From a virus (Duplodnaviria > Caudoviricetes), in IMG/VR virus record IMGVR_UViG_3300046703_000080, positions 1-61,421 of that record: a stretch of DNA of 61,421 bases; one strand, written 5' to 3'. Numbering within the stretch: the first letter of the stretch is position 1; each line of letters begins with the position of its first letter. The notes beneath the pieces are model-generated. The model was given only the letters and a program-made list of their open reading frames with translations. It did not search any database and had not been told where the DNA came from. This document shows positions 1 to 61,421 of this stretch, piece by piece. The position numbers were made by a program, and so were the translations under genes.

Positions 1-330
1 ATCGTCACAGCCGCACGTCGTGGCCAGGGGATCGTCACAGCCGCACGTCGAGGCCAGGGGATCGTCACAGCCGCACGTCGAGGCCTGGGAATCGTCACAG
101 CCGCACGTCGAGGCCTGGGAATCGTCACAGCCGCACGTCGTGGCCAGGGGATCGTCACAGCCGCACGTCGAGGCCTGGGGATCGTCACAGCCGCACGTCG
201 AGGCCTGGGAATCGTCACAGCCGCACGTCGTGGCCAGGGGATCGTCACAGCCGCACGTCGAGGCCAGGGGATCGTCACAGCCGCACGTCGAGGCCTGGGA
301 ATCGTCACAGCCGCACGTCGAGGCCAGGGG
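1..330 (+). repeat. 30-bp tandem repeat, 11 units
   Basis: ATCGTCACAGCCGCACGTCG(A/T)GGCC(A/T)GGG(G/A) repeated head to tail with no spacers. Confidence 0.98.
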
Positions 331-820
331 CTACGTGCAAATCTCAATCTTCGGGGCGGTGATCGCCAAACTGGGTGCGCACTGCTCTGCCATCATTCAC
401 GGCAAGGGCGCAAAAGTCACCGGCGGATCACAAACGAAAGTGCTTCTACGGAAGCCGAAGGAGTGGTGCGATTACTACGGGGTAGCCGTGAAAGGCGGCA
501 CCGCCACGCTCTTCAAGGCGCTCAATGTTGACTTCACGAGCCCGCACGGCCTGCTTTATGCGCCTGGGAGTACGGTCGAAGCCCCCGACTGGGACGGAGG
601 CAAGCAGGAGTGCGGCGGCGGATTGCACTTCTCGCCAGCTCCTGCGATGGCCCGTGAATTTCACACGGGAGCAATAAAGTACGTCGCCTGCCCGGTGCGC
701 TTAACCGACATGGCCGTTCACCCGTACGGCGAGTATCCGCAGAAGTGCAAGGCGCGGAGGATTTGCAAGCCGATCTATGAAGTGGACGTGGACGGCGAGA
801 GGGTCGAGGCGTCTGTATGA
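2..820 (+). CDS. 3' part of a decapeptide-repeat protein with a DUF7666-like C-terminal domain; 5' part is at 61007-61421
   Basis: Open frame of (E/V)A(R/W)(G/E)SSQPHV repeats followed by LFKAL..F.SPHG..Y.PG....PDWD...ECGGGLHFSP...KCKA; same reading as the ORF starting at 61007 if the ends overlap by ATCGT. Confidence 0.8.
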   Translation, partial: SSQPHVVARGSSQPHVEARGSSQPHVEAWESSQPHVEAWESSQPHVVARGSSQPHVEAWGSSQPHVEAWESSQPHVVARGSSQPHVEARGSSQPHVEAWESSQPHVEARGYVQISIFGAVIAKLGAHCSAIIHGKGAKVTGGSQTKVLLRKPKEWCDYYGVAVKGGTATLFKALNVDFTSPHGLLYAPGSTVEAPDWDGGKQECGGGLHFSPAPAMAREFHTGAIKYVACPVRLTDMAVHPYGEYPQKCKARRICKPIYEVDVDGERVEASV

Positions 821-966
821 AACCCCTCACCTACGACGCGACAGATCCGCAGATCCAGAAGGTCCTCCTGTTCGCCCTGGTGGCGCGATCGGCAGTCCGG
901 CGCCGCGTCGACCGGCTGATGCGCGCGGAGATTCGCAAGGCCAAGGAGCGCGAGTGCCAGAAGTAG
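817..966 (+). CDS. small hypothetical protein (49 aa)
   Basis: ATGA overlap with upstream stop; MKPLTYDATDPQIQKVLLF...ECQK; fills the operon gap. Confidence 0.55.
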   Translation: MKPLTYDATDPQIQKVLLFALVARSAVRRRVDRLMRAEIRKAKERECQK

Positions 967-1178
967 CCCGTTGCCCCTACTGCGACGGGCCGGTGGACGC
1001 CAAAGGTCACCGCATCATCCCCGGCGAGATCCGGCTGCCTCTGTGCCTGCGGTGTGGGCATGGGCCGTGGATTCCCCGCATGACGGTAGGCGAGGGCGGC
1101 CGGATCGTGCTGGCTCGACCGAAGAGATGCGCGAAGTGTAAGTCGATTGTGTGGGACAAGCCCAAGGAGAAATCGTGA
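954..1178 (+). CDS. Zn-ribbon protein, paralogue of 59310-59621
   Basis: GTG start after AAGGAG; CPYC, CLRCGHGPWIPR, CAKCKSIVWDKP. Confidence 0.75.
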   Translation: MPEVARCPYCDGPVDAKGHRIIPGEIRLPLCLRCGHGPWIPRMTVGEGGRIVLARPKRCAKCKSIVWDKPKEKS

Positions 1179-2116
1179 CGGAACAGGAATTTCAGCAAGA
1201 GAGATTACAGGGGATTGGGGCAAGCGATGTTCAGGCCGTCCTCTCGTTACCCCCGTGGGGTTGCTCCAAAAAATTATGGATGCAGAAGCGTCAGGTCCCG
1301 CCCGACTACGAATCCCCGGAGAACAAACTCTTCGCCCGCGGGCACAAGCTCGAAGCGCTGGTCGCCGACGAGTACGCCGAGGCGACCGGGCGAGAGTTGA
1401 CAGAGATGCCGATGCAGCGGCACAAGGAGCACCCGGAGTTGATGGTCCACATTGACCGGGGAATCACGGCGCCGGAGCGACCGGAACCCGGAGTCCTCGA
1501 GATCAAGACCGTCAACAGTCAGATGTTCTACAAGATCAAGCGGGAGGGGCTTCCGCACGGGTACGTGGCCCAACTCCAACATGCCATGGCAGTCACCGGC
1601 GCGAAGTGGGGATCGTGGGCTCTGTTGTGGGCCGATGGCTGGGAACTGCGCTACTGGGACGTGGAGCCCGACCCGGAGCTTCAGGCGATGCTGGTAGAAG
1701 CCTCCGTGAAGTTCTGGGTAACCGTCCAGAAAGGTCCGATGCCGGCGGCCCTGGAGGCGTCAGACCCTCGCTGCGCGCGCTGCCCTTGGAGGACATCCTG
1801 CCAGGGCGAAGCGCTCAAGGCGGCGTGCAAGGATTCGGTGGACGGCGGATTCGATCCTTCGCTGGGCGCATTGGCCGAGGAATACTTCGAGGCCAAAGAG
1901 ATGCGCGACGAGGCCGACTCGCTGTTTGAGGGCACGCAGGAGCGGCTGAAGGTGGCGCTGGGCAACCGGACCTCCACGGAAACGATCGGCGCTCGTATCT
2001 TCTGGAGGCAACAGATTTCAATGCGCTATGACACCGCTGCGCTCAACAAGATCCCCGGCATGGAAAAATACAAAAAGCCGAGCGTCTCTCGCCCACTTCG
2101 CGTCTTCGCTTTGTAA
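1175..2116 (+). CDS. YqaJ/lambda-exonuclease-like recombination nuclease
   Basis: R..GIGASD, G..LE, HIDR...VLEIKT, Y.AQLQH motifs; GTGA overlap start. Confidence 0.9.
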   Translation: MTEQEFQQERLQGIGASDVQAVLSLPPWGCSKKLWMQKRQVPPDYESPENKLFARGHKLEALVADEYAEATGRELTEMPMQRHKEHPELMVHIDRGITAPERPEPGVLEIKTVNSQMFYKIKREGLPHGYVAQLQHAMAVTGAKWGSWALLWADGWELRYWDVEPDPELQAMLVEASVKFWVTVQKGPMPAALEASDPRCARCPWRTSCQGEALKAACKDSVDGGFDPSLGALAEEYFEAKEMRDEADSLFEGTQERLKVALGNRTSTETIGARIFWRQQISMRYDTAALNKIPGMEKYKKPSVSRPLRVFAL

Positions 2117-2132
2117 GTGAAAAGGAAAGGTT

Positions 2133-3386
2133 ATGGAACAAGAGCAAGCACTGGAAGTAACTCAACCGCACACCTTGGAACTGATCCAAAGGGCGGAGAT
2201 AGATCAACAAGTTTCAACGGCGAAGAAGTACCCGCGCGACCTCGCCAAAGTCAAAAGCAAGATGCTCTCCTTCGCCACGCTCGACGAGGAGACGGCCGAG
2301 AGTTGCTTCTACACTCTCAAGCGAAAGAGTGGCGACGGCGACGACGAGAAGAAGACCATCCAGGGTCCATCGGTTCGGCTGGCTGAGATCGCCGTGGCCT
2401 GCTACGGAAACCTGCGCGCGGCCAGCCGCATCATCGACAACGACGGCAAGGCGATCACCTCGCAGGGGGTCTGCCACGACCTCGAAAACAACACCCTGGT
2501 CTCGGTCGAAGTGAAACGCCGGATCACCCGGAGAGACGGGCGCACGTTCTCCGAAGACATGCAGGTGGTCACCGGAAACGCGGCCAACTCCATCGCCTTC
2601 CGTAACGCCGTGTTCAAAGTCATCCCAGGTGCCCTGACCAAGCCGGTGTATGAGGCTGCCAAGCTGGTTGCGGTCGGCACTGCCAGCACCTTGCAGGTCA
2701 AGCGCGACAGGATTCTGAAGCGCCTGAACCAGATGGGCGTGGAGAATCCGCGCATCCTGGCGGTTCTCGAGAAGGCCAGCATCGAGTTCATCAATCTTGA
2801 CGACCTGGAAACCCTGATCGGCCTGGGCACAGCGATCAAGGACGGAGACACCAGCGTTGACGAAGCCTTCCCGGTCACGATGGCGACGGCGACGGAGACC
2901 GCCAAGGAGAAGTTGAAGTCGAACCTGCGGAAAGTCTCGCAGAAGGACGTTCAGGTTTCACGGGCGCATGAAGCGGCGAAAGGTGGAGAGCCCCCCGAGG
3001 GTGATACGAAAACCCCGCCGCCGGGTACATCGAATGGTCCGGCGACCGCCGCCGAGGGAGCGCCATTGGCCGACTCCCCGCGCCCACCAGTTCAGGCCGA
3101 CGACTCGGGGGAGGGTCAGCCCGAAGGGAAGGGGGCGGGAAAAGCCACGCAGGACTTCAGTCGTCTGCCGGTGCTTGACCGCCTCCCTAACCCCGCCTCT
3201 TCCGTCGAGGAGGATTACTGCAACGTCAACGGGCGAATCTACCAGTTCCTCAAGGAATCCTGGATGTTCTACGGTCCGGCAACCAAGCCCGCGGCTGAGG
3301 AGCCGCCTGCCGACAAGCTGAAGTTCGGCGAGAAGCCGCCCGCCGCGAAGAAGGGCAAAGGTTCGGATGCGGGGGACTTCACATGA
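2133..3386 (+). CDS. putative single-strand annealing/recombination protein
   Basis: Directly after YqaJ; AEIDQQV.TAK.YPRD, GPSVRLAE, RNAVFKVIP motifs; low-complexity C-tail. Confidence 0.6.
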   Translation: MEQEQALEVTQPHTLELIQRAEIDQQVSTAKKYPRDLAKVKSKMLSFATLDEETAESCFYTLKRKSGDGDDEKKTIQGPSVRLAEIAVACYGNLRAASRIIDNDGKAITSQGVCHDLENNTLVSVEVKRRITRRDGRTFSEDMQVVTGNAANSIAFRNAVFKVIPGALTKPVYEAAKLVAVGTASTLQVKRDRILKRLNQMGVENPRILAVLEKASIEFINLDDLETLIGLGTAIKDGDTSVDEAFPVTMATATETAKEKLKSNLRKVSQKDVQVSRAHEAAKGGEPPEGDTKTPPPGTSNGPATAAEGAPLADSPRPPVQADDSGEGQPEGKGAGKATQDFSRLPVLDRLPNPASSVEEDYCNVNGRIYQFLKESWMFYGPATKPAAEEPPADKLKFGEKPPAAKKGKGSDAGDFT

Positions 3387-4678
3387 AAATAGCCAAACTT
3401 CACATCGAAAACATCCTGGGCATCGAGGAGTTGGAGACCAAACTGGGGAACCTGACCGTCATCGAAGGCCAGAATGCCACCGGCAAAACTTCCATCATCG
3501 AGGCCATCAAGGGAGCGCTGGGGGGCGGCGAAGACGCCACGCTACTGCGGCGGGGGGCGGAAGTTGGAGAAGTCGTTCTCCTGATGGACAACGGCGAGAC
3601 CGATAGAATGCGGGTCACCGCAGACCGCACGACTCGTAAATGGATAGGCGCTGATGGCGTCGAGAAGAAGAAGCCGCAGACCATCATCGACGGACTCCTC
3701 AATAAACTCTCCTTCAACCCGGTGTCGTTTCTCACCGCTCCACGAGAGAAGCGCGTTCAGTGGCTCCTCGAAGTCCTGCCCATCACAGCAGACCCCAAGG
3801 AGATCGAGGCTTCCGCCGGCGTCCCCGTGCTGCCGCAGGACATCCGCCCGAACGCCCTGGACACCATCGAGTGCGTCAGGAAGCGCATGTACGACCAGCG
3901 TACAGGCACGAACCGGCTGGCCGACGAGAAGAAGAAGACGGTCTCGACGCTGGAGAGTTCGCTGCCGCCGAGCGGAGCTGATGCTGTTGGAGCATTGCAA
4001 GCGGTGAAGGCAGAGTTGGCGTGTTCCCAGGAAGAGTATCAGAAACTCTCCGAGGAACTGAAGACATTGTTGCAGTCCCGGCTCGACGAGATCCGCGAAA
4101 AGACTCACCTGCGAATCCAAGCGATCAAGGATGAGCAGATGGCTGCCGAACAGGTCGCGCGCCAGGATGAAGAGGCCACCCGCGCCACGCTGGAACAGGA
4201 ATGGGACCCGACGATCGACGCATCCCGCGAGGAGATCGCCAAACTCGAAGCTGCGGTAGTCCAGGCGGAGCGGGCACGCACGACGACAGAGATGATCTCC
4301 CGCTTCAAGGATGAGCAGGGGAAGGCCGAGGCGGAGTCTCTGAGCCTCACGGAAGGCTTGGGCCGGCTGGAGACGCTGAAGGGCGATCTCCTGAAGACCC
4401 TGCCGATCAAAGGCTACGAAGTCCGCGATGGTCAGGACTACAAGGACGGCATCCCCTTTGAGCGCGTGAACAAGGCCAAGCAGGTCGCCGTGGCGTTCCA
4501 AGTGGCGAAGCTACTCGCCAAGGATCTGGGCCTAGTGTGCGTGGACAATCTGGAGTGCCTGGACGCCGACACGTTCGCTGCCTTTGAGAAGGCGGCGTTG
4601 AGCAACAAGGAATTGCAATTCGTGGTGACGCGGGTCACGGAAGGCCCGTTGACGATCGAGACACAAGGGGGAGAGTAA
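3383..4678 (+). CDS. SMC/Rad50-like ATPase with coiled coil
   Basis: Walker A GQNATGKTS, central coiled coil, Walker B/D-loop VCVDNLECLD. Confidence 0.85.
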   Translation: MKIAKLHIENILGIEELETKLGNLTVIEGQNATGKTSIIEAIKGALGGGEDATLLRRGAEVGEVVLLMDNGETDRMRVTADRTTRKWIGADGVEKKKPQTIIDGLLNKLSFNPVSFLTAPREKRVQWLLEVLPITADPKEIEASAGVPVLPQDIRPNALDTIECVRKRMYDQRTGTNRLADEKKKTVSTLESSLPPSGADAVGALQAVKAELACSQEEYQKLSEELKTLLQSRLDEIREKTHLRIQAIKDEQMAAEQVARQDEEATRATLEQEWDPTIDASREEIAKLEAAVVQAERARTTTEMISRFKDEQGKAEAESLSLTEGLGRLETLKGDLLKTLPIKGYEVRDGQDYKDGIPFERVNKAKQVAVAFQVAKLLAKDLGLVCVDNLECLDADTFAAFEKAALSNKELQFVVTRVTEGPLTIETQGGE

Positions 4679-5221
4679 GTGAACAATCTGCCAGAAGCGC
4701 TGGAAATCAAAGAGGCGACGGTCGAAGATTGGACCCATCGCCACACTGAAAAAGGCCTGAAGATGCACTTCAGCGTTCGCGGAAAACTGACGCCGGAACT
4801 CGCCGCCGCCCTGGGTTGCAAGTTTGTTTACGAAGGCGACGTCGACGGCGTGAGCTTGTCGCACGAGTTCAAGGAGACGGAAATCTTCATGCCATCTCCG
4901 GCGGGTGATGGAAGCGGCTGCGGGTTCTTCCCCGATGTCGTCTACAAGTTCAAGGTCGCCAAGCAGGATGTCGGCTTCTCGCTGCAATTCCTGGTGCATG
5001 TCTCAACGCGTATCGAAGAGTTGCACGAATTGCTCAAAGGGTACGACGGTGCCGGCGGCCTCGAGATCCAACTGCGCTCGCGGCAGGGCGATCTGTTCGA
5101 CGGCGGAACGCGGGTCGAGATGGCGGGCGACCAGGAACCTGTATCCGCGAATCTGACCGGGGAGGCGCTGGAGAGACACGAAGCCGTTGCCAGTCGGAAG
5201 GTCAAGGCCATCCGTAAATGA
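4679..5221 (+). CDS. hypothetical protein
   Basis: 180-aa ORF, purine-rich RBS, abuts both neighbours. Confidence 0.7.
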   Translation: MNNLPEALEIKEATVEDWTHRHTEKGLKMHFSVRGKLTPELAAALGCKFVYEGDVDGVSLSHEFKETEIFMPSPAGDGSGCGFFPDVVYKFKVAKQDVGFSLQFLVHVSTRIEELHELLKGYDGAGGLEIQLRSRQGDLFDGGTRVEMAGDQEPVSANLTGEALERHEAVASRKVKAIRK

Positions 5222-6402
5222 AACTCGGCGACGTAGCAGCGACCTGCATGATGCTCGGGGCCACTGAGGAAGCGGAGACGTGCCTGAAGATGGTCCTGGC
5301 GGATCGTCCTGACGACGAACAGGCGCTTCTGAACTACGCGACCCTGTGCCGCCGGACGAACCGCCTGGAGAAGGCTATCGGCCTGGTCTCCAAGTATCTC
5401 GACAGCCACAAGGAGATCAGACCGGAAGCCTGGCTAACCTTCGGCCTGCTGTGCGAGGACTTCGGCAAGTTCAAAGAGGCGGCCGGAGCCTACGGTAAGG
5501 CGCTCGCCAAGGAGCCGGGCGACCAGAATACCGCCATCGGCTACGGCAGTTCCCTGATGCGCCTGCAACGCTTCGACGAAGGGTTCCCTCACTGGGACTA
5601 CGGTCGCTTCATGTCGGCATGGCAACCGATTCCGGGTATCGGCATCTGGAACGGCGCCGACCCGAAGGGCAAACGCATCCTGGTCATCCGAGAAGGTGGC
5701 TATGGCGACGGCATCATGTTCGCCCGCTGGATTCCGAAGTTGATCGAAGCCGGCGCGGAGATCGGCTTCTTTGTGTGGGACTCGCTCCATCCTCTCCTTG
5801 CGAACCTTGGGTGCAGGCTCATCGGCGAGAAGGACCCCATTGACACGACGGAATGGGACTTCTGCTGTTCGCTCTTGAGCCTGCCCCGACTTTGCGGAAT
5901 GCACGCGCTGGAGGACATTCCCGAGCCGGTCACCATCTCCGGCGTGGAGCCTCGCAAGCCTGAGGGGATCCAAACTGTCGGCCTGTGTTGGGCGGCAGAG
6001 GAAAACGGAGAGAGCCGGAAGCATCGGTCGATGACGCTGGCGGACATCGAGCCCCTGAAGTCAACCGAGAAAATCTTCTGTTCGCTTTGCCCTGGAATCG
6101 CGGCCCCGGATTGGGTTCGGCCGCACACGGCTGGAAAGCAGGGTTGGGCCACCGACGCGCGAGTGATCGCCGGTCTGGATCTGGTCATCACGGTTGACAC
6201 CGCGGTCGCACACCTGGCAGGCAGTATGGGCGTTCCGACGTGGCTGCTGCTGCCGATGTACAGTTCGTGGCAGTGGTTCACCCCGGAAACCTTCGCCTAC
6301 ACGACGCCCTGGTACAAGTCCGTGAGGGTCTTCCGGCAGAAGGACGCGATCAAGTGGGATGGAGTCGTCGAGGAAGTGGAGGTGGCGCTCTTAAATGCCT
6401 GA
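5218..6402 (+). CDS. TPR-repeat glycosyltransferase (GT-B, GT9/heptosyltransferase-like C-terminus)
   Basis: N-terminal TPR-like helices; EGGYGDGIMFARW, VGLCWA, DLVITVDTAVAHLAGSMGVPTWLLL, TPWYKSVRVFRQ. Confidence 0.88.
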   Translation: MKLGDVAATCMMLGATEEAETCLKMVLADRPDDEQALLNYATLCRRTNRLEKAIGLVSKYLDSHKEIRPEAWLTFGLLCEDFGKFKEAAGAYGKALAKEPGDQNTAIGYGSSLMRLQRFDEGFPHWDYGRFMSAWQPIPGIGIWNGADPKGKRILVIREGGYGDGIMFARWIPKLIEAGAEIGFFVWDSLHPLLANLGCRLIGEKDPIDTTEWDFCCSLLSLPRLCGMHALEDIPEPVTISGVEPRKPEGIQTVGLCWAAEENGESRKHRSMTLADIEPLKSTEKIFCSLCPGIAAPDWVRPHTAGKQGWATDARVIAGLDLVITVDTAVAHLAGSMGVPTWLLLPMYSSWQWFTPETFAYTTPWYKSVRVFRQKDAIKWDGVVEEVEVALLNA

Positions 6403-7078
6403 GATCACTACCGTCTTCCTCGATTTCACGACCGCCTGCAACCTGTCTTGCCCAAACTGCTGCTGCCGGATTCCAGAGCGCAAGGGGATTCACTACCCCT
6501 ATTCCTACTTCGCTGAACTTGCAGGCTGGATCTACGGCATCGACCGTGTGGACCTGACTGGCGGAGAGCCTACATGCCATCCGCAGTTCGCCGAGTTCGT
6601 GCCGAGGCTCAAGGCCCTCTTCGGGTGTCGGTTGCTCACGATGGAGACAAACTGCTTCAAGGCCCGCGAGTACATCGACATCTTCGACCGCTTCGACTTC
6701 ATCCGCCTGGGCCGGTATCAGTCCAACACCGAGGAAGTCGATTGGGTCATGTCGCACCACAGGTCGGCCTGGCAACAGAACAACGGGGCTTGTGTCGAGA
6801 CGGCGGACCCGGTGGACGAGAACAACCACGTTTCCATTGATCGCCGAGGCTCTGGGCAGCTTTGCACCTTGGAGAGCATCGGCGAGCACGTCATCTACAC
6901 GGACGGAAAGTTCTACCCGTGTCGATTGGGATTGGCAGTTCCCGGGGCGGTCGGTATCGAGCCCTGCGAGGACTGGCGCCAGAAGGTCATGGAGCTGCCG
7001 ATCCCTTGTTGGAACTGCCACTTCAGTCCAGATGAGAACCGGGCAGTGCTTGGATTCCCGAAAGGATCGCCGAAATGA
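6395..7078 (+). CDS. radical SAM protein with Cys-rich (SPASM/Twitch-like) C-terminus
   Basis: CNLSCPNC (CxxxCxxC), LTGGEPT, ETN, DGKFYPC...CWNC. Confidence 0.9.
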   Translation: MPEITTVFLDFTTACNLSCPNCCCRIPERKGIHYPYSYFAELAGWIYGIDRVDLTGGEPTCHPQFAEFVPRLKALFGCRLLTMETNCFKAREYIDIFDRFDFIRLGRYQSNTEEVDWVMSHHRSAWQQNNGACVETADPVDENNHVSIDRRGSGQLCTLESIGEHVIYTDGKFYPCRLGLAVPGAVGIEPCEDWRQKVMELPIPCWNCHFSPDENRAVLGFPKGSPK

Positions 7079-7362
7079 AATGTACGCTCTGTAAGTGCCT
7101 GAACATCATTAAGGAGTTGGAAAAGCATCCGAACGAAAGCGGATTCTTACAGTTGGCCCGCAAGGTGGAGGCTTTTATCCACGAGCACGAAGGTACAAAC
7201 ACCCTCTGCGACGAGCACCGCATTCCGTTGCGGTTGAACGTCGATGTCCACTCTATCTGCAACTACGTGAACCAGGTACGCCGAATGGCTGTGGATCTTC
7301 ACTCTGGAGTAAAGCACGCGGCGAACTACGAGAGTGCTAAGGCCATGATGATGGTGAGGTGA
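7075..7362 (+). CDS. hypothetical Cys/His-containing protein
   Basis: ATGA overlap; CTLCKC, CDEH. Confidence 0.55.
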   Translation: MKCTLCKCLNIIKELEKHPNESGFLQLARKVEAFIHEHEGTNTLCDEHRIPLRLNVDVHSICNYVNQVRRMAVDLHSGVKHAANYESAKAMMMVR

Positions 7363-7365
7363 CAA

Positions 7366-7947
7366 GTGTATTCACAGTGCGGAGAAGATGACATCGTTCT
7401 CGGGATCTTTGGCTCCTACGTTGGCCGTTTCCTGGACATCGGGGCGCACGACGGAACTTACCTGAGTAACACGCTGGCACTGGTCGAGCGCGCCTGGTCC
7501 GGTGTGCTGGTCGAGGCGAACCCGCTGACGTTCTCCCGGCTCTACGAACGGCACGGAATGAATCCAAAGCTCACCTTGGTCAATGCGGCTGTCGGCCTGG
7601 AATGGAAACTCACGAAGTTCTGGCCGGCCACAAAGGACGACGGCTTGAGCACAACCGAAGCGACGCAGCGAGAGAGCAGAGAGGCTGAGGCGGCCTACGG
7701 GGAACCCTATCGAGTGGCGATGCTCCCTGTCTCGAAGCTGGAAGAATACGGTCCTTTCGATTTTGTGAGCATCGACACCGAGGGAACGAGCGTGGATCTG
7801 CTCTTCTCGCTTCGATGGGTTCTTCCGAAGGTGATTTGCGTTGAGCACGATGGCCGAATCCAGCACTGCATTGACTGGGCGGTGTTCCAAGGCTACCACC
7901 TCGCCCACCAGAACTCGATCAACCTGATTTTTGAGAAGAGGCCCTAA
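7366..7947 (+). CDS. FkbM-family methyltransferase
   Basis: YSQ.GED, FLDIGAHDG..LSNT, GVLVEAN, DFVSIDTEG, VICVEH. Confidence 0.9.
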   Translation: MYSQCGEDDIVLGIFGSYVGRFLDIGAHDGTYLSNTLALVERAWSGVLVEANPLTFSRLYERHGMNPKLTLVNAAVGLEWKLTKFWPATKDDGLSTTEATQRESREAEAAYGEPYRVAMLPVSKLEEYGPFDFVSIDTEGTSVDLLFSLRWVLPKVICVEHDGRIQHCIDWAVFQGYHLAHQNSINLIFEKRP

Positions 7948-8337
7948 ATGCCATTTGACTGTACTCCCGTAATTCTTGACCTCGAACACAGAAAGGTGCT
8001 TTTGGATGAGGCGATTGTTCTCCTCCGATCCCTTTATGGAACGCCATCCATCCCGGCAGCGAAAGCCGATGGTCCTCGGAAGTACCAGAAGCTCCCGAAG
8101 GTGGCCGCTCCCAAGGAGGACGAGGGTGGCCGGTCCTCTCCAGTACAGGACGCTCTGCTCGTTGCCCTCAAGGCCGGACCGATGACTTCTATTGAGGCCT
8201 TCGAGGCGCTTAAGAAGGCTGGCGTGACCAGCACGGCAGGCAGCGTCTACCAACTTCTCAGAGTACTTCTCGCCAAGGGATCTATCGGTAAGACAGAGAA
8301 CGACGAAGGCCGGAACGCTTGGAAGTTGGCGACATGA
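7948..8337 (+). CDS. hypothetical protein, possible winged-helix C-terminus
   Basis: LLVALKAGPMTS.E....L.....SVYQLL..L...G.I pattern. Confidence 0.55.
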   Translation: MPFDCTPVILDLEHRKVLLDEAIVLLRSLYGTPSIPAAKADGPRKYQKLPKVAAPKEDEGGRSSPVQDALLVALKAGPMTSIEAFEALKKAGVTSTAGSVYQLLRVLLAKGSIGKTENDEGRNAWKLAT

Positions 8338-9023
8338 CCCCTGACTTCTCCCTGCTGCACATCACAGCGCGGCTGCCTGACGGCTGGCGTCCAGCCTGGC
8401 TCGACTGGTCGCGGAAGTGTGCCACTTCAACGAATGTTGAGTACATCTTGGTAATCGACGAACGCAACAGACACGATCCGATCAGATTCGATGAAGAACG
8501 CAACTGGTGTGGCTTCCCAATAGTTCTGGGCGTCAACACCGGTCGCCCCTGCACGGTGGATGCCTGGAACACGGCGGCGCGCATGTCGCACGGAGACGTC
8601 CTCGTGGTGGTCGCCGATGACTGGTTTCCGTGCGATCGCTGGGATGAGGCGATTCTGCGCGCGATCCCCGACGTCACGAAGGAGGTCTGCGTGTGGCCGG
8701 CGGGCGAGAAGGCTACGGCCGGCCTGATGATCTGCCCGATCCTGACGCGCGCCTACTACGAGCGCCCGGGCCGCGGCGGTCACCCGAACGGGGAACTCTT
8801 CTACCCCCAGTACATTTCGGTCGGCAACGACGACGACTTCACTGAGGTCGCCCTGCGCGATGGCGTCATTGTCCGGATCCCCGAGGAGTTCGAGCACCGG
8901 CACCCAAGCGCCGGCACAGGGGTTTTGGTGGATGCGGTCTACAACTGGACCAATCGCCAGGAAGCCTGGGACCGGAAGATCGAAGTCCAGGCGCGGCGCC
9001 GGGCGGAGGGTTACGCGCGATGA
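8334..9023 (+). CDS. GT-A (GT2-like) glycosyltransferase
   Basis: VEYILVID, AWNTAA..SHGDVLVVVADD (DxD-like), DDDFT, FEHRHP. Confidence 0.85.
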   Translation: MTPDFSLLHITARLPDGWRPAWLDWSRKCATSTNVEYILVIDERNRHDPIRFDEERNWCGFPIVLGVNTGRPCTVDAWNTAARMSHGDVLVVVADDWFPCDRWDEAILRAIPDVTKEVCVWPAGEKATAGLMICPILTRAYYERPGRGGHPNGELFYPQYISVGNDDDFTEVALRDGVIVRIPEEFEHRHPSAGTGVLVDAVYNWTNRQEAWDRKIEVQARRRAEGYAR

Positions 9024-9799
9024 GCATACGCTTCCCCCTCGACGGCGCGCCGGAACTGCCGATCCAAGTCGAATGCAACGATGCAGAGATGCGCGAATTG
9101 CTGGCACGCACGACTGCCGCCTGGGAAAAGATGGGCCGCGAGGACCCTTACTTTTCAGTGGTCACCTCTCCCGACTACCACCTGGAAGCGTTCGAGCAGA
9201 ATCAGGCGTCCTTCTGGGATGTCGGGCGCCTCGAAGCCGAGCGCATGTTGATCTGGATGAAGCGCAACGGAGTCGAGCCGGAGGGAACCTGCCTTGAGTA
9301 CGGCTGCGGCGTGGGCAGGGTCACGTGCGGTCTCGAGGAATACTTTGAAAGTGTCATTGCCTGTGACATTTCGGTCGCGCATCTGAGGCTGGCGCTGGCA
9401 GTGATTGGGTCAACCGTTCGGATCATTCACATTCCCAACCTGGATGCCCTGAACTCGCTGCCAGGGTTCGACACGTTGTTCTCTCTCATCGTCCTGCAGC
9501 ACAACCCGCCGCCCATCATCGCGTTCATCCTGGACGTACTCTTGGACAAGCTCAACTGGGGCGGCCTGGCGTTCTTCCAGGTCCCGACCCTGATGCGAGA
9601 CTACACCTTCGACCTGCGCGCGTACCTGGACAACCCCAACAGCGGCTCCTGTATGGAGATGCACTGCCTCCCGCAGCGGTACATCTTCGAGATCGCCAGG
9701 AAGAACGGTTGCCGGCCGCTCGAAGTCTCGCAGGACGACCGGACAGGCTGTGAGTGCCACGTCTCGACGACGTTCCTGCTGGTCAAGGATCTGGTATGA
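9020..9799 (+). CDS. class I SAM-dependent methyltransferase
   Basis: LEYGCGVGR, CDIS, SLIVLQH, MEMH motifs. Confidence 0.9.
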   Translation: MSIRFPLDGAPELPIQVECNDAEMRELLARTTAAWEKMGREDPYFSVVTSPDYHLEAFEQNQASFWDVGRLEAERMLIWMKRNGVEPEGTCLEYGCGVGRVTCGLEEYFESVIACDISVAHLRLALAVIGSTVRIIHIPNLDALNSLPGFDTLFSLIVLQHNPPPIIAFILDVLLDKLNWGGLAFFQVPTLMRDYTFDLRAYLDNPNSGSCMEMHCLPQRYIFEIARKNGCRPLEVSQDDRTGCECHVSTTFLLVKDLV

Positions 9800-10605
9800 A
9801 GTCGATCTCGATGACCGCGTGGTGCAGAGCCTCGTACTCGGAGCTGGCACTGGACTCGATCACCAAGGCCAGGGGATACATGCCATGGCGTTTCTTCGCG
9901 TCCGTCGATGGTCCCATCCATCCGGACCAGGATACGGTTCTAGGCCACCAATGCGCGGAGGTTCGAGCGGTCTTCGAACGCCGCCACATGGGCCATCCTG
10001 ACGTGCGATTTCACCGAAACAACATGGGCTGCAACGCCAACATCTTCCAGGCCGTGCAGATGGCCTTCGATGCCGGAAGCGACTTCAACCTGCACGTCGA
10101 GGATGACATCGTGCTTTCCCCCGATGCGCTGGAGTTGAGCAACTGGTTCTATAACCTTCCTGAGCGCGACGAGTACGTCTGCCTGAACGTCTTCAGCGAC
10201 TGGCGAGACCATGGGAACCAGCCATTGGCCATAGCAGAATACTTTAGCTTCTTCCCTTGGGGCTGGGCCTGCACACGCCGGATGTGGGAGAAGTACCTGG
10301 CGCCCGAGTGGGACACCAAGCGGTTCGGGCCCACCGGCTGGGACTGGTCGGTCGGCATGACGATCCAGAAGCACGGTCTGAAGGTGCTACGCCCCTTCCT
10401 GAGCCGGGCTCTGAACATCGGCCGAGACCAGGGGCTACACATGAGTTCTGACCACTGGGAGAAGAACTTCAGTAACCAAGTAGTTTCGGACGGCTCCCAT
10501 GGCAAGGACTACTACATCGCGCGGCCCCTTCCCGCAGACTACGCGCAGCATCCAGACCAGTGGTATCTGGACGAGTTAAAGGCAGAACAGGAGGCAATCC
10601 GTTGA
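9796..10605 (+). CDS. GT-A glycosyltransferase (GnT-I/GT13-like motifs)
   Basis: FASVDG, N.GCN.NI, HVEDDIVLSPD, FFPWGWA, GWDW, SRALNIG...G.H. Confidence 0.82.
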   Translation: MKSISMTAWCRASYSELALDSITKARGYMPWRFFASVDGPIHPDQDTVLGHQCAEVRAVFERRHMGHPDVRFHRNNMGCNANIFQAVQMAFDAGSDFNLHVEDDIVLSPDALELSNWFYNLPERDEYVCLNVFSDWRDHGNQPLAIAEYFSFFPWGWACTRRMWEKYLAPEWDTKRFGPTGWDWSVGMTIQKHGLKVLRPFLSRALNIGRDQGLHMSSDHWEKNFSNQVVSDGSHGKDYYIARPLPADYAQHPDQWYLDELKAEQEAIR

Positions 10606-10784
10606 CTAAGCGCCAACTCCTGATCCTGTTTCAGGTCCTGCACGTTCTCTTGCACAGGGCGTTGAAGCCAGAGGCTTCCTTGGATACCAGATACGTCGGA
10701 GAGTTGCTTGGCCTGATCCACTTCGAGGTAGGCGACTTGCAGGCTGCCCTGGAACGGGAGAACGTGGGTGAGAACCATGCTTGA
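10602..10784 (+). CDS. hypothetical protein
   Basis: TTG start after GGAGG, overlapping upstream stop. Confidence 0.5.
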   Translation: MTKRQLLILFQVLHVLLHRALKPEASLDTRYVGELLGLIHFEVGDLQAALERENVGENHA

Positions 10785-11001
10785 CGATCCCAAGACGCTG
10801 CGCCAGTTGGCCGAGGATCTGGAGACGGACCTCCGTGTGACCACTGCCGAGCGCAACTGGTTTGTGAATGCGGCCTGTGAGATGGACGAAACGATCCTGC
10901 GCCTCGACGCGAAGTTGAAGATGCACAGGATGATCGTCTGGTGCTTGGTGGCTGCGTGGATCTTGTACTTAGTGCTGTTAGTCGTAGTGCTCATGAGGTA
11001 A
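10777..11001 (+). CDS. small membrane protein
   Basis: coiled coil plus C-terminal hydrophobic helix. Confidence 0.6.
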   Translation: MLDDPKTLRQLAEDLETDLRVTTAERNWFVNAACEMDETILRLDAKLKMHRMIVWCLVAAWILYLVLLVVVLMR

Positions 11002-11005
11002 TGCC

Positions 11006-11452
11006 ATGTTCTCGTTCTTTGTTCCAGGAATACCGAAACCAGGAGGGTCCAAGAGAGCCTTTGTAATACCTGGCACTAACCGGGCCATTATCACCGACGC
11101 CAATCCGAAGGCGAAAGACTGGAAGAACTCTGTATCTCAAGTGGCAACCGATCACGGCGTTACGCCACTTTCGGGACCACTTGAACTCTCGATCGACTTC
11201 ATCTTTCCGCGTCCGAAGGGGCACTACGGAACCGGCAAGAACGAAGATGTAGTGAAGGCTTCGGCGCCGAAACACCACACAGTAAAGCCGGACGCGACGA
11301 AGCTCACCAGGAGCACGGAGGACGCGCTGACGGGAATCGCCTGGCGGGACGACGCGCAGGTAGCCGTGCAGGCCATTTCGAAGTGGTACGCGGAGAGTGG
11401 AGAGACTCCCGGCGCGCGCATCACAATCGGCCAGCTTGGGAACCCTGAATGA
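11006..11452 (+). CDS. rusA: RusA Holliday junction resolvase
   Basis: VPGIPKPGGSKR, F.FPRPK.H, KPD..KL.RS..DALTGI.W.DD.QV. Confidence 0.93.
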   Translation: MFSFFVPGIPKPGGSKRAFVIPGTNRAIITDANPKAKDWKNSVSQVATDHGVTPLSGPLELSIDFIFPRPKGHYGTGKNEDVVKASAPKHHTVKPDATKLTRSTEDALTGIAWRDDAQVAVQAISKWYAESGETPGARITIGQLGNPE

Positions 11453-12369
11453 AGCGTGGAACCCCTCGGCACCACAAAACGAAGGCTCTCGCTCGGATGC
11501 TGAAAATCCCAACTCCGTATGCCACCGGGCTCCTCGCAACCCTCTGGGATTGGGCGTCTGATTTCTGCCCAGACGGAGGAATTGGACGCCTCAGCAATGA
11601 GGAAATCGCGGAGGCGATGGGATGGCGAGGGGCGGCCAACAGAACCTTCGCAGACGAGTCACAGAGGCTCATCACAGCCCTAGTGGAGGCTCACTGGCTG
11701 GACACAGACGAGTCACAGAGGCCGAGTGAAGGGTCACAGAGGCTCATCATCCACGACTGGCCGGATCACTGCGAGAACACAATCCATAGAAAGCTGGCTC
11801 GGGCGGGTGTCAGGTTCGCTGATGGAAGTGTACCTAAGTTGACTGGGCTCAACGAGAAAGAGCGAAAACAGGCTGAGGAATTATTCGCGGAACGTGCTCA
11901 CGACGTGCTACCAAGCGTGCTCACGGCGTGCGCCCTGCCTTTGCCTTTGCCTTTGCCTTTGCCAGGGCCTATACCAAGGCCAGAGCCAGAGCCAGAGCCT
12001 TTGCGGTCGGCGGACATCCCTGGTTTTCTGGAAGTCTCCGAACCGACGACGGTAGACCAAAACTTCGAGAACTTGTGGCTGCTGTTTGTGGCATCCGGAA
12101 AGCCTCTCAACGACGAAGACAAACGCCGAGCTGCGACGAAATGGGTGATGATCCCGGTTCACGATCAGGACCGGGTGATCCGCTGGGCAGTCGAGCAGTT
12201 CAAAAGCGCTTGGCGCGATGCAGCGCACACACCATATCCGGCAAACGCGCTCGAAAGCAGGGGCTGGACCCGGGTGGCTGGCCGCCGAATCATTCCCGCG
12301 CCGGACCCAGTAAGCGACGAGGCCGCGCAGATCCTGGCTGAGAAGTTAGCACGGAGGACTCATGCTTAA
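11449..12369 (+). CDS. putative replication initiator
   Basis: HHKTKALAR..., IHDW.DH, PLPLPLP/PEPEP linker and internal direct repeats typical of lambda-O-like initiators. Confidence 0.7.
   Translation: MKRGTPRHHKTKALARMLKIPTPYATGLLATLWDWASDFCPDGGIGRLSNEEIAEAMGWRGAANRTFADESQRLITALVEAHWLDTDESQRPSEGSQRLIIHDWPDHCENTIHRKLARAGVRFADGSVPKLTGLNEKERKQAEELFAERAHDVLPSVLTACALPLPLPLPLPGPIPRPEPEPEPLRSADIPGFLEVSEPTTVDQNFENLWLLFVASGKPLNDEDKRRAATKWVMIPVHDQDRVIRWAVEQFKSAWRDAAHTPYPANALESRGWTRVAGRRIIPAPDPVSDEAAQILAEKLARRTHA
11651..11999 (+). repeat. iteron-like repeats / candidate origin inside the initiator gene
   Basis: GTCACAGAGGC x3 (11651-11749), CGTGCTCACG x2 plus partial copies (11893-11931), then GCCTTT and GCCAGA hexamer runs. 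Confidence 0.55.
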
Positions 12370-12748
12370 CCCGAAGGTGGCTTTGGAGGTGACGAACGAA
12401 CTCTCGATTCTGAGGTTCTTTCCATCCGGCGGTCAAGCGCGCGCCGCGATCTCGGAGTTACTCATGCAGTTCTGCTCAACCGACGCTCAAGCCCGGTGGT
12501 TAGTTCGGAGAGTATGGGCGCTGTACAGCGAGTGGCCCGGGCCGAGGGAGTTACGCGCGGTCTTCTGCTCGAAGTTTCCGCCGGCCGATGGAATCGAGGC
12601 GGACAGCACTGACGCTCGGTTCCTGGAAACCGGGATCCCCTCAGAGCGGCCGTTGCTTGAGTCCGAATCACCAAAGCAACTCATCTCAGTCGATCCCAAG
12701 ATGCGCGCCCTGGTGGTGACCACCGCAAACCGAAAGAGGCTCAAGTGA
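12362..12748 (+). CDS. hypothetical protein, possible helicase loader (P-like position)
   Basis: Overlaps initiator stop; EWPGPRELR motif. Confidence 0.55.
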   Translation: MLNPKVALEVTNELSILRFFPSGGQARAAISELLMQFCSTDAQARWLVRRVWALYSEWPGPRELRAVFCSKFPPADGIEADSTDARFLETGIPSERPLLESESPKQLISVDPKMRALVVTTANRKRLK

Positions 12749-13002
12749 CCGCCGCGGCAAGCAGGTTGGTGTCGCAGGGAGTTCCGGGGACATTCTTCGC
12801 GCCACCTCAGCGAGAACGCCGGCGCGCGCAGCGGCCAGCGCGTGTGAAGACCGGGAATCCCCTGGAGGCTGCCGAGGCAATCGGCTTTCAGGATGGGCAG
12901 GCAAATCGGCATTTCATTCCGTGGCTCAACTTCAAGACCGGCGAGGAGTGGTCCGCCTGGCTTCGGGGATGGCGAAAGGGGCAGGTGGAAGAATGCTCGT
13001 GA
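12745..13002 (+). CDS. hypothetical protein
   Basis: GTGA overlap; GFQDG...AWLRGWRKG motif. Confidence 0.55.
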   Translation: MTAAASRLVSQGVPGTFFAPPQRERRRAQRPARVKTGNPLEAAEAIGFQDGQANRHFIPWLNFKTGEEWSAWLRGWRKGQVEECS

Positions 13003-13226
13003 GTTTGGTTTCGTTGATAGCGGCAGCGCTCTGCTTTTGGCTGGGCGCGTGGATTATCGAACGCGGGCGACGTCCTGACAACATCGGCCCCGTGCAACTG
13101 CTGGTGATCTGGCTGGTGTATGCTCGCGCCGCCGGCATGATGGCGCAGGACTGCTATGCGGCCGTGGTTGAGCGGCTGCAGCGCTGGCCTGAGCACCAGG
13201 AACGCGCCCGGCGGGAGACGGTATGA
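12993..13226 (+). CDS. small membrane protein
   Basis: two hydrophobic segments, coupled start. Confidence 0.5.
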   Translation: MLVSLVSLIAAALCFWLGAWIIERGRRPDNIGPVQLLVIWLVYARAAGMMAQDCYAAVVERLQRWPEHQERARRETV

Positions 13227-13351
13227 ACCTCATCGAGTGTGCGTGCGGCCTACATCACGGATTCCGCGACCGCAAGGGTGCCGACGCTTCCGAGTGGCCG
13301 GAGGATATCAGGGTGCGAGAGTTGCCGGAGTTTCTAAATGCAACTCGTTAA
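13223..13351 (+). pseudogene. 42-aa remnant matching the C-terminus of DUF5131 (Gp37/Gp68) proteins
   Basis: RKGADASEWPEDIRVRELP with almost nothing upstream. Confidence 0.55.
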
Positions 13352-13712
13352 CCAACAGACCGCCGCCAAGATCCTGAGCGTGAGTCAGCGCACACTCGAA
13401 CAATGGCGGCAGAAAAAGACCGGGCCCGCTTTCACGAGGCTCGGAGGTAAACTGATTCGGTATCGGCTGGACGAGCTCGAGAAGTTCGCCGCGGCCGGAG
13501 CAACTACGGAGGCTCACAATGGCAATCAGAGTTCGCAGCGGAAAGTGGCACTACCGTTTCACGGAAAACGGCCACGAGTACAGCGCCAGCACCGGCTTGG
13601 TGGGCACAGAACGAAATCGGGCGGCGGCGCAGCGGGCGGAGGCGGAAGCCTACAAGCTCGTGGTCCAGGGGCGCGCGGCGGAATTGCACATCCAGACTAC
13701 GCCGTTCAGTAA
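13338..13712 (+). CDS. xis: excisionase (AlpA/HTH_17-like)
   Basis: AAKILSVSQRTLEQWR...GPAF.RLGGKLIRY....LEKF; immediately upstream of integrase, ORF tail overlaps it. Confidence 0.85.
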   Translation: MQLVNQQTAAKILSVSQRTLEQWRQKKTGPAFTRLGGKLIRYRLDELEKFAAAGATTEAHNGNQSSQRKVALPFHGKRPRVQRQHRLGGHRTKSGGGAAGGGGSLQARGPGARGGIAHPDYAVQ

Positions 13713-14754
13713 GGGCGCCGACATGTTTCTGGCCTGGGTGAAGGGCGAGTATCAGGCGCACCCGAACAGCGCCGCGCGGATCCGTGGCAGCTTCGCCAGC
13801 CTTCGGCAATTCTTCGGGAACACGCCGGTGCACACCATCACCACCGGCCAGATCGAGGATTATAAGTCCTGGCGCCGGACGTCGGAGGTCAAGGACTTCA
13901 CGCTTCGCAACGACCTGCACAACCTGAGCCTGTTCTTCCAGTACGCTGAGAAGCACGGCTGGCGCCGGGACAATCCAGTGCGGAAAGTCGAGATGCCCTC
14001 CGCCGGCGAGTCCGATGCGATCCACGTCCTGACGGCGGAAGAGGAGCGCGTGTACTTCGAGGCGTGCCGGCTGGGATGGTGCGAGCAGAAGGAATCCGGC
14101 CGCAAGGTGAAGCACGGCCCGTTCCCTGACCTGCACGACCTCGGGCGGTTGATGCTGAACCAGGGGTGTCGACCGGAGGAGCTGCTGAGTTTGCCTTGGG
14201 ATCAGGTGGATTTTCAGGCCGGGATGGTAAAGATCGGGAGGTCGAAAACGACCGCCGGACGGCGAATCCTGAGATTGACCCCCGAAAGTCTGATGCTGTT
14301 GGCTGCCAGGATGGCTCAAGCCGTGGCGGATTCAGGGCAAGGTGCAATCCTACCCAGCCTGGAGGTAGTCCAGCACCCAGGAAACGCGCCACGGGGCTGT
14401 AATGCAATAGTTCACCCCCCGAAATGGGTCTTCCCGTCGCCTACCCGTCCAGGCCGGCACATCATCAAGCTCAACAACTCGCACGACGAGCTGCTCGAGC
14501 ACGCCGGGTTGAAGTTTCGGATCTACGACTTTCGGCATACGTTTGCCACGAAATCAGCACAGTCGAAAAAAGTCGATCTGGGAACGCTCGCGCGAATTCT
14601 GGGACATTCAAATTTGAGAACCGTAATGCGATACATCCACCCCTCACAAGAGCACATGAACGAGGCGATGGAACGGCTAGGAGAACTCCATGGCAAAACC
14701 TCTGGATCTGACCGGGATGAGGTTCGGTCGGTTGACCGCCCAACGGTTAATTGA
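13519..14754 (+). CDS. int: tyrosine integrase
   Basis: N-terminal arm-binding-like domain; GCRPEE, SKT, YDFRHTFAT, LGHS, RYIH catalytic motifs. Confidence 0.95.
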   Translation: MAIRVRSGKWHYRFTENGHEYSASTGLVGTERNRAAAQRAEAEAYKLVVQGRAAELHIQTTPFSKGADMFLAWVKGEYQAHPNSAARIRGSFASLRQFFGNTPVHTITTGQIEDYKSWRRTSEVKDFTLRNDLHNLSLFFQYAEKHGWRRDNPVRKVEMPSAGESDAIHVLTAEEERVYFEACRLGWCEQKESGRKVKHGPFPDLHDLGRLMLNQGCRPEELLSLPWDQVDFQAGMVKIGRSKTTAGRRILRLTPESLMLLAARMAQAVADSGQGAILPSLEVVQHPGNAPRGCNAIVHPPKWVFPSPTRPGRHIIKLNNSHDELLEHAGLKFRIYDFRHTFATKSAQSKKVDLGTLARILGHSNLRTVMRYIHPSQEHMNEAMERLGELHGKTSGSDRDEVRSVDRPTVN

Positions 14755-15412
14755 AAACGCAAATACGCGCGGATTTCGGAGATGGTTGTGTATTTGCGAT
14801 TGCGGTCGTGAAAAGGTGGCCGCCGTCGATACGCTTCGAGCTGGAAGCACTAGAAGCTGCGGCTGCTTAGCGGCAGAAAGCGCAAGAAGGTCAGGTAGGA
14901 AAGGGGCACTATCACCAGGAGAGGCCGCGTTCAATTCACTGTACGACAGCTACCGGAGGGCAGCCAAACGAAAGGGGATGGAGTTTGAATTATCAAAAGG
15001 CGAAGCTCGGTCTCTTTTCACGTCTGATTGCTACTACTGTGGCGCGAAGCCTTCCCAGCAGTTCCAGGGCAGGACTTCCTTCGGCCCTTTCACCTACAAC
15101 GGAATTGATCGTTTGGTGAACTCCCACGGGTACATCAGGAACAACATGGTGCCGTGCTGTAAGACCTGTAACTACATTAAGCGGTCGATGCACCACAATG
15201 AGTTTATGGTGTGGCTCCGAAAAGTTTGGCTTCATTGGAGGACGGCTCCAGACCAACTAAGAATGGACGTTGCTATGAGCATGTCGGTAGATCCGTTTTT
15301 CCGCGATGCTCAAAACCGAAAGTCCTTCTTGCGCCCGCGAGAAGGCACAGCCAAACTCGCCGCCGTTCAGCAGCCGATCGAGCAGGAGGTGGAGCGTGTC
15401 AGGGTCAACTGA
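14690..15412 (+). CDS. HNH-type homing endonuclease
   Basis: DLTGMRFGRL...WLCICDCG...SCGC N-terminus; CYYCG...NGIDR..N..GY...N.VPCCKTCN..K. Confidence 0.85.
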   Translation: MAKPLDLTGMRFGRLTAQRLIENANTRGFRRWLCICDCGREKVAAVDTLRAGSTRSCGCLAAESARRSGRKGALSPGEAAFNSLYDSYRRAAKRKGMEFELSKGEARSLFTSDCYYCGAKPSQQFQGRTSFGPFTYNGIDRLVNSHGYIRNNMVPCCKTCNYIKRSMHHNEFMVWLRKVWLHWRTAPDQLRMDVAMSMSVDPFFRDAQNRKSFLRPREGTAKLAAVQQPIEQEVERVRVN

Positions 15413-15418
15413 GGCTCC

Positions 15419-15657
15419 GTGTCCGAGATCGGTCCGAGTACATGCACGGATCTGTCATGTGGACAACGTACACGTAGTACTTATACGTTACTTGGCACTT
15501 ACTGATTTTCAACAACTTCTGGCAAAGTGTTGGAGGCGCGGGGGGGAATCGAACCCCCGAATAAAGGTTTTGCAGCCCTCAGAACCCCGTCCGGAAGTGG
15601 TTTGCTGTCTAACTGGAACAGGCAAGGTAACATGTTCTGTGTCCGAGAATTGTCCAC
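15419..15657. promoter_or_regulatory. attP arm-type sites and IHF-like site
   Basis: GTGTCCGAGA at 15419 and 15639 either side of the core, with partial copies (GGTCCGAG, TGTCCAC); TTTCAACAACTT near 15507 resembles WATCAANNNNTTR. Confidence 0.6.
15531..15579 (-). mobile_element. attP core: 3' half of tRNA-Cys(GCA)
   Basis: Reverse complement AGGG-CTGCAAA-ACCTT-TATTC-GGGGG-TTCGATT-CCCCC-CCGCGCC-T-CCA gives anticodon loop, T-arm, acceptor strand, U73 and CCA; no 5' half; downstream of int. Confidence 0.9.
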
Positions 15658-15678
15658 CATTGAAAACGGGAGGTAATA

Positions 15679-16200
15679 ATGCTGACGCCTGAACGCTTGT
15701 CTGAGATTGGGGAGCGGGAGCGGAAGTCTACCAAGGGGCCGTGGAAGTTCCATCGTCAGTCTGGGCAGCCACACGTATTGAGCGCGCCCGATCCTACTAA
15801 CCCGCGCGGTGGAACTACTGTGGTCCTGTTCAAGCCCTGCCAGTTGCAGGATGCCGACTTCATAGCCCACGCCCGCACCGACATCCCCGCCCTGCTCCAG
15901 CACATCGCGGAGCAAGCGGCGGCGCTTGCCGAGAAGAGCGAGGAATGGGGGATGGCCCTCAAGAGGCTGCAAGAGCGCACCTTGCACTATCTGGCCGAGG
16001 CGCGGGCGGCGCTGCGAACAGCACGGGACACGATCCAGGAACTTTACGTAACATCGAAAGACCGTGCGGACGGAATACTTGAACCCGGACCTAGGCCAAC
16101 GATGGCGTGGGAGGAATACGTAACTTTAGCGCCCGAGATGTTGGAAATTGATGTCGCCCTCGCGGCTGGCGAGACGAATAATGAAAGGGAGAAACCGTGA
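15679..16200 (+). CDS. Ead/Ea22-like protein
   Basis: LTPERL.EI.ER....T.GPW...DADFIAHARTDIPALL; GGAGG RBS. Confidence 0.7.
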   Translation: MLTPERLSEIGERERKSTKGPWKFHRQSGQPHVLSAPDPTNPRGGTTVVLFKPCQLQDADFIAHARTDIPALLQHIAEQAAALAEKSEEWGMALKRLQERTLHYLAEARAALRTARDTIQELYVTSKDRADGILEPGPRPTMAWEEYVTLAPEMLEIDVALAAGETNNEREKP

Positions 16201-16514
16201 AGAAAGCAACAACTGCAAAGAAGTCTAACGCGCTACCTTACGTCATCATCAGGGCAGCGCAGGCCGGGTGTTTTGCGGGGTTCTTAAAGTCCCGCAAGGG
16301 AGCCGAGGTAGTTCTCAATCAAGCGCGGCGGCTGTGGTACTGGGACGGCGCGGCGACTTTGTCGCAATTGGCTCAAGAGGGAACATCGAAACCACAGAAC
16401 TGCAAGTTCCCTCCGCCAGTGGAGGAGATCACTATTCTGGGAGTGATCGAGGTACTGAAAACCTCAGAGCGGGCCTTGGTGTCAATCCAAGGGGTGGAGT
16501 CATGGCGGGCGTAA
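16197..16514 (+). CDS. DUF6948-like protein
   Basis: YVIIR...AG.FAG.L....G.EV.L..ARRLWYWDGAATLSQLA.EG. Confidence 0.75.
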   Translation: MKKATTAKKSNALPYVIIRAAQAGCFAGFLKSRKGAEVVLNQARRLWYWDGAATLSQLAQEGTSKPQNCKFPPPVEEITILGVIEVLKTSERALVSIQGVESWRA

Positions 16515-16684
16515 CCGGCTCCGGCTACGGCTCCGGCTCCGGCGACGGCTACGGCTACGGCTACGGCTCCGGCGACGGCTCCGGCGACGGCTACGGCTCC
16601 GGCGACGGCTCCGGCGACGGCTCCGGCCACGGCCACGGCTCCGGCGACGGCTCCGGCGACGGCTCCGGCCACGGCCACGGCTAG
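16502..16684 (+). CDS. 60-aa (Gly-X)n peptide, X = S/D/Y/H
   Basis: ATG 16502 after GGAG; hexamer array GGC(TCC/TAC/GAC/CAC) to TAG. Confidence 0.6.
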   Translation: MAGVTGSGYGSGSGDGYGYGYGSGDGSGDGYGSGDGSGDGSGHGHGSGDGSGDGSGHGHG

Positions 16685-16715
16685 AATAAGCGGCGGGTTA
16701 GAAGGGAGAAACGGG

Positions 16716-17729
16716 ATGAGTGACATCCAGGAATACTACGGGCACTGCCCGATATGCGGGGAAACAATGACGACCGCGCATCCATATCCATGCCCAGGTA
16801 ACAGACACCCACTCTCGTCCTTGATTGAGGATGAGCGCAAGGTGATCGAGAACCAGGCAACCGAGATTGCCTCCCTTAGCCTCCGAGCGGAGACGGCGGA
16901 GCGGGAGAGGGATGCGGCACGGTCGGAAGAGAACGGTTGGCGGATCGGTTACAGGGTAATCCATCAGCGTCTTGCCGCCCTGGAGCGCGTGGCGGATGCT
17001 ATGGAGAAGTTGCTTGCTAATAAGGCCATAGCGCCCAGTTGGGAGTTTCTAGCGAAGGACGCCCTCTCCGCCCTCCAGCCCGCGCAGGCCCTGGTGGGTG
17101 ACGCGGACAATTACATCGCTTGGATGCACTGGCATGGGCCTACAGAGGATCGGCGGTTGTCTATGTGTGATTCTGACTCGCCTGGAGCGTTCAAGGTTTA
17201 CCGCCGCGCAGTACCGCCTGACCCAACCGTCAAGGAATCCTTGGCAACTGACGCGGTGCGCGAGCGTGCCGCAGCCGTGGAAACCGCACGTGGGGAGATT
17301 GAGCGACGGGCGAGAGTAGAGGCACTGGAGTGGGCAATTGCAATAGATGGCCACTTTCAGCCATGTGCGTGCCAATCCTGCAAAGACATCGAGGCCGAAC
17401 TCGCCCGCCTCGACCATCCGCGCTGCCAACTCCGGAGGCGTCGGGAACAACTGAGGCGCGCTCACCACCTGCACGCCGGCCTTGAGGGTTTCGCGCAGGG
17501 CGTCAAAGGCGGTAGGCTCGGGCGCCTGGTAGTAGGTCCGAGGTTCCGCCGCGGGCATGTCCAGCTTGACCGGAGGCGCAGCAATCAGCAGCGCCGGCGG
17601 AGCCTCGACCACCTTGGAATCGGTCAGAAACACAGAAACGCGCGACCAGTTAGACCCGTGCGCTGTTCGATGTCGATACGCGCCGGCCGTCTCGGTCGCC
17701 TTGAAGGTGTGGACGAAGTAGCTATCTGA
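16716..17729 (+). CDS. mosaic hypothetical protein; the part beyond ~17412 is probably read-through into antisense DUF3560 DNA
   Basis: Phage-like to ...DIEAELARL, then Arg-rich shadow-frame sequence. Confidence 0.55.
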   Translation: MSDIQEYYGHCPICGETMTTAHPYPCPGNRHPLSSLIEDERKVIENQATEIASLSLRAETAERERDAARSEENGWRIGYRVIHQRLAALERVADAMEKLLANKAIAPSWEFLAKDALSALQPAQALVGDADNYIAWMHWHGPTEDRRLSMCDSDSPGAFKVYRRAVPPDPTVKESLATDAVRERAAAVETARGEIERRARVEALEWAIAIDGHFQPCACQSCKDIEAELARLDHPRCQLRRRREQLRRAHHLHAGLEGFAQGVKGGRLGRLVVGPRFRRGHVQLDRRRSNQQRRRSLDHLGIGQKHRNARPVRPVRCSMSIRAGRLGRLEGVDEVAI

Positions 17730-18788
17730 GCACCGCTGGGCGCGCTTCCACTCTTCGGAGGTCATCTCCCGGCAACCCTCGGCGCGGAAGTTGCAGAGCG
17801 GCGCCGGCTTGGTCGCGCTCTTTACCTTCTCGGCGTCGCCTTCGGCCGGCGGTCGATAGTCCCTGATTTCCTCGACTGGCAGCGTTGAGCACCACCGGCC
17901 CAGCACGGAAACGCTGAACAGGGCGCCATCCTTGCGGTTCAGTTTGGTGACCACGTACCACTCACCGCCACCGGAAACGCGCCCGCCGGGTTGGATGTCG
18001 AAACGATCCGCCACCAGTCCCCCGCCCTCGGCGAGCATGGCGCGCTCGTACTCGAGGCGGTTCTCAAGGTGCTGTAGCCAGCGCTGGGCCCGGGCTTCGA
18101 TGGCCGGCAGGCTGGACACCTTCACCCAATTCCCGCCGCGGCCCTTCGGACCAACCCAGGCGTGCGGGACGTTTTGAGCGTCAGGCCCGAAGCCGTCAGG
18201 CTGCATGATCGTGGGGCAGTTTTCGTGCGGAGTGTAGCTCGCCCTGTAAGAGCGAATATCCGCTTCAATCCCCTTGATCCTGCGCGCGCGCACCGCCGGC
18301 AGCTCTTTGTACTTCGCCGCACGGATGGCGCCGGCGGCCCGGGACTTCCAATACTGCGAGGTCTCCCACATTTTGACGGCGCGCCTCATGCCGTTCTCGA
18401 TCTTCTCGGCATCCTTGCGCGCGTGCTTTTCGGAGTGATGGCCAACCAGGATCGGCTGGCCGAGTGGGATATTGTCAGCGATCGAGGAAACGGCCGCCCG
18501 GGCTGATTCAGCATCAGCGCGCCGGCTGTCGCTGTAATCTCCGAACCTCTCCGCGCGCTCCTCGGCTCGGTCGACCAGGCTTGTATCTTCGTCCCCGATC
18601 TCGCCGCACATCTCGGTTAGCAGGTCGGCGCGCTCGGGTGTCCACATTGGCGCCACGAACAGTTCTTGTTTCGGTGCCCAAATGAAGCCGGCCGCTTTCA
18701 CCTTGGCGTATTCGTCAGGATCCAGCCGGCAGGCGGGGTATAACCGGAGTTTGTTGTCCTCCGGCGAGTAAGTTGCTGTGTGTTCCAT
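17049..18788 (-). CDS. DUF3560 protein lacking its usual C-terminal methyltransferase
   Basis: ATYSPEDNKLRLY, GFIWAPKQELFVAPMWTP, IPLGQPILVGHHSE; stops resembling the family just after QLFPTPPELAARMVE. Confidence 0.85.
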   Translation of the reverse strand: MEHTATYSPEDNKLRLYPACRLDPDEYAKVKAAGFIWAPKQELFVAPMWTPERADLLTEMCGEIGDEDTSLVDRAEERAERFGDYSDSRRADAESARAAVSSIADNIPLGQPILVGHHSEKHARKDAEKIENGMRRAVKMWETSQYWKSRAAGAIRAAKYKELPAVRARRIKGIEADIRSYRASYTPHENCPTIMQPDGFGPDAQNVPHAWVGPKGRGGNWVKVSSLPAIEARAQRWLQHLENRLEYERAMLAEGGGLVADRFDIQPGGRVSGGGEWYVVTKLNRKDGALFSVSVLGRWCSTLPVEEIRDYRPPAEGDAEKVKSATKPAPLCNFRAEGCREMTSEEWKRAQRCSDSYFVHTFKATETAGAYRHRTAHGSNWSRVSVFLTDSKVVEAPPALLIAAPPVKLDMPAAEPRTYYQAPEPTAFDALRETLKAGVQVVSAPQLFPTPPELAARMVEAGEFGLDVFAGLARTWLKVAIYCNCPLQCLYSRPSLNLPTCGFHGCGTLAHRVSCQGFLDGWVRRYCAAVNLERSRRVRITHRQPPILCRPMPVHPSDVIVRVTHQGLRGLEGGEGVLR

Positions 18789-18807
18789 CGTGTCTCCGTT
18801 CTGAGTG

Positions 18808-18858
18808 TTGACTGCTCACCTAAGCCGGCTCTGGGAGTCGGCAAAGGTCAGCGTTCAA
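18808..18858 (-). promoter_or_regulatory. long imperfect hairpin upstream of the DUF3560 gene
   Basis: TTGA..GCT.ACCT..GCCGGCTC-TGG-GAGTCGGC..AGGT.AGC..TCAA. Confidence 0.55.
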
Positions 18859-18980
18859 AGGTCACCATCCCAATCCTGCAGGTACGCCAGCAGGCACAGC
18901 AAAACACCAACGGCGCAGGTTGAGTACATCCAGGCTGCCGCGATGGATTCGAGAAGGGGTGTCAGGTCGTGAGGGTTCAT
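18855..18980 (-). CDS. 41-aa membrane peptide
   Basis: MNPHDLTPLL...VGVLLCLLAYLQDWDGDL; coupled by ATGA overlap. Confidence 0.45.
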   Translation of the reverse strand: MNPHDLTPLLESIAAAWMYSTCAVGVLLCLLAYLQDWDGDL

Positions 18981-19062
18981 GCTCGCCCCCCGCAAACCTC
19001 AGCCAAGCGCCGCAGGATCACGCGCCGGCGGTAGAAACGGAATAGCCAAAGCAAACGGCGGA

Positions 19063-19311
19063 TCATAATTCCTCCCCGTGTTCGATGACTTCAAAATCAA
19101 AGCCGTTGACGCTGGGCCCGCCCTCAGCATCGACAACAGACCATATTGCGCCGGTGGGCAGGTGCAGAATCCAGAGCTGCCCATGCTCGAATACGTAATC
19201 GTATGAGCCGCGGTCGGTGCGCTTTACTTGCTTCTGCTTGAAAAACGCGCCGATAGCAGCCAACCCATTTTTCGGGTTCTCGGTCCTCAGCACGCCACAT
19301 TTAGGCATCAA
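19063..19311 (-). CDS. hypothetical protein
   Basis: coupled ORF in leftward operon. Confidence 0.6.
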   Translation of the reverse strand: MMPKCGVLRTENPKNGLAAIGAFFKQKQVKRTDRGSYDYVFEHGQLWILHLPTGAIWSVVDAEGGPSVNGFDFEVIEHGEEL

Positions 19312-19607
19312 AATAGCCTCCCCTGCCCCGGCTCAGGTGCCGGAGCCTCGAACATGCCAACCTGCCGCGGCGCATCACTCGCGCGCCGAAATCTCCGCCC
19401 CAGAAATCGCTGGGAATCGCGGGTCAAAGGTGATTTGAACTCAGCCGAGAGGCGGTCGTGCTCGAGCTCTGCGGCCGCTTGGACTGCCGGCGCATCAGTC
19501 AGCCCGGCAGCGCAGGGAACCAGACCACTCGGGGTGGTGTGCTGGCCATCCTGCAGCGGGAAGCCCTCGAGGCAGAAGGCGCAGAAGACAGGCGCCTGGT
19601 ACGTCAT
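19308..19607 (-). CDS. hypothetical protein
   Basis: ATGA overlaps at both ends; CAFC; ends GQGRLF (clamp-binding-like). Confidence 0.6.
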   Translation of the reverse strand: MTYQAPVFCAFCLEGFPLQDGQHTTPSGLVPCAAGLTDAPAVQAAAELEHDRLSAEFKSPLTRDSQRFLGRRFRRASDAPRQVGMFEAPAPEPGQGRLF

Positions 19608-19978
19608 GCCGCAGCCTCCACAATTCGCGTAGCGTGCCGCGCGTCAAGGCTGGGAACCTCGAGCCAAAGGGAAGGCCATTTGACCGCGGGCGCCAGCTCC
19701 GGATAGACGCCCTTCGCCAGATCCAAGAGCCGCGCCTCCGCGCGTTTCTCGTGCACCTGCGCCGCCTGATACCGCTCCCACCCGAGCGGCATGGCGTCAA
19801 GCTCCGCCGGCCTGGTCGCGTCCACAAAGGAAACGTACCGGCCGCCGTCCCTGCAGATTGTGGTATGCCCCGGCAGGTGGTCAACGCCCAACTGCTCGAG
19901 CGATACTAGCCCGTCGTAAGCGTAGGCGCGGACATTCGAGCCCATGCACATGCGAGTGCGAAAGATTGAGACTTTCAT
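19604..19978 (-). CDS. hypothetical protein
   Basis: ATGA overlaps at both ends. Confidence 0.65.
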   Translation of the reverse strand: MKVSIFRTRMCMGSNVRAYAYDGLVSLEQLGVDHLPGHTTICRDGGRYVSFVDATRPAELDAMPLGWERYQAAQVHEKRAEARLLDLAKGVYPELAPAVKWPSLWLEVPSLDARHATRIVEAAA

Positions 19979-20145
19979 GCCGCTAACCTCCGCTTCTTCG
20001 GCTTGGGCGCTTGCTCCCGATACTCAGGAGGCGGGCAGGTGCAGTGCTGGACGCACTTTCCGCAGCGCTGGCACAGGATGTTAAACCCGCAGGCACCGTA
20101 AGGGCTGCACGGCCGCGGAGTCCAGACCATCGCTCGAGCGCTCAT
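19975..20145 (-). CDS. small Cys-rich protein
   Basis: CQRCGKCVQHCTC; GAGG RBS. Confidence 0.55.
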   Translation of the reverse strand: MSARAMVWTPRPCSPYGACGFNILCQRCGKCVQHCTCPPPEYREQAPKPKKRRLAA

Positions 20146-20378
20146 GCTGCCACCTCGGCCGGCGTCGCACGATGCAGGGGAGACCTGCCCGCGGCGTCCA
20201 TGCAACATAGAATCCGCTCATCCGTGATGACGGCGGAATAGATGCCCAGGTCCCGGCCGCCCTCGCGCAGCCAAACGGCGCCCGAGTCCAGGACGAACAC
20301 CCGGCCCGGGTTCTGGGTCTGCAACTTCAACAGGGCAGCCTCGAGGTAAGCCTGTGTCTTGTCAGAGTGGAGTTTCAC
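20142..20378 (-). CDS. hypothetical protein
   Basis: GTGA overlap with GGAGG RBS. Confidence 0.55.
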   Translation of the reverse strand: MKLHSDKTQAYLEAALLKLQTQNPGRVFVLDSGAVWLREGGRDLGIYSAVITDERILCCMDAAGRSPLHRATPAEVAA

Positions 20379-20572
20379 AGGGCCGCCTCCGTTCTCCCGA
20401 TGTGCTCTTCGGTCGCGCGCAGTCTCCGCAGGCGTTGCTGTAAGGCCTTCAGCCGCCGTATAAGCTCGGCCTGGCAATCAGGCTTCACGCTCCGCAGGTT
20501 CACATACCCCAAGTCCAGGGCCTCGCGCACCTGTCGCGCGTTCAGCGCGTTGATCTCGGGGTACGTCTTCAT
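20375..20572 (-). CDS. hypothetical protein
   Basis: ATGA overlap; MKTYPEINAL... Confidence 0.55.
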   Translation of the reverse strand: MKTYPEINALNARQVREALDLGYVNLRSVKPDCQAELIRRLKALQQRLRRLRATEEHIGRTEAAL

Positions 20573-20808
20573 GACGCCACCTGTAACCCTTTCCCGGCCG
20601 GCGCCGAAGCCCGAGGCGCGAAGATCCGCGCCATCTCTACCCACTTCGACCCAGAGCCATGGAGCGGTGCTATCCGAAACTGAGGCCGCCCCCAAACAAA
20701 GCGCACGTCCACGACTTGGCAATCAAACATCAGCCCCTCGAAGGAGGCCGACACCTGAGAGCCGACCGCAGGGGCCATCTCATTGGCCGTCATCATGGCT
20801 TGTTCCAT
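20569..20808 (-). CDS. hypothetical SH3-like protein, first gene of leftward operon
   Basis: VVDVRFVWGR...I.PL.GSG..WVE; ATG 6 nt after TATAAT. Confidence 0.6.
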   Translation of the reverse strand: MEQAMMTANEMAPAVGSQVSASFEGLMFDCQVVDVRFVWGRPQFRIAPLHGSGSKWVEMARIFAPRASAPAGKGLQVAS

Positions 20809-20814
20809 GGCTCG

Positions 20815-20843
20815 ATTATACCCATAAGTAGCAAAGCACCGAA
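20815..20843 (-). promoter_or_regulatory. leftward sigma70-type promoter (leaderless)
   Basis: perfect TATAAT at 20820-20815; weak -35 TTCGGT at 17-bp spacing. Confidence 0.55.
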
Positions 20844-21935
20844 AGAAAGTCTGCAACTGCCAGAAACCAAACAGAAAATAACTCTTGACACGCTACTGAT
20901 AGGTAACAGCACACCAACGCCCGCAACTGACACAAAACAAACGGAACCGTAAACCACTGACCAGGAGAACACCAGGAGAACGATACAACTGCACCCCCTT
21001 GAAAACAAACCCCTTGACAGGCACGCAGTAATACATGTACGCTGGAGGGCGGCAGGGAGGGGGTGAGGGGTGGAGAGGGTGTTCCAATGTAATGTAGGGT
21101 AATAGGATCAGATCCCCGCTCTTCGAACGATCAACCGCAGCCAAACCTGCAAACCAGCCGGCAGAAAGAAAAAAAAGTACCCCGACTGCGAGCTCGAAAA
21201 CTGGCGAACCACCAGCAAAGACAAACCTTGAAGTGTTGCGCGAATGCGACAGAAGTGTGGCGAAAATGACACACTTGCATGGGTGAAAAGTAGGAAGCCT
21301 GCCAGGTTAGGGCGACCGCGGCGGGAAAGTGAGCCCAGCAGCTCGAGTCAGCCGGCGACGTTGACCGGATCCAGCCGGCCCGGCGCCGATCCTGCCTGAA
21401 GTGGACCTCGAGCGCCGCGGCTGCCAGTAGCCGGCAGGATGAGAGGTTATGTAGACCTCGCCCTCAGCCTGCCATCATCAGTGATTGCAGCGTGCAGCCT
21501 GCCCAATCTACTGTGATTGTCCGTGCTCTGTCCGAGTAGTCAGCTGATGCGGCTGTCCTGCCTGGCTACCTGATGTCTGTCGATGTCGGATGTCGCCCAG
21601 CCTACCCAATCAGAGCAGCCCAGCCTCGAGCACAGCAGGGCAGGGCAGCGCTGCCAGCCTCGAGCTGAGGGTACGACAGCAGCCAGCCGGCAGAGGATCG
21701 CTGTCTGTCGGCAGTTGGTAGGCCGGTTGGTAGTCCTAAGGGTGGCGGATCTCGAGAGAGCGCTGCCTGATCACGCCCTCTATGCTAACTATTTTATTTT
21801 CAATAACATACAAACACAGGTATTGCGATGTTTTGAACCAAATCCTTCAAGGTGGCATCCAGGATGATCTGTGGTAAAAGTGACACGGTGAACAGTTTCC
21901 GGGATTCCGGTGGTGAAGTTTCCCGAAAAAACCTC

Positions 21936-21964
21936 TTGATTTCAGGATGAAGTTCGGTTACATT
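21936..21964 (+). promoter_or_regulatory. rightward sigma70-type promoter (leaderless)
   Basis: TTGATT-17 bp-TACATT, ATG at 21973. Confidence 0.55.
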
Positions 21965-21972
21965 CGGTACGT

Positions 21973-22131
21973 ATGAGTGACACGTTACTTTGGTTTCTCG
22001 GGGGGATGGCGGTAGTTGCGGCCTTTTGGGCGTATTTGAAGATTCGAGAGGCTTTTGATCGCGACAGCGAGGAGTGGGAGGCGACGTTGAGGCGGCTGAG
22101 GGAAGTGACGCCCTCGGAGGACGAATCGTGA
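21973..22131 (+). CDS. 52-aa membrane protein
   Basis: MSDTLLWFLGGMAVVAAFWAYLK..., GTGA-coupled to next gene. Confidence 0.55.
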   Translation: MSDTLLWFLGGMAVVAAFWAYLKIREAFDRDSEEWEATLRRLREVTPSEDES

Positions 22132-22478
22132 ACCCCCTCAAGGAGCTTCTGCGGAAGTTGAAGTTGGAGACGCCGGAGGATCTTCGCGCGAAGCCCGGGC
22201 CGTGGATGAAGCGTGCTTCCTCGGCGGTCGGGAAGGCGTTCAAGTACCTGAGCCGGCCGATGTCGGTCAAGGAGCGAGACCGTGAGCACCTGGCTGTGCA
22301 GCGGTGCAAGGAGCTTTCGGCGAAGTTCCAGAAGTTGGACACGCGGCAGCAGCAAAGGTGCAGGGCGTTTGCTGAGGCGTTCTCGAGGACCCGCAAGGAG
22401 ATCGGCGGAGAACCTCGGAGAGCTCGGCGGAAGGTTGCGCGGGCTTGGGCGAAGCAGGCGATGAGGTCCACAGGCTGA
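22128..22478 (+). CDS. basic hypothetical protein
   Basis: GGAGG RBS, GTG start. Confidence 0.6.
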   Translation: MNPLKELLRKLKLETPEDLRAKPGPWMKRASSAVGKAFKYLSRPMSVKERDREHLAVQRCKELSAKFQKLDTRQQQRCRAFAEAFSRTRKEIGGEPRRARRKVARAWAKQAMRSTG

Positions 22479-22482
22479 CGAA

Positions 22483-23214
22483 ATGCCCCAGGATCAGATC
22501 GAGCAACTGACAAAGCGAGTGCAGGCGCTAGAGACCTCGTTCGAGGTGTCTCCGCCGCCGGTATGCCCGCTTTGCTGGGACTGGATCCTGCCGGGCGAGC
22601 AGACCGTGAAGCTGACCGAGGGCCCGGCGCATCGGCGTTGCTGGCAAACAGGGGAGGCTGCGGCGTGACCTCCCTCCTCTCGCGCCTACTCCGCAAGGTC
22701 TTCTGGACTCCGGTGGCGGCGAAGTGCGAGCGCATGATCCACTGCGAGCTGGGTGTGCAGTTCACTTTGCTGGAACGAGCCTGGATTCATTGGGAGACTC
22801 GCCGCGGTAGGAATCGGCTGGGGCTTCCTCCACGGAGGCGCTGGGCGTGAGCCTCGCTAAGTGGCCTGTCCATCGCCGCGAGTTCATCTGCGCGGTATGC
22901 CACCTTCCAGGAACAGGGGCTCCGAACTCGTTAGTCCACAAGGGCGAGTGCAAGAAGGAATGGCAGCGTAGGACCACGCATCGCGCGTACCTGCGAGAGC
23001 ACCCTCAGAAGGTCATGGTGGCGAAGGCATGATCCTCAAGCGCGAGTACGCCCTGTACGATGCGAACCCGCGCTACGGAATTGTCCATCCCGAGAGGACC
23101 TCAGAGAGTTGCCCTCACCAAACCAAAATTCGACGCACGGACGAAGACGACCCTCAGCGGGTGGCTTTCATTGAGGAAGTGCTGAAACGGATCAGTAGAG
23201 AGCCGACGTCATGA
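22483..23214 (+). CDS. four coupled ~61-aa ORFs (22483-22668, 22665-22850, 22847-23032, 23029-23214), two with CxxC
   Basis: serial 4-nt start/stop overlaps. Confidence 0.5.
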
Positions 23215-23546
23215 AACTACGACTCGCATTGCTGCTTCTAATCGCCGCAGGAGTTCTGTCGGCCGCCAACCCGCCGGCGTACATCTCGGCGGGAGTGATG
23301 CGGTGCGGGGCCACGCGGCGCGGTGCGACTGATGTGCAAATCTGGTGTTACACCGGACTGGTGTTCTCCGCCACTACTTATCTTAGAAACTTGCTCATCT
23401 CTGTGCCGATCGGCAGCGTAGCAATAGACCGCCTCGAATATAATGGCACCGACACTATCGAGTGGACGCTCACGCAGGGCAGCGACGGGGTGATGAACTA
23501 CAGTGTTACCGCCAACGGCTCGGTGCCAGTTACAGGTGAACTATGA
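23211..23546 (+). CDS. secreted protein (signal peptide)
   Basis: MKLRLALLLLIAAGVLSA; two Cys in mature part. Confidence 0.7.
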   Translation: MKLRLALLLLIAAGVLSAANPPAYISAGVMRCGATRRGATDVQIWCYTGLVFSATTYLRNLLISVPIGSVAIDRLEYNGTDTIEWTLTQGSDGVMNYSVTANGSVPVTGEL

Positions 23547-23860
23547 GTTGGCTTTCAGATTTGCCCGGCCTGCCCAAGCGGGTCCGGAAACTTGAAGAAT
23601 GGAGAACTAACGTGGCAGATACAACTTTGGCTGAAGTAAAGCAGAAGCTGATTAACCAAGGGGCCGTAATCGATGGAATCTCCGCCGACTACGTGACCAT
23701 GCAGGCGCAGATTGCGGCTCTCCAGGCTGCGCTGGACGCCAACGATCCGGCAGCCATGCAGGCTGCGATCAATGAACTGGCGGGCATCGTGGACGCCAAC
23801 AACCAGCGGCTCGTGTCGCTCGATGAGAGCGTTCCTCCGCCCGCCCCTCCGCAGCCGTAA
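23543..23860 (+). CDS. coiled-coil protein
   Basis: heptad-rich, Pro-rich tail. Confidence 0.65.
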   Translation: MSWLSDLPGLPKRVRKLEEWRTNVADTTLAEVKQKLINQGAVIDGISADYVTMQAQIAALQAALDANDPAAMQAAINELAGIVDANNQRLVSLDESVPPPAPPQP

Positions 23861-23871
23861 GAAAGGGCCCA

Positions 23872-24462
23872 ATGAACTACAAAGAATTGGCAGCAACAGA
23901 CAAAGCCCCGTTCCCGTTCCCCCAGGACGCTAACGGAGCCTATCCGTTTGAGACGCTTCCCGAAGGGGTACTGAACCCCAACCCGGCGTTCCAGGGCTAC
24001 TTCATTCTCTGTTTGAAGGAAGTGCAGAAGACCCATCCCGACGCCACCATTAGCATTGACTCGGGCATTGCCGCGATTACAGCGGGCGATAAGACGGTCG
24101 AACTGACCAATGCCTTACAGCACGGTTATGCGAGCGGTGCGCAGACCATCGAGCAACAGATGAACAGGGCACTCGGCATCGTCCCGCCGGCACCCCCGGC
24201 ACCTACTCCGTCTCCCGCTCCCATCCACCAGTACGGTGTGCCGTTCGTGGACATCGACGGGAAAACCTACGAATGGCAGGAGTGGCCTTTCGGCGATCTC
24301 AAGGTCCGCGTGAAGGCCGTGGACTCTGCTGTCTCGGGCGTTGCCAGTGAGCGTGCGGCCTTCTCTGGATACCTCAAGGGTCGACTACTGGAGACCGCCG
24401 AGCCGATTGCCCAGGCAGAGCTGATCTCCGCCTTGACGTGGTTGTCGAAGAGGCCCAGCTAA
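23872..24462 (+). CDS. hypothetical protein
   Basis: 196-aa ORF in operon. Confidence 0.65.
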   Translation: MNYKELAATDKAPFPFPQDANGAYPFETLPEGVLNPNPAFQGYFILCLKEVQKTHPDATISIDSGIAAITAGDKTVELTNALQHGYASGAQTIEQQMNRALGIVPPAPPAPTPSPAPIHQYGVPFVDIDGKTYEWQEWPFGDLKVRVKAVDSAVSGVASERAAFSGYLKGRLLETAEPIAQAELISALTWLSKRPS

Positions 24463-24466
24463 CGCC

Positions 24467-24910
24467 ATGCGACGAACCCAACGAATCGTTCTCCCTGTGC
24501 TGCTCGTGCTGGCCTTGATGGGCTGCACGCAGAAGCAGACCACAGTCACCATCAAGACGCCCGCCCAGCGCGTGGCCGTCTACAACGGCACGCTGGCTGA
24601 GTTGAACAAGGCCGCGACAGAGGGAGTAATCGGGCTCCAGAAGTCTGGTGTGCTTACTGTCGCGCAGACCTCGCTGGTTTTGGGGTACACCCTGAAGGTG
24701 GCGACCGCCAGCAAGGCCGTGGCAACCATCCAGCAGAATCCTGGGGACTGGACTGCGACTGCTAAGCAGATCCAAACCATCCTCGGGCAAATCCCGCTGC
24801 CGGCCGAAGTATCCAAATTGATCTCCGGTCCGCAAGCCGCTCAGGTGCTGTCGATCTTCACCAGCATCCAGACGTACATCCAGCAGATGCTAAAGGAGGT
24901 AGCGCAATGA
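24467..24910 (+). CDS. lipoprotein (spanin candidate)
   Basis: lipobox LALMG-C after basic/hydrophobic leader; in lysis region. Confidence 0.7.
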   Translation: MRRTQRIVLPVLLVLALMGCTQKQTTVTIKTPAQRVAVYNGTLAELNKAATEGVIGLQKSGVLTVAQTSLVLGYTLKVATASKAVATIQQNPGDWTATAKQIQTILGQIPLPAEVSKLISGPQAAQVLSIFTSIQTYIQQMLKEVAQ

Positions 24911-25131
24911 ACTCGGTGAACATTGGGCTCATCTTGAGTATCATCAACGCCGCGCTCCAGTTGGCTCCGATCGGAACCGCGGCATACATCAGTATCAGGA
25001 ATCTGCTGGCCAAGGATCCAGCCATAGCGGAAGGAATGCAGGCCATCCTCGATGGAACGATCGCGGCCGACGATGCCACTGTCGAGATGATTCGGCAGTG
25101 GAAGGCCAGCCTACCACCTGTCCAACCATGA
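24907..25131 (+). CDS. small amphipathic/membrane protein
   Basis: AAGGAGG RBS, ATGA overlap with lipoprotein. Confidence 0.65.
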   Translation: MNSVNIGLILSIINAALQLAPIGTAAYISIRNLLAKDPAIAEGMQAILDGTIAADDATVEMIRQWKASLPPVQP

Positions 25132-25335
25132 CCCCCGACCACCAAACCGCCCTCAACAACTGCCTGCTACGCGGGCGCGAAGTCGCTCTAGGGGAGGCCG
25201 AACCTCCCCTGAGCACCTGCCGTGATGCGCTGCTCCAGATTTGGGAGACGGCGACTCAGACGGAGCGTGATCGGATTGACTCCGACTGCGACCTTGGCTC
25301 ACACACGAGTAGAAAATCTTGAGAGGAGAAATAGT

Positions 25336-25506
25336 ATGCCGAAAGAGATGTTGTTCTGGGTCCTGTATCTGATTTGCTTGGTGTTCGGAATGTGGGCCGG
25401 GTACGACCCAGCTCAGCCCGTATACCGTCGTTGGGGTGGGAGTCTCGCGTTCTTCGTCCTTCTCGGGGTCCTCGGTTGGGCCGTATTTGGACCCCCTGTC
25501 AAGTAG
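25336..25506 (+). CDS. two-TM protein (holin/antiholin candidate)
   Basis: two hydrophobic helices, GAGGAG RBS. Confidence 0.65.
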   Translation: MPKEMLFWVLYLICLVFGMWAGYDPAQPVYRRWGGSLAFFVLLGVLGWAVFGPPVK

Positions 25507-25554
25507 AGCGGTAACCCGAAAGCCCATCGTCGTCGTGAGAAAGGAAACCGTACC

Positions 25555-25839
25555 ATGAGCCTCAAGGCATGGTTCTATGGCCTGCTGTCCGGCGTGATTG
25601 CCTCCGCCGCTAATGCTGGATCTGCGGCACTTGGAGCGATGGTATTCGCGCCCGAGTTGCTAAGGAACGGCCACTTCTGGGCGGTCATTGCGGCCACGGC
25701 CGCTTTCGCTGGATTAAAGACCGCGCTCGCTTGGTTGGCGAAGTCACCACTTCCCGGTGTGCTCAGCACGGAGACGGTTACAACAGTGAGGACCACGAGC
25801 ACCGACCCGGCACCCGCAGTGCCTGAGCCAAAGCCGTGA
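25555..25839 (+). CDS. holin
   Basis: two TM segments, LAKSPLP, overlaps endolysin start. Confidence 0.7.
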   Translation: MSLKAWFYGLLSGVIASAANAGSAALGAMVFAPELLRNGHFWAVIAATAAFAGLKTALAWLAKSPLPGVLSTETVTTVRTTSTDPAPAVPEPKP

Positions 25840-26240
25840 AACTCTCTGCCAACTTCGACTCGGCCGAGTTCGCCTGTTCCTGTGGGTGCGGATACTCGAC
25901 GCCAGATCCGGCTCTGGTGGCCGCCCTGCAGACGCTACGTGACGCCGTGGCCTGCCCTGTGATAATCCTCTCGGGTTGCCGTTGCGCGCAACACAACGCG
26001 GCCGTAGGGGGCGCTGTCCACTCTCAGCACGTTCTGGGCAAGGCGGCCGACATCCGGGTTCCCGGCATGACGGCCCGTCAGGTCTACGCGGCGGCGCACT
26101 GCATCCCCTGCCTGCATGGGTTCGGGGTGTCGGATGAGGGGGACTTTTGCCACGTTGATATTCGGCAAGATCCGGCGCGGTGGTGTTATCTGAAGGGCGC
26201 AGAGTATCCCTGGCACGAGCAGAGGGAGGTAATTGCGTGA
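25836..26240 (+). CDS. endolysin, peptidase M15 family
   Basis: LSANF...EFACSCG, SGCRC..HN..VGGA..SQH..GKAADI, HVD. Confidence 0.92.
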   Translation: MKLSANFDSAEFACSCGCGYSTPDPALVAALQTLRDAVACPVIILSGCRCAQHNAAVGGAVHSQHVLGKAADIRVPGMTARQVYAAAHCIPCLHGFGVSDEGDFCHVDIRQDPARWCYLKGAEYPWHEQREVIA

Positions 26241-26548
26241 AGTTAAGCGAGGAGGAACGCCGCGCGGTCTGCGGAATGATCCGCACATTCCGCGAGAAGC
26301 ACGCCGTCACGGTCCACAAATTCGCCCTGCTGATGGGCGTCACCGACCGGCTGGTGCAGTATTGGGAGCGCGAGAAGCACCTGCCGCGCCCCCGCAAGAT
26401 CGAGATGTTCCGGCGCCTGCAAGAAGCCTTCGAGGGAGACGGAAAGCGCGATGTGAGTGACGTCCTGGAGTTCACGAAAGGAGAACGGCTATGGCGAGCG
26501 CGCAAGTTGCAGCAGTTGGCGCAGCGGCAAAGATCCCCGGCAGCCTAG
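26237..26548 (+). CDS. XRE-type HTH protein
   Basis: IR.FREK..VT...FA..MGVT...VQYWE.....P. Confidence 0.75.
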   Translation: MKLSEEERRAVCGMIRTFREKHAVTVHKFALLMGVTDRLVQYWEREKHLPRPRKIEMFRRLQEAFEGDGKRDVSDVLEFTKGERLWRARKLQQLAQRQRSPAA

Positions 26549-26865
26549 AGGAGCGCGTCATCCACATGGCTCAGAGCGCAGAGCCCCGGAAGGTCGCGGG
26601 CTACCGAGGTTTCGTGGTGAGCCCCCAGGAATTGCAAGATCTGGTCGAGCAAGTCAAGCCGAGCATGTGCAGGATCATGAAAGACGACGACGGCACGCTC
26701 TACGCCGGCGTGCTGATCTACGGCGCGAACTGGCCTCTGAACCTGTACTCGTACCTGCTGTGCTGCGAGACGCGCAAGTTGCCGTTCGGGGACCTGGACC
26801 GGATCTGGAAGTCGAGAACAACGAAAAGAGAAGTGAATCTGAAAGGAGAAACAAATGCTGTTTGA
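26491..26865 (+). CDS. hypothetical protein
   Basis: AAGGAG RBS. Confidence 0.55.
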   Translation: MASAQVAAVGAAAKIPGSLEERVIHMAQSAEPRKVAGYRGFVVSPQELQDLVEQVKPSMCRIMKDDDGTLYAGVLIYGANWPLNLYSYLLCCETRKLPFGDLDRIWKSRTTKREVNLKGETNAV

Positions 26866-27067
26866 AGTTGCGATCATCGAGAAGCCCTCGAAGAAGGAAG
26901 AGGAAGAGGGCGCGGTAGAGAAACTGGTCTTCGGGCCGAAGGCAGTTATAGCGCGAGATCCGAGCGGAGCCGTCATCGCGGCCGTGCTGAACGGAAGCGA
27001 CAAGCCCACCATCGACCTGAACAAAGCCGAGGTGCTAGTGCGCCCTTTCGTTTCCAGCCCCAAGTGA
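26855..27067 (+). CDS. hypothetical protein
   Basis: AAGGAG RBS; MLFEVAII...EVLVRPF. Confidence 0.65.
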   Translation: MLFEVAIIEKPSKKEEEEGAVEKLVFGPKAVIARDPSGAVIAAVLNGSDKPTIDLNKAEVLVRPFVSSPK

Positions 27068-28307
27068 GGAGCGAGGGGCTATCCAATCAGTACAAGACCG
27101 AAAGGGAATCTGAGAAATTCGCCAAATTTATCGCGGAAACTCAGGCGTATCCGGGGAGGATGTTTGATAGTTCGCCGGGTTGGGACGCTTATACTAAGTC
27201 GTACGAGATCCAGACCCCCAGCGTGATTTGGTACGGAGTCGGCCCAGAAGGTCAGGTTTTCTCTGGGTCGAACCTGCTGGCTCTGACTTCCTCAGCGGGC
27301 AACTAAAAGAGAGAATAGGACGATGAAAAATAAAGAAGATGCTGTTGGATTTGTGACGAAACGCGCACTGGTGACGTTCACGAGACCAGTGTGCATGTTC
27401 ATAAACGGTACGGCAGTGATGGTGAACGCAGCCATTTGCGAGGCGCAGGAACCGGCAGACAGGCCATCGTTCTCTGACAATCCTAGGGAGTTTCGCGTTA
27501 TTGGATTGCCCGATGGTCGCAAGCTCACGAAGTCATTCAACGTCAGGGTCGGAAGTTTCGGGGAGGTGTCCGCAACGGTGGAACTCGAGGATGACGACCT
27601 GAAGGGGTTGGTGGGTTGACCATGGCAGGCCGAGTGTTCAACGCACTGAACGGACAGGAATTGAAGGACCTGATCCTGGCCGACATCCGCAAGGAATTGG
27701 ACGCGGATCCAAGAATCGAGTCGCATTTGACCTTTCCCGTCGTAGAATGGACGTGGGAACTGAAGATCGACGCCTACCCGGTCGCCGAGCCACACATGGA
27801 GATCGAGGCGAAGGGCAGCGTCGGGACGGAAGAGGCCGTGGAGAAGGCGCGCAAGGCACAGGCGGCTGAGAAGATCGTCGTGAAGGGCGCGCGCAAGGTG
27901 TCTCCCGAAGGCCAGGCTCCCGACGAAGCCCGCGCGGAAGTCGGTCTGCCGGTCATGGTGCCGACCCCAACCAAGGATGGCGTGACCTTCGACATGATGG
28001 AAACGCCGCAGAGGAAGTCGTGAGCTGGATTGAGTTCACAGCCGACCTCTCCCGCACCGCAAAGGCGCTGGAACGCATCGCCGACAATCTGGATTTGCTG
28101 ATCGACTTTCACATCGACCCCGCTACGGTTAAGGCTCATCGAAAACTACGATCGCTCGAAGCAAACAAAGCTCCCAAGTCAGAGGAGCAGCTTCGGATGG
28201 TCAGCGATGAGGACCTGTGGAGGAAAGAACAGGCGGATCTCCGCCAGCGAACGGTTTCGCTGGGATTGCCGATGGAGGGAACGGAAACACCCGGCCCCGT
28301 CGAGTAG
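27064..28307 (+). CDS. four hypothetical ORFs (27064-27306, 27323-27619, 27616-28023, 28020-28307)
   Basis: co-oriented, mostly 4-nt overlaps. Confidence 0.55.
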
Positions 28308-28951
28308 AACCTGGGAAGAAGTATTCTCCGGCAGAACTTCGTAACCTGCACCTCGCCCGCCCGAAGGATGCTCCCCCTCGCAAGCCCCGCGAGAAGAAGC
28401 CCCGCCGCTCCAGGTCCAAGGCACTCGTCCCTACGAAGATCTCCCCTGCCCTGACCCTGCCAATGAAGGTCGGGTTGAACTACTACGCTCAGTTCCTGCC
28501 CGGCGGCAAGCAGAGCATGATCGACCTGGCGCGTCTCTCCGACCGTGAGAATGTTCGCAATGTGGCGGTGCTCTACGACCAAATGCAACCGCAGGACCGC
28601 GGGCGTGTGATCCTCGACGAACTGTGTGCCGGGGCTCTGGTGAGCACTTCCGACTTCATCGGGGCTGTCGCCTCAGTCGCGCACTCGCAGTCGATGGACG
28701 CCTCCAAGATGATCGCGGCGCTGGCGCAGCCGAAGGTGCTGGAAGCGGCCATCGCCAGAGCCAACGACGGCGACGGCGGACACGCCGATCGCAAGATGCT
28801 CCTCCAGGTGACCGGGCTTCTGCCGACGCCCTCGGGCGCCCGCATCGCCATCGACAACCGCAGTCAGGCGTTCGCCGGGGCGGTCGCTGGGTCCAACGGG
28901 CCATCCTTTGACGACGTGATCCGGTCGAGCGCGGAGGTGGTCAGGAAATAA
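28217..28951 (+). CDS. putative terminase small subunit (start uncertain)
   Basis: immediately upstream of large terminase; helical, DRKMLL..TGLL. Confidence 0.55.
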   Translation: MEERTGGSPPANGFAGIADGGNGNTRPRRVEPGKKYSPAELRNLHLARPKDAPPRKPREKKPRRSRSKALVPTKISPALTLPMKVGLNYYAQFLPGGKQSMIDLARLSDRENVRNVAVLYDQMQPQDRGRVILDELCAGALVSTSDFIGAVASVAHSQSMDASKMIAALAQPKVLEAAIARANDGDGGHADRKMLLQVTGLLPTPSGARIAIDNRSQAFAGAVAGSNGPSFDDVIRSSAEVVRK

Positions 28952-28954
28952 CCC

Positions 28955-31072
28955 ATGTACGACCCCGGCGTGACCGCAGTACAGATCGAGAAGGTGGCAA
29001 GGGCGCACGGCTGGAAGCCGGAGTACCACACGCTTTCACAGGTGGAGGCGGCCAACAGCCACTTCGCCGACCTGTGGGATGCCGACCGTCACGACTGGAC
29101 GCGGAAACTCCAAACGGACGAACAGGGTTGGATTCGGAACGAGCAAAGGCTGTGCCAACTCGACTACGGGTATTGGACCTCGCACTACGGTTTCATCTTG
29201 GACTGGCAGGACCGGCCGGTTCGCTTCGTTCCCAACGTCGCGCAGCAGATCAAGCGGGACATCTGGGCGGAGTGCGAACGAAATGGGCAGGCGATTTGCG
29301 AGATGGACCTGAAGGCCCGGCAGGTGGGCGTCTCGACGGAAACGGAAATGGCCGTCTGCCACCGTGTCCAGTTCTGGCCCTACACGCGGGCGGTCGTGGC
29401 GTCGAGCGACCCCGATAAGTCCGAGTTGATGGTCAAGATGCTGGAGTTCGCGCTTCAGATGCAGCCGCCCTTCCTGGTGCCGCCGATCACCGGTTACGCC
29501 AAAGGAGAGCGCATCGAGTTCGGAAGGCAGAACTGCGTGCTCTCGATCCAGCACGGCTCGCAGTTGACCGGCATCGCTCGCGGCCAAACTCCTACTGTCG
29601 GACACATTTCGGAAGTAACCGACTACCAAGACCCGGGAGCTTTGATCGACGCTTCCCTTCTTCCGGCCATGCACGAGTCGCCCTGGATGTTCCTGGTGCT
29701 GGAGTCCACCGGCAAGGGCCGCCACAACTGGTGGCACAAGAATTGGAACTTCGCCAAGGCGCACTGGCTGGAGGGCAGGTCCAGGTTTCGTCCGGTATTC
29801 ATCCCGTGGTACGTCGCCAGCGACATCTACCCGACGAAAGCATGGCTGGTCTCGCATCCTGTTCCCTCACACTGGAGGCCCGAGGATCTAACAACCAAGC
29901 ACGCCGAGGGTGCCAACTCCTACGTTGCGTCGAACGACTTACTCAGAAAGTACATGGGTTCGGAATGGACGATGCCCCAAGAGCAGATGTGGTTCTGGGA
30001 AGTCACCCGGCTGGAGTACAAGGAAAAGGGCGAGTTGTCTCGTTTTTACTCAGAATATTGCTCCTCTGACACTGAGGCTTTTCAACAGAACGTCATCTCC
30101 GTTTTCGACGCGGACCTCATTTCGGACTACCGCGGAGCCTCAAAGGCTCCCATCGGCGCATTCAAGTTGAAGGGGCCCGCCTCGATGATTCACCCGAGGC
30201 ACTGGCCGCAAACCTCCGAAATCGACCACGAACTGCCCACTATCCCCATCGACCAGGACTTCACGCTCTACCCTGTGCGCTTCCGCGACATCTCCACCGA
30301 GGACCCCACCGGCAAGGTGCTCATCTTCGAGTGGCCGGAGGACGAGGAAGACTACGGTCTGGGCCTCGACTCTGCGGGCGGTGTCGGGCTGGACAGTTCC
30401 GCCATAGAAATGCTCCGCAAGGGGAACATGCAGCGGAACGATACCCAGGTTTGTGAGTTTGTTTCCCCGCACCTCAACGCCAGCGAAATGGTCCCCTACT
30501 GCCACGCGATCGGCAAAATGTACTCGCGCAAAGTGCATGGCGCGAAACGCCAATGCAAGATGGTCATCGAAATTCAGGCCGGCGGGAACCTGGCGCAACT
30601 CGAGCTCCGCAAGATGGGCTGGACCCGCTTCCACCACTGGTTGAGAGCTTACGACTCGAAGGTTCTGAGCCGAGCTCGGTCGAATACGCTGGGCTGGGCC
30701 ACGAACCAGTGGAGCCGCAACCAACTCATCGTCACCCTGATGACCTACCTGCGGTCCGGCTGGCTCAACATCAATTCCCCCTGGTTCGTGGACGAGATGG
30801 CGGATCTCGAGGCCGACGAAACCAGCCAGAAGATCAAGGCCCAGCAGGGCGCGCATGACGACCGGATCATGGCACTGGGAATGGTGCTGTTCAGCCTGCA
30901 CGACCTGGAGATCCGCGCCAATCAGCCGACCGTGTCCCGCATCCGAGTGGACGGCGCGACGCCCGACTACGCCAAGTACGATCCCGGCTGGCAGGGGCGT
31001 GAGGCCCCCAGCACCGAGTCTCCTCTTTACCAGCAAGTAACCAAAGGAAAAATTGTGGAGAGTGCTTACTAA
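28955..31072 (+). CDS. terL: terminase large subunit
   Basis: LKARQVGVST (Walker A), GHISEV (Walker B), LESTG, GLDSAGGVGLD, HDDRIMA nuclease motifs. Confidence 0.93.
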   Translation: MYDPGVTAVQIEKVARAHGWKPEYHTLSQVEAANSHFADLWDADRHDWTRKLQTDEQGWIRNEQRLCQLDYGYWTSHYGFILDWQDRPVRFVPNVAQQIKRDIWAECERNGQAICEMDLKARQVGVSTETEMAVCHRVQFWPYTRAVVASSDPDKSELMVKMLEFALQMQPPFLVPPITGYAKGERIEFGRQNCVLSIQHGSQLTGIARGQTPTVGHISEVTDYQDPGALIDASLLPAMHESPWMFLVLESTGKGRHNWWHKNWNFAKAHWLEGRSRFRPVFIPWYVASDIYPTKAWLVSHPVPSHWRPEDLTTKHAEGANSYVASNDLLRKYMGSEWTMPQEQMWFWEVTRLEYKEKGELSRFYSEYCSSDTEAFQQNVISVFDADLISDYRGASKAPIGAFKLKGPASMIHPRHWPQTSEIDHELPTIPIDQDFTLYPVRFRDISTEDPTGKVLIFEWPEDEEDYGLGLDSAGGVGLDSSAIEMLRKGNMQRNDTQVCEFVSPHLNASEMVPYCHAIGKMYSRKVHGAKRQCKMVIEIQAGGNLAQLELRKMGWTRFHHWLRAYDSKVLSRARSNTLGWATNQWSRNQLIVTLMTYLRSGWLNINSPWFVDEMADLEADETSQKIKAQQGAHDDRIMALGMVLFSLHDLEIRANQPTVSRIRVDGATPDYAKYDPGWQGREAPSTESPLYQQVTKGKIVESAY

Positions 31073-31073
31073 C

Positions 31074-31655
31074 ATGATGATCGACTATCTCTGCCCCGAA
31101 TGCGGTCTGCACTTCGAGCGGTTCTTTCGCCAACCTCCCGAGCAACTGGAGTGCGACTGCGGCGCGACGGCGACCCGCACCTACGATCCGAACCTGACGC
31201 TACGGCGCCCGCTTCGTCTGGACGCCCAGCCGTTCGATCCGGTGGTGATCCACCGGGACGCGAATGGCAACATCCGGTTTCCCGGAAGCACGAGCGCACC
31301 CGTTCCGGAGGGATTCGAGCGAGTCGAGTTGCGGACCACACGCGAAGTGCGATCCCTTGAGCGGGAAGTGAACCTGCGAGAGAACGCCGCCCGCGAGCAG
31401 CACCTGGAACGCGAAGCCAACGCGCACGCGAACATGCGGCGAGACCTGCGCTCTGAACTGCGCCAGGCGATGCACGGCATGAGCGCCTACGGCCGCGACT
31501 TCGCGCGACACGCCATGGAAACGACAGAACAGCGGCAACGCGAAAAACAACGGCACACAGATGCCGGCTTCTATGTCGAAGCCTTCAGCCAAGACTCCAG
31601 CAACCGCGAGGCTCAAGTTGACGCCAGCACCGGCTGGCAGAGGAGAAAACGCTGA
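31074..31655 (+). CDS. FmdB-like Zn-ribbon protein
   Basis: DYLCPECG..FE...CDCG. Confidence 0.7.
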   Translation: MMIDYLCPECGLHFERFFRQPPEQLECDCGATATRTYDPNLTLRRPLRLDAQPFDPVVIHRDANGNIRFPGSTSAPVPEGFERVELRTTREVRSLEREVNLRENAAREQHLEREANAHANMRRDLRSELRQAMHGMSAYGRDFARHAMETTEQRQREKQRHTDAGFYVEAFSQDSSNREAQVDASTGWQRRKR

Positions 31656-33694
31656 TGGCGTATACGGAATATCGTTGCCCGCCGTTCTTTAATCAGAAGG
31701 GCGAACCGACCAAATCCGACTTCAAGCTGGGATGGCTGCGAGAGGCGATCCAGCAAGGCCGGACGTTCATCGAGAGCCAGCGCGCCTACGAGGACATGCA
31801 GCAGGCGCTCGACAAGATCAGTGGGCATCACGAGGAGAAGATCCCCGAGGCCCGCAGCCGGATCTACGTCAACCGCCTGAAGCGGCAGATTCGAGAAGTG
31901 GTCGCCACGGAGTCAGACATCCGTCCGCAGTGGGGTTTCAAGACGGACAACAAGGAACTGGAACCGATCGAGATGGTGCTAAATAAGCTCTGGCACGGTT
32001 GGTGGCTCAACACCTTCGCCGATCGTTCGATCCGAGAGGCGGTGCAGTACGCCTCGGTCATGGGGACCGGGTATGTCAGCCCAATCTGGGAGAAGGATTT
32101 TCACTTTGCCGGGCGCGGAGATATCGCCCTGCACACCTACGGGCCGACCGAGATTCTGCCGATCCAACTCCCCCGGGATCACGACCTGCAGAAAGCCTAC
32201 ACCACCGTCATCTGTACGGAGGTCCCTATCGCCACGGCGCACGCCATGTTCCCGCAGTTCGCCGATCAGCTCGTGGCAACGCGCGAACGGCCCGGCTGGA
32301 TCCGGAAGGGCGTCCAGAAGCTGAAGCGCTACATGGCGCCGGCGCTCAACGTCGGCGGCCCGCGGCAGCGCCAGATTGAAGATGCGATCTTCCCCGTGGT
32401 GGACATCTACCACGCCTACGTCATGGATCTGTCGATCAACCAGACCGGCCGGCGCATGAGCATGGGCAAGCCCGGCACCAACTGGTATTACGAGGTTCCC
32501 TTTGTTGGCGAGGAGATCGCGGCGGGCTACAACGACAAGGACGGACGCCCGCTCTACAAAAAGGCCGGACGCGAGGACTGCCTGATCTACCCCCTGCGCC
32601 GGCTGGTGCAGGCAACCGATAGCGTGGTTCTGTCCGACGACACGAGCCCCTGGTGGCACGGCATGGTCCCGGTGGTCAAGTTCGCCGCCGACGACTGGCC
32701 GTGGGAAGCCTTGGGTTTCTCGCTGATGAAGGACGCCCACTCGCTGCAGGAGTCCGCAGTAGAACTCTTGCGCCAGGTCCAGGACTCCGGTAAGTGCCGC
32801 CTTCGTCCTTCGCTGCAATACGACAGCAACGTCATCGCGCAGACCACCATGGACCGGCTGGACACGCGGTCGCCGGGGCAGCACCTGGCCGTCGACACCT
32901 CCATGGGAGAGTTTGTGAAGCCGCTCCTGCCGCCGGAATACTACGAGGTTCCGGCCTGGATCCCGGCGCATGTGGACACCCTCTGGCAGTTGATGGACTA
33001 CCTGATGGCGGTTCCCGACATGGCCGCGATCGCCAAAGCCCGGCAACTGCCCGCCTCCGAGACCATCGAAAAGATCGTGCAACTCGCCGGACCGCTGATC
33101 CGAGACATGAGCCGCGGCATGGAACGACCGCTGGCGCAACTCGGGGAGATGAACAAGGGGCTCTTCTTCCAGTTCTATAACGCCAACCGGCGCATCCCGT
33201 TGCTAGGGAAGGACGGAATCACGTCAGAGGATTGGGACTACGACGCATCCAGCCTGGTCCCGGAGTACCTGCCGGGCCGGGACCGCTGGGAACGCGCCCG
33301 TTACCTCATGAGTAACCTTCCATTCAGCGTCCAGCCCAACTCCGCGCATCAGGTGACGCAGGTCACCCGGCAACTCATGTACCTGCAACTCTGGCGCGCC
33401 GGCTTCCCGATCGACCCCTGGACGGTGGGCGAGGCGCTGGACATCCCGCACTACGGTAAACCTCCAGACGGAACGGTGGACGTCTACGACCGCTGGAAAG
33501 CGTGGAACATCGAGCGCGCCGACATGGCTCAGGTCATGCAGATGCTCACGGCAGTCGGCGCGCAGGGCGCCGGAGTCCCGCCGGGCGGCGGTGGAGGCGG
33601 CGCGCAGCCGGGTCGGCCGCCAAGCGGCGGAGCGCCGCCCAAGATCGTTCAGAAGGATGGCGGTTCGCGTAGCACGATCTCGGAATCCAGATGA
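31655..33694 (+). CDS. portal protein
   Basis: 679 aa after terL; YVNRLKR.IRE, GTGY, PVVKF..., Gly/Pro/Gln tail as in P22-like portals. Confidence 0.82.
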   Translation: MAYTEYRCPPFFNQKGEPTKSDFKLGWLREAIQQGRTFIESQRAYEDMQQALDKISGHHEEKIPEARSRIYVNRLKRQIREVVATESDIRPQWGFKTDNKELEPIEMVLNKLWHGWWLNTFADRSIREAVQYASVMGTGYVSPIWEKDFHFAGRGDIALHTYGPTEILPIQLPRDHDLQKAYTTVICTEVPIATAHAMFPQFADQLVATRERPGWIRKGVQKLKRYMAPALNVGGPRQRQIEDAIFPVVDIYHAYVMDLSINQTGRRMSMGKPGTNWYYEVPFVGEEIAAGYNDKDGRPLYKKAGREDCLIYPLRRLVQATDSVVLSDDTSPWWHGMVPVVKFAADDWPWEALGFSLMKDAHSLQESAVELLRQVQDSGKCRLRPSLQYDSNVIAQTTMDRLDTRSPGQHLAVDTSMGEFVKPLLPPEYYEVPAWIPAHVDTLWQLMDYLMAVPDMAAIAKARQLPASETIEKIVQLAGPLIRDMSRGMERPLAQLGEMNKGLFFQFYNANRRIPLLGKDGITSEDWDYDASSLVPEYLPGRDRWERARYLMSNLPFSVQPNSAHQVTQVTRQLMYLQLWRAGFPIDPWTVGEALDIPHYGKPPDGTVDVYDRWKAWNIERADMAQVMQMLTAVGAQGAGVPPGGGGGGAQPGRPPSGGAPPKIVQKDGGSRSTISESR

Positions 33695-33912
33695 ACACCG
33701 TCCCCATCACCATCGGTCGGCAACTTCAGGTTCATCGGATCGAGCAATACGACAAAAGCGATCTAGCCGACCTGATGCTACTGGTGAAGTCCCAGAAACG
33801 TACCGGATCCCTGACTTTGCACATAACTTCAGGTGAAGTTTCAGTAGTCGAGTGGAAGCAAAAAGAGAAATCTCTTGACGCCAGAGCTGTTTTGTGTTCT
33901 AAGTTGAGTTGA
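33691..33912 (+). CDS. YezD/DUF2292-like small protein
   Basis: TGSLTLHITSGEVSVVEWKQKEK pattern; ATGA-coupled to portal. Confidence 0.55.
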   Translation: MNTVPITIGRQLQVHRIEQYDKSDLADLMLLVKSQKRTGSLTLHITSGEVSVVEWKQKEKSLDARAVLCSKLS

Positions 33913-33950
33913 TGAGCCAACCGTAGGTTGGGGTCGCATACCTCATACCT

Positions 33951-34009
33951 GGACGGGGTCCCCAAGGGGTGAAGTTACTTCACTCTTTCGGGACCCCGTC
34001 CTTTTTTTT
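33951..34009 (+). terminator. intrinsic terminator with long stem
   Basis: GGACGGGGTCCC/GGGACCCCGTCC plus 11-bp inner stem, followed by T8. Confidence 0.85.
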
Positions 34010-34021
34010 GGCCCAAAGGCG

Positions 34022-34252
34022 ATGCCATACGGTCCGTCAGACGCGATCCGGTTCACCAAGAAGGCCAGGACTCCTATACGGCAGAGGCAGTGGTCAGACG
34101 TGTTCAAGTCGATGACCTCACGAGGCAAATCCGAAAGTTCCGCGATCCGCGGCGCGAACAGCGCCGTCAAGCGTTCGGTCAGTTCATCCTCCCGCCCCTA
34201 CGCGGGGGCAATGCGCCGCCGCCGATCGGGCGGTATGGGCAGAGGGAAATAG
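34022..34252 (+). CDS. small basic protein (ChaB-like position/motif)
   Basis: MPY...RQW..VF.S....G.SE..AIR.ANS.VK. Confidence 0.6.
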   Translation: MPYGPSDAIRFTKKARTPIRQRQWSDVFKSMTSRGKSESSAIRGANSAVKRSVSSSSRPYAGAMRRRRSGGMGRGK

Positions 34253-34253
34253 C

Positions 34254-34601
34254 ATGGCCGCACTACCGTTCTTCCCCGTTCCAGGACAAGGAGGAATGCC
34301 GATGGGTGAAATGCAGCAACAGGCACCCCCGGCTCCGCAACCCGACATTGGAACGCTCATTCCCCCGGAGCAGGTTTCGGCAGCGAGACCGCAAGCTCCG
34401 GCCATGGAGGATACGACCAGAGCGGTCATGTCGCAGATCGGCGATATGCACACCCAGGTAGAGGACCTGGCCCGCCAATTTCCACCGGCAGCGGCAAAGG
34501 CTCGAGAAGTCGGGCGCCTGCTGGTGGAGATGGGCATGGACATCGTTCGGTCATTGAGTGGTCCGGGAAGCGAACCGCCAGCACCCAGCGTGCTCGGCTG
34601 A
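34254..34601 (+). CDS. hypothetical Pro/Gln-rich protein
   Basis: head-module position. Confidence 0.65.
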   Translation: MAALPFFPVPGQGGMPMGEMQQQAPPAPQPDIGTLIPPEQVSAARPQAPAMEDTTRAVMSQIGDMHTQVEDLARQFPPAAAKAREVGRLLVEMGMDIVRSLSGPGSEPPAPSVLG

Positions 34602-34675
34602 CGCGCCCAACCTGGACCCTAGCCGCCGCAGCCGGCGCCTGATCCTCACGAGGCGCGGGAAGGCAAAGGAACCAA

Positions 34676-35557
34676 ATGCCGTTTGATCTCAAAGCATGGC
34701 TGAGTGACCTCGCAACCAAAGGGCAACTGTCCGCCGAGGACGTGACTCTTCTGGAAGGGAAACTCAACAAACCGGAAGCGTTGAAGGCATTAGAGGACGG
34801 GCAACTGCGCCAGTCCGATTACGACCGGATGATGAACAAGTTGAAGACCGATCACAAGACCGCTATGGACGGCGTGGTCGGACTTCAGACCGAACTCACC
34901 GGCTGGCGTACCGAAGCGCAGGCCAAACTCGACAAGGCGATGGGGGACCTGCAAGCCAGGGACACCACCATCGCACAGTACCAGGCGCGGGTCACGCAGA
35001 TTGCGACCGACTACGGCCTGGACCTGAACACCCTCATGCCAGCAGCCGCAGCAACACCCAATCCCCCCGCATCACTCGCACAGCCCGCAAGCCCGAATCC
35101 CGCGGCGACCGAAGGTTTCAGGAAGTTTCAGGAGGACTTCGACAAGGCGAAGCAGATTTTCCCGCTTCTGCCGGCCGAACTGCATGACCTGTCCGTCGAG
35201 CATCAGGAGCTCTACGGCAAGCCCCTCTCGAAATCGCTTGAACTCGTTTCGACCGCGCTCAAAGAGGGCAGGTCCGTGCGCGATGTCTGGGCGGAACAGT
35301 ACAAGGTCGAGGATCGGCGCAAGGAGATTGCGCTTGAGACGGAGAAGAAGCACGACGCGGAAATCCGAGCGGACGAACGCAACAAAGTTCTCTCGGAAGC
35401 AAGCGTCCCGACATTCCGGCCCGATGCTCCTCGATCACCGATTTTCAGTGCCATCCCGCAGAAGACTGCGCCGGATGGCAAAGCGGGCGAACTGAGCGCC
35501 ATCGACAGAGCCACGATGCACTTCGACGAAGCTATGAGAACGAGAACGGCATCGTGA
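34676..35557 (+). CDS. scaffolding protein
   Basis: helical/charged, LRQSDY.R, directly before capsid gene. Confidence 0.75.
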   Translation: MPFDLKAWLSDLATKGQLSAEDVTLLEGKLNKPEALKALEDGQLRQSDYDRMMNKLKTDHKTAMDGVVGLQTELTGWRTEAQAKLDKAMGDLQARDTTIAQYQARVTQIATDYGLDLNTLMPAAAATPNPPASLAQPASPNPAATEGFRKFQEDFDKAKQIFPLLPAELHDLSVEHQELYGKPLSKSLELVSTALKEGRSVRDVWAEQYKVEDRRKEIALETEKKHDAEIRADERNKVLSEASVPTFRPDAPRSPIFSAIPQKTAPDGKAGELSAIDRATMHFDEAMRTRTAS

Positions 35558-35602
35558 CGGATTTTTTCGGTGGTCTCGGATTCGCCGTAAGGCGTTGACA
35601 AC

Positions 35603-36730
35603 ATGCCAGATCCAATCCTCGATGAACTTAATTTGACCACTTTGAAGGAGATCTATCCTTCGGTCATCGAAGACAACTACTTCCTCGACACGCCCTTTCA
35701 GGCGTATCTCCGAGACCACTGCCTCGTTCCCTTCGGTGGCGGGGCATTCACGCAAACCGTCTTCCGTTACAAGCCCATGATCGGCGGCTTTTACGCTCGT
35801 GGCGGGAGCTTCAACATCACGAAACGGCAGACCTTGGCCGGCGCGATGTTCGATCCGAAGTACCTCGAGGTCGCCGTCCCCGAGTACAAGGAAGACATCC
35901 AAGTCCTCAACAAGGGCCCGCGGGCGGTCTTCAAGCTGATCGACGAAGATCTCCGGAACGCCATGGACACGATCTCAGCTATCGCCGGGATTGCTATGGC
36001 GGGCCACGGTCAGGCGGTGGTCACAGGCGTTAACGCCAGCCGGATCACAAAGATCAACGGCTGGCCGGAAGCGCTGAACGATGGCGTGACGAAGGGGTGG
36101 ACAGGCGACTACTTCACCACCTACGGCACGGCCACGCGCAACGGCGTCATCGGCAGCGTTCTCAATTCCGTGCCGTACTGGTGCGGAAACGCGGACGGGA
36201 GCGCAGGCCCGGTCACCTACGGCGTCATGGAGGAAACCTACCAGGACGCTTGTGTGGGCAACGAGAACCCGAACCTGGGCGTCGGCAACAAGGCCGTCAT
36301 CGCCTATATGAAGCAGCGGCTTCAGGCGCAGCAGGTTTTCGCGCAAGAGAAGGACCCGATCTGGGGCGTCATGGGCTTCCGCTTCAACAACGCGATCATT
36401 CTGAAGGACGACTACTTCCCCAGCCTGAAGTACGGCGCCAACGACCCCGACCTGGGGAACTACCTGACGTCCACCTTCGCTTCGGGCAGTCCCGCGACAG
36501 CCTCGAACATGCCATCGTCGACGACCTGCACGGTGGGCGAAGTGTTCGCGTGGCTCACGACCTCCAAGTGGTTCTTCCGCATTTCGGATGATCCCGAGTT
36601 CGGCTTCGGCTGGAGCGGGTTCTTCCCGGCGCAGGACAACACCCGAGTCGTCGGGCATGTCAAGGCGGCCTGCAATCTGGAATGCACCGCTCCCAGGCTG
36701 CAAAAGCAACTTCTGGGAATCGGTGGGTGA
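35603..36730 (+). CDS. major capsid protein (HK97 fold)
   Basis: 375 aa; IEDNYF..TP, GG...., NKG, INGW..AL, GFRFNNA.I..D, NLECTAPR.Q..L.G. Confidence 0.85.
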   Translation: MPDPILDELNLTTLKEIYPSVIEDNYFLDTPFQAYLRDHCLVPFGGGAFTQTVFRYKPMIGGFYARGGSFNITKRQTLAGAMFDPKYLEVAVPEYKEDIQVLNKGPRAVFKLIDEDLRNAMDTISAIAGIAMAGHGQAVVTGVNASRITKINGWPEALNDGVTKGWTGDYFTTYGTATRNGVIGSVLNSVPYWCGNADGSAGPVTYGVMEETYQDACVGNENPNLGVGNKAVIAYMKQRLQAQQVFAQEKDPIWGVMGFRFNNAIILKDDYFPSLKYGANDPDLGNYLTSTFASGSPATASNMPSSTTCTVGEVFAWLTTSKWFFRISDDPEFGFGWSGFFPAQDNTRVVGHVKAACNLECTAPRLQKQLLGIGG

Positions 36731-36745
36731 GGAAAGGAGACCACC

Positions 36746-37327
36746 ATGCACGCAGACGATCTCATTGCAAGAATCAGTACCGGCTACCTGAACACCGTCG
36801 ATGACGCGAAGCCAGGTCAGCCCGTCTCTTCCGGCACGGGCGAATCGAACTACGATGCCCAGGTCGGCAAGATCATCAGTTTCAACCACGCCAATGTCCC
36901 CTGGAAGACCACGCAACTCTACGGCGGGAAGTATCAGTACGTCAAACTCTACCTCAGCTCCAGCGCCTCCGCTGTAGCCGGCCAGGTGGCGTTCTGGTAC
37001 GACATCGACGATTACGTCGTCACGGCGGATTACAGTGCCGCGATCCCCGCTGGGGTCTTCCTCAACGCCATCACCAAGGGGCAGTACGGCTGGATTCAGA
37101 CAGCGGGACTGGCGACCGTCAAGTTCCGGGCGTCCATCACCAAGACGACCCCGGCGATCGGCGATACGGTGATTGTCCAAACGGGTGCGGCAGTCGGCGA
37201 AGTACTGGCCGACGCGACGGGACTGACCTCTGTGGAATCGGCCAGAATCCTCGGTACGGCCGTAGAGGCTCCCACCAACAGTGGTTCCAAGTTGGTGGCG
37301 CTGTGGGGCCTGTACGAGAACATCTGA
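36746..37327 (+). CDS. capsid cement/decoration protein
   Basis: GKYQYVK, AGV....IT.GQYGWIQT.G; follows capsid gene. Confidence 0.65.
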   Translation: MHADDLIARISTGYLNTVDDAKPGQPVSSGTGESNYDAQVGKIISFNHANVPWKTTQLYGGKYQYVKLYLSSSASAVAGQVAFWYDIDDYVVTADYSAAIPAGVFLNAITKGQYGWIQTAGLATVKFRASITKTTPAIGDTVIVQTGAAVGEVLADATGLTSVESARILGTAVEAPTNSGSKLVALWGLYENI

Positions 37328-37346
37328 GGGCTGAAAGGAGATCACC

Positions 37347-37679
37347 ATGGGATTCATTCCTGGGTTCCCGACCGCCCGCGGAGGCAAGCGCGAGTGCGTC
37401 ATCACCAAAGTTGGTCCGACCAGCTACACGGTCATCACGACCGGAGCGCCACCGACCGGCGGCCAGGATGTGACAGCCGCAGAGTTCGGCATGAAGTACA
37501 TCGAGTTTCTCGAGGCTTCTGCCTGCGACAACGGCCTGCACGTCATTCGCTGCATCCCGACCAGTTCATCGCCAAAATGCACTGTCTGGAAACTTCAGTG
37601 GTGCCTGGCGATTAGCGGCCAGGAAACGTCGGGAAGTCTCGACGAATACACGGTTCGGCTGCACGCCATCGGGATCTGA
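37347..37679 (+). CDS. putative virion protein
   Basis: GPTSY.....GG...TAAEFGM. Confidence 0.6.
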   Translation: MGFIPGFPTARGGKRECVITKVGPTSYTVITTGAPPTGGQDVTAAEFGMKYIEFLEASACDNGLHVIRCIPTSSSPKCTVWKLQWCLAISGQETSGSLDEYTVRLHAIGI

Positions 37680-37702
37680 CGGTCCTGTGACCGCGAGGTG
37701 AC

Positions 37703-38662
37703 ATGGCCGTCGTTCAAGAGTTGGCGAACGAACTGTTGGGGTACGTTCCAGGTCTGTCCATCCTTCTGGCAGAGAAGATGGTGCAGGACACCTGGCGGAA
37801 AATCAGGGACTCCCGGCAATGGAGTTTTCTCCGTGTCGAGGGGTCCCTGGACGTTCCGGACCTCATCTCTACCGGGACCGTCACGGCCACTCAGTTCTCT
37901 ACCTCCGTGGTAGGGGATGCGGCGGCCGGGGCGGCTTGGGCGGCTGTCACTCTTCCGCTTCTCACTTTGCGGCAATTCCGGCTGGCGGCCGGGAGCCCGA
38001 TCTACAACATCACCGCCTTCGACGGCGCCGTCACCCTCACCCTGGACCGCATGTACACCGGGGCCACGGTGGCGGCTTCGGCTTACCAAATCTACCAGTG
38101 CTATTACAAGGTTCCAGTCAAGGACTTCTTGCGGTGGCGGTCCCTCTTCAACCCCAGCTTGGGCTATCGGTTCCGGCGGCGCAACATGCACCGGAAGAAA
38201 GAAGAGATCGACCGGCGCGACCCGCAGCGCAGTCACTTTGGGACTCCCATCTGGGCGGCAGCCTACAAGCATTCGAGCGACGGCTACCCGCTCATCGAAC
38301 TCTGGCCGCATCCGACTTCCTCGGGCAATTCACTGATGTGCGTGGCGCAGCGGCGCGGCGTGGACCTGGGCACCGCGGAAGAGGTCCCGGAGTGCATCCC
38401 TCACGACCTTCTGGCGCATGGCTCTCGGCTGCAAGCCTATGAGTGGGCGCTGGCGAACAACAAGAACGCGAACAAGGGACCGGAATGGTCGCGGCTCCTC
38501 AGCGTCATCTCTCAGGACTACGACGAGATGCTGCGGCGGGCGAGGGTCCAGGATGAGGAAACCTACCCGCAGAACTTCTCGGAGTTGGAGTACGACTCCG
38601 GACTGAGCGGACCGATAGATGCTTCATATTTGCAGGACCACGACATGTACTTCGTGGGATGA
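37703..38662 (+). CDS. head-tail adaptor-like protein
   Basis: RQWSFLR, GTV..T..ST.V.G insert, IELWP.P. Confidence 0.65.
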   Translation: MAVVQELANELLGYVPGLSILLAEKMVQDTWRKIRDSRQWSFLRVEGSLDVPDLISTGTVTATQFSTSVVGDAAAGAAWAAVTLPLLTLRQFRLAAGSPIYNITAFDGAVTLTLDRMYTGATVAASAYQIYQCYYKVPVKDFLRWRSLFNPSLGYRFRRRNMHRKKEEIDRRDPQRSHFGTPIWAAAYKHSSDGYPLIELWPHPTSSGNSLMCVAQRRGVDLGTAEEVPECIPHDLLAHGSRLQAYEWALANNKNANKGPEWSRLLSVISQDYDEMLRRARVQDEETYPQNFSELEYDSGLSGPIDASYLQDHDMYFVG

Positions 38663-38673
38663 AAGGAAAGAAT

Positions 38674-38895
38674 ATGGCAATCAGTAAACCTATGGGCAGC
38701 GTGCCGAGCGGCGCGGAGCATCTGCCTCTCAAGTTCAAGGATGACCAGATCGGCGGCAGCGCCGGGGCCAGCAAGATCGACAGCCCATTTTCCAAGGCTC
38801 TGCCCTTGAAGCCGGCCGACACGGACCCGGGCGGGAGCGCGGGCGCGAGCAAGATCGACTCGCCGTTCACCAAGAGTCTGAAGACGCCGAAGTAA
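38674..38895 (+). CDS. small protein with duplicated peptide
   Basis: LPLK..D...GGSAGASKIDSPF.K.L x2. Confidence 0.65.
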   Translation: MAISKPMGSVPSGAEHLPLKFKDDQIGGSAGASKIDSPFSKALPLKPADTDPGGSAGASKIDSPFTKSLKTPK

Positions 38896-38904
38896 GGGGG
38901 AACC

Positions 38905-40422
38905 GTGAAGCGGCTCCTGCACATCGGCGTCCTGGTTCTACTCCTCTGCCTGCCAATCCTGGCGCGTGAGAAGGCGCAGGGTTACTGCGAAAAGGGCGGG
39001 CAGACCGTCACTGTGTTCGGCTTGGTATCGACCACGACGGTCCAGCGTAGCTATGCCAGTTGCACGGTGACCGTCTACGCAACTGGCGGGACCACCCTGA
39101 GCACCCTCTACAGCGACAACTCCGGCACATCCAAAGCGAACCCCTTCACCGCGGACACGGATGGCTATTGGTCCTTCTACGCGGCCGATGGCCGCTATGA
39201 CGTCAAGTTCAGCGGAGGCGGGATCGCCACGCCATTCACCCGCTCTGACTTCCTGTTGGGAGGGTCTGGATCTGGCGGCGGCGGAATCACTAGCCTTGGC
39301 GGATTGACCGGGGCCACTCAGACCTTCGTCAACGATACGAACGTCACTATGACGTCGGCCACGACCGCGCACACGCTCGGGTGGACCGGCTTACTCGCTG
39401 TGGCGCGCGGCGGAACGGGGGCGGCGACGTTCACGGCGAACGGTGTTGTATTCGGAAGCGGTACATCCGCGCTCGGTGTGACTGCGGCCGGCGCGGCGTA
39501 CCAGCCTTTACGTGTTCCAGCGGGCGGCGGCGCACCAGCTTTCGGTGCTCTGAACATCAGCCAGGCGGCGGCAGTCACAGGTGCTCTCCCACTAGGGAAT
39601 GGCGGAACCGGGCAAATCACCGCGACGGCTGCCTTCGACGCACTTGACCCCCTCACCACCAAAGGAGACACCCTAGTTCACAATGGCACGAACAGTGTCC
39701 GTCAGGGCATCGGCACGAACTACTGGTTTCTCATGGCCGATTCCGCCCAGACGAACGGATTGAAGTGGGCGCAGATCACACTCTCGACGGCGAGCGTCAC
39801 AGGAGTCCTTCCGATAGCCAACGGCGGCACCGGGCAAACATCTCCAATTCCGGCATTCGACGCACTTTCCCCAAGCAGCATCAAAGGTGATCTGATCGTC
39901 AATGACGGCACGCACGATGTGCGAATGCCGGTGGGGGCGACTGACCAAATGGTCTTGGTCGTAGACTCCACACAAGTAAACGGTATCAAGTGGCAGTTAC
40001 CTTCTGCAGTGTGCAGAAAAGACACCGTATTATACACGAATACTGCCTTCGTGGCTGCGAGTACAACTGCTGATGTGACCCTCTTTACGCTTGGTCAATA
40101 CGAGAAGATGACTAGCGTAACCATCAAGCACAGCGCCCAGTTCTCGGACGGCGCCGGGGCGATGTCGCAGGTTACGGTTTCCTCCGGGAAGGCCGGAACG
40201 GTTGACTTTTACACGGCAGCGACGAACATCGGCGAGGCGACGGCGGTTGCCGACACAACCTACCTGGACACAGCCCTCTTCAAGAGCGGCACGATGGCGG
40301 CGGCTGGCCAGGCGGTCTTGGCCCATTTCATCGCAACCGGAGCAGATTTTGGGACAGGAGCGGCGACCTCTTTGACGGGTGGATCTTTGGACATTTGGAG
40401 CTGCTACGTGGCTATCCAATGA
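38905..40422 (+). CDS. tail fibre-like protein with N-terminal signal peptide
   Basis: MKRLLHIGVLVLLLCLPILA; NPFTADTDGYWSFYAADGRYDV anchor-type domain; repeated L.VA.GGTG and TTKGD fibre motifs. Confidence 0.8.
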   Translation: MKRLLHIGVLVLLLCLPILAREKAQGYCEKGGQTVTVFGLVSTTTVQRSYASCTVTVYATGGTTLSTLYSDNSGTSKANPFTADTDGYWSFYAADGRYDVKFSGGGIATPFTRSDFLLGGSGSGGGGITSLGGLTGATQTFVNDTNVTMTSATTAHTLGWTGLLAVARGGTGAATFTANGVVFGSGTSALGVTAAGAAYQPLRVPAGGGAPAFGALNISQAAAVTGALPLGNGGTGQITATAAFDALDPLTTKGDTLVHNGTNSVRQGIGTNYWFLMADSAQTNGLKWAQITLSTASVTGVLPIANGGTGQTSPIPAFDALSPSSIKGDLIVNDGTHDVRMPVGATDQMVLVVDSTQVNGIKWQLPSAVCRKDTVLYTNTAFVAASTTADVTLFTLGQYEKMTSVTIKHSAQFSDGAGAMSQVTVSSGKAGTVDFYTAATNIGEATAVADTTYLDTALFKSGTMAAAGQAVLAHFIATGADFGTGAATSLTGGSLDIWSCYVAIQ

Positions 40423-42398
40423 AACGATTTTTGCTGCTACTCGTGTGCGTGCCGTTTTGGTACGGCAGCGCGGACGCCGAGGTGTCGATCACCCCGAGCA
40501 CTCCGCCCGTGGTGAACGTGGGTACCACTTACCAGTTCTCCGCATCAGGTGGCACGGTTACATGGTCGCTTGCGTCGGGCAGTGCCGGGTCTATCAACCC
40601 CTCGACTGGCTTGTACACTGCGCCTAGCACGATTACCCCTAAGAACGTGCGGGCCGGGTGCCAACTCTTGCCGAACGATCACGTATTCAACACGCGCATC
40701 GACGCTCTCCCAAAGCACGCCAGCAGTGACACTTGGATGGCGACGATACCGGATATCGGAGCTACTATCCAGCCCAGCTTTGGACTCACGACGATTACCA
40801 ACGCCACGCCATCTGAAAGCATGGTGTTCCTTTACACGCCGTCGAACAACGGCTCGTTCCAACTCGCAGCCGCGCCTGATCTGTGGCGCGAGAACGGGTA
40901 TTACACTTCGCCCCTCGCGGAGGTTGATCGACACCTCACTGAGATCAACCGCGAGACTTGCACCCTGACGGACATCTATAACAACTACCCTGCGGGTACG
41001 CAGGGGGAGAGTTGCCCAACCTGCACGGCTCAGAGCGGGGTGTCTTATTCGGCCAACTCCTACGATCTGCCCGCCAGTGGAGGCACTGACGCCGCTAGTA
41101 TGTTTCTACAGCCGCTCATCTTGACACTGGCCGACATGCGCCAGGCCGAGATCACCCATGCAATGCGCGTGACTTTGAGCAATAACTACATCGACAACAC
41201 GTTTGTGTGGCCTGCGATGGCGAACGCCGGGGCATGGGGGTCAATCCCCTACGGCTCCCGTTTGCGGCTTAAATCTTCCGTGAACATCAGCGGGTACTCC
41301 GCACTGGCCCAGAAGGTTTTGCTGGCATGGAAACGCTACGGATTGATTGTCTCGGATGGAGGGACTACCTGGGGCGTGCAATCCGACATGGATGTGACCC
41401 AGGACGAGAGTGTACGCACTACATTGCAGGGGTTTGGCGCTATTCGCACTGCGGATTGGGAAATCGTGGACGAGTCTTCGTTGATGGTGAGCTCTACTTC
41501 GGGCCGGGTTAACCCTAGCAATGGGTACGTGACGCCAAGCGATTACGCGGTGGTAGTCGCCACAAACACAGAGAATGCGGAAGACACCGCCTCTATGGCC
41601 GTCTCCCTGCGGGCTGTGGTAGTGGGATCTGACGACCCGGCCATTTGGGTGCAGAGCGGTTCAACGTACACGCTCCCGGTTTGGGTGACAGGCGCAACAA
41701 ATACCGCCGTTACGTGGGCAACCTCGGCGGGAAGCATCACGAGCGGCGGGGTGCTCACCCCGCCCACTGTGAGCGAACCAACCGCAATCACGGTGACGGC
41801 CACCTCGCAAGCCGACAGTACTGCCGTGCGCGACTACGGGGTGACGGTGATGCCAGCGGGGCCGATTCGCATCGACGCGGGAAGCTCCTCGAACTTCACC
41901 GGCTCCGCCGGAACGTGGTGGAAAGACCAGGCGAGCATCGGGACCTACAATCATTTCGACTGCTCCTACCTGGGCCAGAACCCGTGGCCCCAAGACTACA
42001 CGGACATTGGCCTGTTTTACTGGCAGAACGCCTCCATCAATGACTGGCGGTACAGGTTCCATCTGGCCAATGGCACCTACAAGATCACTGCCTTATTTGG
42101 TGAGTGCGGAGAGACGTTACCCAATCCACAGCGCGTGTTTCACTTGGAAGTCAACGGGGTTCGGAAGGTCACGGACTACAACCCCGACGCAGCAGCGGGC
42201 GCGGCATCGACCCCCACGACGGTAGAAATCGCGGGTGTGGCGGTCTCGGACCAGAAGATCGACTTCACGATCCGCCGTCTGGTGTACGCCACCTACGCCA
42301 ATAACCCCGCAGGGCCAATGTTGAGCGGACTACTGATTGAGCAGACGGGTCCGTATCCAACGAGTATTCGAGGTAGGTCAGTGAGAAAAGGTCCATGA
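40419..42398 (+). CDS. Ig-like/malectin-domain adhesin with signal peptide
   Basis: MKRFLLLLVCVPFWYGSADA; VTWS...GSI...GLYTAP Ig repeats; IRIDAG, Y.F.LANGTYKIT..FGE, RVF.L.VNG malectin-like domain. Confidence 0.78.
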   Translation: MKRFLLLLVCVPFWYGSADAEVSITPSTPPVVNVGTTYQFSASGGTVTWSLASGSAGSINPSTGLYTAPSTITPKNVRAGCQLLPNDHVFNTRIDALPKHASSDTWMATIPDIGATIQPSFGLTTITNATPSESMVFLYTPSNNGSFQLAAAPDLWRENGYYTSPLAEVDRHLTEINRETCTLTDIYNNYPAGTQGESCPTCTAQSGVSYSANSYDLPASGGTDAASMFLQPLILTLADMRQAEITHAMRVTLSNNYIDNTFVWPAMANAGAWGSIPYGSRLRLKSSVNISGYSALAQKVLLAWKRYGLIVSDGGTTWGVQSDMDVTQDESVRTTLQGFGAIRTADWEIVDESSLMVSSTSGRVNPSNGYVTPSDYAVVVATNTENAEDTASMAVSLRAVVVGSDDPAIWVQSGSTYTLPVWVTGATNTAVTWATSAGSITSGGVLTPPTVSEPTAITVTATSQADSTAVRDYGVTVMPAGPIRIDAGSSSNFTGSAGTWWKDQASIGTYNHFDCSYLGQNPWPQDYTDIGLFYWQNASINDWRYRFHLANGTYKITALFGECGETLPNPQRVFHLEVNGVRKVTDYNPDAAAGAASTPTTVEIAGVAVSDQKIDFTIRRLVYATYANNPAGPMLSGLLIEQTGPYPTSIRGRSVRKGP

Positions 42399-42402
42399 AG
42401 AG

Positions 42403-43752
42403 ATGGCGTACGCGCACACCGCACTTTCGACGCTGATTGCGGCGCTGGCCGCGAGACTCCACGATACTGCCTACGTTTTCTGGACCGCCGCCGAGCTCCA
42501 AGCCTACCTCCTGGAAGCCCTACGCACCTGGAACGCGGCAGCGGCCTTCTACCGCGACCGGATGACGTTCTCGCTGACCGCCGGAACCTGCTTCTACGAT
42601 CTGGGCTCCGTCACCGGAACCTTGCTGCCGCGAACTGTCACCGATGCCGACGTGATGAAGGACATCGAGTATCACCTCCTGGAACCGGCGGTGGTCGCCA
42701 CCTGGACCGGCACGGAGCAGTTTGTCTTCGCCGACGTTGTGGATGCGCTCCAGCGCCGGCGCAATCAGTTCCTCTTGGAAACCGGCTGCGTTCTCACCCA
42801 CTCTACCCTGCCCTTGACCTCAGACTCCGCTGGACGCCTTGACCTGCTCGATACCGCCGTGGACGTGCGGCGGGCTGCCTTTGGGGACGCAGCCGGAGTC
42901 TACACGCGCTTGTGGCGTGATGACGAATGGGGAATGCAGGCCTTCTCCGCCGGCTGGGAAGGATCCCCCGGGCCTCCGAAGGTCTACTCGATGATCGCCA
43001 CGCCGCCGGTCCGGCTGCAGCTTTCTCCAATTCCCATCGCTACGGGCACCCTGGACCTGCTCACCGTGGACACCGGGGCGGCTCTGGACCCTGCCACAGG
43101 TGTCGTGTTGGGCGTGCCGGATGACTTCGCCTGGGTGGTCAAGTGGGGCGCCCTGGCGGACCTGCTGGGCAAAGACGGTCCAGCTCGAGATCCGGAGCGC
43201 GCGACCTACTGCGAACAGCGGTGGCTGGAAGGCATAGAGCTCGCCCGCTTCGCCACGACCGCCATCCAGGCCCAAATCAACGGCGTCAGGAAGACGATCG
43301 ACACGGTCTCAAACCTGGACAAGTTCCGCGCCGGCTGGCAGGGGGACACCGCCGCGACACCGGATGTGGTCGCCATGGCGGGCCTGAACATGCTCGCAGT
43401 GGCGGATCCTCCCGACGCCGCGCACAGCGTCACCCTGGACGTGGTTCGCAACTTCCCGGTCCCTGCAACGACGGCAGATCAGGTCTTGGTCGGCCGCGAA
43501 CACCTGGACATCATCCTGGATTACGCGGAGCACCTGGCGGCCTTCAAGATGGCCGGCGCGGAGTTCCAGGCCACAGCAGAGCACTACAAGCGATTCTTCC
43601 GGCTGGCCTCCGAGATGAACGACAAGTGGCGTACCGCGGCGGTCTTCGCCGACGTGCTGCATGACAGGACGCGGCAAGAGGAAGAGGCGGTCCCCAGCCG
43701 CAGGCCGGCGCAACCGCTGGGGCTCTCGGCGGACATGGACTCAAATGGCTGA
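42403..43752 (+). CDS. head-tail adaptor/tube protein with internal duplication
   Basis: LAARLHD...FWT..EL..YL.EA.R and a second similar unit; KWGALADLL.KDG. Confidence 0.65.
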   Translation: MAYAHTALSTLIAALAARLHDTAYVFWTAAELQAYLLEALRTWNAAAAFYRDRMTFSLTAGTCFYDLGSVTGTLLPRTVTDADVMKDIEYHLLEPAVVATWTGTEQFVFADVVDALQRRRNQFLLETGCVLTHSTLPLTSDSAGRLDLLDTAVDVRRAAFGDAAGVYTRLWRDDEWGMQAFSAGWEGSPGPPKVYSMIATPPVRLQLSPIPIATGTLDLLTVDTGAALDPATGVVLGVPDDFAWVVKWGALADLLGKDGPARDPERATYCEQRWLEGIELARFATTAIQAQINGVRKTIDTVSNLDKFRAGWQGDTAATPDVVAMAGLNMLAVADPPDAAHSVTLDVVRNFPVPATTADQVLVGREHLDIILDYAEHLAAFKMAGAEFQATAEHYKRFFRLASEMNDKWRTAAVFADVLHDRTRQEEEAVPSRRPAQPLGLSADMDSNG

Positions 43753-46630
43753 GTACGAACGCAAGACGCTGGAGTTCACCTGCCAAGGGATGAATCTGTC
43801 CCGGCCCGTGGACAAGCTGGGCCCGGGAGTCTATCGGTTCCTGAAGAACACTCGGCCAGGCGGCGACAACCAAATCTGGGGTCGCAGCGGAATCGTTGAA
43901 GAGTGCAGCAATCCGGCCACCGACGCCGTCCACACCATCAAGCGGCTTAATGATCCGGTGCCTTCTCCGGCGCAGTACCCGAACTCTTTCAGACCTGAAA
44001 TGCGACTAGTGGGCGCCGGTACGAAGGTCCATTACGCCCTCTTTGCGCTCAATGCCCTGCACGAGTTGGACATCGGCTACAGTGGAGATCCGCTTTCCAT
44101 CTGCGTGGTGAAGCCTGATCGTTCGCCCCGCCCCGTCGCCATCATTGCGGACTCCGTAAAGATGCGGAAGACGAGCACCTCTGCGGCGGTGTATCAAGTG
44201 GGGGTTCCCCCTCCCAACTTCGCCCCAACCGCAAGCTGCCACAACATTTACCCGGATGGACCGGACATAGGGACGAGCGGACTGCCCTATCTTTACCGCT
44301 TCGTGGCGAGACTCGCCGATTGGGACACCGGGGCACTGAGCGCGCCAGGACCGGCGATGCGCGAAGAAGACGGGTTGAAACCGGGCGGCGGAGGACTCGG
44401 AGATCCACCGGCCAGCAGCATCTTGGTCTTAGTCCCCGAGACGTACACCAACAGTGAAGTGAAGACCCTCGATGTGTACCGTTTCGGCGGGAGTCTCGCA
44501 GAGTGGATCTGGGTGGGTTCCTGCGACAACTACCTCGGCGCTCCTTTTACGGACCTCAATTCGGACGCGGATATTGCCGCCAATCCGCGGCTGGAGGTGG
44601 CACCGGATTCGATTCACTATCAACCCTTCCTGACGGTGGACGTACCGCGTTCTGGAACCTGTACCTGCAGTGGTCACACCGTCACATTGGTTGGTGCGTC
44701 CGGAGAGGACGTGTTCAAGGCGTACTCCGCGACCGGGGATGATCCGTACTACGTCGCAGGAAATCAGATTGTGATTGGTGATCGCCTCTGCACCTTCTAT
44801 AAAAGTCCAGCCTCGACAACCTCTGTGGAGGTGGTGGAGGACGTCAGCGACCTTACTGGAACGCTCGGTTGGCAGATGCAGCAGCCTGAGATGGCGCGCA
44901 CTTCCCTGCCCTTTCTCTGGGGTCCGTTCGGCGGCGGGGAAACCGGGACATTCCTGTTCGCCGTTGGGGATACCTTGCTGCCTGGCGGTCTCTACTGGAC
45001 CGAGGGCAATGATCCAGAGAGCCATCCGCCATCCAATGTCCTCGAGATCACCGAACCTACCGAGCGGCTTCAGAACGGCTGCATGTACGATGGGCGGGCC
45101 TACGTCTTCTCGACCGAGCGGATGTTCGCCATCTACCCCTCATTCGGGCAGGCATCGCAGTTTGTCGCGGTGGAAGTGCCTGGATCGCGTGGCCTCTACC
45201 GCCGCTGGGCGCTGTGCTCGAATGGTGCAGCGATCTTCTCGCGGGCGCGCGACGGGATCTATGCCTCAACCGGCGGCGAGTCGGCCTGCATAAGCAATGA
45301 CATCGCAGGCCTGTTCGGAAAGGAACAAAGCGCAGCCGCCTGGAATGCCTTCGACGGTGTGACCGGGTTGACCGTCCCTGTGCCGGACCCAGACGAAGAG
45401 GAAGCGGAGCGGTTGACCTTCGCGGACGGCTACCTGTACTGGGAGTTCATCGGGACCGATGGTGAACGCTACACCATGGTTTACGACGCCGATCCGCGCT
45501 CGCACGGCCGCGGCGACACCCCGGCGGGCTGGATCAGCCTGGACTCCTACACGCCCGGGGTGACACTGCACTACCAGGAAGAGGGCGCCAACGCGCACAC
45601 GGTCCTCCTGGGGACTTCTGACGGGCGCCTGTTCCGCTATGAGGGTTACTCGGACGGTGGCGTGGCGATCGAGGGAGCCGTGCGCGGCTGGGCCTTCGAT
45701 GCTGGGGATCCGCGCGCGCGTAAGCAGTGGGGAGACACCTGGCTGGACTTCGACTCGGACTGCGATCAGATCACCTGGAAGGTCGGATTCGACAACTTCA
45801 CCTTCTTCAGCGACCCGTTTGAGACGACGGTTGACCTCACCGGCCGCCAGCAGGCGATTGGCGACATCAACTCCGGGACCGGGCAGTACGCCGCCAACAT
45901 CGGTGTGGACCTCTCGTGGAGCGCCACGGTAGGCCAGCCGAAGGTCATCGCTTGGCAGCCGGCATGGCTTCCCAAACCCGAGGTCACCGCGAAGCGCGTC
46001 ACTGACTGGACCGACGACGGGTACGCCGGCGACAAGTTCTTCCAAGGTGTCATCCTGACCGGCGACACCTTGGGAGAGGACCGCACACTCCAGATTCAGA
46101 AGGATGGGGCGATTGCGTTGGCCAGTTCCCTAACTGTGAACCACGATGGCGAGCAGCAGAAAGCCTACAGCTTCGTGACGCCCTTCGTAAGCCACATGGT
46201 CCGCTTGCTGCCAACCGACGCGAATTTCTGGCGCTTGACGGGCGCGCGGTGGGTCTGGGAGCCGATGCCAGAACTCACCGAATACTGGCAGACCCAGAAC
46301 ACGAACCTAGACATGGACGGGTTCTTCCATCACCACCACGCCTACATAGCGCTCGCCTCCAGCGCCGCGGTGACTTGGGAGATCCGCGTCGACGGCGTTT
46401 CCTACACCTATACGATTCCTTCGACCGGGGGAGTTCCAGCCAAACCCCACATCATGCTCCAGCCGATGAAGGGCAAGATCGTGGAGTATTACCGGCTGAG
46501 TTGCCCCAGCGGATTCCGCCTGTTCGAGCGTGACTGCGAGGTCTGGGTGAAGCAGTGGGGTGCGGGCGGTCAGTACGTCAAGAAACTTACTTTTGGGGAC
46601 ACGCACAGGGTCAGAGGAGCGGTGATCTGA
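43745..46630 (+). CDS. tail nozzle/stabilisation protein (P22 gp10/T7 gp12-like)
   Basis: ~960 aa beta-rich; GMNL..P.D, LYWT.GN.PE, DAGDPRARKQWGD; position after adaptor. Confidence 0.7.
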   Translation: MAEYERKTLEFTCQGMNLSRPVDKLGPGVYRFLKNTRPGGDNQIWGRSGIVEECSNPATDAVHTIKRLNDPVPSPAQYPNSFRPEMRLVGAGTKVHYALFALNALHELDIGYSGDPLSICVVKPDRSPRPVAIIADSVKMRKTSTSAAVYQVGVPPPNFAPTASCHNIYPDGPDIGTSGLPYLYRFVARLADWDTGALSAPGPAMREEDGLKPGGGGLGDPPASSILVLVPETYTNSEVKTLDVYRFGGSLAEWIWVGSCDNYLGAPFTDLNSDADIAANPRLEVAPDSIHYQPFLTVDVPRSGTCTCSGHTVTLVGASGEDVFKAYSATGDDPYYVAGNQIVIGDRLCTFYKSPASTTSVEVVEDVSDLTGTLGWQMQQPEMARTSLPFLWGPFGGGETGTFLFAVGDTLLPGGLYWTEGNDPESHPPSNVLEITEPTERLQNGCMYDGRAYVFSTERMFAIYPSFGQASQFVAVEVPGSRGLYRRWALCSNGAAIFSRARDGIYASTGGESACISNDIAGLFGKEQSAAAWNAFDGVTGLTVPVPDPDEEEAERLTFADGYLYWEFIGTDGERYTMVYDADPRSHGRGDTPAGWISLDSYTPGVTLHYQEEGANAHTVLLGTSDGRLFRYEGYSDGGVAIEGAVRGWAFDAGDPRARKQWGDTWLDFDSDCDQITWKVGFDNFTFFSDPFETTVDLTGRQQAIGDINSGTGQYAANIGVDLSWSATVGQPKVIAWQPAWLPKPEVTAKRVTDWTDDGYAGDKFFQGVILTGDTLGEDRTLQIQKDGAIALASSLTVNHDGEQQKAYSFVTPFVSHMVRLLPTDANFWRLTGARWVWEPMPELTEYWQTQNTNLDMDGFFHHHHAYIALASSAAVTWEIRVDGVSYTYTIPSTGGVPAKPHIMLQPMKGKIVEYYRLSCPSGFRLFERDCEVWVKQWGAGGQYVKKLTFGDTHRVRGAVI

Positions 46631-48285
46631 TGCCGAACCTGAGCAAAGCCTTCTGGACAGTCACGGTAGACAGCATTGAGTTGGGTTCGGGGGCGAACCT
46701 CGTCAATGGCGACTATACCCTGGCGAATCGCTGGAAGAGCGCGGAGTCGGGATGGCCGCACTGGTTCAGCGTCGATCTGGGAGCGGTCTGTAGCTTCGAC
46801 AGCTTTGTATATTACCCGTGGGTTGGCGGCAAACCCTACACAGTTGAATTGTACATTTCCGATGACGGAATCAACTGGGGGACTGCGGTGGGTTCGGATG
46901 ACTGGGAACTCAAGAGCGGCCCAGACGGAGATTCAGCCTTTTATATAATGATGCCGCGGCAGACGGCCCGGTATGTCAAATTTGTGGGGGTTACCGGACC
47001 AGCCGGAGGCGGACAAAACCGCGCCATGCAGTGCTGCCAGATCGACCTGATTCTGGAGCAGGGACACAACCGCTATGGTTGGACCGCTACGGCGTCAAGC
47101 CAGTTAGACGCCGGAAGCGGGCCGGAACGGGCATTGGACGAGTATAACCGCAACTCCGCTTACAGTTATTGGGTTTCTGGTGATTCGGTCGCTCCCGGGA
47201 ACATCCTCTTTCCCCATTGGATCGCTGTAGACATGCAGACGCCGCACGCCTGTAACTACATCAAGTACACTACAAGCACCATCGGTTCTCAAACGAATCC
47301 TTCGCTCGTGCGAGCCTATATCTCCGACAAAGGAAGTGACTGGACGCAAGTAGGAGAACAGGTATGGCCCCTTGACCGGCGTACCCAGTGGGTCTATTTC
47401 GAGAACGCGGACCATGTCCTCGTTACGCACACTTGTCGCTACTTCAAGTTGGAGGGGGTCACCGATGAAGGGCACGAGGGCAACAGCATCGGTCGAATGA
47501 TTTGCGCCGAAATCTACTCCGGGGAATTACACGAGGACGATGACTATAAGGTGTACAGAAAAGTTCACCCAACCGTTTTGGAAGACCTGACTCCCCAAAT
47601 CGACCCTAGCCACATCTGGGGGACTGTCGAATATCTATCTGTTGTGGCAACCGGGGACGATCCCCAAGCGGCGCACGTTCGGGCAAAGATCAAACTATGG
47701 ATGACTAACTCCCTAGCCTTCTACTCGGAATTTCTTTGTAGTGGTTTTGATTTCCCCGAGGGTTGGAAGGATCTGCCGCTGGAGAGCATCTCGGTTGTAG
47801 CCGAGGGCCAGCACTACAATGCTGCCGTCGTCTTCAGTTCTTCCGTGGGTAGTTTGGCTCCCGTGCGAGGTTCAGCGCAGAATATTCTGGTTGATTCGTG
47901 GTCCTGGTCTGTTGACTCCGGGGAATGGCTTGTCATGAGGCAAAATAAGGCCTATGACATTCTATCCGGATGGTACGATGTAGTTACTGCTGAGTACCTG
48001 GAAACGTGTTATTCCAGCTTCTACATCATGCAGTCATTGATGAGAACGGCGCCTTCGCACAACGACGCCGACTGTACAAGACTGCTTCTTGACGATCATT
48101 ACTTTCTGCTGGTTTACGGAGCGACCTACGTTCCGCCGGGAACCCCTCCTACTCCGCCTCCGCCAGTCACGCCACCTGGAGGGCAACCGCCCTGGCCGCG
48201 ACCCGAAGCTCCGCATTGTTTATTGAACGCGGCACCGGGAATCGTGCCGGATTTCACTGTGGTTGGACAGCCACTGGAGCCTTGA
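46630..48285 (+). CDS. tandem discoidin (F5/8 type C) domain protein
   Basis: WPHWFSVDLG...ISDDGINW...ARYVKF and FPHWIAVDM...CRYFKL; Pro-rich linker near C-terminus. Confidence 0.8.
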   Translation: MPNLSKAFWTVTVDSIELGSGANLVNGDYTLANRWKSAESGWPHWFSVDLGAVCSFDSFVYYPWVGGKPYTVELYISDDGINWGTAVGSDDWELKSGPDGDSAFYIMMPRQTARYVKFVGVTGPAGGGQNRAMQCCQIDLILEQGHNRYGWTATASSQLDAGSGPERALDEYNRNSAYSYWVSGDSVAPGNILFPHWIAVDMQTPHACNYIKYTTSTIGSQTNPSLVRAYISDKGSDWTQVGEQVWPLDRRTQWVYFENADHVLVTHTCRYFKLEGVTDEGHEGNSIGRMICAEIYSGELHEDDDYKVYRKVHPTVLEDLTPQIDPSHIWGTVEYLSVVATGDDPQAAHVRAKIKLWMTNSLAFYSEFLCSGFDFPEGWKDLPLESISVVAEGQHYNAAVVFSSSVGSLAPVRGSAQNILVDSWSWSVDSGEWLVMRQNKAYDILSGWYDVVTAEYLETCYSSFYIMQSLMRTAPSHNDADCTRLLLDDHYFLLVYGATYVPPGTPPTPPPPVTPPGGQPPWPRPEAPHCLLNAAPGIVPDFTVVGQPLEP

Positions 48286-48286
48286 T

Positions 48287-49573
48287 ATGGCCTTCGCCAA
48301 CGGCTACACATACCGGCGCAGCATCACCGTGGCCCACGCCAAGGTTCCGAACACGGACCAGGCGGATTTCCCCGTGTTGGTCTCGGGCACTTATTCCTAC
48401 CTCGCGCACACCACGCACGGCGGACTCTGCACCGATCTGAACGGCTATGACATCGCGTTCTACTCCGATGCAGCCGGGACCACGCCACTCTACTGGGAGA
48501 TCGAATCCTACAACCACGAGACCGGGGCGGTGGTCTTTTGGGTCAGGGTTTCGCTCGCAACCGCGACCGACACCGTGTTCTATATGTTCTACACGAACGC
48601 GGCTGTTTCAACCTTTCAGAGCACAGCGGCAACTGTTTGGACCGCAAATTACGTCAGTGTGTACCACCACGCCACCAACGCCGGGACCGACAGTCTCGGA
48701 GTTAACAACCTGGCGAGCACATCAGGGACACCCGACAACGCAGCGGGCAAGATCGGCGGAGGAATCTACTGCAACAATGAGAGCAAGTACAAGGCCTATC
48801 CACTGTCCAATGTCCCTAGTGGAACAGCCGCCCGCACTTACTCCAAGTGGATCAAACTGGCGGCGACAGGGCAGGCTTCAAAATACATGGGCGGTTGGGG
48901 ACAGGCGCGCGGACCTGGAAATGGGGAGTCCTGGACGTTTTATCTTTGGAAAACGGGGTCCGATTGGGGTGTGAGCGTCGACACAACCAATGGTGGCGGA
49001 GCAAGCCTCTTTACACAAGACACCAACTGGCACTATCTAGTAGCCACGCTACCGGCAGGTGGCGGCAACGCAGACATCAAGTTTTATTTGGATGGGGCGG
49101 ACGGCACGACAGCCGGAGCAACAGGAACGATTAACACTTCTACCGCTGGTGGAATTTCAGTTGGTGATCGCCCCTGGGTTGGCGCTGGCGCGAACTTCAC
49201 GATGGACGAAGAACGCATCTCGTCCATTGTCCGCACCGCCGATTGGATTGCCACCGAGTACAACAGCCAGAACGACCCGAGCACTTTCTATGCACTGGGG
49301 GACCAAGCGGAAGCCAGTGGGGAGACGACGGAGATCACCCCTCCAGTTGGACTGGTTCTCATTTCGGGGCTGGCCCCCAGCGTCAGTATCACGGACTATA
49401 AGTTCTTTACCCCGCCTACTGGAACCGTGCGACTAACCGGCGTGGGTCCCACGGTCTACGTCGGAGTTCCGCTGGACCCGCTCGGTCGGGGGGTCTGCTT
49501 CTTGGTCCCACGATCCATCAAAAGCCCGCCATTCGCCGTCATGAAGATGCCATCGGAAAGGAAAGGAACATAA
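48287..49573 (+). CDS. DUF2341 + LamG-like domain protein
   Basis: YRRSIT...DFPVLV...NGYDIAF...EIESY...G...FWV; GKIGGG, WHYLVAT, MDEERISS..RTADWIATEYNSQ. Confidence 0.82.
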   Translation: MAFANGYTYRRSITVAHAKVPNTDQADFPVLVSGTYSYLAHTTHGGLCTDLNGYDIAFYSDAAGTTPLYWEIESYNHETGAVVFWVRVSLATATDTVFYMFYTNAAVSTFQSTAATVWTANYVSVYHHATNAGTDSLGVNNLASTSGTPDNAAGKIGGGIYCNNESKYKAYPLSNVPSGTAARTYSKWIKLAATGQASKYMGGWGQARGPGNGESWTFYLWKTGSDWGVSVDTTNGGGASLFTQDTNWHYLVATLPAGGGNADIKFYLDGADGTTAGATGTINTSTAGGISVGDRPWVGAGANFTMDEERISSIVRTADWIATEYNSQNDPSTFYALGDQAEASGETTEITPPVGLVLISGLAPSVSITDYKFFTPPTGTVRLTGVGPTVYVGVPLDPLGRGVCFLVPRSIKSPPFAVMKMPSERKGT

Positions 49574-49574
49574 C

Positions 49575-50036
49575 ATGGCCGCTGATGCCTGGATCACTTA
49601 CGCGAGTTTGGCCGAGAAGGTCGGCAACAAACTCATCGACTTCGACACGGACGACTTCAAAATGGCGCTCATCCTGGATGGCTACACGCCAGATCAGGCG
49701 GCGGATGACGAGTACGCCGACATCTCAGGAGACGAGCACGCCAGCCAGGGCGCTCCCGGCTACGTCACTGGTGGATTTCCGCTAACCGGAGTCGCCTGGA
49801 CCCGCACTGGCGCGACTTCGAAGTTCACGAGCAACTATGCCCAGTGGACCGCCACCGGCGGAAGCATCGTCTGCAAGTACGCTGTGATCTATGACGACAC
49901 CGTTGCGGGCAAGCCCCTGGTGGCTTACTGCCTTCTGGATAATTCTCCGGCAGACGTGACAGTGACGGTCGGGAACATCCTGAAGATCACTCCCAGTGCG
50001 ACCGGGATCTTCACGGAGGCAGACGCCAATGCGTAA
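49575..50036 (+). CDS. putative virion/fibre-associated protein
   Basis: IDFDTDDFKMAL, GY..GG..L, WTA.GGSI...YAVIYDDT. Confidence 0.7.
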   Translation: MAADAWITYASLAEKVGNKLIDFDTDDFKMALILDGYTPDQAADDEYADISGDEHASQGAPGYVTGGFPLTGVAWTRTGATSKFTSNYAQWTATGGSIVCKYAVIYDDTVAGKPLVAYCLLDNSPADVTVTVGNILKITPSATGIFTEADANA

Positions 50037-50523
50037 GCAACGGTGGTATCCCGCAGGTGACCCCGCCGTCCCGAAACAGACCCAGGATGCCTTCCGCCGC
50101 ATCCTGGACATGGTGTACGAGAACCAGGACCAGCTCGGCCCGCTGTCGATCTACGGGCGAGGGTCCAAGAACCAGAGCATCGGCGTGTCCGATGTGGTGA
50201 TCTTCGGGTGTACCATCACGGCGCCGCGGCCGGGCATGTGGACGGTGACGGGCCGCTTCGCGGTCGCAGTGGCGGGCGCGGGCGACCTGGGCAAGGAGAT
50301 TCGAGGCTCACTGTACGTGGCCGGCGAGAAGTGCCCCGGCATGGCAGTGGTCAAGTCCGCGACGGCGGGAATGTCTTTCATGGCATCTCAAAGCTGGCAG
50401 GTGAAGTTATCGAAAGGGCAAGCGCTGGCTTTACGGATCAGTAAGGAATCGACAGCCAGCGGGACCAGTTCGGTGCAGGGTGAAAATACAACCCTCACCG
50501 GAGTTTGGCAAGGAACAGATTGA
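50029..50523 (+). CDS. putative tail needle/C1q-like small structural protein
   Basis: short helical N-terminus, beta-sandwich C-terminus. Confidence 0.5.
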   Translation: MRKQRWYPAGDPAVPKQTQDAFRRILDMVYENQDQLGPLSIYGRGSKNQSIGVSDVVIFGCTITAPRPGMWTVTGRFAVAVAGAGDLGKEIRGSLYVAGEKCPGMAVVKSATAGMSFMASQSWQVKLSKGQALALRISKESTASGTSSVQGENTTLTGVWQGTD

Positions 50524-50547
50524 AAAACGAGACTTTTGTCCCATAAT
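50520..50547 (+). promoter_or_regulatory. internal promoter candidate
   Basis: TTGAAA-16 bp-CATAAT, then GAGGAG RBS. Confidence 0.4.
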
Positions 50548-50564
50548 GGGGCGAGGAGAGCAAC

Positions 50565-50840
50565 ATGGCGGTCAAAGCGAGAGACAGATTCGGAACATTA
50601 GGAGCCAACCGCCTTTCCGACCCGGCGGTGGGCGGTTTCACCTTCACCAAGAGCGATACCGATGAACTGCCCGAAGTAACTCGGTGGCTCTATGTCGGTG
50701 GTGCCGGAGACATCAATATGGTCCTAGCGGACGGGCAAACCGTGCTACTGAAGAACGTGCCGATCGGCCTCTACCCTCTCCGGGTGAAGCAGGTGTTGTC
50801 CACGGACACGGGCGCAAGCCTCATGGTCGGATTGATCTAG
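50565..50840 (+). CDS. head-spike base protein (RcGTA Rcc01079-like)
   Basis: PA.......SDT..L...TR.LYVGGAGD......DG..V...NVP.G..P.RV..V.ST.T.A. Confidence 0.75.
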   Translation: MAVKARDRFGTLGANRLSDPAVGGFTFTKSDTDELPEVTRWLYVGGAGDINMVLADGQTVLLKNVPIGLYPLRVKQVLSTDTGASLMVGLI

Positions 50841-50856
50841 GGATAGGGATCTGGGA

Positions 50857-51483
50857 ATGACCACCAAGCGCACCGCCGCGACGGCAACCGCAGTGCTCGC
50901 TGCGGCTGCGCTCTGGCTGTCTGGAGCGCCGAAGAACGACCGATCCGCGCCCAGCGTCTACATCCTCGCGCCGTTGACAGGAAGTACCGTCGATGGCGGG
51001 GTGAACATCCTCCTCTCAACGATGGACAACGTCACCGCAGTGCGGGTGGCGGTTGAGGTGGACGGGCAGCCAGTTTGCAACCTCCTCAATTCCGGCTCCG
51101 CCAAGGCGAAGAACTGGACGTGCTTTTGGGAATCCGCACTGGAAACCGAGAAGCAACGGACGATCCACGGTACCGCCTACGATGCTGCCGGAAACCACCA
51201 GTCAACCAGTCTCCAAGTGACCAGCGCGGCGATCCTGCTGCTCAGCGGCAGCGTGCCGGATGCCATCTGCGGCGAACCGTGGGTAGCAAATTTCAGGCTC
51301 ACGGGCGGAATGCCGCCGTACACCTGGAGCGTGATTGCGGGCGCGCTGCCGTCCTGGGCGACTTTCACGGCGAATGGCGCAACAGCCCAGGCCGCTGGAA
51401 CCGCGCCGATTGCGGGGCCGGATGGCACCTGTGATGGCCAAATGCTACTTGCCCGGCTGCGGGCGAGTCTGGGGATCACATGA
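50857..51483 (+). CDS. Ig-like domain protein with signal-like N-terminus
   Basis: APSV.I..P..GSTV, DNV....V.V.VDG, AYDAAGN; TGG.PPYTWS...GALP. Confidence 0.7.
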   Translation: MTTKRTAATATAVLAAAALWLSGAPKNDRSAPSVYILAPLTGSTVDGGVNILLSTMDNVTAVRVAVEVDGQPVCNLLNSGSAKAKNWTCFWESALETEKQRTIHGTAYDAAGNHQSTSLQVTSAAILLLSGSVPDAICGEPWVANFRLTGGMPPYTWSVIAGALPSWATFTANGATAQAAGTAPIAGPDGTCDGQMLLARLRASLGIT

Positions 51484-51767
51484 CGCCGGTACGAGATGGG
51501 CGGCAGAATCCGCGCATTCGGTTAGGAGAAAGCGACCGTCAGTTGCCGCTACTGACGCCCCGACAGGCTCAAGCAGTGGGTTTCATTCGATCAGGCGTAC
51601 ACAGTGCAAAAGAACTCAGTTACCGGATGGGCCAAACGTACAACGGGACACACCTCTGCCTGGAACGGATCTATGAGCGGCTGGGTGAGCGGGGGTACGC
51701 AGTGGACAACCTTACCGGGCTCGCCATCTTCGCGTTCGCGCCGGAGGTTCTGAAACAGAAGGAGTGA
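51480..51767 (+). CDS. LuxR/GerE-type HTH protein
   Basis: LTPRQ.Q....I..G..S.KE....MG........L.RIY.RLG. Confidence 0.65.
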   Translation: MTPVRDGRQNPRIRLGESDRQLPLLTPRQAQAVGFIRSGVHSAKELSYRMGQTYNGTHLCLERIYERLGERGYAVDNLTGLAIFAFAPEVLKQKE

Positions 51768-51768
51768 C

Positions 51769-52003
51769 ATGGCCACACGCATTTACATCATGCCTATCAC
51801 GGGAAGTGGGGGAGTGATAGGTGATCCTCCCGTGCCCGACCCCCGCCGCGGCCCCCGCTGTAGCCCCGTCAGTGTACTTCGCGGGTTTCACCCTCATAGA
51901 AAGTGCAAAGCCGAACGTCGTGACGGTGTTGGCAAGATGGATCAAAACCACCTTGAAGAGAATACGCGGTTGGTTTGAGACGATAGTAGGCAAGAAGAAT
52001 TAG
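51769..52003 (+). pseudogene. probable out-of-frame fusion of two gene remnants
   Basis: Strong start (AAGGAG, MATRIYIMPITGSG...DPRR) in one frame; stop adjoining the next RBS in another. Confidence 0.45.
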
Positions 52004-52012
52004 GAGAACAAC

Positions 52013-52633
52013 ATGGCAAGCGTAAGTTGGGCAGACCCATTTTCCAAAGGCAACACCAGCGCTGGCGAATCCTTCGAGGGGGGCAAGGACCCCTACAAGA
52101 TCGCGCCTGAGCCGGTCTCGGGCAACAGCCTGACGCAACGGCTTCGATCGCTCATGAACGTCGGCGGAAATTGGGCGCAGGAACTCAACACCGGCGGCAC
52201 GAGCAACGTGGGCGCGGCGACGGACTACTGGGGCAAGATCCTCAGTGGCAATCGCGCGGCGATGATGGAGGGGCTGGCGCCGGAGGTCAAGTCGATCCAG
52301 GGGCAGTATGCGAACGTCGCCAAGGCCAATTCGATGCTGGCTCCTCGCGGCGGCGGGCGTGCGACGGTGGCGGCAGAGGCCCCCTACAGCATGGCGTCGG
52401 CGATTCAGTCGCTCCTGCAGAGCGTCCGACCGCAGGCTGCCAATGCTATGTCGCAGATAGGGCTTCAGCAACTCGGGCTGTCACAGCAGGAGTTATCGAC
52501 GATCCTCCAAGCGGCGCTGGGTATGCGCGGGCAGGATCTCACGGAACGCGGGCAGAACATGGGACTCGGAAGTTCGTTGGGCACTGGTATCGCCAAGTTG
52601 GTTCCCTGGGATAAGATATTTCCCAGCTCATAA
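52013..52633 (+). CDS. putative ejection/pilot protein
   Basis: Gly/Ala/Ser/Gln-rich, MRGQDLT.RGQ; first of three size-ascending genes. Confidence 0.65.
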   Translation: MASVSWADPFSKGNTSAGESFEGGKDPYKIAPEPVSGNSLTQRLRSLMNVGGNWAQELNTGGTSNVGAATDYWGKILSGNRAAMMEGLAPEVKSIQGQYANVAKANSMLAPRGGGRATVAAEAPYSMASAIQSLLQSVRPQAANAMSQIGLQQLGLSQQELSTILQAALGMRGQDLTERGQNMGLGSSLGTGIAKLVPWDKIFPSS

Positions 52634-52645
52634 GGGGGTTGAATC

Positions 52646-53887
52646 ATGGGTACAGCAGGATTTTTTGGAGGGTTACTCGGCGGTATCGGCGACGAACTCC
52701 AGGTTCAACGTGATCGCAAGCAGAAACTCGACCTCATGGGCCGCCAGGCTGAGTTGGAGCACTGGGGCAAGTTATTGGAGAAGCCGGATGCCTTTGTCGG
52801 TGGTGCAGGTGGTCCAGCCTACACCGACTACCTGAACAGGTACTTCGATGTGCTCGGGGCGATGACTGGCAACAAGTCCGCTCGCAAACACCTCCAGCCA
52901 GCTCAGGACTTCATTCGCGCGATGGCCGACAAGGTGTACGCCGGAAGAGAAGAACAACCTTCGACTCCCGGCCCGATGCTTCAGCCGGACCCGGAGGCCC
53001 CTGCTGCCGTGCAGAACCTGTTGCAGTTCCAGTTGCCGGATGTGCCCGGCATCCCCGCGCGCAAGGGTCCGTGGTACACGCCGGAGGAACAGGCGGCCAG
53101 GGCGCTGAAGCTGAAGGCGAACGAAGAGATGGCTATGGGCCAGGCGAAGGATCTTGGCGAAATGCCGGGATTCCGTGCTCGGCAAGACATCCTCAGCGCG
53201 AATGCCATAAAGCTGGAGCAGGCGCGCGCAGACGGCCGCACCACAATCCTCCGGGGCGTTCCCGATCCCCGGCCGGGCGCGAACGAATGGGACTACGTGG
53301 ATATTCTGCAGTACGGGAACGGGACTCAGGAACTTGGCGAAGGTAGGCGCCCGGCTGCTATTGAGCGCGCCTACCAGACCGCTGCCTTCATCGCGACCGA
53401 GGAAGGTATTCCAATGGAGCAGGCTTGGGCGCGCGTGTGGGCGCAGCCGTACCAGGCTGGAGAGCAACGGTCCACGCTCAACGCGGCCCGGATTGAGGAT
53501 GTTCCGCAAATCAGGCGGCAACGAGAGGCGGCGATCGCCAACACCGGCCAGGGCATGACGGCGCGACAACTCACAATCTCTGACAAGGTTGCCGACGATC
53601 TGGCGGACGGAGTGCTCGCCGGCGTGACCGGAATTGATCCCAAGACGCCGATGAACGCAAGACTCGGTATGGCAATCGACAACCTGGGCGTGTGGTACAA
53701 GAACGATCCCCTTCTGAGCAGGCCCGAGGTCCAGGCAGCGGTCAAAGCAAGGCTCCTGGACCGGCAGGCAAGGGCAACACCGAGGCCGAAGGCAGGACTT
53801 AGTCTGAAGGGGAGAGTGCCAGGCAGAGGGACGGCGGGAGCACCGGCGCCGGCAGCACCTACGGCAGCAAGAAACCCCTATCGGTAA
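52646..53887 (+). CDS. putative ejection protein
   Basis: GFFGGLLGG N-terminus, helical. Confidence 0.65.
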   Translation: MGTAGFFGGLLGGIGDELQVQRDRKQKLDLMGRQAELEHWGKLLEKPDAFVGGAGGPAYTDYLNRYFDVLGAMTGNKSARKHLQPAQDFIRAMADKVYAGREEQPSTPGPMLQPDPEAPAAVQNLLQFQLPDVPGIPARKGPWYTPEEQAARALKLKANEEMAMGQAKDLGEMPGFRARQDILSANAIKLEQARADGRTTILRGVPDPRPGANEWDYVDILQYGNGTQELGEGRRPAAIERAYQTAAFIATEEGIPMEQAWARVWAQPYQAGEQRSTLNAARIEDVPQIRRQREAAIANTGQGMTARQLTISDKVADDLADGVLAGVTGIDPKTPMNARLGMAIDNLGVWYKNDPLLSRPEVQAAVKARLLDRQARATPRPKAGLSLKGRVPGRGTAGAPAPAAPTAARNPYR

Positions 53888-53888
53888 A

Positions 53889-56800
53889 ATGCCTGACATC
53901 CAGTCCATCCTCGATCCCCTTCCCGTTGATAAGGCGGTGAAGGCTCAGGTATGGGATGATTTTCACGGATCGGCTTCGCCCGAGGATTTCCAGTCTCGGT
54001 TCGACAGGCTGAACCTCCCGAAAGAGGTCAAAGCCCAGTTGTGGGACATGAAATTCTCACAGAACGCGCCCAGGGCTGCCAGGATCCCGGGCATGGAACG
54101 CCTCGGAGAACTACCGCCTCTCCCTGGAATCCCCCTTCCTGAAGAGGACACGGTCAGCAAAATTGCAAATATGACAGTGTTTGCGCCTGAACGCGGCGTG
54201 CAACAGGCCGTCGCAGGGGTTAAGCGTCTGGGTAAAAAAGGCGAACGGATGGCCGGCGCGAATGACATCATTGAGGGTGGCTTCGCTGCCTTGACACCCG
54301 CCGTGCTTGCTGCCCTCGCGGTCCACCCGCTGACTACCGGCCTTGCGCTTGGCACAGCGATGGCGATGCAGACTGGAGCCGAAAAGGGGGCCGAAGTAGT
54401 CGGCGCAAGTCCGGAAGCCGCGCGACTCACGGGGAATATCGCCGCGCTTGGAAGTGGGACTGCGGTAGCTTTGGGCCCAAGATGGGTCAGAGCACGCCGA
54501 CTTGGGCAGATCGGCGAAGTGTTGGGACGAGCCGAACCTAGATTGACCACCAGTCCGCAGGCCCGTATCGCCACTGAGGCACTCACGCAAGCGGCGCGTG
54601 GTGTTGAGGGTGGCGTATCAGAAACCGGAGCCCTCGGAGCCGCAGCGAGCGAACCCGCCCGCAAGGGTCTCGCCAAGACCGCTAAGGAATCGGCGATGGT
54701 CTTCCGCGACCAGTACCCGCCGTCGAAGTCAGCGCAGGAGAGCGCCCGGGTCTTCCAGGAACAGTTGCCGCCTGTGCCGGAAGTGCCGAAAGTGGAACCC
54801 CCCTTGCAGCCTCCGCCGGCCGGTGATACACTTCCGAAGCAGGAGCCACCCAATGTCGCAGGAGGAGCGGGACCAGGACGGCCGGACGGCGAAGGAGCGG
54901 GAGGAGTTCTACCGAAACTACCGGAACCTCGTCAACCAAGCGGTCCAGTCCGGCGCGGTAAAGAGACGTACATCAGCGTCCCAGAAACCAACGAAGTCCA
55001 GCGCGCCCACTACGAACTCCGCGAACTCGACGACGTAGTACCCTCACACGAGGGCATCACTTTCCGGCCAAACCCGGGTTACTGGTATAAGAATGAGAGA
55101 AACTACGGTAGTCCCGAGTACCAGGCAATCACCATCAAGCGGGCCCAAGAGTTCGACCCTGCGAAGGTTGTAAACGACAGCCCAAATCCCACCAGCGGAC
55201 CCACGATCATAGACCCAAACGGGAACTCCCTCTCGGGCACCAACCGCATTCAGATCCTCCAACGAATTTATGCCTTACACCCAGACCACGTAGAGGCGTA
55301 CAAAGCAAAATTGGCCTCAGACCTGCCGCACTACGGAATCGACCCCGCAGAGTTGGCGAACTTCAAGAAACCTGGTCTTTTTCGTGTTCTGGATGAGGAC
55401 TTTGACCCGGTAAAGGTCATCCGAGATTACAACAAAGACGAGGCATCTGCCCTTCTAGCCAATGAACGGGCAATGGCTGATAGCCAGCGAATCAGTTCCG
55501 GCACGCTTGAAGAAATGGCACGTCGGATGGAAGACCTGCCCGAAGGTGCGGGAATTGTTCGCGCACTGGAAGGCGAAGATGGCATCAGCTTCCTCAACCG
55601 TCTGATCGACGACGGGGTGCTCACTCGCGGGGAAGCCAACGGTCTCATAGAGAAGAAGCACGATGGTTCTGTTTTGAACAGCGTCGGCAAAGATCGCGTC
55701 ATCAAATTGCTCATTACCAGGATGTACCGTGGCACCGATCAGATGGAACGGACGCCTGCCACAATCCAGGGAAAGCTGGAACGCGCACTTCCCGGCATCG
55801 CCAAGATGGAAGGTACGGAAGGTTGGGACCTGCGGCCGATCATCCACAACGCCCTGGATGTGCTGGAAGAGGCGCGCGCCCGCGGTGCGAAGAACCTCGA
55901 CGACCTTGAGCAGCAGCAAGCCATGTTCGGCGCCGAAGTGCAAGCGCAGCCAGTCATGCTGGCGAAGGCGCTCCGCGACTGGGCCCCGACCCAAGTTCAG
56001 GACGCGGTGGCGAAGTACGTCAAGGAATCCGAGTTCAAAGGCGGATCGGTATTCGGCCAAGTCAGCCAAACAGACGCCTTCAAAGCGGCGTTCGAGCAGG
56101 AACCCCCGAAGAGAATCAAGAAGAAACTGCCGAAGGAAGAGGGGCCGCTGATCTTCGGCGGCGGCCGTGGTCCATCCGAGAAGGGTTCTTTCAGCCTCAC
56201 CCCCCTCGAGCCAAGCAATCCTCGCGGGGAAGAAACCTGGCTGGACCGCTACAAGAACTTCCGCGAAATGCGGATCTCCCCGCCTGAGCAGGAGAAACTC
56301 AAGACGGCCGTGCTCGACGTCGAGGCGCAGCGCGGCGCGGAAATCAACCGGCCCGTGCCCTGGTCCGAGGTCCTGGAGGCCGCCAAGGACATCGACCCTA
56401 CGCTGGTCAAGGAGGTCCAGTGGCAGGCTTCGATGGGAGCGCAGACGCAGGGCGCGCGCTACGCGATCGAGCAGCGGATCAACAGTCTGAACCGGGAAGT
56501 CCTCGAGCTTGACGACCAGATTCGGCGCGCCGATGAACTTGGACTCACCGAGCAACAGAAACTCGACCTGGACCGGCAGGCGCGCGAGAAGGAAACCGAC
56601 TACCGGGAGTACATCGGGCAGTGGGCGGGGATCTCGAGCATGGACGGTCGCAACCTCGCCATGCACCGGATGATGACCAACTCCACCTGGAGCGTGCCGG
56701 AGTGGCTGACAAAGGCCCGGCGCGCGGCTGCCCTGCCCCCTGGCGTGGACTTGCCGGAAGCGCAGGCCCTTCCTATCCGCAAGATCATCGCGGAGGGCCA

Positions 56801-58946
56801 GAAGGCTCAGGAAGTGGTCGACGCGGCCATCCCGCCAGAGGTGAAGGCCACCGAGGCTACAGCGAAGGCCATCCTCGAGTCTGCTGGGAAGAAGGTCGCC
56901 CAGACCCAGGAAGCCGCGGCGAAGGCCAGCGCCATCAAGGAACAGACCGAAGCCGCCCGGCAGCAGAAGATCGAAGCGCAGCGGGCTCTCACTCAGGCCC
57001 GCAAAGAATACTACTCCGCCAAGGAGAGTTATCAGCGCGTCGTGGCGCAACGTGAGGAGCTACTGGCGAAAAACCCCCAGGTCAAGGCGGCCACCGAGCA
57101 ACTACGTGTCTCCAAGTTGAAGCTGGCGAAGGAAGTGGCGAACCTTCAGCGAACCGGTTGGTGGGAGATGATGAGTTCGGTGTGGCGAGCTGGCCTGTTG
57201 ACCGGGCCCAAGACCCACGCCAGAAACATCCTCGGAAACTTCGCCTTCCAGGGAGCTGAGGAACTCGCCCGGGTGCCGGCGTCCATGCTCGACATCGTTC
57301 TCTCCGGCATATCAGGAAGGCGTGAAACGGCGGGCAGCAGCCTGCGAGCCATCACGCGCGCTAGTGCGGATGCTGCCACAAAGGGCGTGCGTGAGGCGGC
57401 GGAGATCATGCAGCACGGCGCGACCCTGGACGACCTGGCGAAGGTCGAGAGGGTGGCTGAGATGAACTTCCAGGGCCTCGGCAAGTACAGTAAGATCCTC
57501 AACACTTACGTCAACACAGTCTTCCGAACGATGTCGGCAGAGGACAAGGTTGCGAAGGTATTCGGCGCCCGTCGATCACTGGAGGCGCAGGCGAAGGTCA
57601 TCGCCATGAATGAGGCGCGGCAGGGCGCCCTTTCACGGCAGGACGTTCTGAAACGCGCTACGTGGCTGGCCGAACACCCGACTGAACCGATGGCAGCACA
57701 GGCCATCGCGGATGCCGCCTTCACCACCTTCAACAACCGGAACATACTGGCGTCGGCTCTATCCAGGTTTCAAAGCGCACTCCCCGCGCCCGGAAGGTTT
57801 GTCATGAACCTGGCTTTCCCGTTCGTGCGGACCCCTACCAATATCGCTATGCGGCTCTTCAATTACACGCCGATGGGGCCGGCTTACACGATCCCGAAGG
57901 CTCTGATCCAAGCGAGAAGGGCATCCGGAAAGTTTCTGACGCCGGGATCACAGAAGGTCGTCTCTGAAGCCTTCGGCCGCGGGGCCACCGGGGCGGCGAT
58001 CATCTATCTGGGCTACAAGTTGGCAGAGGAAGCCATGGCGACCGGCACAGGGCAGATCCCTGCTGGGCAACGGAACGTGCAGGAAGCCGCCGGCCGACCG
58101 ACCGGAGGCGTGCGAATTGGTTCACACTGGTATCAATTCCTGGGGTTCGCTCCAATTGGGAACCTCATCACGGTAGGTGCCAGCCTATACCGCGAGCGCA
58201 CCGGGAAACTTTCCGATGAGGCGCGCCGACCGGCCAGGATCGCAGCCATCGCCACCCGCAGTGTGCTGGACCAACCGCTTATGACTGGGATGCAGTCGAT
58301 CATCGACGCCCTGGAGAATCCCGAGGCTCGGGCAACGAGGCTGGCTGAGGGTTACGCTGGCAGTGTGGTGCCGACCCTGGTGTCAGACGCCGCGACCTTA
58401 ATTGATCCGCGTCGACGCCAGGTTGAGGGACCGGTTGCGGCGGTGGCGAATCGCCTTCCTTTTCTCAGATCGACACTTCCCGAGCGCACAGACGTCATGG
58501 GTCGCCCGCTGGAAGCGAACCGCTCGGCCGCCTTCAATCCGTTCCTCCCGCGGCGAGCTCAGGAACTCTCCGACCCGCTGGTAGGCGAACTGGTCCGGAG
58601 CGACGTCCGTATCGGCGATCCGAACCGCCGGCCCGGGGAACCTCCAGCCGAGTACCAGGCTCGCCGCAACTTCGTCGGCAAGCTGATCGAGATGGAGTTG
58701 CGGCAGACCGTGGACTCCACCGACTACTGGGCGGGCAATCCGGATGAGAAGAAGGAGTTGCTCAATTCGGCGGTCCGGCGGGCGCGGGCGAACATGGCGG
58801 CGTACACCACTCAGGACGACGACTACCAGGGCGAATCGGTCCCTCAGCGCGTCCAGCGCCTGAAGCAGTACATGGAAGTGCTCGAAGGAGACCTCCAACC
58901 CCTGCGCGGCGGAAGTCAGATTCCACCTGTTCCAGGAGTTCAGTAA
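53889..58946 (+). CDS. large internal virion/polyvalent protein with ddrB-like ParB domain
   Basis: 1685 aa; YELRELDDVVPSH...NP.Y...ERNY...SGP.I...G..LSG.NR; C-terminal LLTGPKTH.RN..GN, FPFVRTP.NI. Confidence 0.78.
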   Translation: MPDIQSILDPLPVDKAVKAQVWDDFHGSASPEDFQSRFDRLNLPKEVKAQLWDMKFSQNAPRAARIPGMERLGELPPLPGIPLPEEDTVSKIANMTVFAPERGVQQAVAGVKRLGKKGERMAGANDIIEGGFAALTPAVLAALAVHPLTTGLALGTAMAMQTGAEKGAEVVGASPEAARLTGNIAALGSGTAVALGPRWVRARRLGQIGEVLGRAEPRLTTSPQARIATEALTQAARGVEGGVSETGALGAAASEPARKGLAKTAKESAMVFRDQYPPSKSAQESARVFQEQLPPVPEVPKVEPPLQPPPAGDTLPKQEPPNVAGGAGPGRPDGEGAGGVLPKLPEPRQPSGPVRRGKETYISVPETNEVQRAHYELRELDDVVPSHEGITFRPNPGYWYKNERNYGSPEYQAITIKRAQEFDPAKVVNDSPNPTSGPTIIDPNGNSLSGTNRIQILQRIYALHPDHVEAYKAKLASDLPHYGIDPAELANFKKPGLFRVLDEDFDPVKVIRDYNKDEASALLANERAMADSQRISSGTLEEMARRMEDLPEGAGIVRALEGEDGISFLNRLIDDGVLTRGEANGLIEKKHDGSVLNSVGKDRVIKLLITRMYRGTDQMERTPATIQGKLERALPGIAKMEGTEGWDLRPIIHNALDVLEEARARGAKNLDDLEQQQAMFGAEVQAQPVMLAKALRDWAPTQVQDAVAKYVKESEFKGGSVFGQVSQTDAFKAAFEQEPPKRIKKKLPKEEGPLIFGGGRGPSEKGSFSLTPLEPSNPRGEETWLDRYKNFREMRISPPEQEKLKTAVLDVEAQRGAEINRPVPWSEVLEAAKDIDPTLVKEVQWQASMGAQTQGARYAIEQRINSLNREVLELDDQIRRADELGLTEQQKLDLDRQAREKETDYREYIGQWAGISSMDGRNLAMHRMMTNSTWSVPEWLTKARRAAALPPGVDLPEAQALPIRKIIAEGQKAQEVVDAAIPPEVKATEATAKAILESAGKKVAQTQEAAAKASAIKEQTEAARQQKIEAQRALTQARKEYYSAKESYQRVVAQREELLAKNPQVKAATEQLRVSKLKLAKEVANLQRTGWWEMMSSVWRAGLLTGPKTHARNILGNFAFQGAEELARVPASMLDIVLSGISGRRETAGSSLRAITRASADAATKGVREAAEIMQHGATLDDLAKVERVAEMNFQGLGKYSKILNTYVNTVFRTMSAEDKVAKVFGARRSLEAQAKVIAMNEARQGALSRQDVLKRATWLAEHPTEPMAAQAIADAAFTTFNNRNILASALSRFQSALPAPGRFVMNLAFPFVRTPTNIAMRLFNYTPMGPAYTIPKALIQARRASGKFLTPGSQKVVSEAFGRGATGAAIIYLGYKLAEEAMATGTGQIPAGQRNVQEAAGRPTGGVRIGSHWYQFLGFAPIGNLITVGASLYRERTGKLSDEARRPARIAAIATRSVLDQPLMTGMQSIIDALENPEARATRLAEGYAGSVVPTLVSDAATLIDPRRRQVEGPVAAVANRLPFLRSTLPERTDVMGRPLEANRSAAFNPFLPRRAQELSDPLVGELVRSDVRIGDPNRRPGEPPAEYQARRNFVGKLIEMELRQTVDSTDYWAGNPDEKKELLNSAVRRARANMAAYTTQDDDYQGESVPQRVQRLKQYMEVLEGDLQPLRGGSQIPPVPGVQ

Positions 58947-59371
58947 TGCGAAAACTGCTGTCCTTCAGGCTCTTTCTTTTTTGGGCCTGCATTGTCATCG
59001 GTGGCTTACTTCTGGGTGCCGCAGAAAAGCAAGGTCATTCTCAGGGTCAGGAGTCTTACAACTGGGATGCGATTGCGGCCTTGGCTGTCATCGGAATCGG
59101 ATTTGTCAGCGGGACATGGGCCATCGTCTCCATGGCAATTAAGACGGCGATCGTCGGTTCAGAGCGAACAATGAACGATGCCTCGGACGCACGGTTCACC
59201 CGGTTGAAAGAGGAAATGTCCCACCCGGAAACGGGCTACGTTCCCGTCCGTGTATGCAAGATCCTGCACGCGCAGTCAGCGGAAACCTTCGACCGTCTGG
59301 AAGCGGACATCAAGGAACGAGAGTCTTTCCCTGGCCATCCTTCAAAGCCAGGCGGGTCTCGTTTTCGATGA
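58946..59371 (+). CDS. two-TM membrane protein with coiled-coil tail
   Basis: two hydrophobic segments; last late gene. Confidence 0.6.
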   Translation: MRKLLSFRLFLFWACIVIGGLLLGAAEKQGHSQGQESYNWDAIAALAVIGIGFVSGTWAIVSMAIKTAIVGSERTMNDASDARFTRLKEEMSHPETGYVPVRVCKILHAQSAETFDRLEADIKERESFPGHPSKPGGSRFR

Positions 59372-59621
59372 GCTTCATGATCTGATCCACGCGGCTCGGG
59401 TCCACCTTCTCGTGGAACTCCAGGAAGGTCTCGACGGATTTTCTCTGGACGGCTCGAAGATCGTGGAGTTTCCCGAACTTCGGCGGCTTGTCCCAGACGC
59501 GGCTCTTGCACTTCGGGCAGACGTCCGGCCGCTTGGCAGAGCGCGGAATCCACGGTCCCCAGCCGCAACGCAGGCAGCGGAGGCTGGGAAGTTCAATCAT
59601 GGCTGCCTTGGGCATGCTCAT
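59310..59621 (-). CDS. Zn-ribbon protein, paralogue of 954-1178
   Basis: CLRCGWGPWIPR...PDVCPKCKSRVWDKP plus helical tail. Confidence 0.75.
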   Translation of the reverse strand: MSMPKAAMIELPSLRCLRCGWGPWIPRSAKRPDVCPKCKSRVWDKPPKFGKLHDLRAVQRKSVETFLEFHEKVDPSRVDQIMKLIENETRLALKDGQGKTLVP

Positions 59622-59983
59622 CTTGCCTTCGTGATTGCGGTGCAGGCGTCCTTGACCCCGTTCTTGAGAAACCGCGTTGCCCCTGTGAAAATGAGGTCGC
59701 CGGTCTTGTCGAACACGGCGACTTTGCTGGGGTACCTTTCCCTCACTTCAACCTGTACGGCGAAGTCAGATTTCGACTTATCAGACGTCACAGTGATATC
59801 CGGGCAGCGGTCTCTGAACATTTTCATGACCTCGACGGTGTGCGATTTGGAGCCGCCACCCGACTCGCCGATTGCCCAAGACTCGTTAGCGGCCACGAAG
59901 ACTCGGGGCTTGTCCTGTGCAGAGAGGAGGAGGGCGCCAGCGAGCCAAAGCCCTGCGAATTGGGCCCAACGGCCTGTTGTCAT
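59618..59983 (-). CDS. secreted protein
   Basis: signal peptide ...LWLAGALLLSA-QDKPRVFV; two Cys; AAGGAG RBS. Confidence 0.72.
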   Translation of the reverse strand: MTTGRWAQFAGLWLAGALLLSAQDKPRVFVAANESWAIGESGGGSKSHTVEVMKMFRDRCPDITVTSDKSKSDFAVQVEVRERYPSKVAVFDKTGDLIFTGATRFLKNGVKDACTAITKAR

Positions 59984-60032
59984 TAGAACTCCTTAACGTA
60001 ATGTGGTACCCTGCCCCCACTGCGGGTGAACA

Positions 60033-60293
60033 CTACCCAGCCTTCTTTCTTTTTGGTGCCCTGGCCGCCGCTGATAAGCGTTCCAGCATTGGCCCGACAA
60101 AGGCTTCCCCCTCATATCCCAAGACCGTATCAAGTAGCCCGTGCAGCCTCTTGTTGCCCGGCCTGTCGTCTGCGAGGAACCGCACGATGGCCTCTTTGGC
60201 GGCGGCTTGGAGATTCCCTTCGAAATCGCGTCCCGCTCTCTCCTGGAGCGCGTCGTGCTCCCCATCTTCCAACCGAACCTGTACGTGCCTCAT
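60033..60293 (-). CDS. ribbon-helix-helix regulator (repressor candidate)
   Basis: RHVQVRL strand, two helices ending EAIVRFL; GGGAGG RBS. Confidence 0.68.
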   Translation of the reverse strand: MRHVQVRLEDGEHDALQERAGRDFEGNLQAAAKEAIVRFLADDRPGNKRLHGLLDTVLGYEGEAFVGPMLERLSAAARAPKRKKAG

Positions 60294-60321
60294 TTATTTT
60301 CGGCCTCCCTTCAGTTTGTCC

Positions 60322-60350
60322 TTGACATGCATGCGTGCTTGCATTACGAT
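60322..60350 (+). promoter_or_regulatory. early rightward promoter with operator in the spacer
   Basis: TTGACA-17 bp-TACGAT; ATGCATGCGTGCTTGCAT (60327-60344) is a 14/18 palindrome. Confidence 0.8.
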
Positions 60351-60357
60351 AGTCCAC

Positions 60358-60558
60358 ATGGGATCTAAACCAGCAATACAGCAAGCAAGCAAGAAACGCA
60401 AGGGGGCCGAAGTACTGGTACGAGTAGTTTCAGTTAGGGTCCCCATCGAACTCTGGGATGCTGTCCGGCTGGAAGCTCTCAAAGGGCACACTTCCGCGCA
60501 AGAGTTGACCATTGCCGCCCTGCGGAGACTTCTCACAGCGGGAAAAGTGGTGGCGTGA
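60358..60558 (+). CDS. ribbon-helix-helix regulator (Cro-position)
   Basis: VVSVRVPIELWDAVRLEA.....SAQEL...AL..LL; leaderless ATG. Confidence 0.75.
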   Translation: MGSKPAIQQASKKRKGAEVLVRVVSVRVPIELWDAVRLEALKGHTSAQELTIAALRRLLTAGKVVA

Positions 60559-61010
60559 TGGCCTCCCGACTGGCCGGAGCAAGAGGTTGGCCGGAGTACG
60601 ACGTGTGGCTGCACATGAAGAATAGGTGCGCTAACCCTAGCCATCATGCTTATGCCTGTTACGGGGGAAGAGGAATTTCTGTGTGCGAACGGTGGCGCAA
60701 ATCGTATTTCGACTTCATCTCCGACATGGGTCGCAGGCCTACCCCGAAACACACGGTTGAACGTGAAAACAACAACGGGAACTATGAACCTGGGAATTGC
60801 CGGTGGGCCACTTATCAGGAACAAGCCAACAACAGACGAAATAACCGAATTTTAGTGTTTCAGGGAACGTCTCAAACGCTTACCCAGTGGGGCCGCCAAT
60901 TCAAACTAAGGCCGAGCACGATCTGGAGTCGGATTAAGTACTTGCGTTGGCCTGTTGAGCGAGCCCTCACGCAGTCCGCCCGTCCGTTGAAGAAAGGTGT
61001 AGCCGCATGA
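60555..61010 (+). CDS. HNH-type homing endonuclease
   Basis: W..MK.RC.NP....Y..YGGRGI.VCERW...F..DMG.RP....TVER.NNNGNYEPGNCRWAT..EQANNRR. Confidence 0.88.
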   Translation: MMASRLAGARGWPEYDVWLHMKNRCANPSHHAYACYGGRGISVCERWRKSYFDFISDMGRRPTPKHTVERENNNGNYEPGNCRWATYQEQANNRRNNRILVFQGTSQTLTQWGRQFKLRPSTIWSRIKYLRWPVERALTQSARPLKKGVAA

Positions 61011-61421
61011 AAACAATCATCGTCAACACTCAGGCAGAATTAAACGCGGCGCTCAGCCAACCCGACGCACAGATCAAGATAGCGGCAACAGCGGGCCGCC
61101 TTGTGGCCACGGTACTGGCTGGTGCTCCATGGATTGAGGTTTCGACCGGAATTGAATTGCACGTCGAGGCCTGGGAATCGTCACAGCCGCACGTCGAGGC
61201 CTGGGAATCGTCACAGCCGCACGTCGAGGCCAGGGAATCGTCACAGCCGCACGTCGAGGCCAGGGAATCGTCACAGCCGCACGTCGTGGCCAGGGGATCG
61301 TCACAGCCGCACGTCGAGGCCAGGGGATCGTCACAGCCGCACGTCGAGGCCTGGGAATCGTCACAGCCGCACGTCGAGGCCTGGGGATCGTCACAGCCGC
61401 ACGTCGAGGCCAGGGCATCGT
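61007..61421 (+). CDS. 5' part of decapeptide-repeat protein (continues at position 2)
   Basis: ATGA overlap, AAAGGT RBS; MKTIIVNTQAELNAAL...HVEAWESSQPHVE... open to window end. Confidence 0.85.
   Translation, partial: MKTIIVNTQAELNAALSQPDAQIKIAATAGRLVATVLAGAPWIEVSTGIELHVEAWESSQPHVEAWESSQPHVEARESSQPHVEARESSQPHVVARGSSQPHVEARGSSQPHVEAWESSQPHVEAWGSSQPHVEARAS
61159..61421 (+). repeat. 30-bp tandem repeat, 8 full units plus partials
   Basis: same unit as 1-330. Confidence 0.98.

Follow-up and report, generated by a model that had tools for sequence, protein, structure and literature searches.

The locus described here raises the question of whether a tailed phage can make its fibre in one cellular compartment and the rest of its particle in another. 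A protein in the tail module, which we call FIB, combines an apparent export signal with paired cysteines, and it very probably folds outside the cytoplasm, where the rest of the particle is built. The window, meaning the whole stretch of 61,421 nucleotides that was analysed, is the near-complete (98%) genome of a 61 kb podophage. We call the phage temperate because its integrase matches phrog_1 (E 3e-48). It is a soil phage and, by sequence comparison, kin of Tunturi 1 and 2 (PP887698 and PP885685), 63 kb podoviruses of Tunturiibacter that were the first cultured phages of Acidobacteria (PMC11924767, Microbiome 2025). As these relatives are described there, they resemble the window phage in genome plan, size and Acidobacteriota host. 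The core gene order of the window is shared with Tunturi_2, and BLASTP matches cover MCP (32% identity, E 4.7e-58), g319 (34%, 6e-32; the match is gp11, annotated 'tail protein'), g449 (27%, 1.3e-45), g989 (29%, 6e-76), g193 (E 1.6e-10) and the FIB N-domain (42%, 1.9e-12). The features that concern us are:

24467-26240: lysis system, holin-endolysin (endolysin match to phrog_894, E 3e-38, plus adjoining small membrane ORFs)
37703..38662, + strand: g319, a conserved leaderless tail-module protein, usually directly 5' of the fibre gene
38905..38964, + strand: FIB leader, residues 1-20, a Sec-type signal peptide with predicted cleavage between ILA and REK
38965..39279, + strand: FIB N-domain, residues 21-125, a P22-type tailspike head-binding beta-sandwich that holds Cys28 and Cys53
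39382..39996, + strand: FIB shaft, approximately residues 160-364, fibre repeats around GGTG motifs
39982..40422, + strand: FIB tip, residues 360-505, a jelly-roll with Cys370 and Cys500, followed by the stop
40419..42398, + strand: MAL, 659 aa, a secreted protein of host type whose translation is coupled to that of FIB
42403..46630, + strand: g449 and g989, core tail proteins that are conserved and leaderless, and the presumed docking site
50857..51483, + strand: a small Ig-domain protein of 208 aa with 4 Cys; its hydrophobic N-terminus is rich in Ala and may be a leader or a membrane anchor

The original prediction had singled out FIB, MAL and the 50857 product as leader-bearing proteins. 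All three ORFs exist as it described them, with the Sec leader of FIB standing before a tailspike-type domain. The FIB ORF (38905-40422) encodes 505 aa and starts at a GTG codon. A GGGGG Shine-Dalgarno sequence lies at 38896-38900, four bases 5' of the GTG and just past the stop of the preceding gene. The protein begins with MKRLLHIGVLVLLLCLPILA, followed by REKAQ at the predicted mature N-terminus. Its leader is made up of the n-region MKR, the h-region LLHIGVLVLLLCLPILA and the site I-L-A before Arg, with a modelled helix at residues 2-14, and it is classed as a Sec/SPase-I leader by a home-made rule. This rule, which is not SignalP, looks for K/R in the n-region, then 9 or more consecutive uncharged residues that average at least 2.2 on the Kyte-Doolittle scale in a stretch of 8, and lastly a small residue at both -3 and -1.

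The GTG start could indicate that the true start lies downstream or that the frame is mis-called, in which case FIB would be an ordinary cytoplasmic fibre. We consider such an artefact extremely improbable. A start further downstream is not viable because the next in-frame start-like codon is Val37, within the conserved domain, and the Shine-Dalgarno sequence is well placed for the GTG. Close homologues (82% identical) keep the leader with hydrophobic substitutions, and they are ATG-initiated with leaders of equal length. The architecture is common to 175 homologues, and the covariation of leader and cysteines presented below would be inexplicable if the leader were an error of gene calling.

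Comparison across the family shows a real, conserved and cleavable-looking leader. It is flagged by the home-made rule in 175 of the 210 FIB homologues with an aligned N-terminus (median length 21 aa), and 172 of the 175 have K/R in the n-region. With this conservation, a start that does not lie further downstream and a mature part that opens with a tail-attachment domain, FIB withstands the refuting conditions on leader and start that the original prediction named. The residue at -3 is A in 83, L in 29, G in 10, V in 9 and S in 9, and that at -1 is A in 95, G in 30, T in 20 and S in 8. Positions -4 to -6 are often occupied by Pro or Ser, as is typical of cleaved leaders. Two other kinds of export signal were considered and rejected. 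A Tat signal peptide does not fit the n-regions of FIB, MAL and 50857, which have KR and not RR. Neither FIB nor MAL has a lipoprotein lipobox, as Cys15 of FIB is preceded by L-L-L, with no small residue, and Cys10 of MAL by L-L-V; the 50857 leader contains no Cys.

The N-terminus of FIB might also act as an uncleaved signal anchor, so that fibres would stay fixed in the inner membrane, exposed to the periplasm, and would be either collected at lysis or left in membrane fragments. Such a membrane-bound pool might concentrate fibres at holin lesions, and an N-terminus of this kind may be present elsewhere in the window. The 50857 protein begins with MTTKRTAATATAVLAAAALWLSGA, followed by PK. The original prediction credited it with a leader similar to the other two, and it is indeed flagged by the rule, but the similarity is limited: it is less canonical than the FIB and MAL leaders because it is Ala-rich and has a Pro after the best small-residue site. 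The same two properties make an uncleaved signal anchor the more likely reading for 50857. This protein matches Pfam Big_7 over residues 32-103 (E 2.7e-5, 25.2 bits against a cut-off of 24.1), and a search of 5.8 billion proteins returned no homologue of 114-364 aa. For FIB itself we regard a signal anchor as quite improbable. The overwhelmingly small residues at -3 and -1 in FIB and its 175 homologues, with frequent Pro or Ser at -4 to -6, argue against it. Leaderless homologues, moreover, start M-(E/Q)-(K/R)-L-Q-G, exactly at the predicted mature N-terminus of the leader-bearing forms. This start was verified on DNA in 15 viral loci, where stops or the lack of a hydrophobic frame are found upstream, and it suggests that a free mature N-terminus is functional, which again speaks against an anchor.

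Mature FIB has four cysteines (28, 53, 370 and 500), mature MAL six (81, 181, 199, 202, 515 and 563) and mature 50857 four (74, 89, 138 and 192), which confirms the counts given originally, and these cysteines fall within single predicted domains. The neighbouring 46630 (F5/8 type C match) and 48287 (DUF2341 and Laminin_G_3) are leaderless, also as claimed. These two lectin-like proteins could bind a receptor without FIB, which counts against the explanation of FIB that we prefer. The weight of the argument rests on comparison within the FIB family, because cysteine counts in the window alone fail to separate the classes: leaderless g989 has 14 Cys and leaderless 46630 has 10.

Across the FIB family, at the level of sequence, presence of the leader goes with presence of the cysteine pairs. 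When 272 N-domains were pooled, the Cys28/Cys53 pair was present in 208 and absent from 19 leader forms, and present in 4 and absent from 41 leaderless forms (Fisher OR 112, p 2.7e-29), a table whose rows are not independent and in which one locus (L025) was later reclassified as leader-bearing, so that 3-4 apparently leaderless forms keep the pair. The 19 exceptions among 227 leader forms are a point against our explanation. With L025 counted as a leader form, and among the viral loci alone, 46 of 53 leader forms have the pair but none of the 15 leaderless ones. On a tree built with the two Cys columns removed, the leader-bearing member alone had the pair in 16 of 21 edge-disjoint pairs of homologues; the opposite was seen in 0 and no difference in 5 (sign test p 3e-5). 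Restricting the comparison to well-supported branches left 3 pairs, approximately 2 in the same direction and 0 opposite (p 0.5). The number of independent leader and cysteine switches is uncertain because the domain tree is short and weakly supported. Among leader forms, both cysteines were lost together in 8 cases and singly in 4, and 11 leaderless forms have a single Cys.

The tip of the protein behaves in a similar way. The Cys370/Cys500 pair is found in 18 of 19 leader homologues with a tip domain, versus 1 of 5 leaderless homologues. The lone leaderless homologue with this pair starts within the N-domain, so its gene call is apparently truncated. Whole mature proteins have a median of 10 Cys in leader forms (even count in 137 of 175) and a median of 1 Cys in leaderless forms (even count in 15 of 29). 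The earlier inference that these proteins are exported and oxidatively folded is therefore strongly supported for FIB, and on this comparative evidence we consider it highly probable that FIB is both exported and oxidised.

We read FIB as the tail fibre of the window phage; no other protein of this genome has a podovirus tailspike attachment domain. The N-domain is modelled with pLDDT above 90, and comparison with VIA-align aligns residues 24-122 to the tail-complex spike of Pan3 (9vyg_o; Z 8.9, rmsd 2.5, 80 aa), followed by the spikes of Pam1 (7eeq_A, Z 8.1), Sf6 (7ukj_C, Z 7.5) and P22 (2vky, Z 7.4) and by 2xc1_B (Z 7.0). These Z scores of 7-9 are in the middling range, and the five independent spike entries cover the whole domain. 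Sequence-based matches are weak: a profile of the domain finds 9vyg at E 0.033 and 7eeq at E 0.99 in the PDB, and tblastn finds the ECOO78 and Alux-21 spike N-termini, which belong to tail depolymerases of E. coli phages, at E 1e-3 to 1e-4 (44% identity over 56-61 aa). A Pfam search with the domain gave no family at E<=0.01, and the domain was found in 4433 representative clusters at E<=0.001. In the leader-bearing proteins no other part is as well conserved (45% mean column identity for this domain); the distal modules vary, and some of the variable C-terminal modules of homologues are beta-helix or pectate-lyase Pfam domains. The shaft, of moderate pLDDT, matches phrog_32934 (E 2.5e-15, residues 215-364), annotated 'unknown function', and its repeated motifs are visible in the homologue alignment. 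The tip resembles 7dn2_1 (Z 9.7), 7eel_H (Z 9.1) and 8h89_J (Z 8.2).

The position of the gene also connects FIB with the tail. Leader-bearing and leaderless fibre forms share the slot between g319 and g449 (L007 versus L040) and, in other loci, the slot between g449 and g989 (L019, L028 and L033 versus L004, L022, L058 and L078). In related loci, leaders were flagged in 0 of 40 g319, 0 of 35 g449 and 0 of 27 g989 proteins. The g449 protein matches phrog_399, 'structural protein', and g449 and g989 are homologous to Tunturi_2 gp31 and gp32, both annotated as structural. From order and size we presume g449 and g989 to be adaptor and nozzle, given that their best PDB sequence match is at E 0.079.

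FIB might instead be exported and never enter the virion. It would then be secreted together with MAL, late in infection or from a lysogen, to bind or process glycans of the host surface. Such a protein might mask receptors against superinfection, stop progeny from re-adsorbing to debris, loosen exopolysaccharide or serve as a decoy, and the particle would adsorb through the leaderless 46630 and 48287. We view this as unlikely, although it deserves serious weight. Export itself is well supported by the sequences, the leaderless F5/8-type-C and LamG proteins come after the core tail genes, and in a temperate phage expression from the lysogen is conceivable. By the home-made rule, leaders are carried by 1 of 254 core virion ORFs versus 54 of 239 variable tail-region ORFs, a specificity that favours the explanation we prefer. 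They are about equally frequent beside leader-bearing fibres (41 of 174 neighbours) and leaderless fibres (13 of 65; p 0.6), which weighs against it. About a quarter of these variable ORFs have leaders with either type of fibre, and a general toolkit of secreted proteins would look like this. Yet a free secreted protein needs no tail-attachment domain, and in FIB that domain is the most conserved part and the only copy in the genome. FIB also occupies the slot where leaderless relatives encode their fibre, and two leader-bearing loci (L007 and L019; 20 kb of each) show no other fibre-like gene in the tail module.

MAL provides a further point in favour of secretion without virion assembly, being a cellular-type, secreted and anchorless protein whose translation is coupled to that of FIB. 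The two genes overlap in the sequence ATGA, which holds the ATG of MAL and the stop of FIB. MAL begins with MKRFLLLLVCVPFWYGSADA, followed by EVSIT, and its leader (MKR, then FLLLLVCVPFWYG, then A-D-A before Glu) is likewise of Sec/SPase-I type by the home-made rule. The model (pLDDT 91.4) comprises the leader (1-20), an Ig domain (approximately 21-75), an uncharacterised centre (approximately 76-398), a second Ig domain (399-480) and a malectin-type domain (481-644). Residues 484-620 match Pfam Malectin (PF11721; E 1.3e-7, 32.2 bits against a cut-off of 23). Structural matches include 6d50_A (Z 17.6), Xenopus malectin 2k46 (Z 11.9) and Big_2 7quz (Z 11.0), and the TM score against human malectin 9ikp is 0.69. 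The best non-self homologue is 52% identical, and homologues lie on contigs of up to 2.2 Mb named Bryobacterales or Acidobacteriaceae and in only 10 viral loci. The evidence points to MAL being, by its sequence, copied from a family of proteins that Acidobacteriota cells secrete. The proposal that MAL is a virion part is unsupported, because it belongs to a cellular family, lacks a virion anchor and seldom occurs on viral contigs; a role as a secreted accessory protein fits better.

Known phage systems share individual aspects of FIB. The spikes of P22 (gp9), Sf6, Pam1 (7eeq) and Pan3 (9vyg) and the ECOO78 depolymerase gp42 also have an N-terminal beta-sandwich, a variable receptor-binding part and a gene in the tail module. 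The P22-type spike joins the particle last, and it can do so in vitro as well. All of these proteins start directly with the domain (their chains align from approximately residue 9-14) and fold in the cytoplasm, and ECOO78 gp42 is leaderless, whereas FIB and most of its family have a cleavable-looking Sec leader and Cys pairs. The adsorption protein pIII of Ff phages has a Sec leader and periplasmic disulfides like those proposed for FIB. Ff virions, however, are extruded through the envelope with all coat proteins membrane-inserted, unlike the cytoplasmic capsid and tail and the lytic release of the window phage. Leader-bearing 'moron' or exclusion genes also lie by the tail genes of other phages, such as lambda Lom and Bor, T5 Llp and Cor of phi80/T1-like phages. 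These export-signal genes beside receptor-binding genes are a plausible analogue for MAL and for an exported non-virion FIB. They encode small outer-membrane proteins or lipoproteins without a virion domain, in contrast to FIB, a full-length fibre that has an attachment domain and lacks a lipobox.

Leader-bearing tail-module proteins are also found in cultured phages. Tunturi_2 gp12, gp13, gp14, gp16 and gp17 each have a leader, and they hold 2-34 Cys, or 10-34 if only the four large proteins are counted; its core homologues gp31 and gp32 are leaderless. Like FIB, gp12 has a leader, the N-domain and a Cys pair. It differs in its length of 1191 aa and its distal parts, and the pectin lyase gp14 follows; Tunturi_2 also differs from the window in that its five leader-bearing proteins follow one another and are separated from the core tail genes by the lysis cassette. 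The main text of the Tunturi paper contains no occurrence of 'mass spectrometry', 'signal peptide' or 'SDS-PAGE' and mentions no leaders (PMC11924767). In Cellulophaga phage phi10:1 (NC_021802), gp091-gp094 all have Sec-like leaders and carry the record annotation 'experimental MS/MS proteomics analysis', which according to the record was done on virions. As in the window, these are consecutive leader-bearing products of the tail module, among them a 'tail fiber protein' and a 'pectate lyase'. In contrast to the window phage, phi10:1 is a siphovirus of a Bacteroidota host, with 0-2 Cys in gp091-gp094, and comparison with window proteins found no sequence homology (best E 0.057). The MS/MS detection could reflect a co-purifying secreted protein.

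We infer that FIB docks on particles at or after lysis, because it has a P22-type head-binding fold, the sole such domain in the genome, and a slot common with leaderless orthologues, and because leader-bearing tail-module proteins were detected by MS/MS in the unrelated phi10:1. In the proposed route, the 20-residue leader would direct FIB through the inner membrane of its host, a diderm of the Acidobacteriota, and signal peptidase I would cleave it after ILA. In the periplasm FIB would then form two disulfides, Cys28-Cys53 within the attachment domain and Cys370-Cys500 within the tip, and would fold and oligomerise there. The leaderless capsid, portal and core tail proteins would meanwhile assemble in the cytoplasm. 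With its partners in the other compartment, FIB would reach the tail only when the holin-endolysin system merges the two, or after release, and would dock through its N-domain like P22-type spikes in the last assembly step. MAL, a co-translated, host-derived and secreted glycan-binding accessory, would be exported in parallel, having no recognisable particle anchor. We judge this whole route, docking on the virion included, to be moderately likely.

We found no description in the literature of a leader-bearing, two-compartment fibre route. There is perhaps slightly more than an even chance that a large lineage of soil podophages uses two-compartment assembly, in which exported, disulfide-bonded fibres or spikes dock through a P22-type attachment domain only once holin lesions have joined the compartments. 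In such a lineage the route would have been switched on and off many times through the gain or loss of approximately 20 codons ahead of the fibre gene, with the Cys pairs following each switch.

The virus is of a temperate, short-tailed type. Completeness of the 61,421 bp IMG/VR record is estimated at 98%, nearly all genes lie on the + strand, and there are no tRNA genes in the 61,421-bp window. We regard the phage as temperate because it encodes a tyrosine-type integrase. The genes that place the region of interest within the genome are as follows.

13519-14754, tyrosine-type integrase (phrog_1, E 3e-48)
24467, lipoprotein-like gene upstream of the endolysin, its leader ending LALMGC
25222 and 25555, two small membrane ORFs upstream of the endolysin
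25836-26240, endolysin (phrog_894, E 3e-38)
28955, terminase-like gene (phrog profile searches)
31655, portal (phrog profile searches)
35603, major head protein (phrog_9953)
38905-40422, FIB, a predicted tail fibre of 505 aa
40419-42398, MAL, a malectin-domain protein of 659 aa
after MAL, g449, a core tail protein (phrog_399, 'structural protein')
46630, lectin-like protein of the F5/8 type C kind, after g989
48287, lectin-like protein with DUF2341 and Laminin_G_3, after g989
50857-51483, a small Ig-domain ORF of 208 aa

The genes from 24467 to 26240 are likely to form a lysis block. A Sec-like leader is also present on a 111-aa protein at 23211. After the head genes the order is g193, g110 and g319 (conserved), then FIB and MAL, then the core tail proteins g449 and g989. 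PDB sequence searches with g319, g449 and g989 gave no match better than E 0.079, and we infer 'adaptor' and 'nozzle' roles for the core tail proteins from order and size. The listed g989 start at 43661 gives a 92-nt overlap with g449 (43661-43752), Arg-rich in its translation. A likelier start seems to be the ATG at 43745 (MAEYERK), which overlaps the g449 stop. Immediately 5' of FIB, 38659-38895 encodes a 78-aa protein with two copies of the motif GGSAGASKIDSPF(S/T)K. The slot between g319 and the fibre gene holds an ORF of 60-100 aa in many related loci, and the 78-aa protein may act as a linker or in fibre assembly. Downstream of the lectin-like genes lie small tail proteins and three large proteins with no Cys. 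The Cys-free proteins are consecutive (206, 413 and 1685 aa; 52013-53887 and 53889-58946), and the sole match of the largest is phrog_5143, of unknown function. They occupy the position at which T7-like phages carry their ejected internal core proteins, and they look like internal virion proteins.

FIB starts at a GTG codon four bases 3' of a GGGGG run, which itself abuts the stop of the preceding gene. Its N-terminus reads MKRLLHIGVLVLLLCLPILA, followed after the predicted cleavage site by REKAQ. The MAL ATG overlaps the FIB stop as ATGA, and MAL begins with MKRFLLLLVCVPFWYGSADA, with predicted cleavage before EVSIT. Both leaders are thus present as originally predicted. A third leader, claimed for 50857-51483, stands in part: the N-terminus, MTTKRTAATATAVLAAAALWLSGA and then PK, is hydrophobic, but it is weaker and Ala-rich and has Pro after the best small-residue site, and it may serve as either a leader or a membrane anchor. 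The mature proteins hold 4 (FIB), 6 (MAL) and 4 (50857) Cys, every set inside predicted domains, and the lectin-like proteins at 46630 and 48287 lack a leader, all in agreement with the original prediction. The start of FIB does not lie further downstream, as the next start-like codon is Val37, already within the conserved domain. Cys density inside the window was discarded as evidence of export: leaderless g989 has 14 Cys and leaderless 46630 has 10.

An AlphaFold model of FIB, built from a 50-sequence alignment (mean pLDDT 73), contains a helix at residues 2-14 corresponding to the leader, a confident beta-sandwich at 22-118 (pLDDT >90), and a second beta-sandwich at 360-505 that forms the tip. 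A flexible Gly-rich linker and fibre repeats connect the two. In structural alignments, residues 24-122 match the Pan3 spike (9vyg_o, Z 8.9, rmsd 2.5 over 80 residues), the Pam1 'tailspike head-binding domain' (7eeq_A, Z 8.1), Sf6 (7ukj_C, Z 7.5), and P22 (2vky, Z 7.4, with more P22 entries), Z values in a range that the alignment tool grades as middling. These solved matches are spike N-terminal domains resolved on podovirus tails. A sequence profile of this N-domain finds the same Pan3 and Pam1 chains in the PDB (E 0.033 and 0.99), and tblastn links it to tail depolymerases of cultured E. coli phages, at their N-termini (E 1e-3 to 1e-4), including ECOO78 gp42 and the Alux-21 'head-binding domain-containing protein'. 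The repeat region matches phrog_32934 (E 2.5e-15), and the tip resembles cement or decoration proteins with a jelly-roll fold (7dn2_1, Z 9.7; 7eel_H, Z 9.1). By tblastn, the window contains a single copy of the N-domain. Because of the spike-fold match, the sequence links, the phrog_32934 repeats and the single N-domain copy, we read the modelled FIB as having the plan of a podovirus tail fibre, including a tail-attachment domain, with a leader in front. Comparison with these spikes places the only tail-attachment domain of the genome at the very start of mature FIB.

A search of 1.84 billion representatives with the N-domain alone recovers 4433 representative clusters (E<=0.001), and 843 of 8000 scored candidates are FIB homologues. 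We classed a protein as a leader form if at least 14 residues with a hydrophobic core precede the N-domain, and as leaderless if it starts at most 6 residues from it. Among 210 database proteins with an aligned N-terminus, 175 have a leader, which bears out the conservation sought for FIB, 30 are leaderless and 5 are unclear. The 175 leaders have a median length of 21, K or R in the n-region in 172, and frequent Pro or Ser at -4 to -6. Counts at position -3 include A (83), L (29), G (10), V (9) and S (9), and those at -1 include A (95), G (30), T (20) and S (8). The von Heijne -3/-1 rule describes the classical signal-peptidase-I pattern, and judged by their residues the FIB-family leaders fit it. 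Comparison across the family thus indicates that the FIB leader is real, conserved and of a cleavable-looking Sec type. Leaderless homologues start M-(E/Q)-(K/R)-L-Q-G-(W/Y), their first residue coinciding exactly with the predicted +1. In viral loci this state was confirmed on the DNA, either by stops just upstream or by an upstream frame without a hydrophobic stretch. Residue +1 is Met in 11 of the 175 leader forms, and may be either a start codon kept from a leaderless ancestor or an internal start giving a cytoplasmic isoform of the same gene; in the window FIB, +1 is Arg and no start codon is found there.

Single-protein scans of viral contigs yielded two weak loci for FIB and none for MAL, and alignment-derived patterns were used instead. 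In IMG/VR the FIB pattern returned 88 relatives; these were reduced to 77 loci, most of them on contigs of 56-69 kb, and the gene order in these loci is that of the window. Comparison of the loci shows leader-bearing and leaderless fibres in the same genomic slots. Between g319 and g449, the fibre of locus L007 has a leader and that of L040 does not; between g449 and g989, leaders are present in L019, L028 and L033 and missing in L004, L022, L058 and L078. By a leader rule of our own (K or R in the n-region, an uncharged hydrophobic run, small residues at -3/-1), 1 of 254 core virion ORFs in related loci carries a leader (portal 0/25, major head 0/39, g319 0/40, g449 0/35, g989 0/27), compared with 54 of 239 non-core tail-region ORFs of at least 120 aa. 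Because of this difference, the predicted export signals appear specific to the variable, receptor-side proteins. The idea that leader-bearing genes cluster beside leader-bearing fibres found no support (41/174 versus 13/65 beside leaderless fibres, p 0.6). One locus (L048, 10001-14200) has tandem fibres, the first leader-bearing with the Cys pair and the second leaderless with an N-domain interrupted by an inserted domain of roughly 60 residues; this split form also occurs in L041, L056, L068 and L069.

The N-domain of FIB contains Cys28 and Cys53, and the tip Cys370 and Cys500. Among the database proteins, 163 of 175 leader forms and 4 of 30 leaderless forms have the Cys28/Cys53 pair. After one locus (L025) was moved to the leader class on account of a leader-like upstream frame, the counts for viral loci are 46/53 and 0/15. 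Pooling the database proteins with 68 viral loci gives 272 rows, with the pair in 208/227 leader and 4/45 leaderless forms (Fisher odds ratio 112, p 2.7e-29; as related rows are counted, p is not a probability of independence). Three 'leaderless with pair' proteins begin with 3-4 residues resembling a leader end, or inside the domain, and may be truncated gene calls. Contrasts on well-supported branches of the tree (treekit) number only three and are underpowered, with about two in the same direction and none opposite. A wider pairing took edge-disjoint leader and leaderless rows over the whole best tree, with the two Cys columns left out. It gave 21 contrasts, with the pair in the leader member alone in 16, the reverse in none and no difference in 5 (sign test p 3e-5); the underlying tree is of a domain of about 100 residues with weak topology, and the number of independent events is uncertain. 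On this tree the leader/leaderless switch is clearly not confined to one clade. Where leader forms depart from the pair, both Cys are missing together in 8 and singly in 4; a single Cys is found in 11 leaderless forms. Of the proteins with this tip domain, 18 of 19 leader forms and 1 of 5 leaderless forms have the Cys370/Cys500 pair, the leaderless one being a protein that starts inside the N-domain. Whole mature proteins have a median of 10 Cys in leader forms, with an even number in 137/175, and of 1 Cys in leaderless forms, with an even number in 15/29. Joint Cys loss, the tip pair and the even counts may be taken as further signs of disulfides. In these sequence comparisons, leader and Cys pairs of the FIB family go together.

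A phage collection search identified cultured relatives. Tunturi_1 and Tunturi_2 are 63-kb podoviruses that grow on the soil bacterium Tunturiibacter psychrotolerans X5P2 (Acidobacteriota). Tunturi_2 matches the window major head protein (32% identity, E 5e-58), g319 (E 6e-32), g449 (E 1e-45), g989 (E 6e-76) and the FIB N-domain (42% identity). Sec-like leaders occur on its gp12 (which has the N-domain), gp13 ('tail fiber protein'), gp14 ('pectin lyase'), and gp16 and gp17 ('virion structural protein'), and these proteins have 10-34 Cys in the four large ones and 2 in gp16. Leaders are lacking from its core homologues gp31 and gp32. A term search of the main text of the describing paper (PMC11924767) returned no mention of a leader or signal peptide on Tunturi proteins and no occurrence of mass spectrometry, SDS-PAGE or tail fiber; as far as that main text goes, the leader feature is thus unreported and the paper gives no virion proteome. 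Representative genomes contain eight loci with the FIB-alignment pattern. One, on the chromosome of Tunturiibacter gelidiferens M8UP28 (L098), is a related prophage copy of the N-domain with leader and Cys pair, and another, in a Bryobacterales MAG, is leaderless and lacks the first Cys. From the Tunturi relatives and the copies in Acidobacteriota genomes, we infer that the host is most likely a diderm Acidobacteriota bacterium.

Leader-bearing tail-module proteins are also seen in Cellulophaga phage phi10:1 (NC_021802), where gp091, gp092, gp093 ('pectate lyase') and gp094 ('tail fiber protein') all carry Sec-like leaders and the record notes 'annotation based on experimental MS/MS proteomics analysis'. 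They resemble FIB in this respect but are not homologous to window proteins (best E 0.057). The comparison shows only that, for one cultured tailed phage, virion preparations yielded leader-bearing tail-module proteins.

The MAL model is confident (pLDDT 91.4) and consists of a leader, an Ig domain, a 320-residue central domain, a Big_2-like Ig domain and a malectin-type carbohydrate-binding domain. Its structure matches include 6d50_A (Z 17.6), Xenopus malectin 2k46 (Z 11.9) and 7quz (Z 11.0). Among 8000 scored proteins, 351 are homologues at E<=0.001, with at most 52% identity, mostly on cellular contigs of up to 2.2 Mb named Bryobacterales or Acidobacteriaceae, and a crude hydrophobicity measure classes at least 78 of 120 N-termini as hydrophobic. 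Only 10 viral loci have a MAL relative, usually behind other leader-bearing genes. MAL contains no attachment domain, and from its sequence relationships we take it to be a secreted accessory protein of host origin, translated together with FIB, that binds and possibly also processes glycans. The central domain (residues 76-398, 40644-41612) is confidently folded in the model. It found no match among solved structures in Foldseek and wide structural lists, which were dominated by the Ig and malectin parts, and none in NCBIfam. Its relatives in the Atlas are uncharacterised bacterial clusters from several phyla, the family's partner domains are of surface type, SLH, Ig, TIG and Y_Y_Y, and Asp, His, Arg and Trp columns are invariant across 41 homologues. 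The domain may be an undescribed glycan-active enzyme. The small ORF at 50857-51483 has a Big_7 Ig domain and was an orphan in the protein database search.

The main rival to a virion role is that FIB and MAL are both secreted tools, serving in receptor masking, slime clearing or as decoys, and never become part of the particle. The attachment domain is strongly conserved in FIB, however, and a free protein would not need one. We favour a route in which FIB would be exported and cut after ILA, and in the periplasm would form its two domain-local disulfides and oligomerise. Head and core tail, which lack leaders, would assemble in the cytoplasm, and FIB would dock only after holin lesions join the compartments, or after release. 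Since P22-type spikes are the last component added and bind spike-less particles in vitro, and holin holes are wide enough to let the compartments mix before failure of the outer membrane, such late docking is mechanistically reasonable by analogy.

Textbook tailed-phage assembly is wholly cytoplasmic, and our literature searches found no description of Sec-leader tail fibres or spikes of tailed phages. We rate the podovirus tail fibre as a known kind of object and the proposed export route as what is new; on the boldest reading, it would be a categorically new assembly route. New from the window are the leader/leaderless orthologue comparison with its Cys covariation, the shared genomic slots, and the near-absence of leaders from core proteins. 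With leader/leaderless orthologue pairs and the cultured Tunturi 1/2 – Tunturiibacter system, the question is directly testable. Leader-bearing tail-module genes are usually annotated as morons or host genes, and host-range predictors and phage engineering presume cytoplasmic folding of receptor-binding proteins; if the route is true, annotation practice for such genes would change. Widespread periplasm-maturing tail fibres would be a new step in virion morphogenesis, would explain the disulfide-stabilised, Cys-rich receptor-binding proteins of soil phages, and would link lysis timing to burst infectivity.
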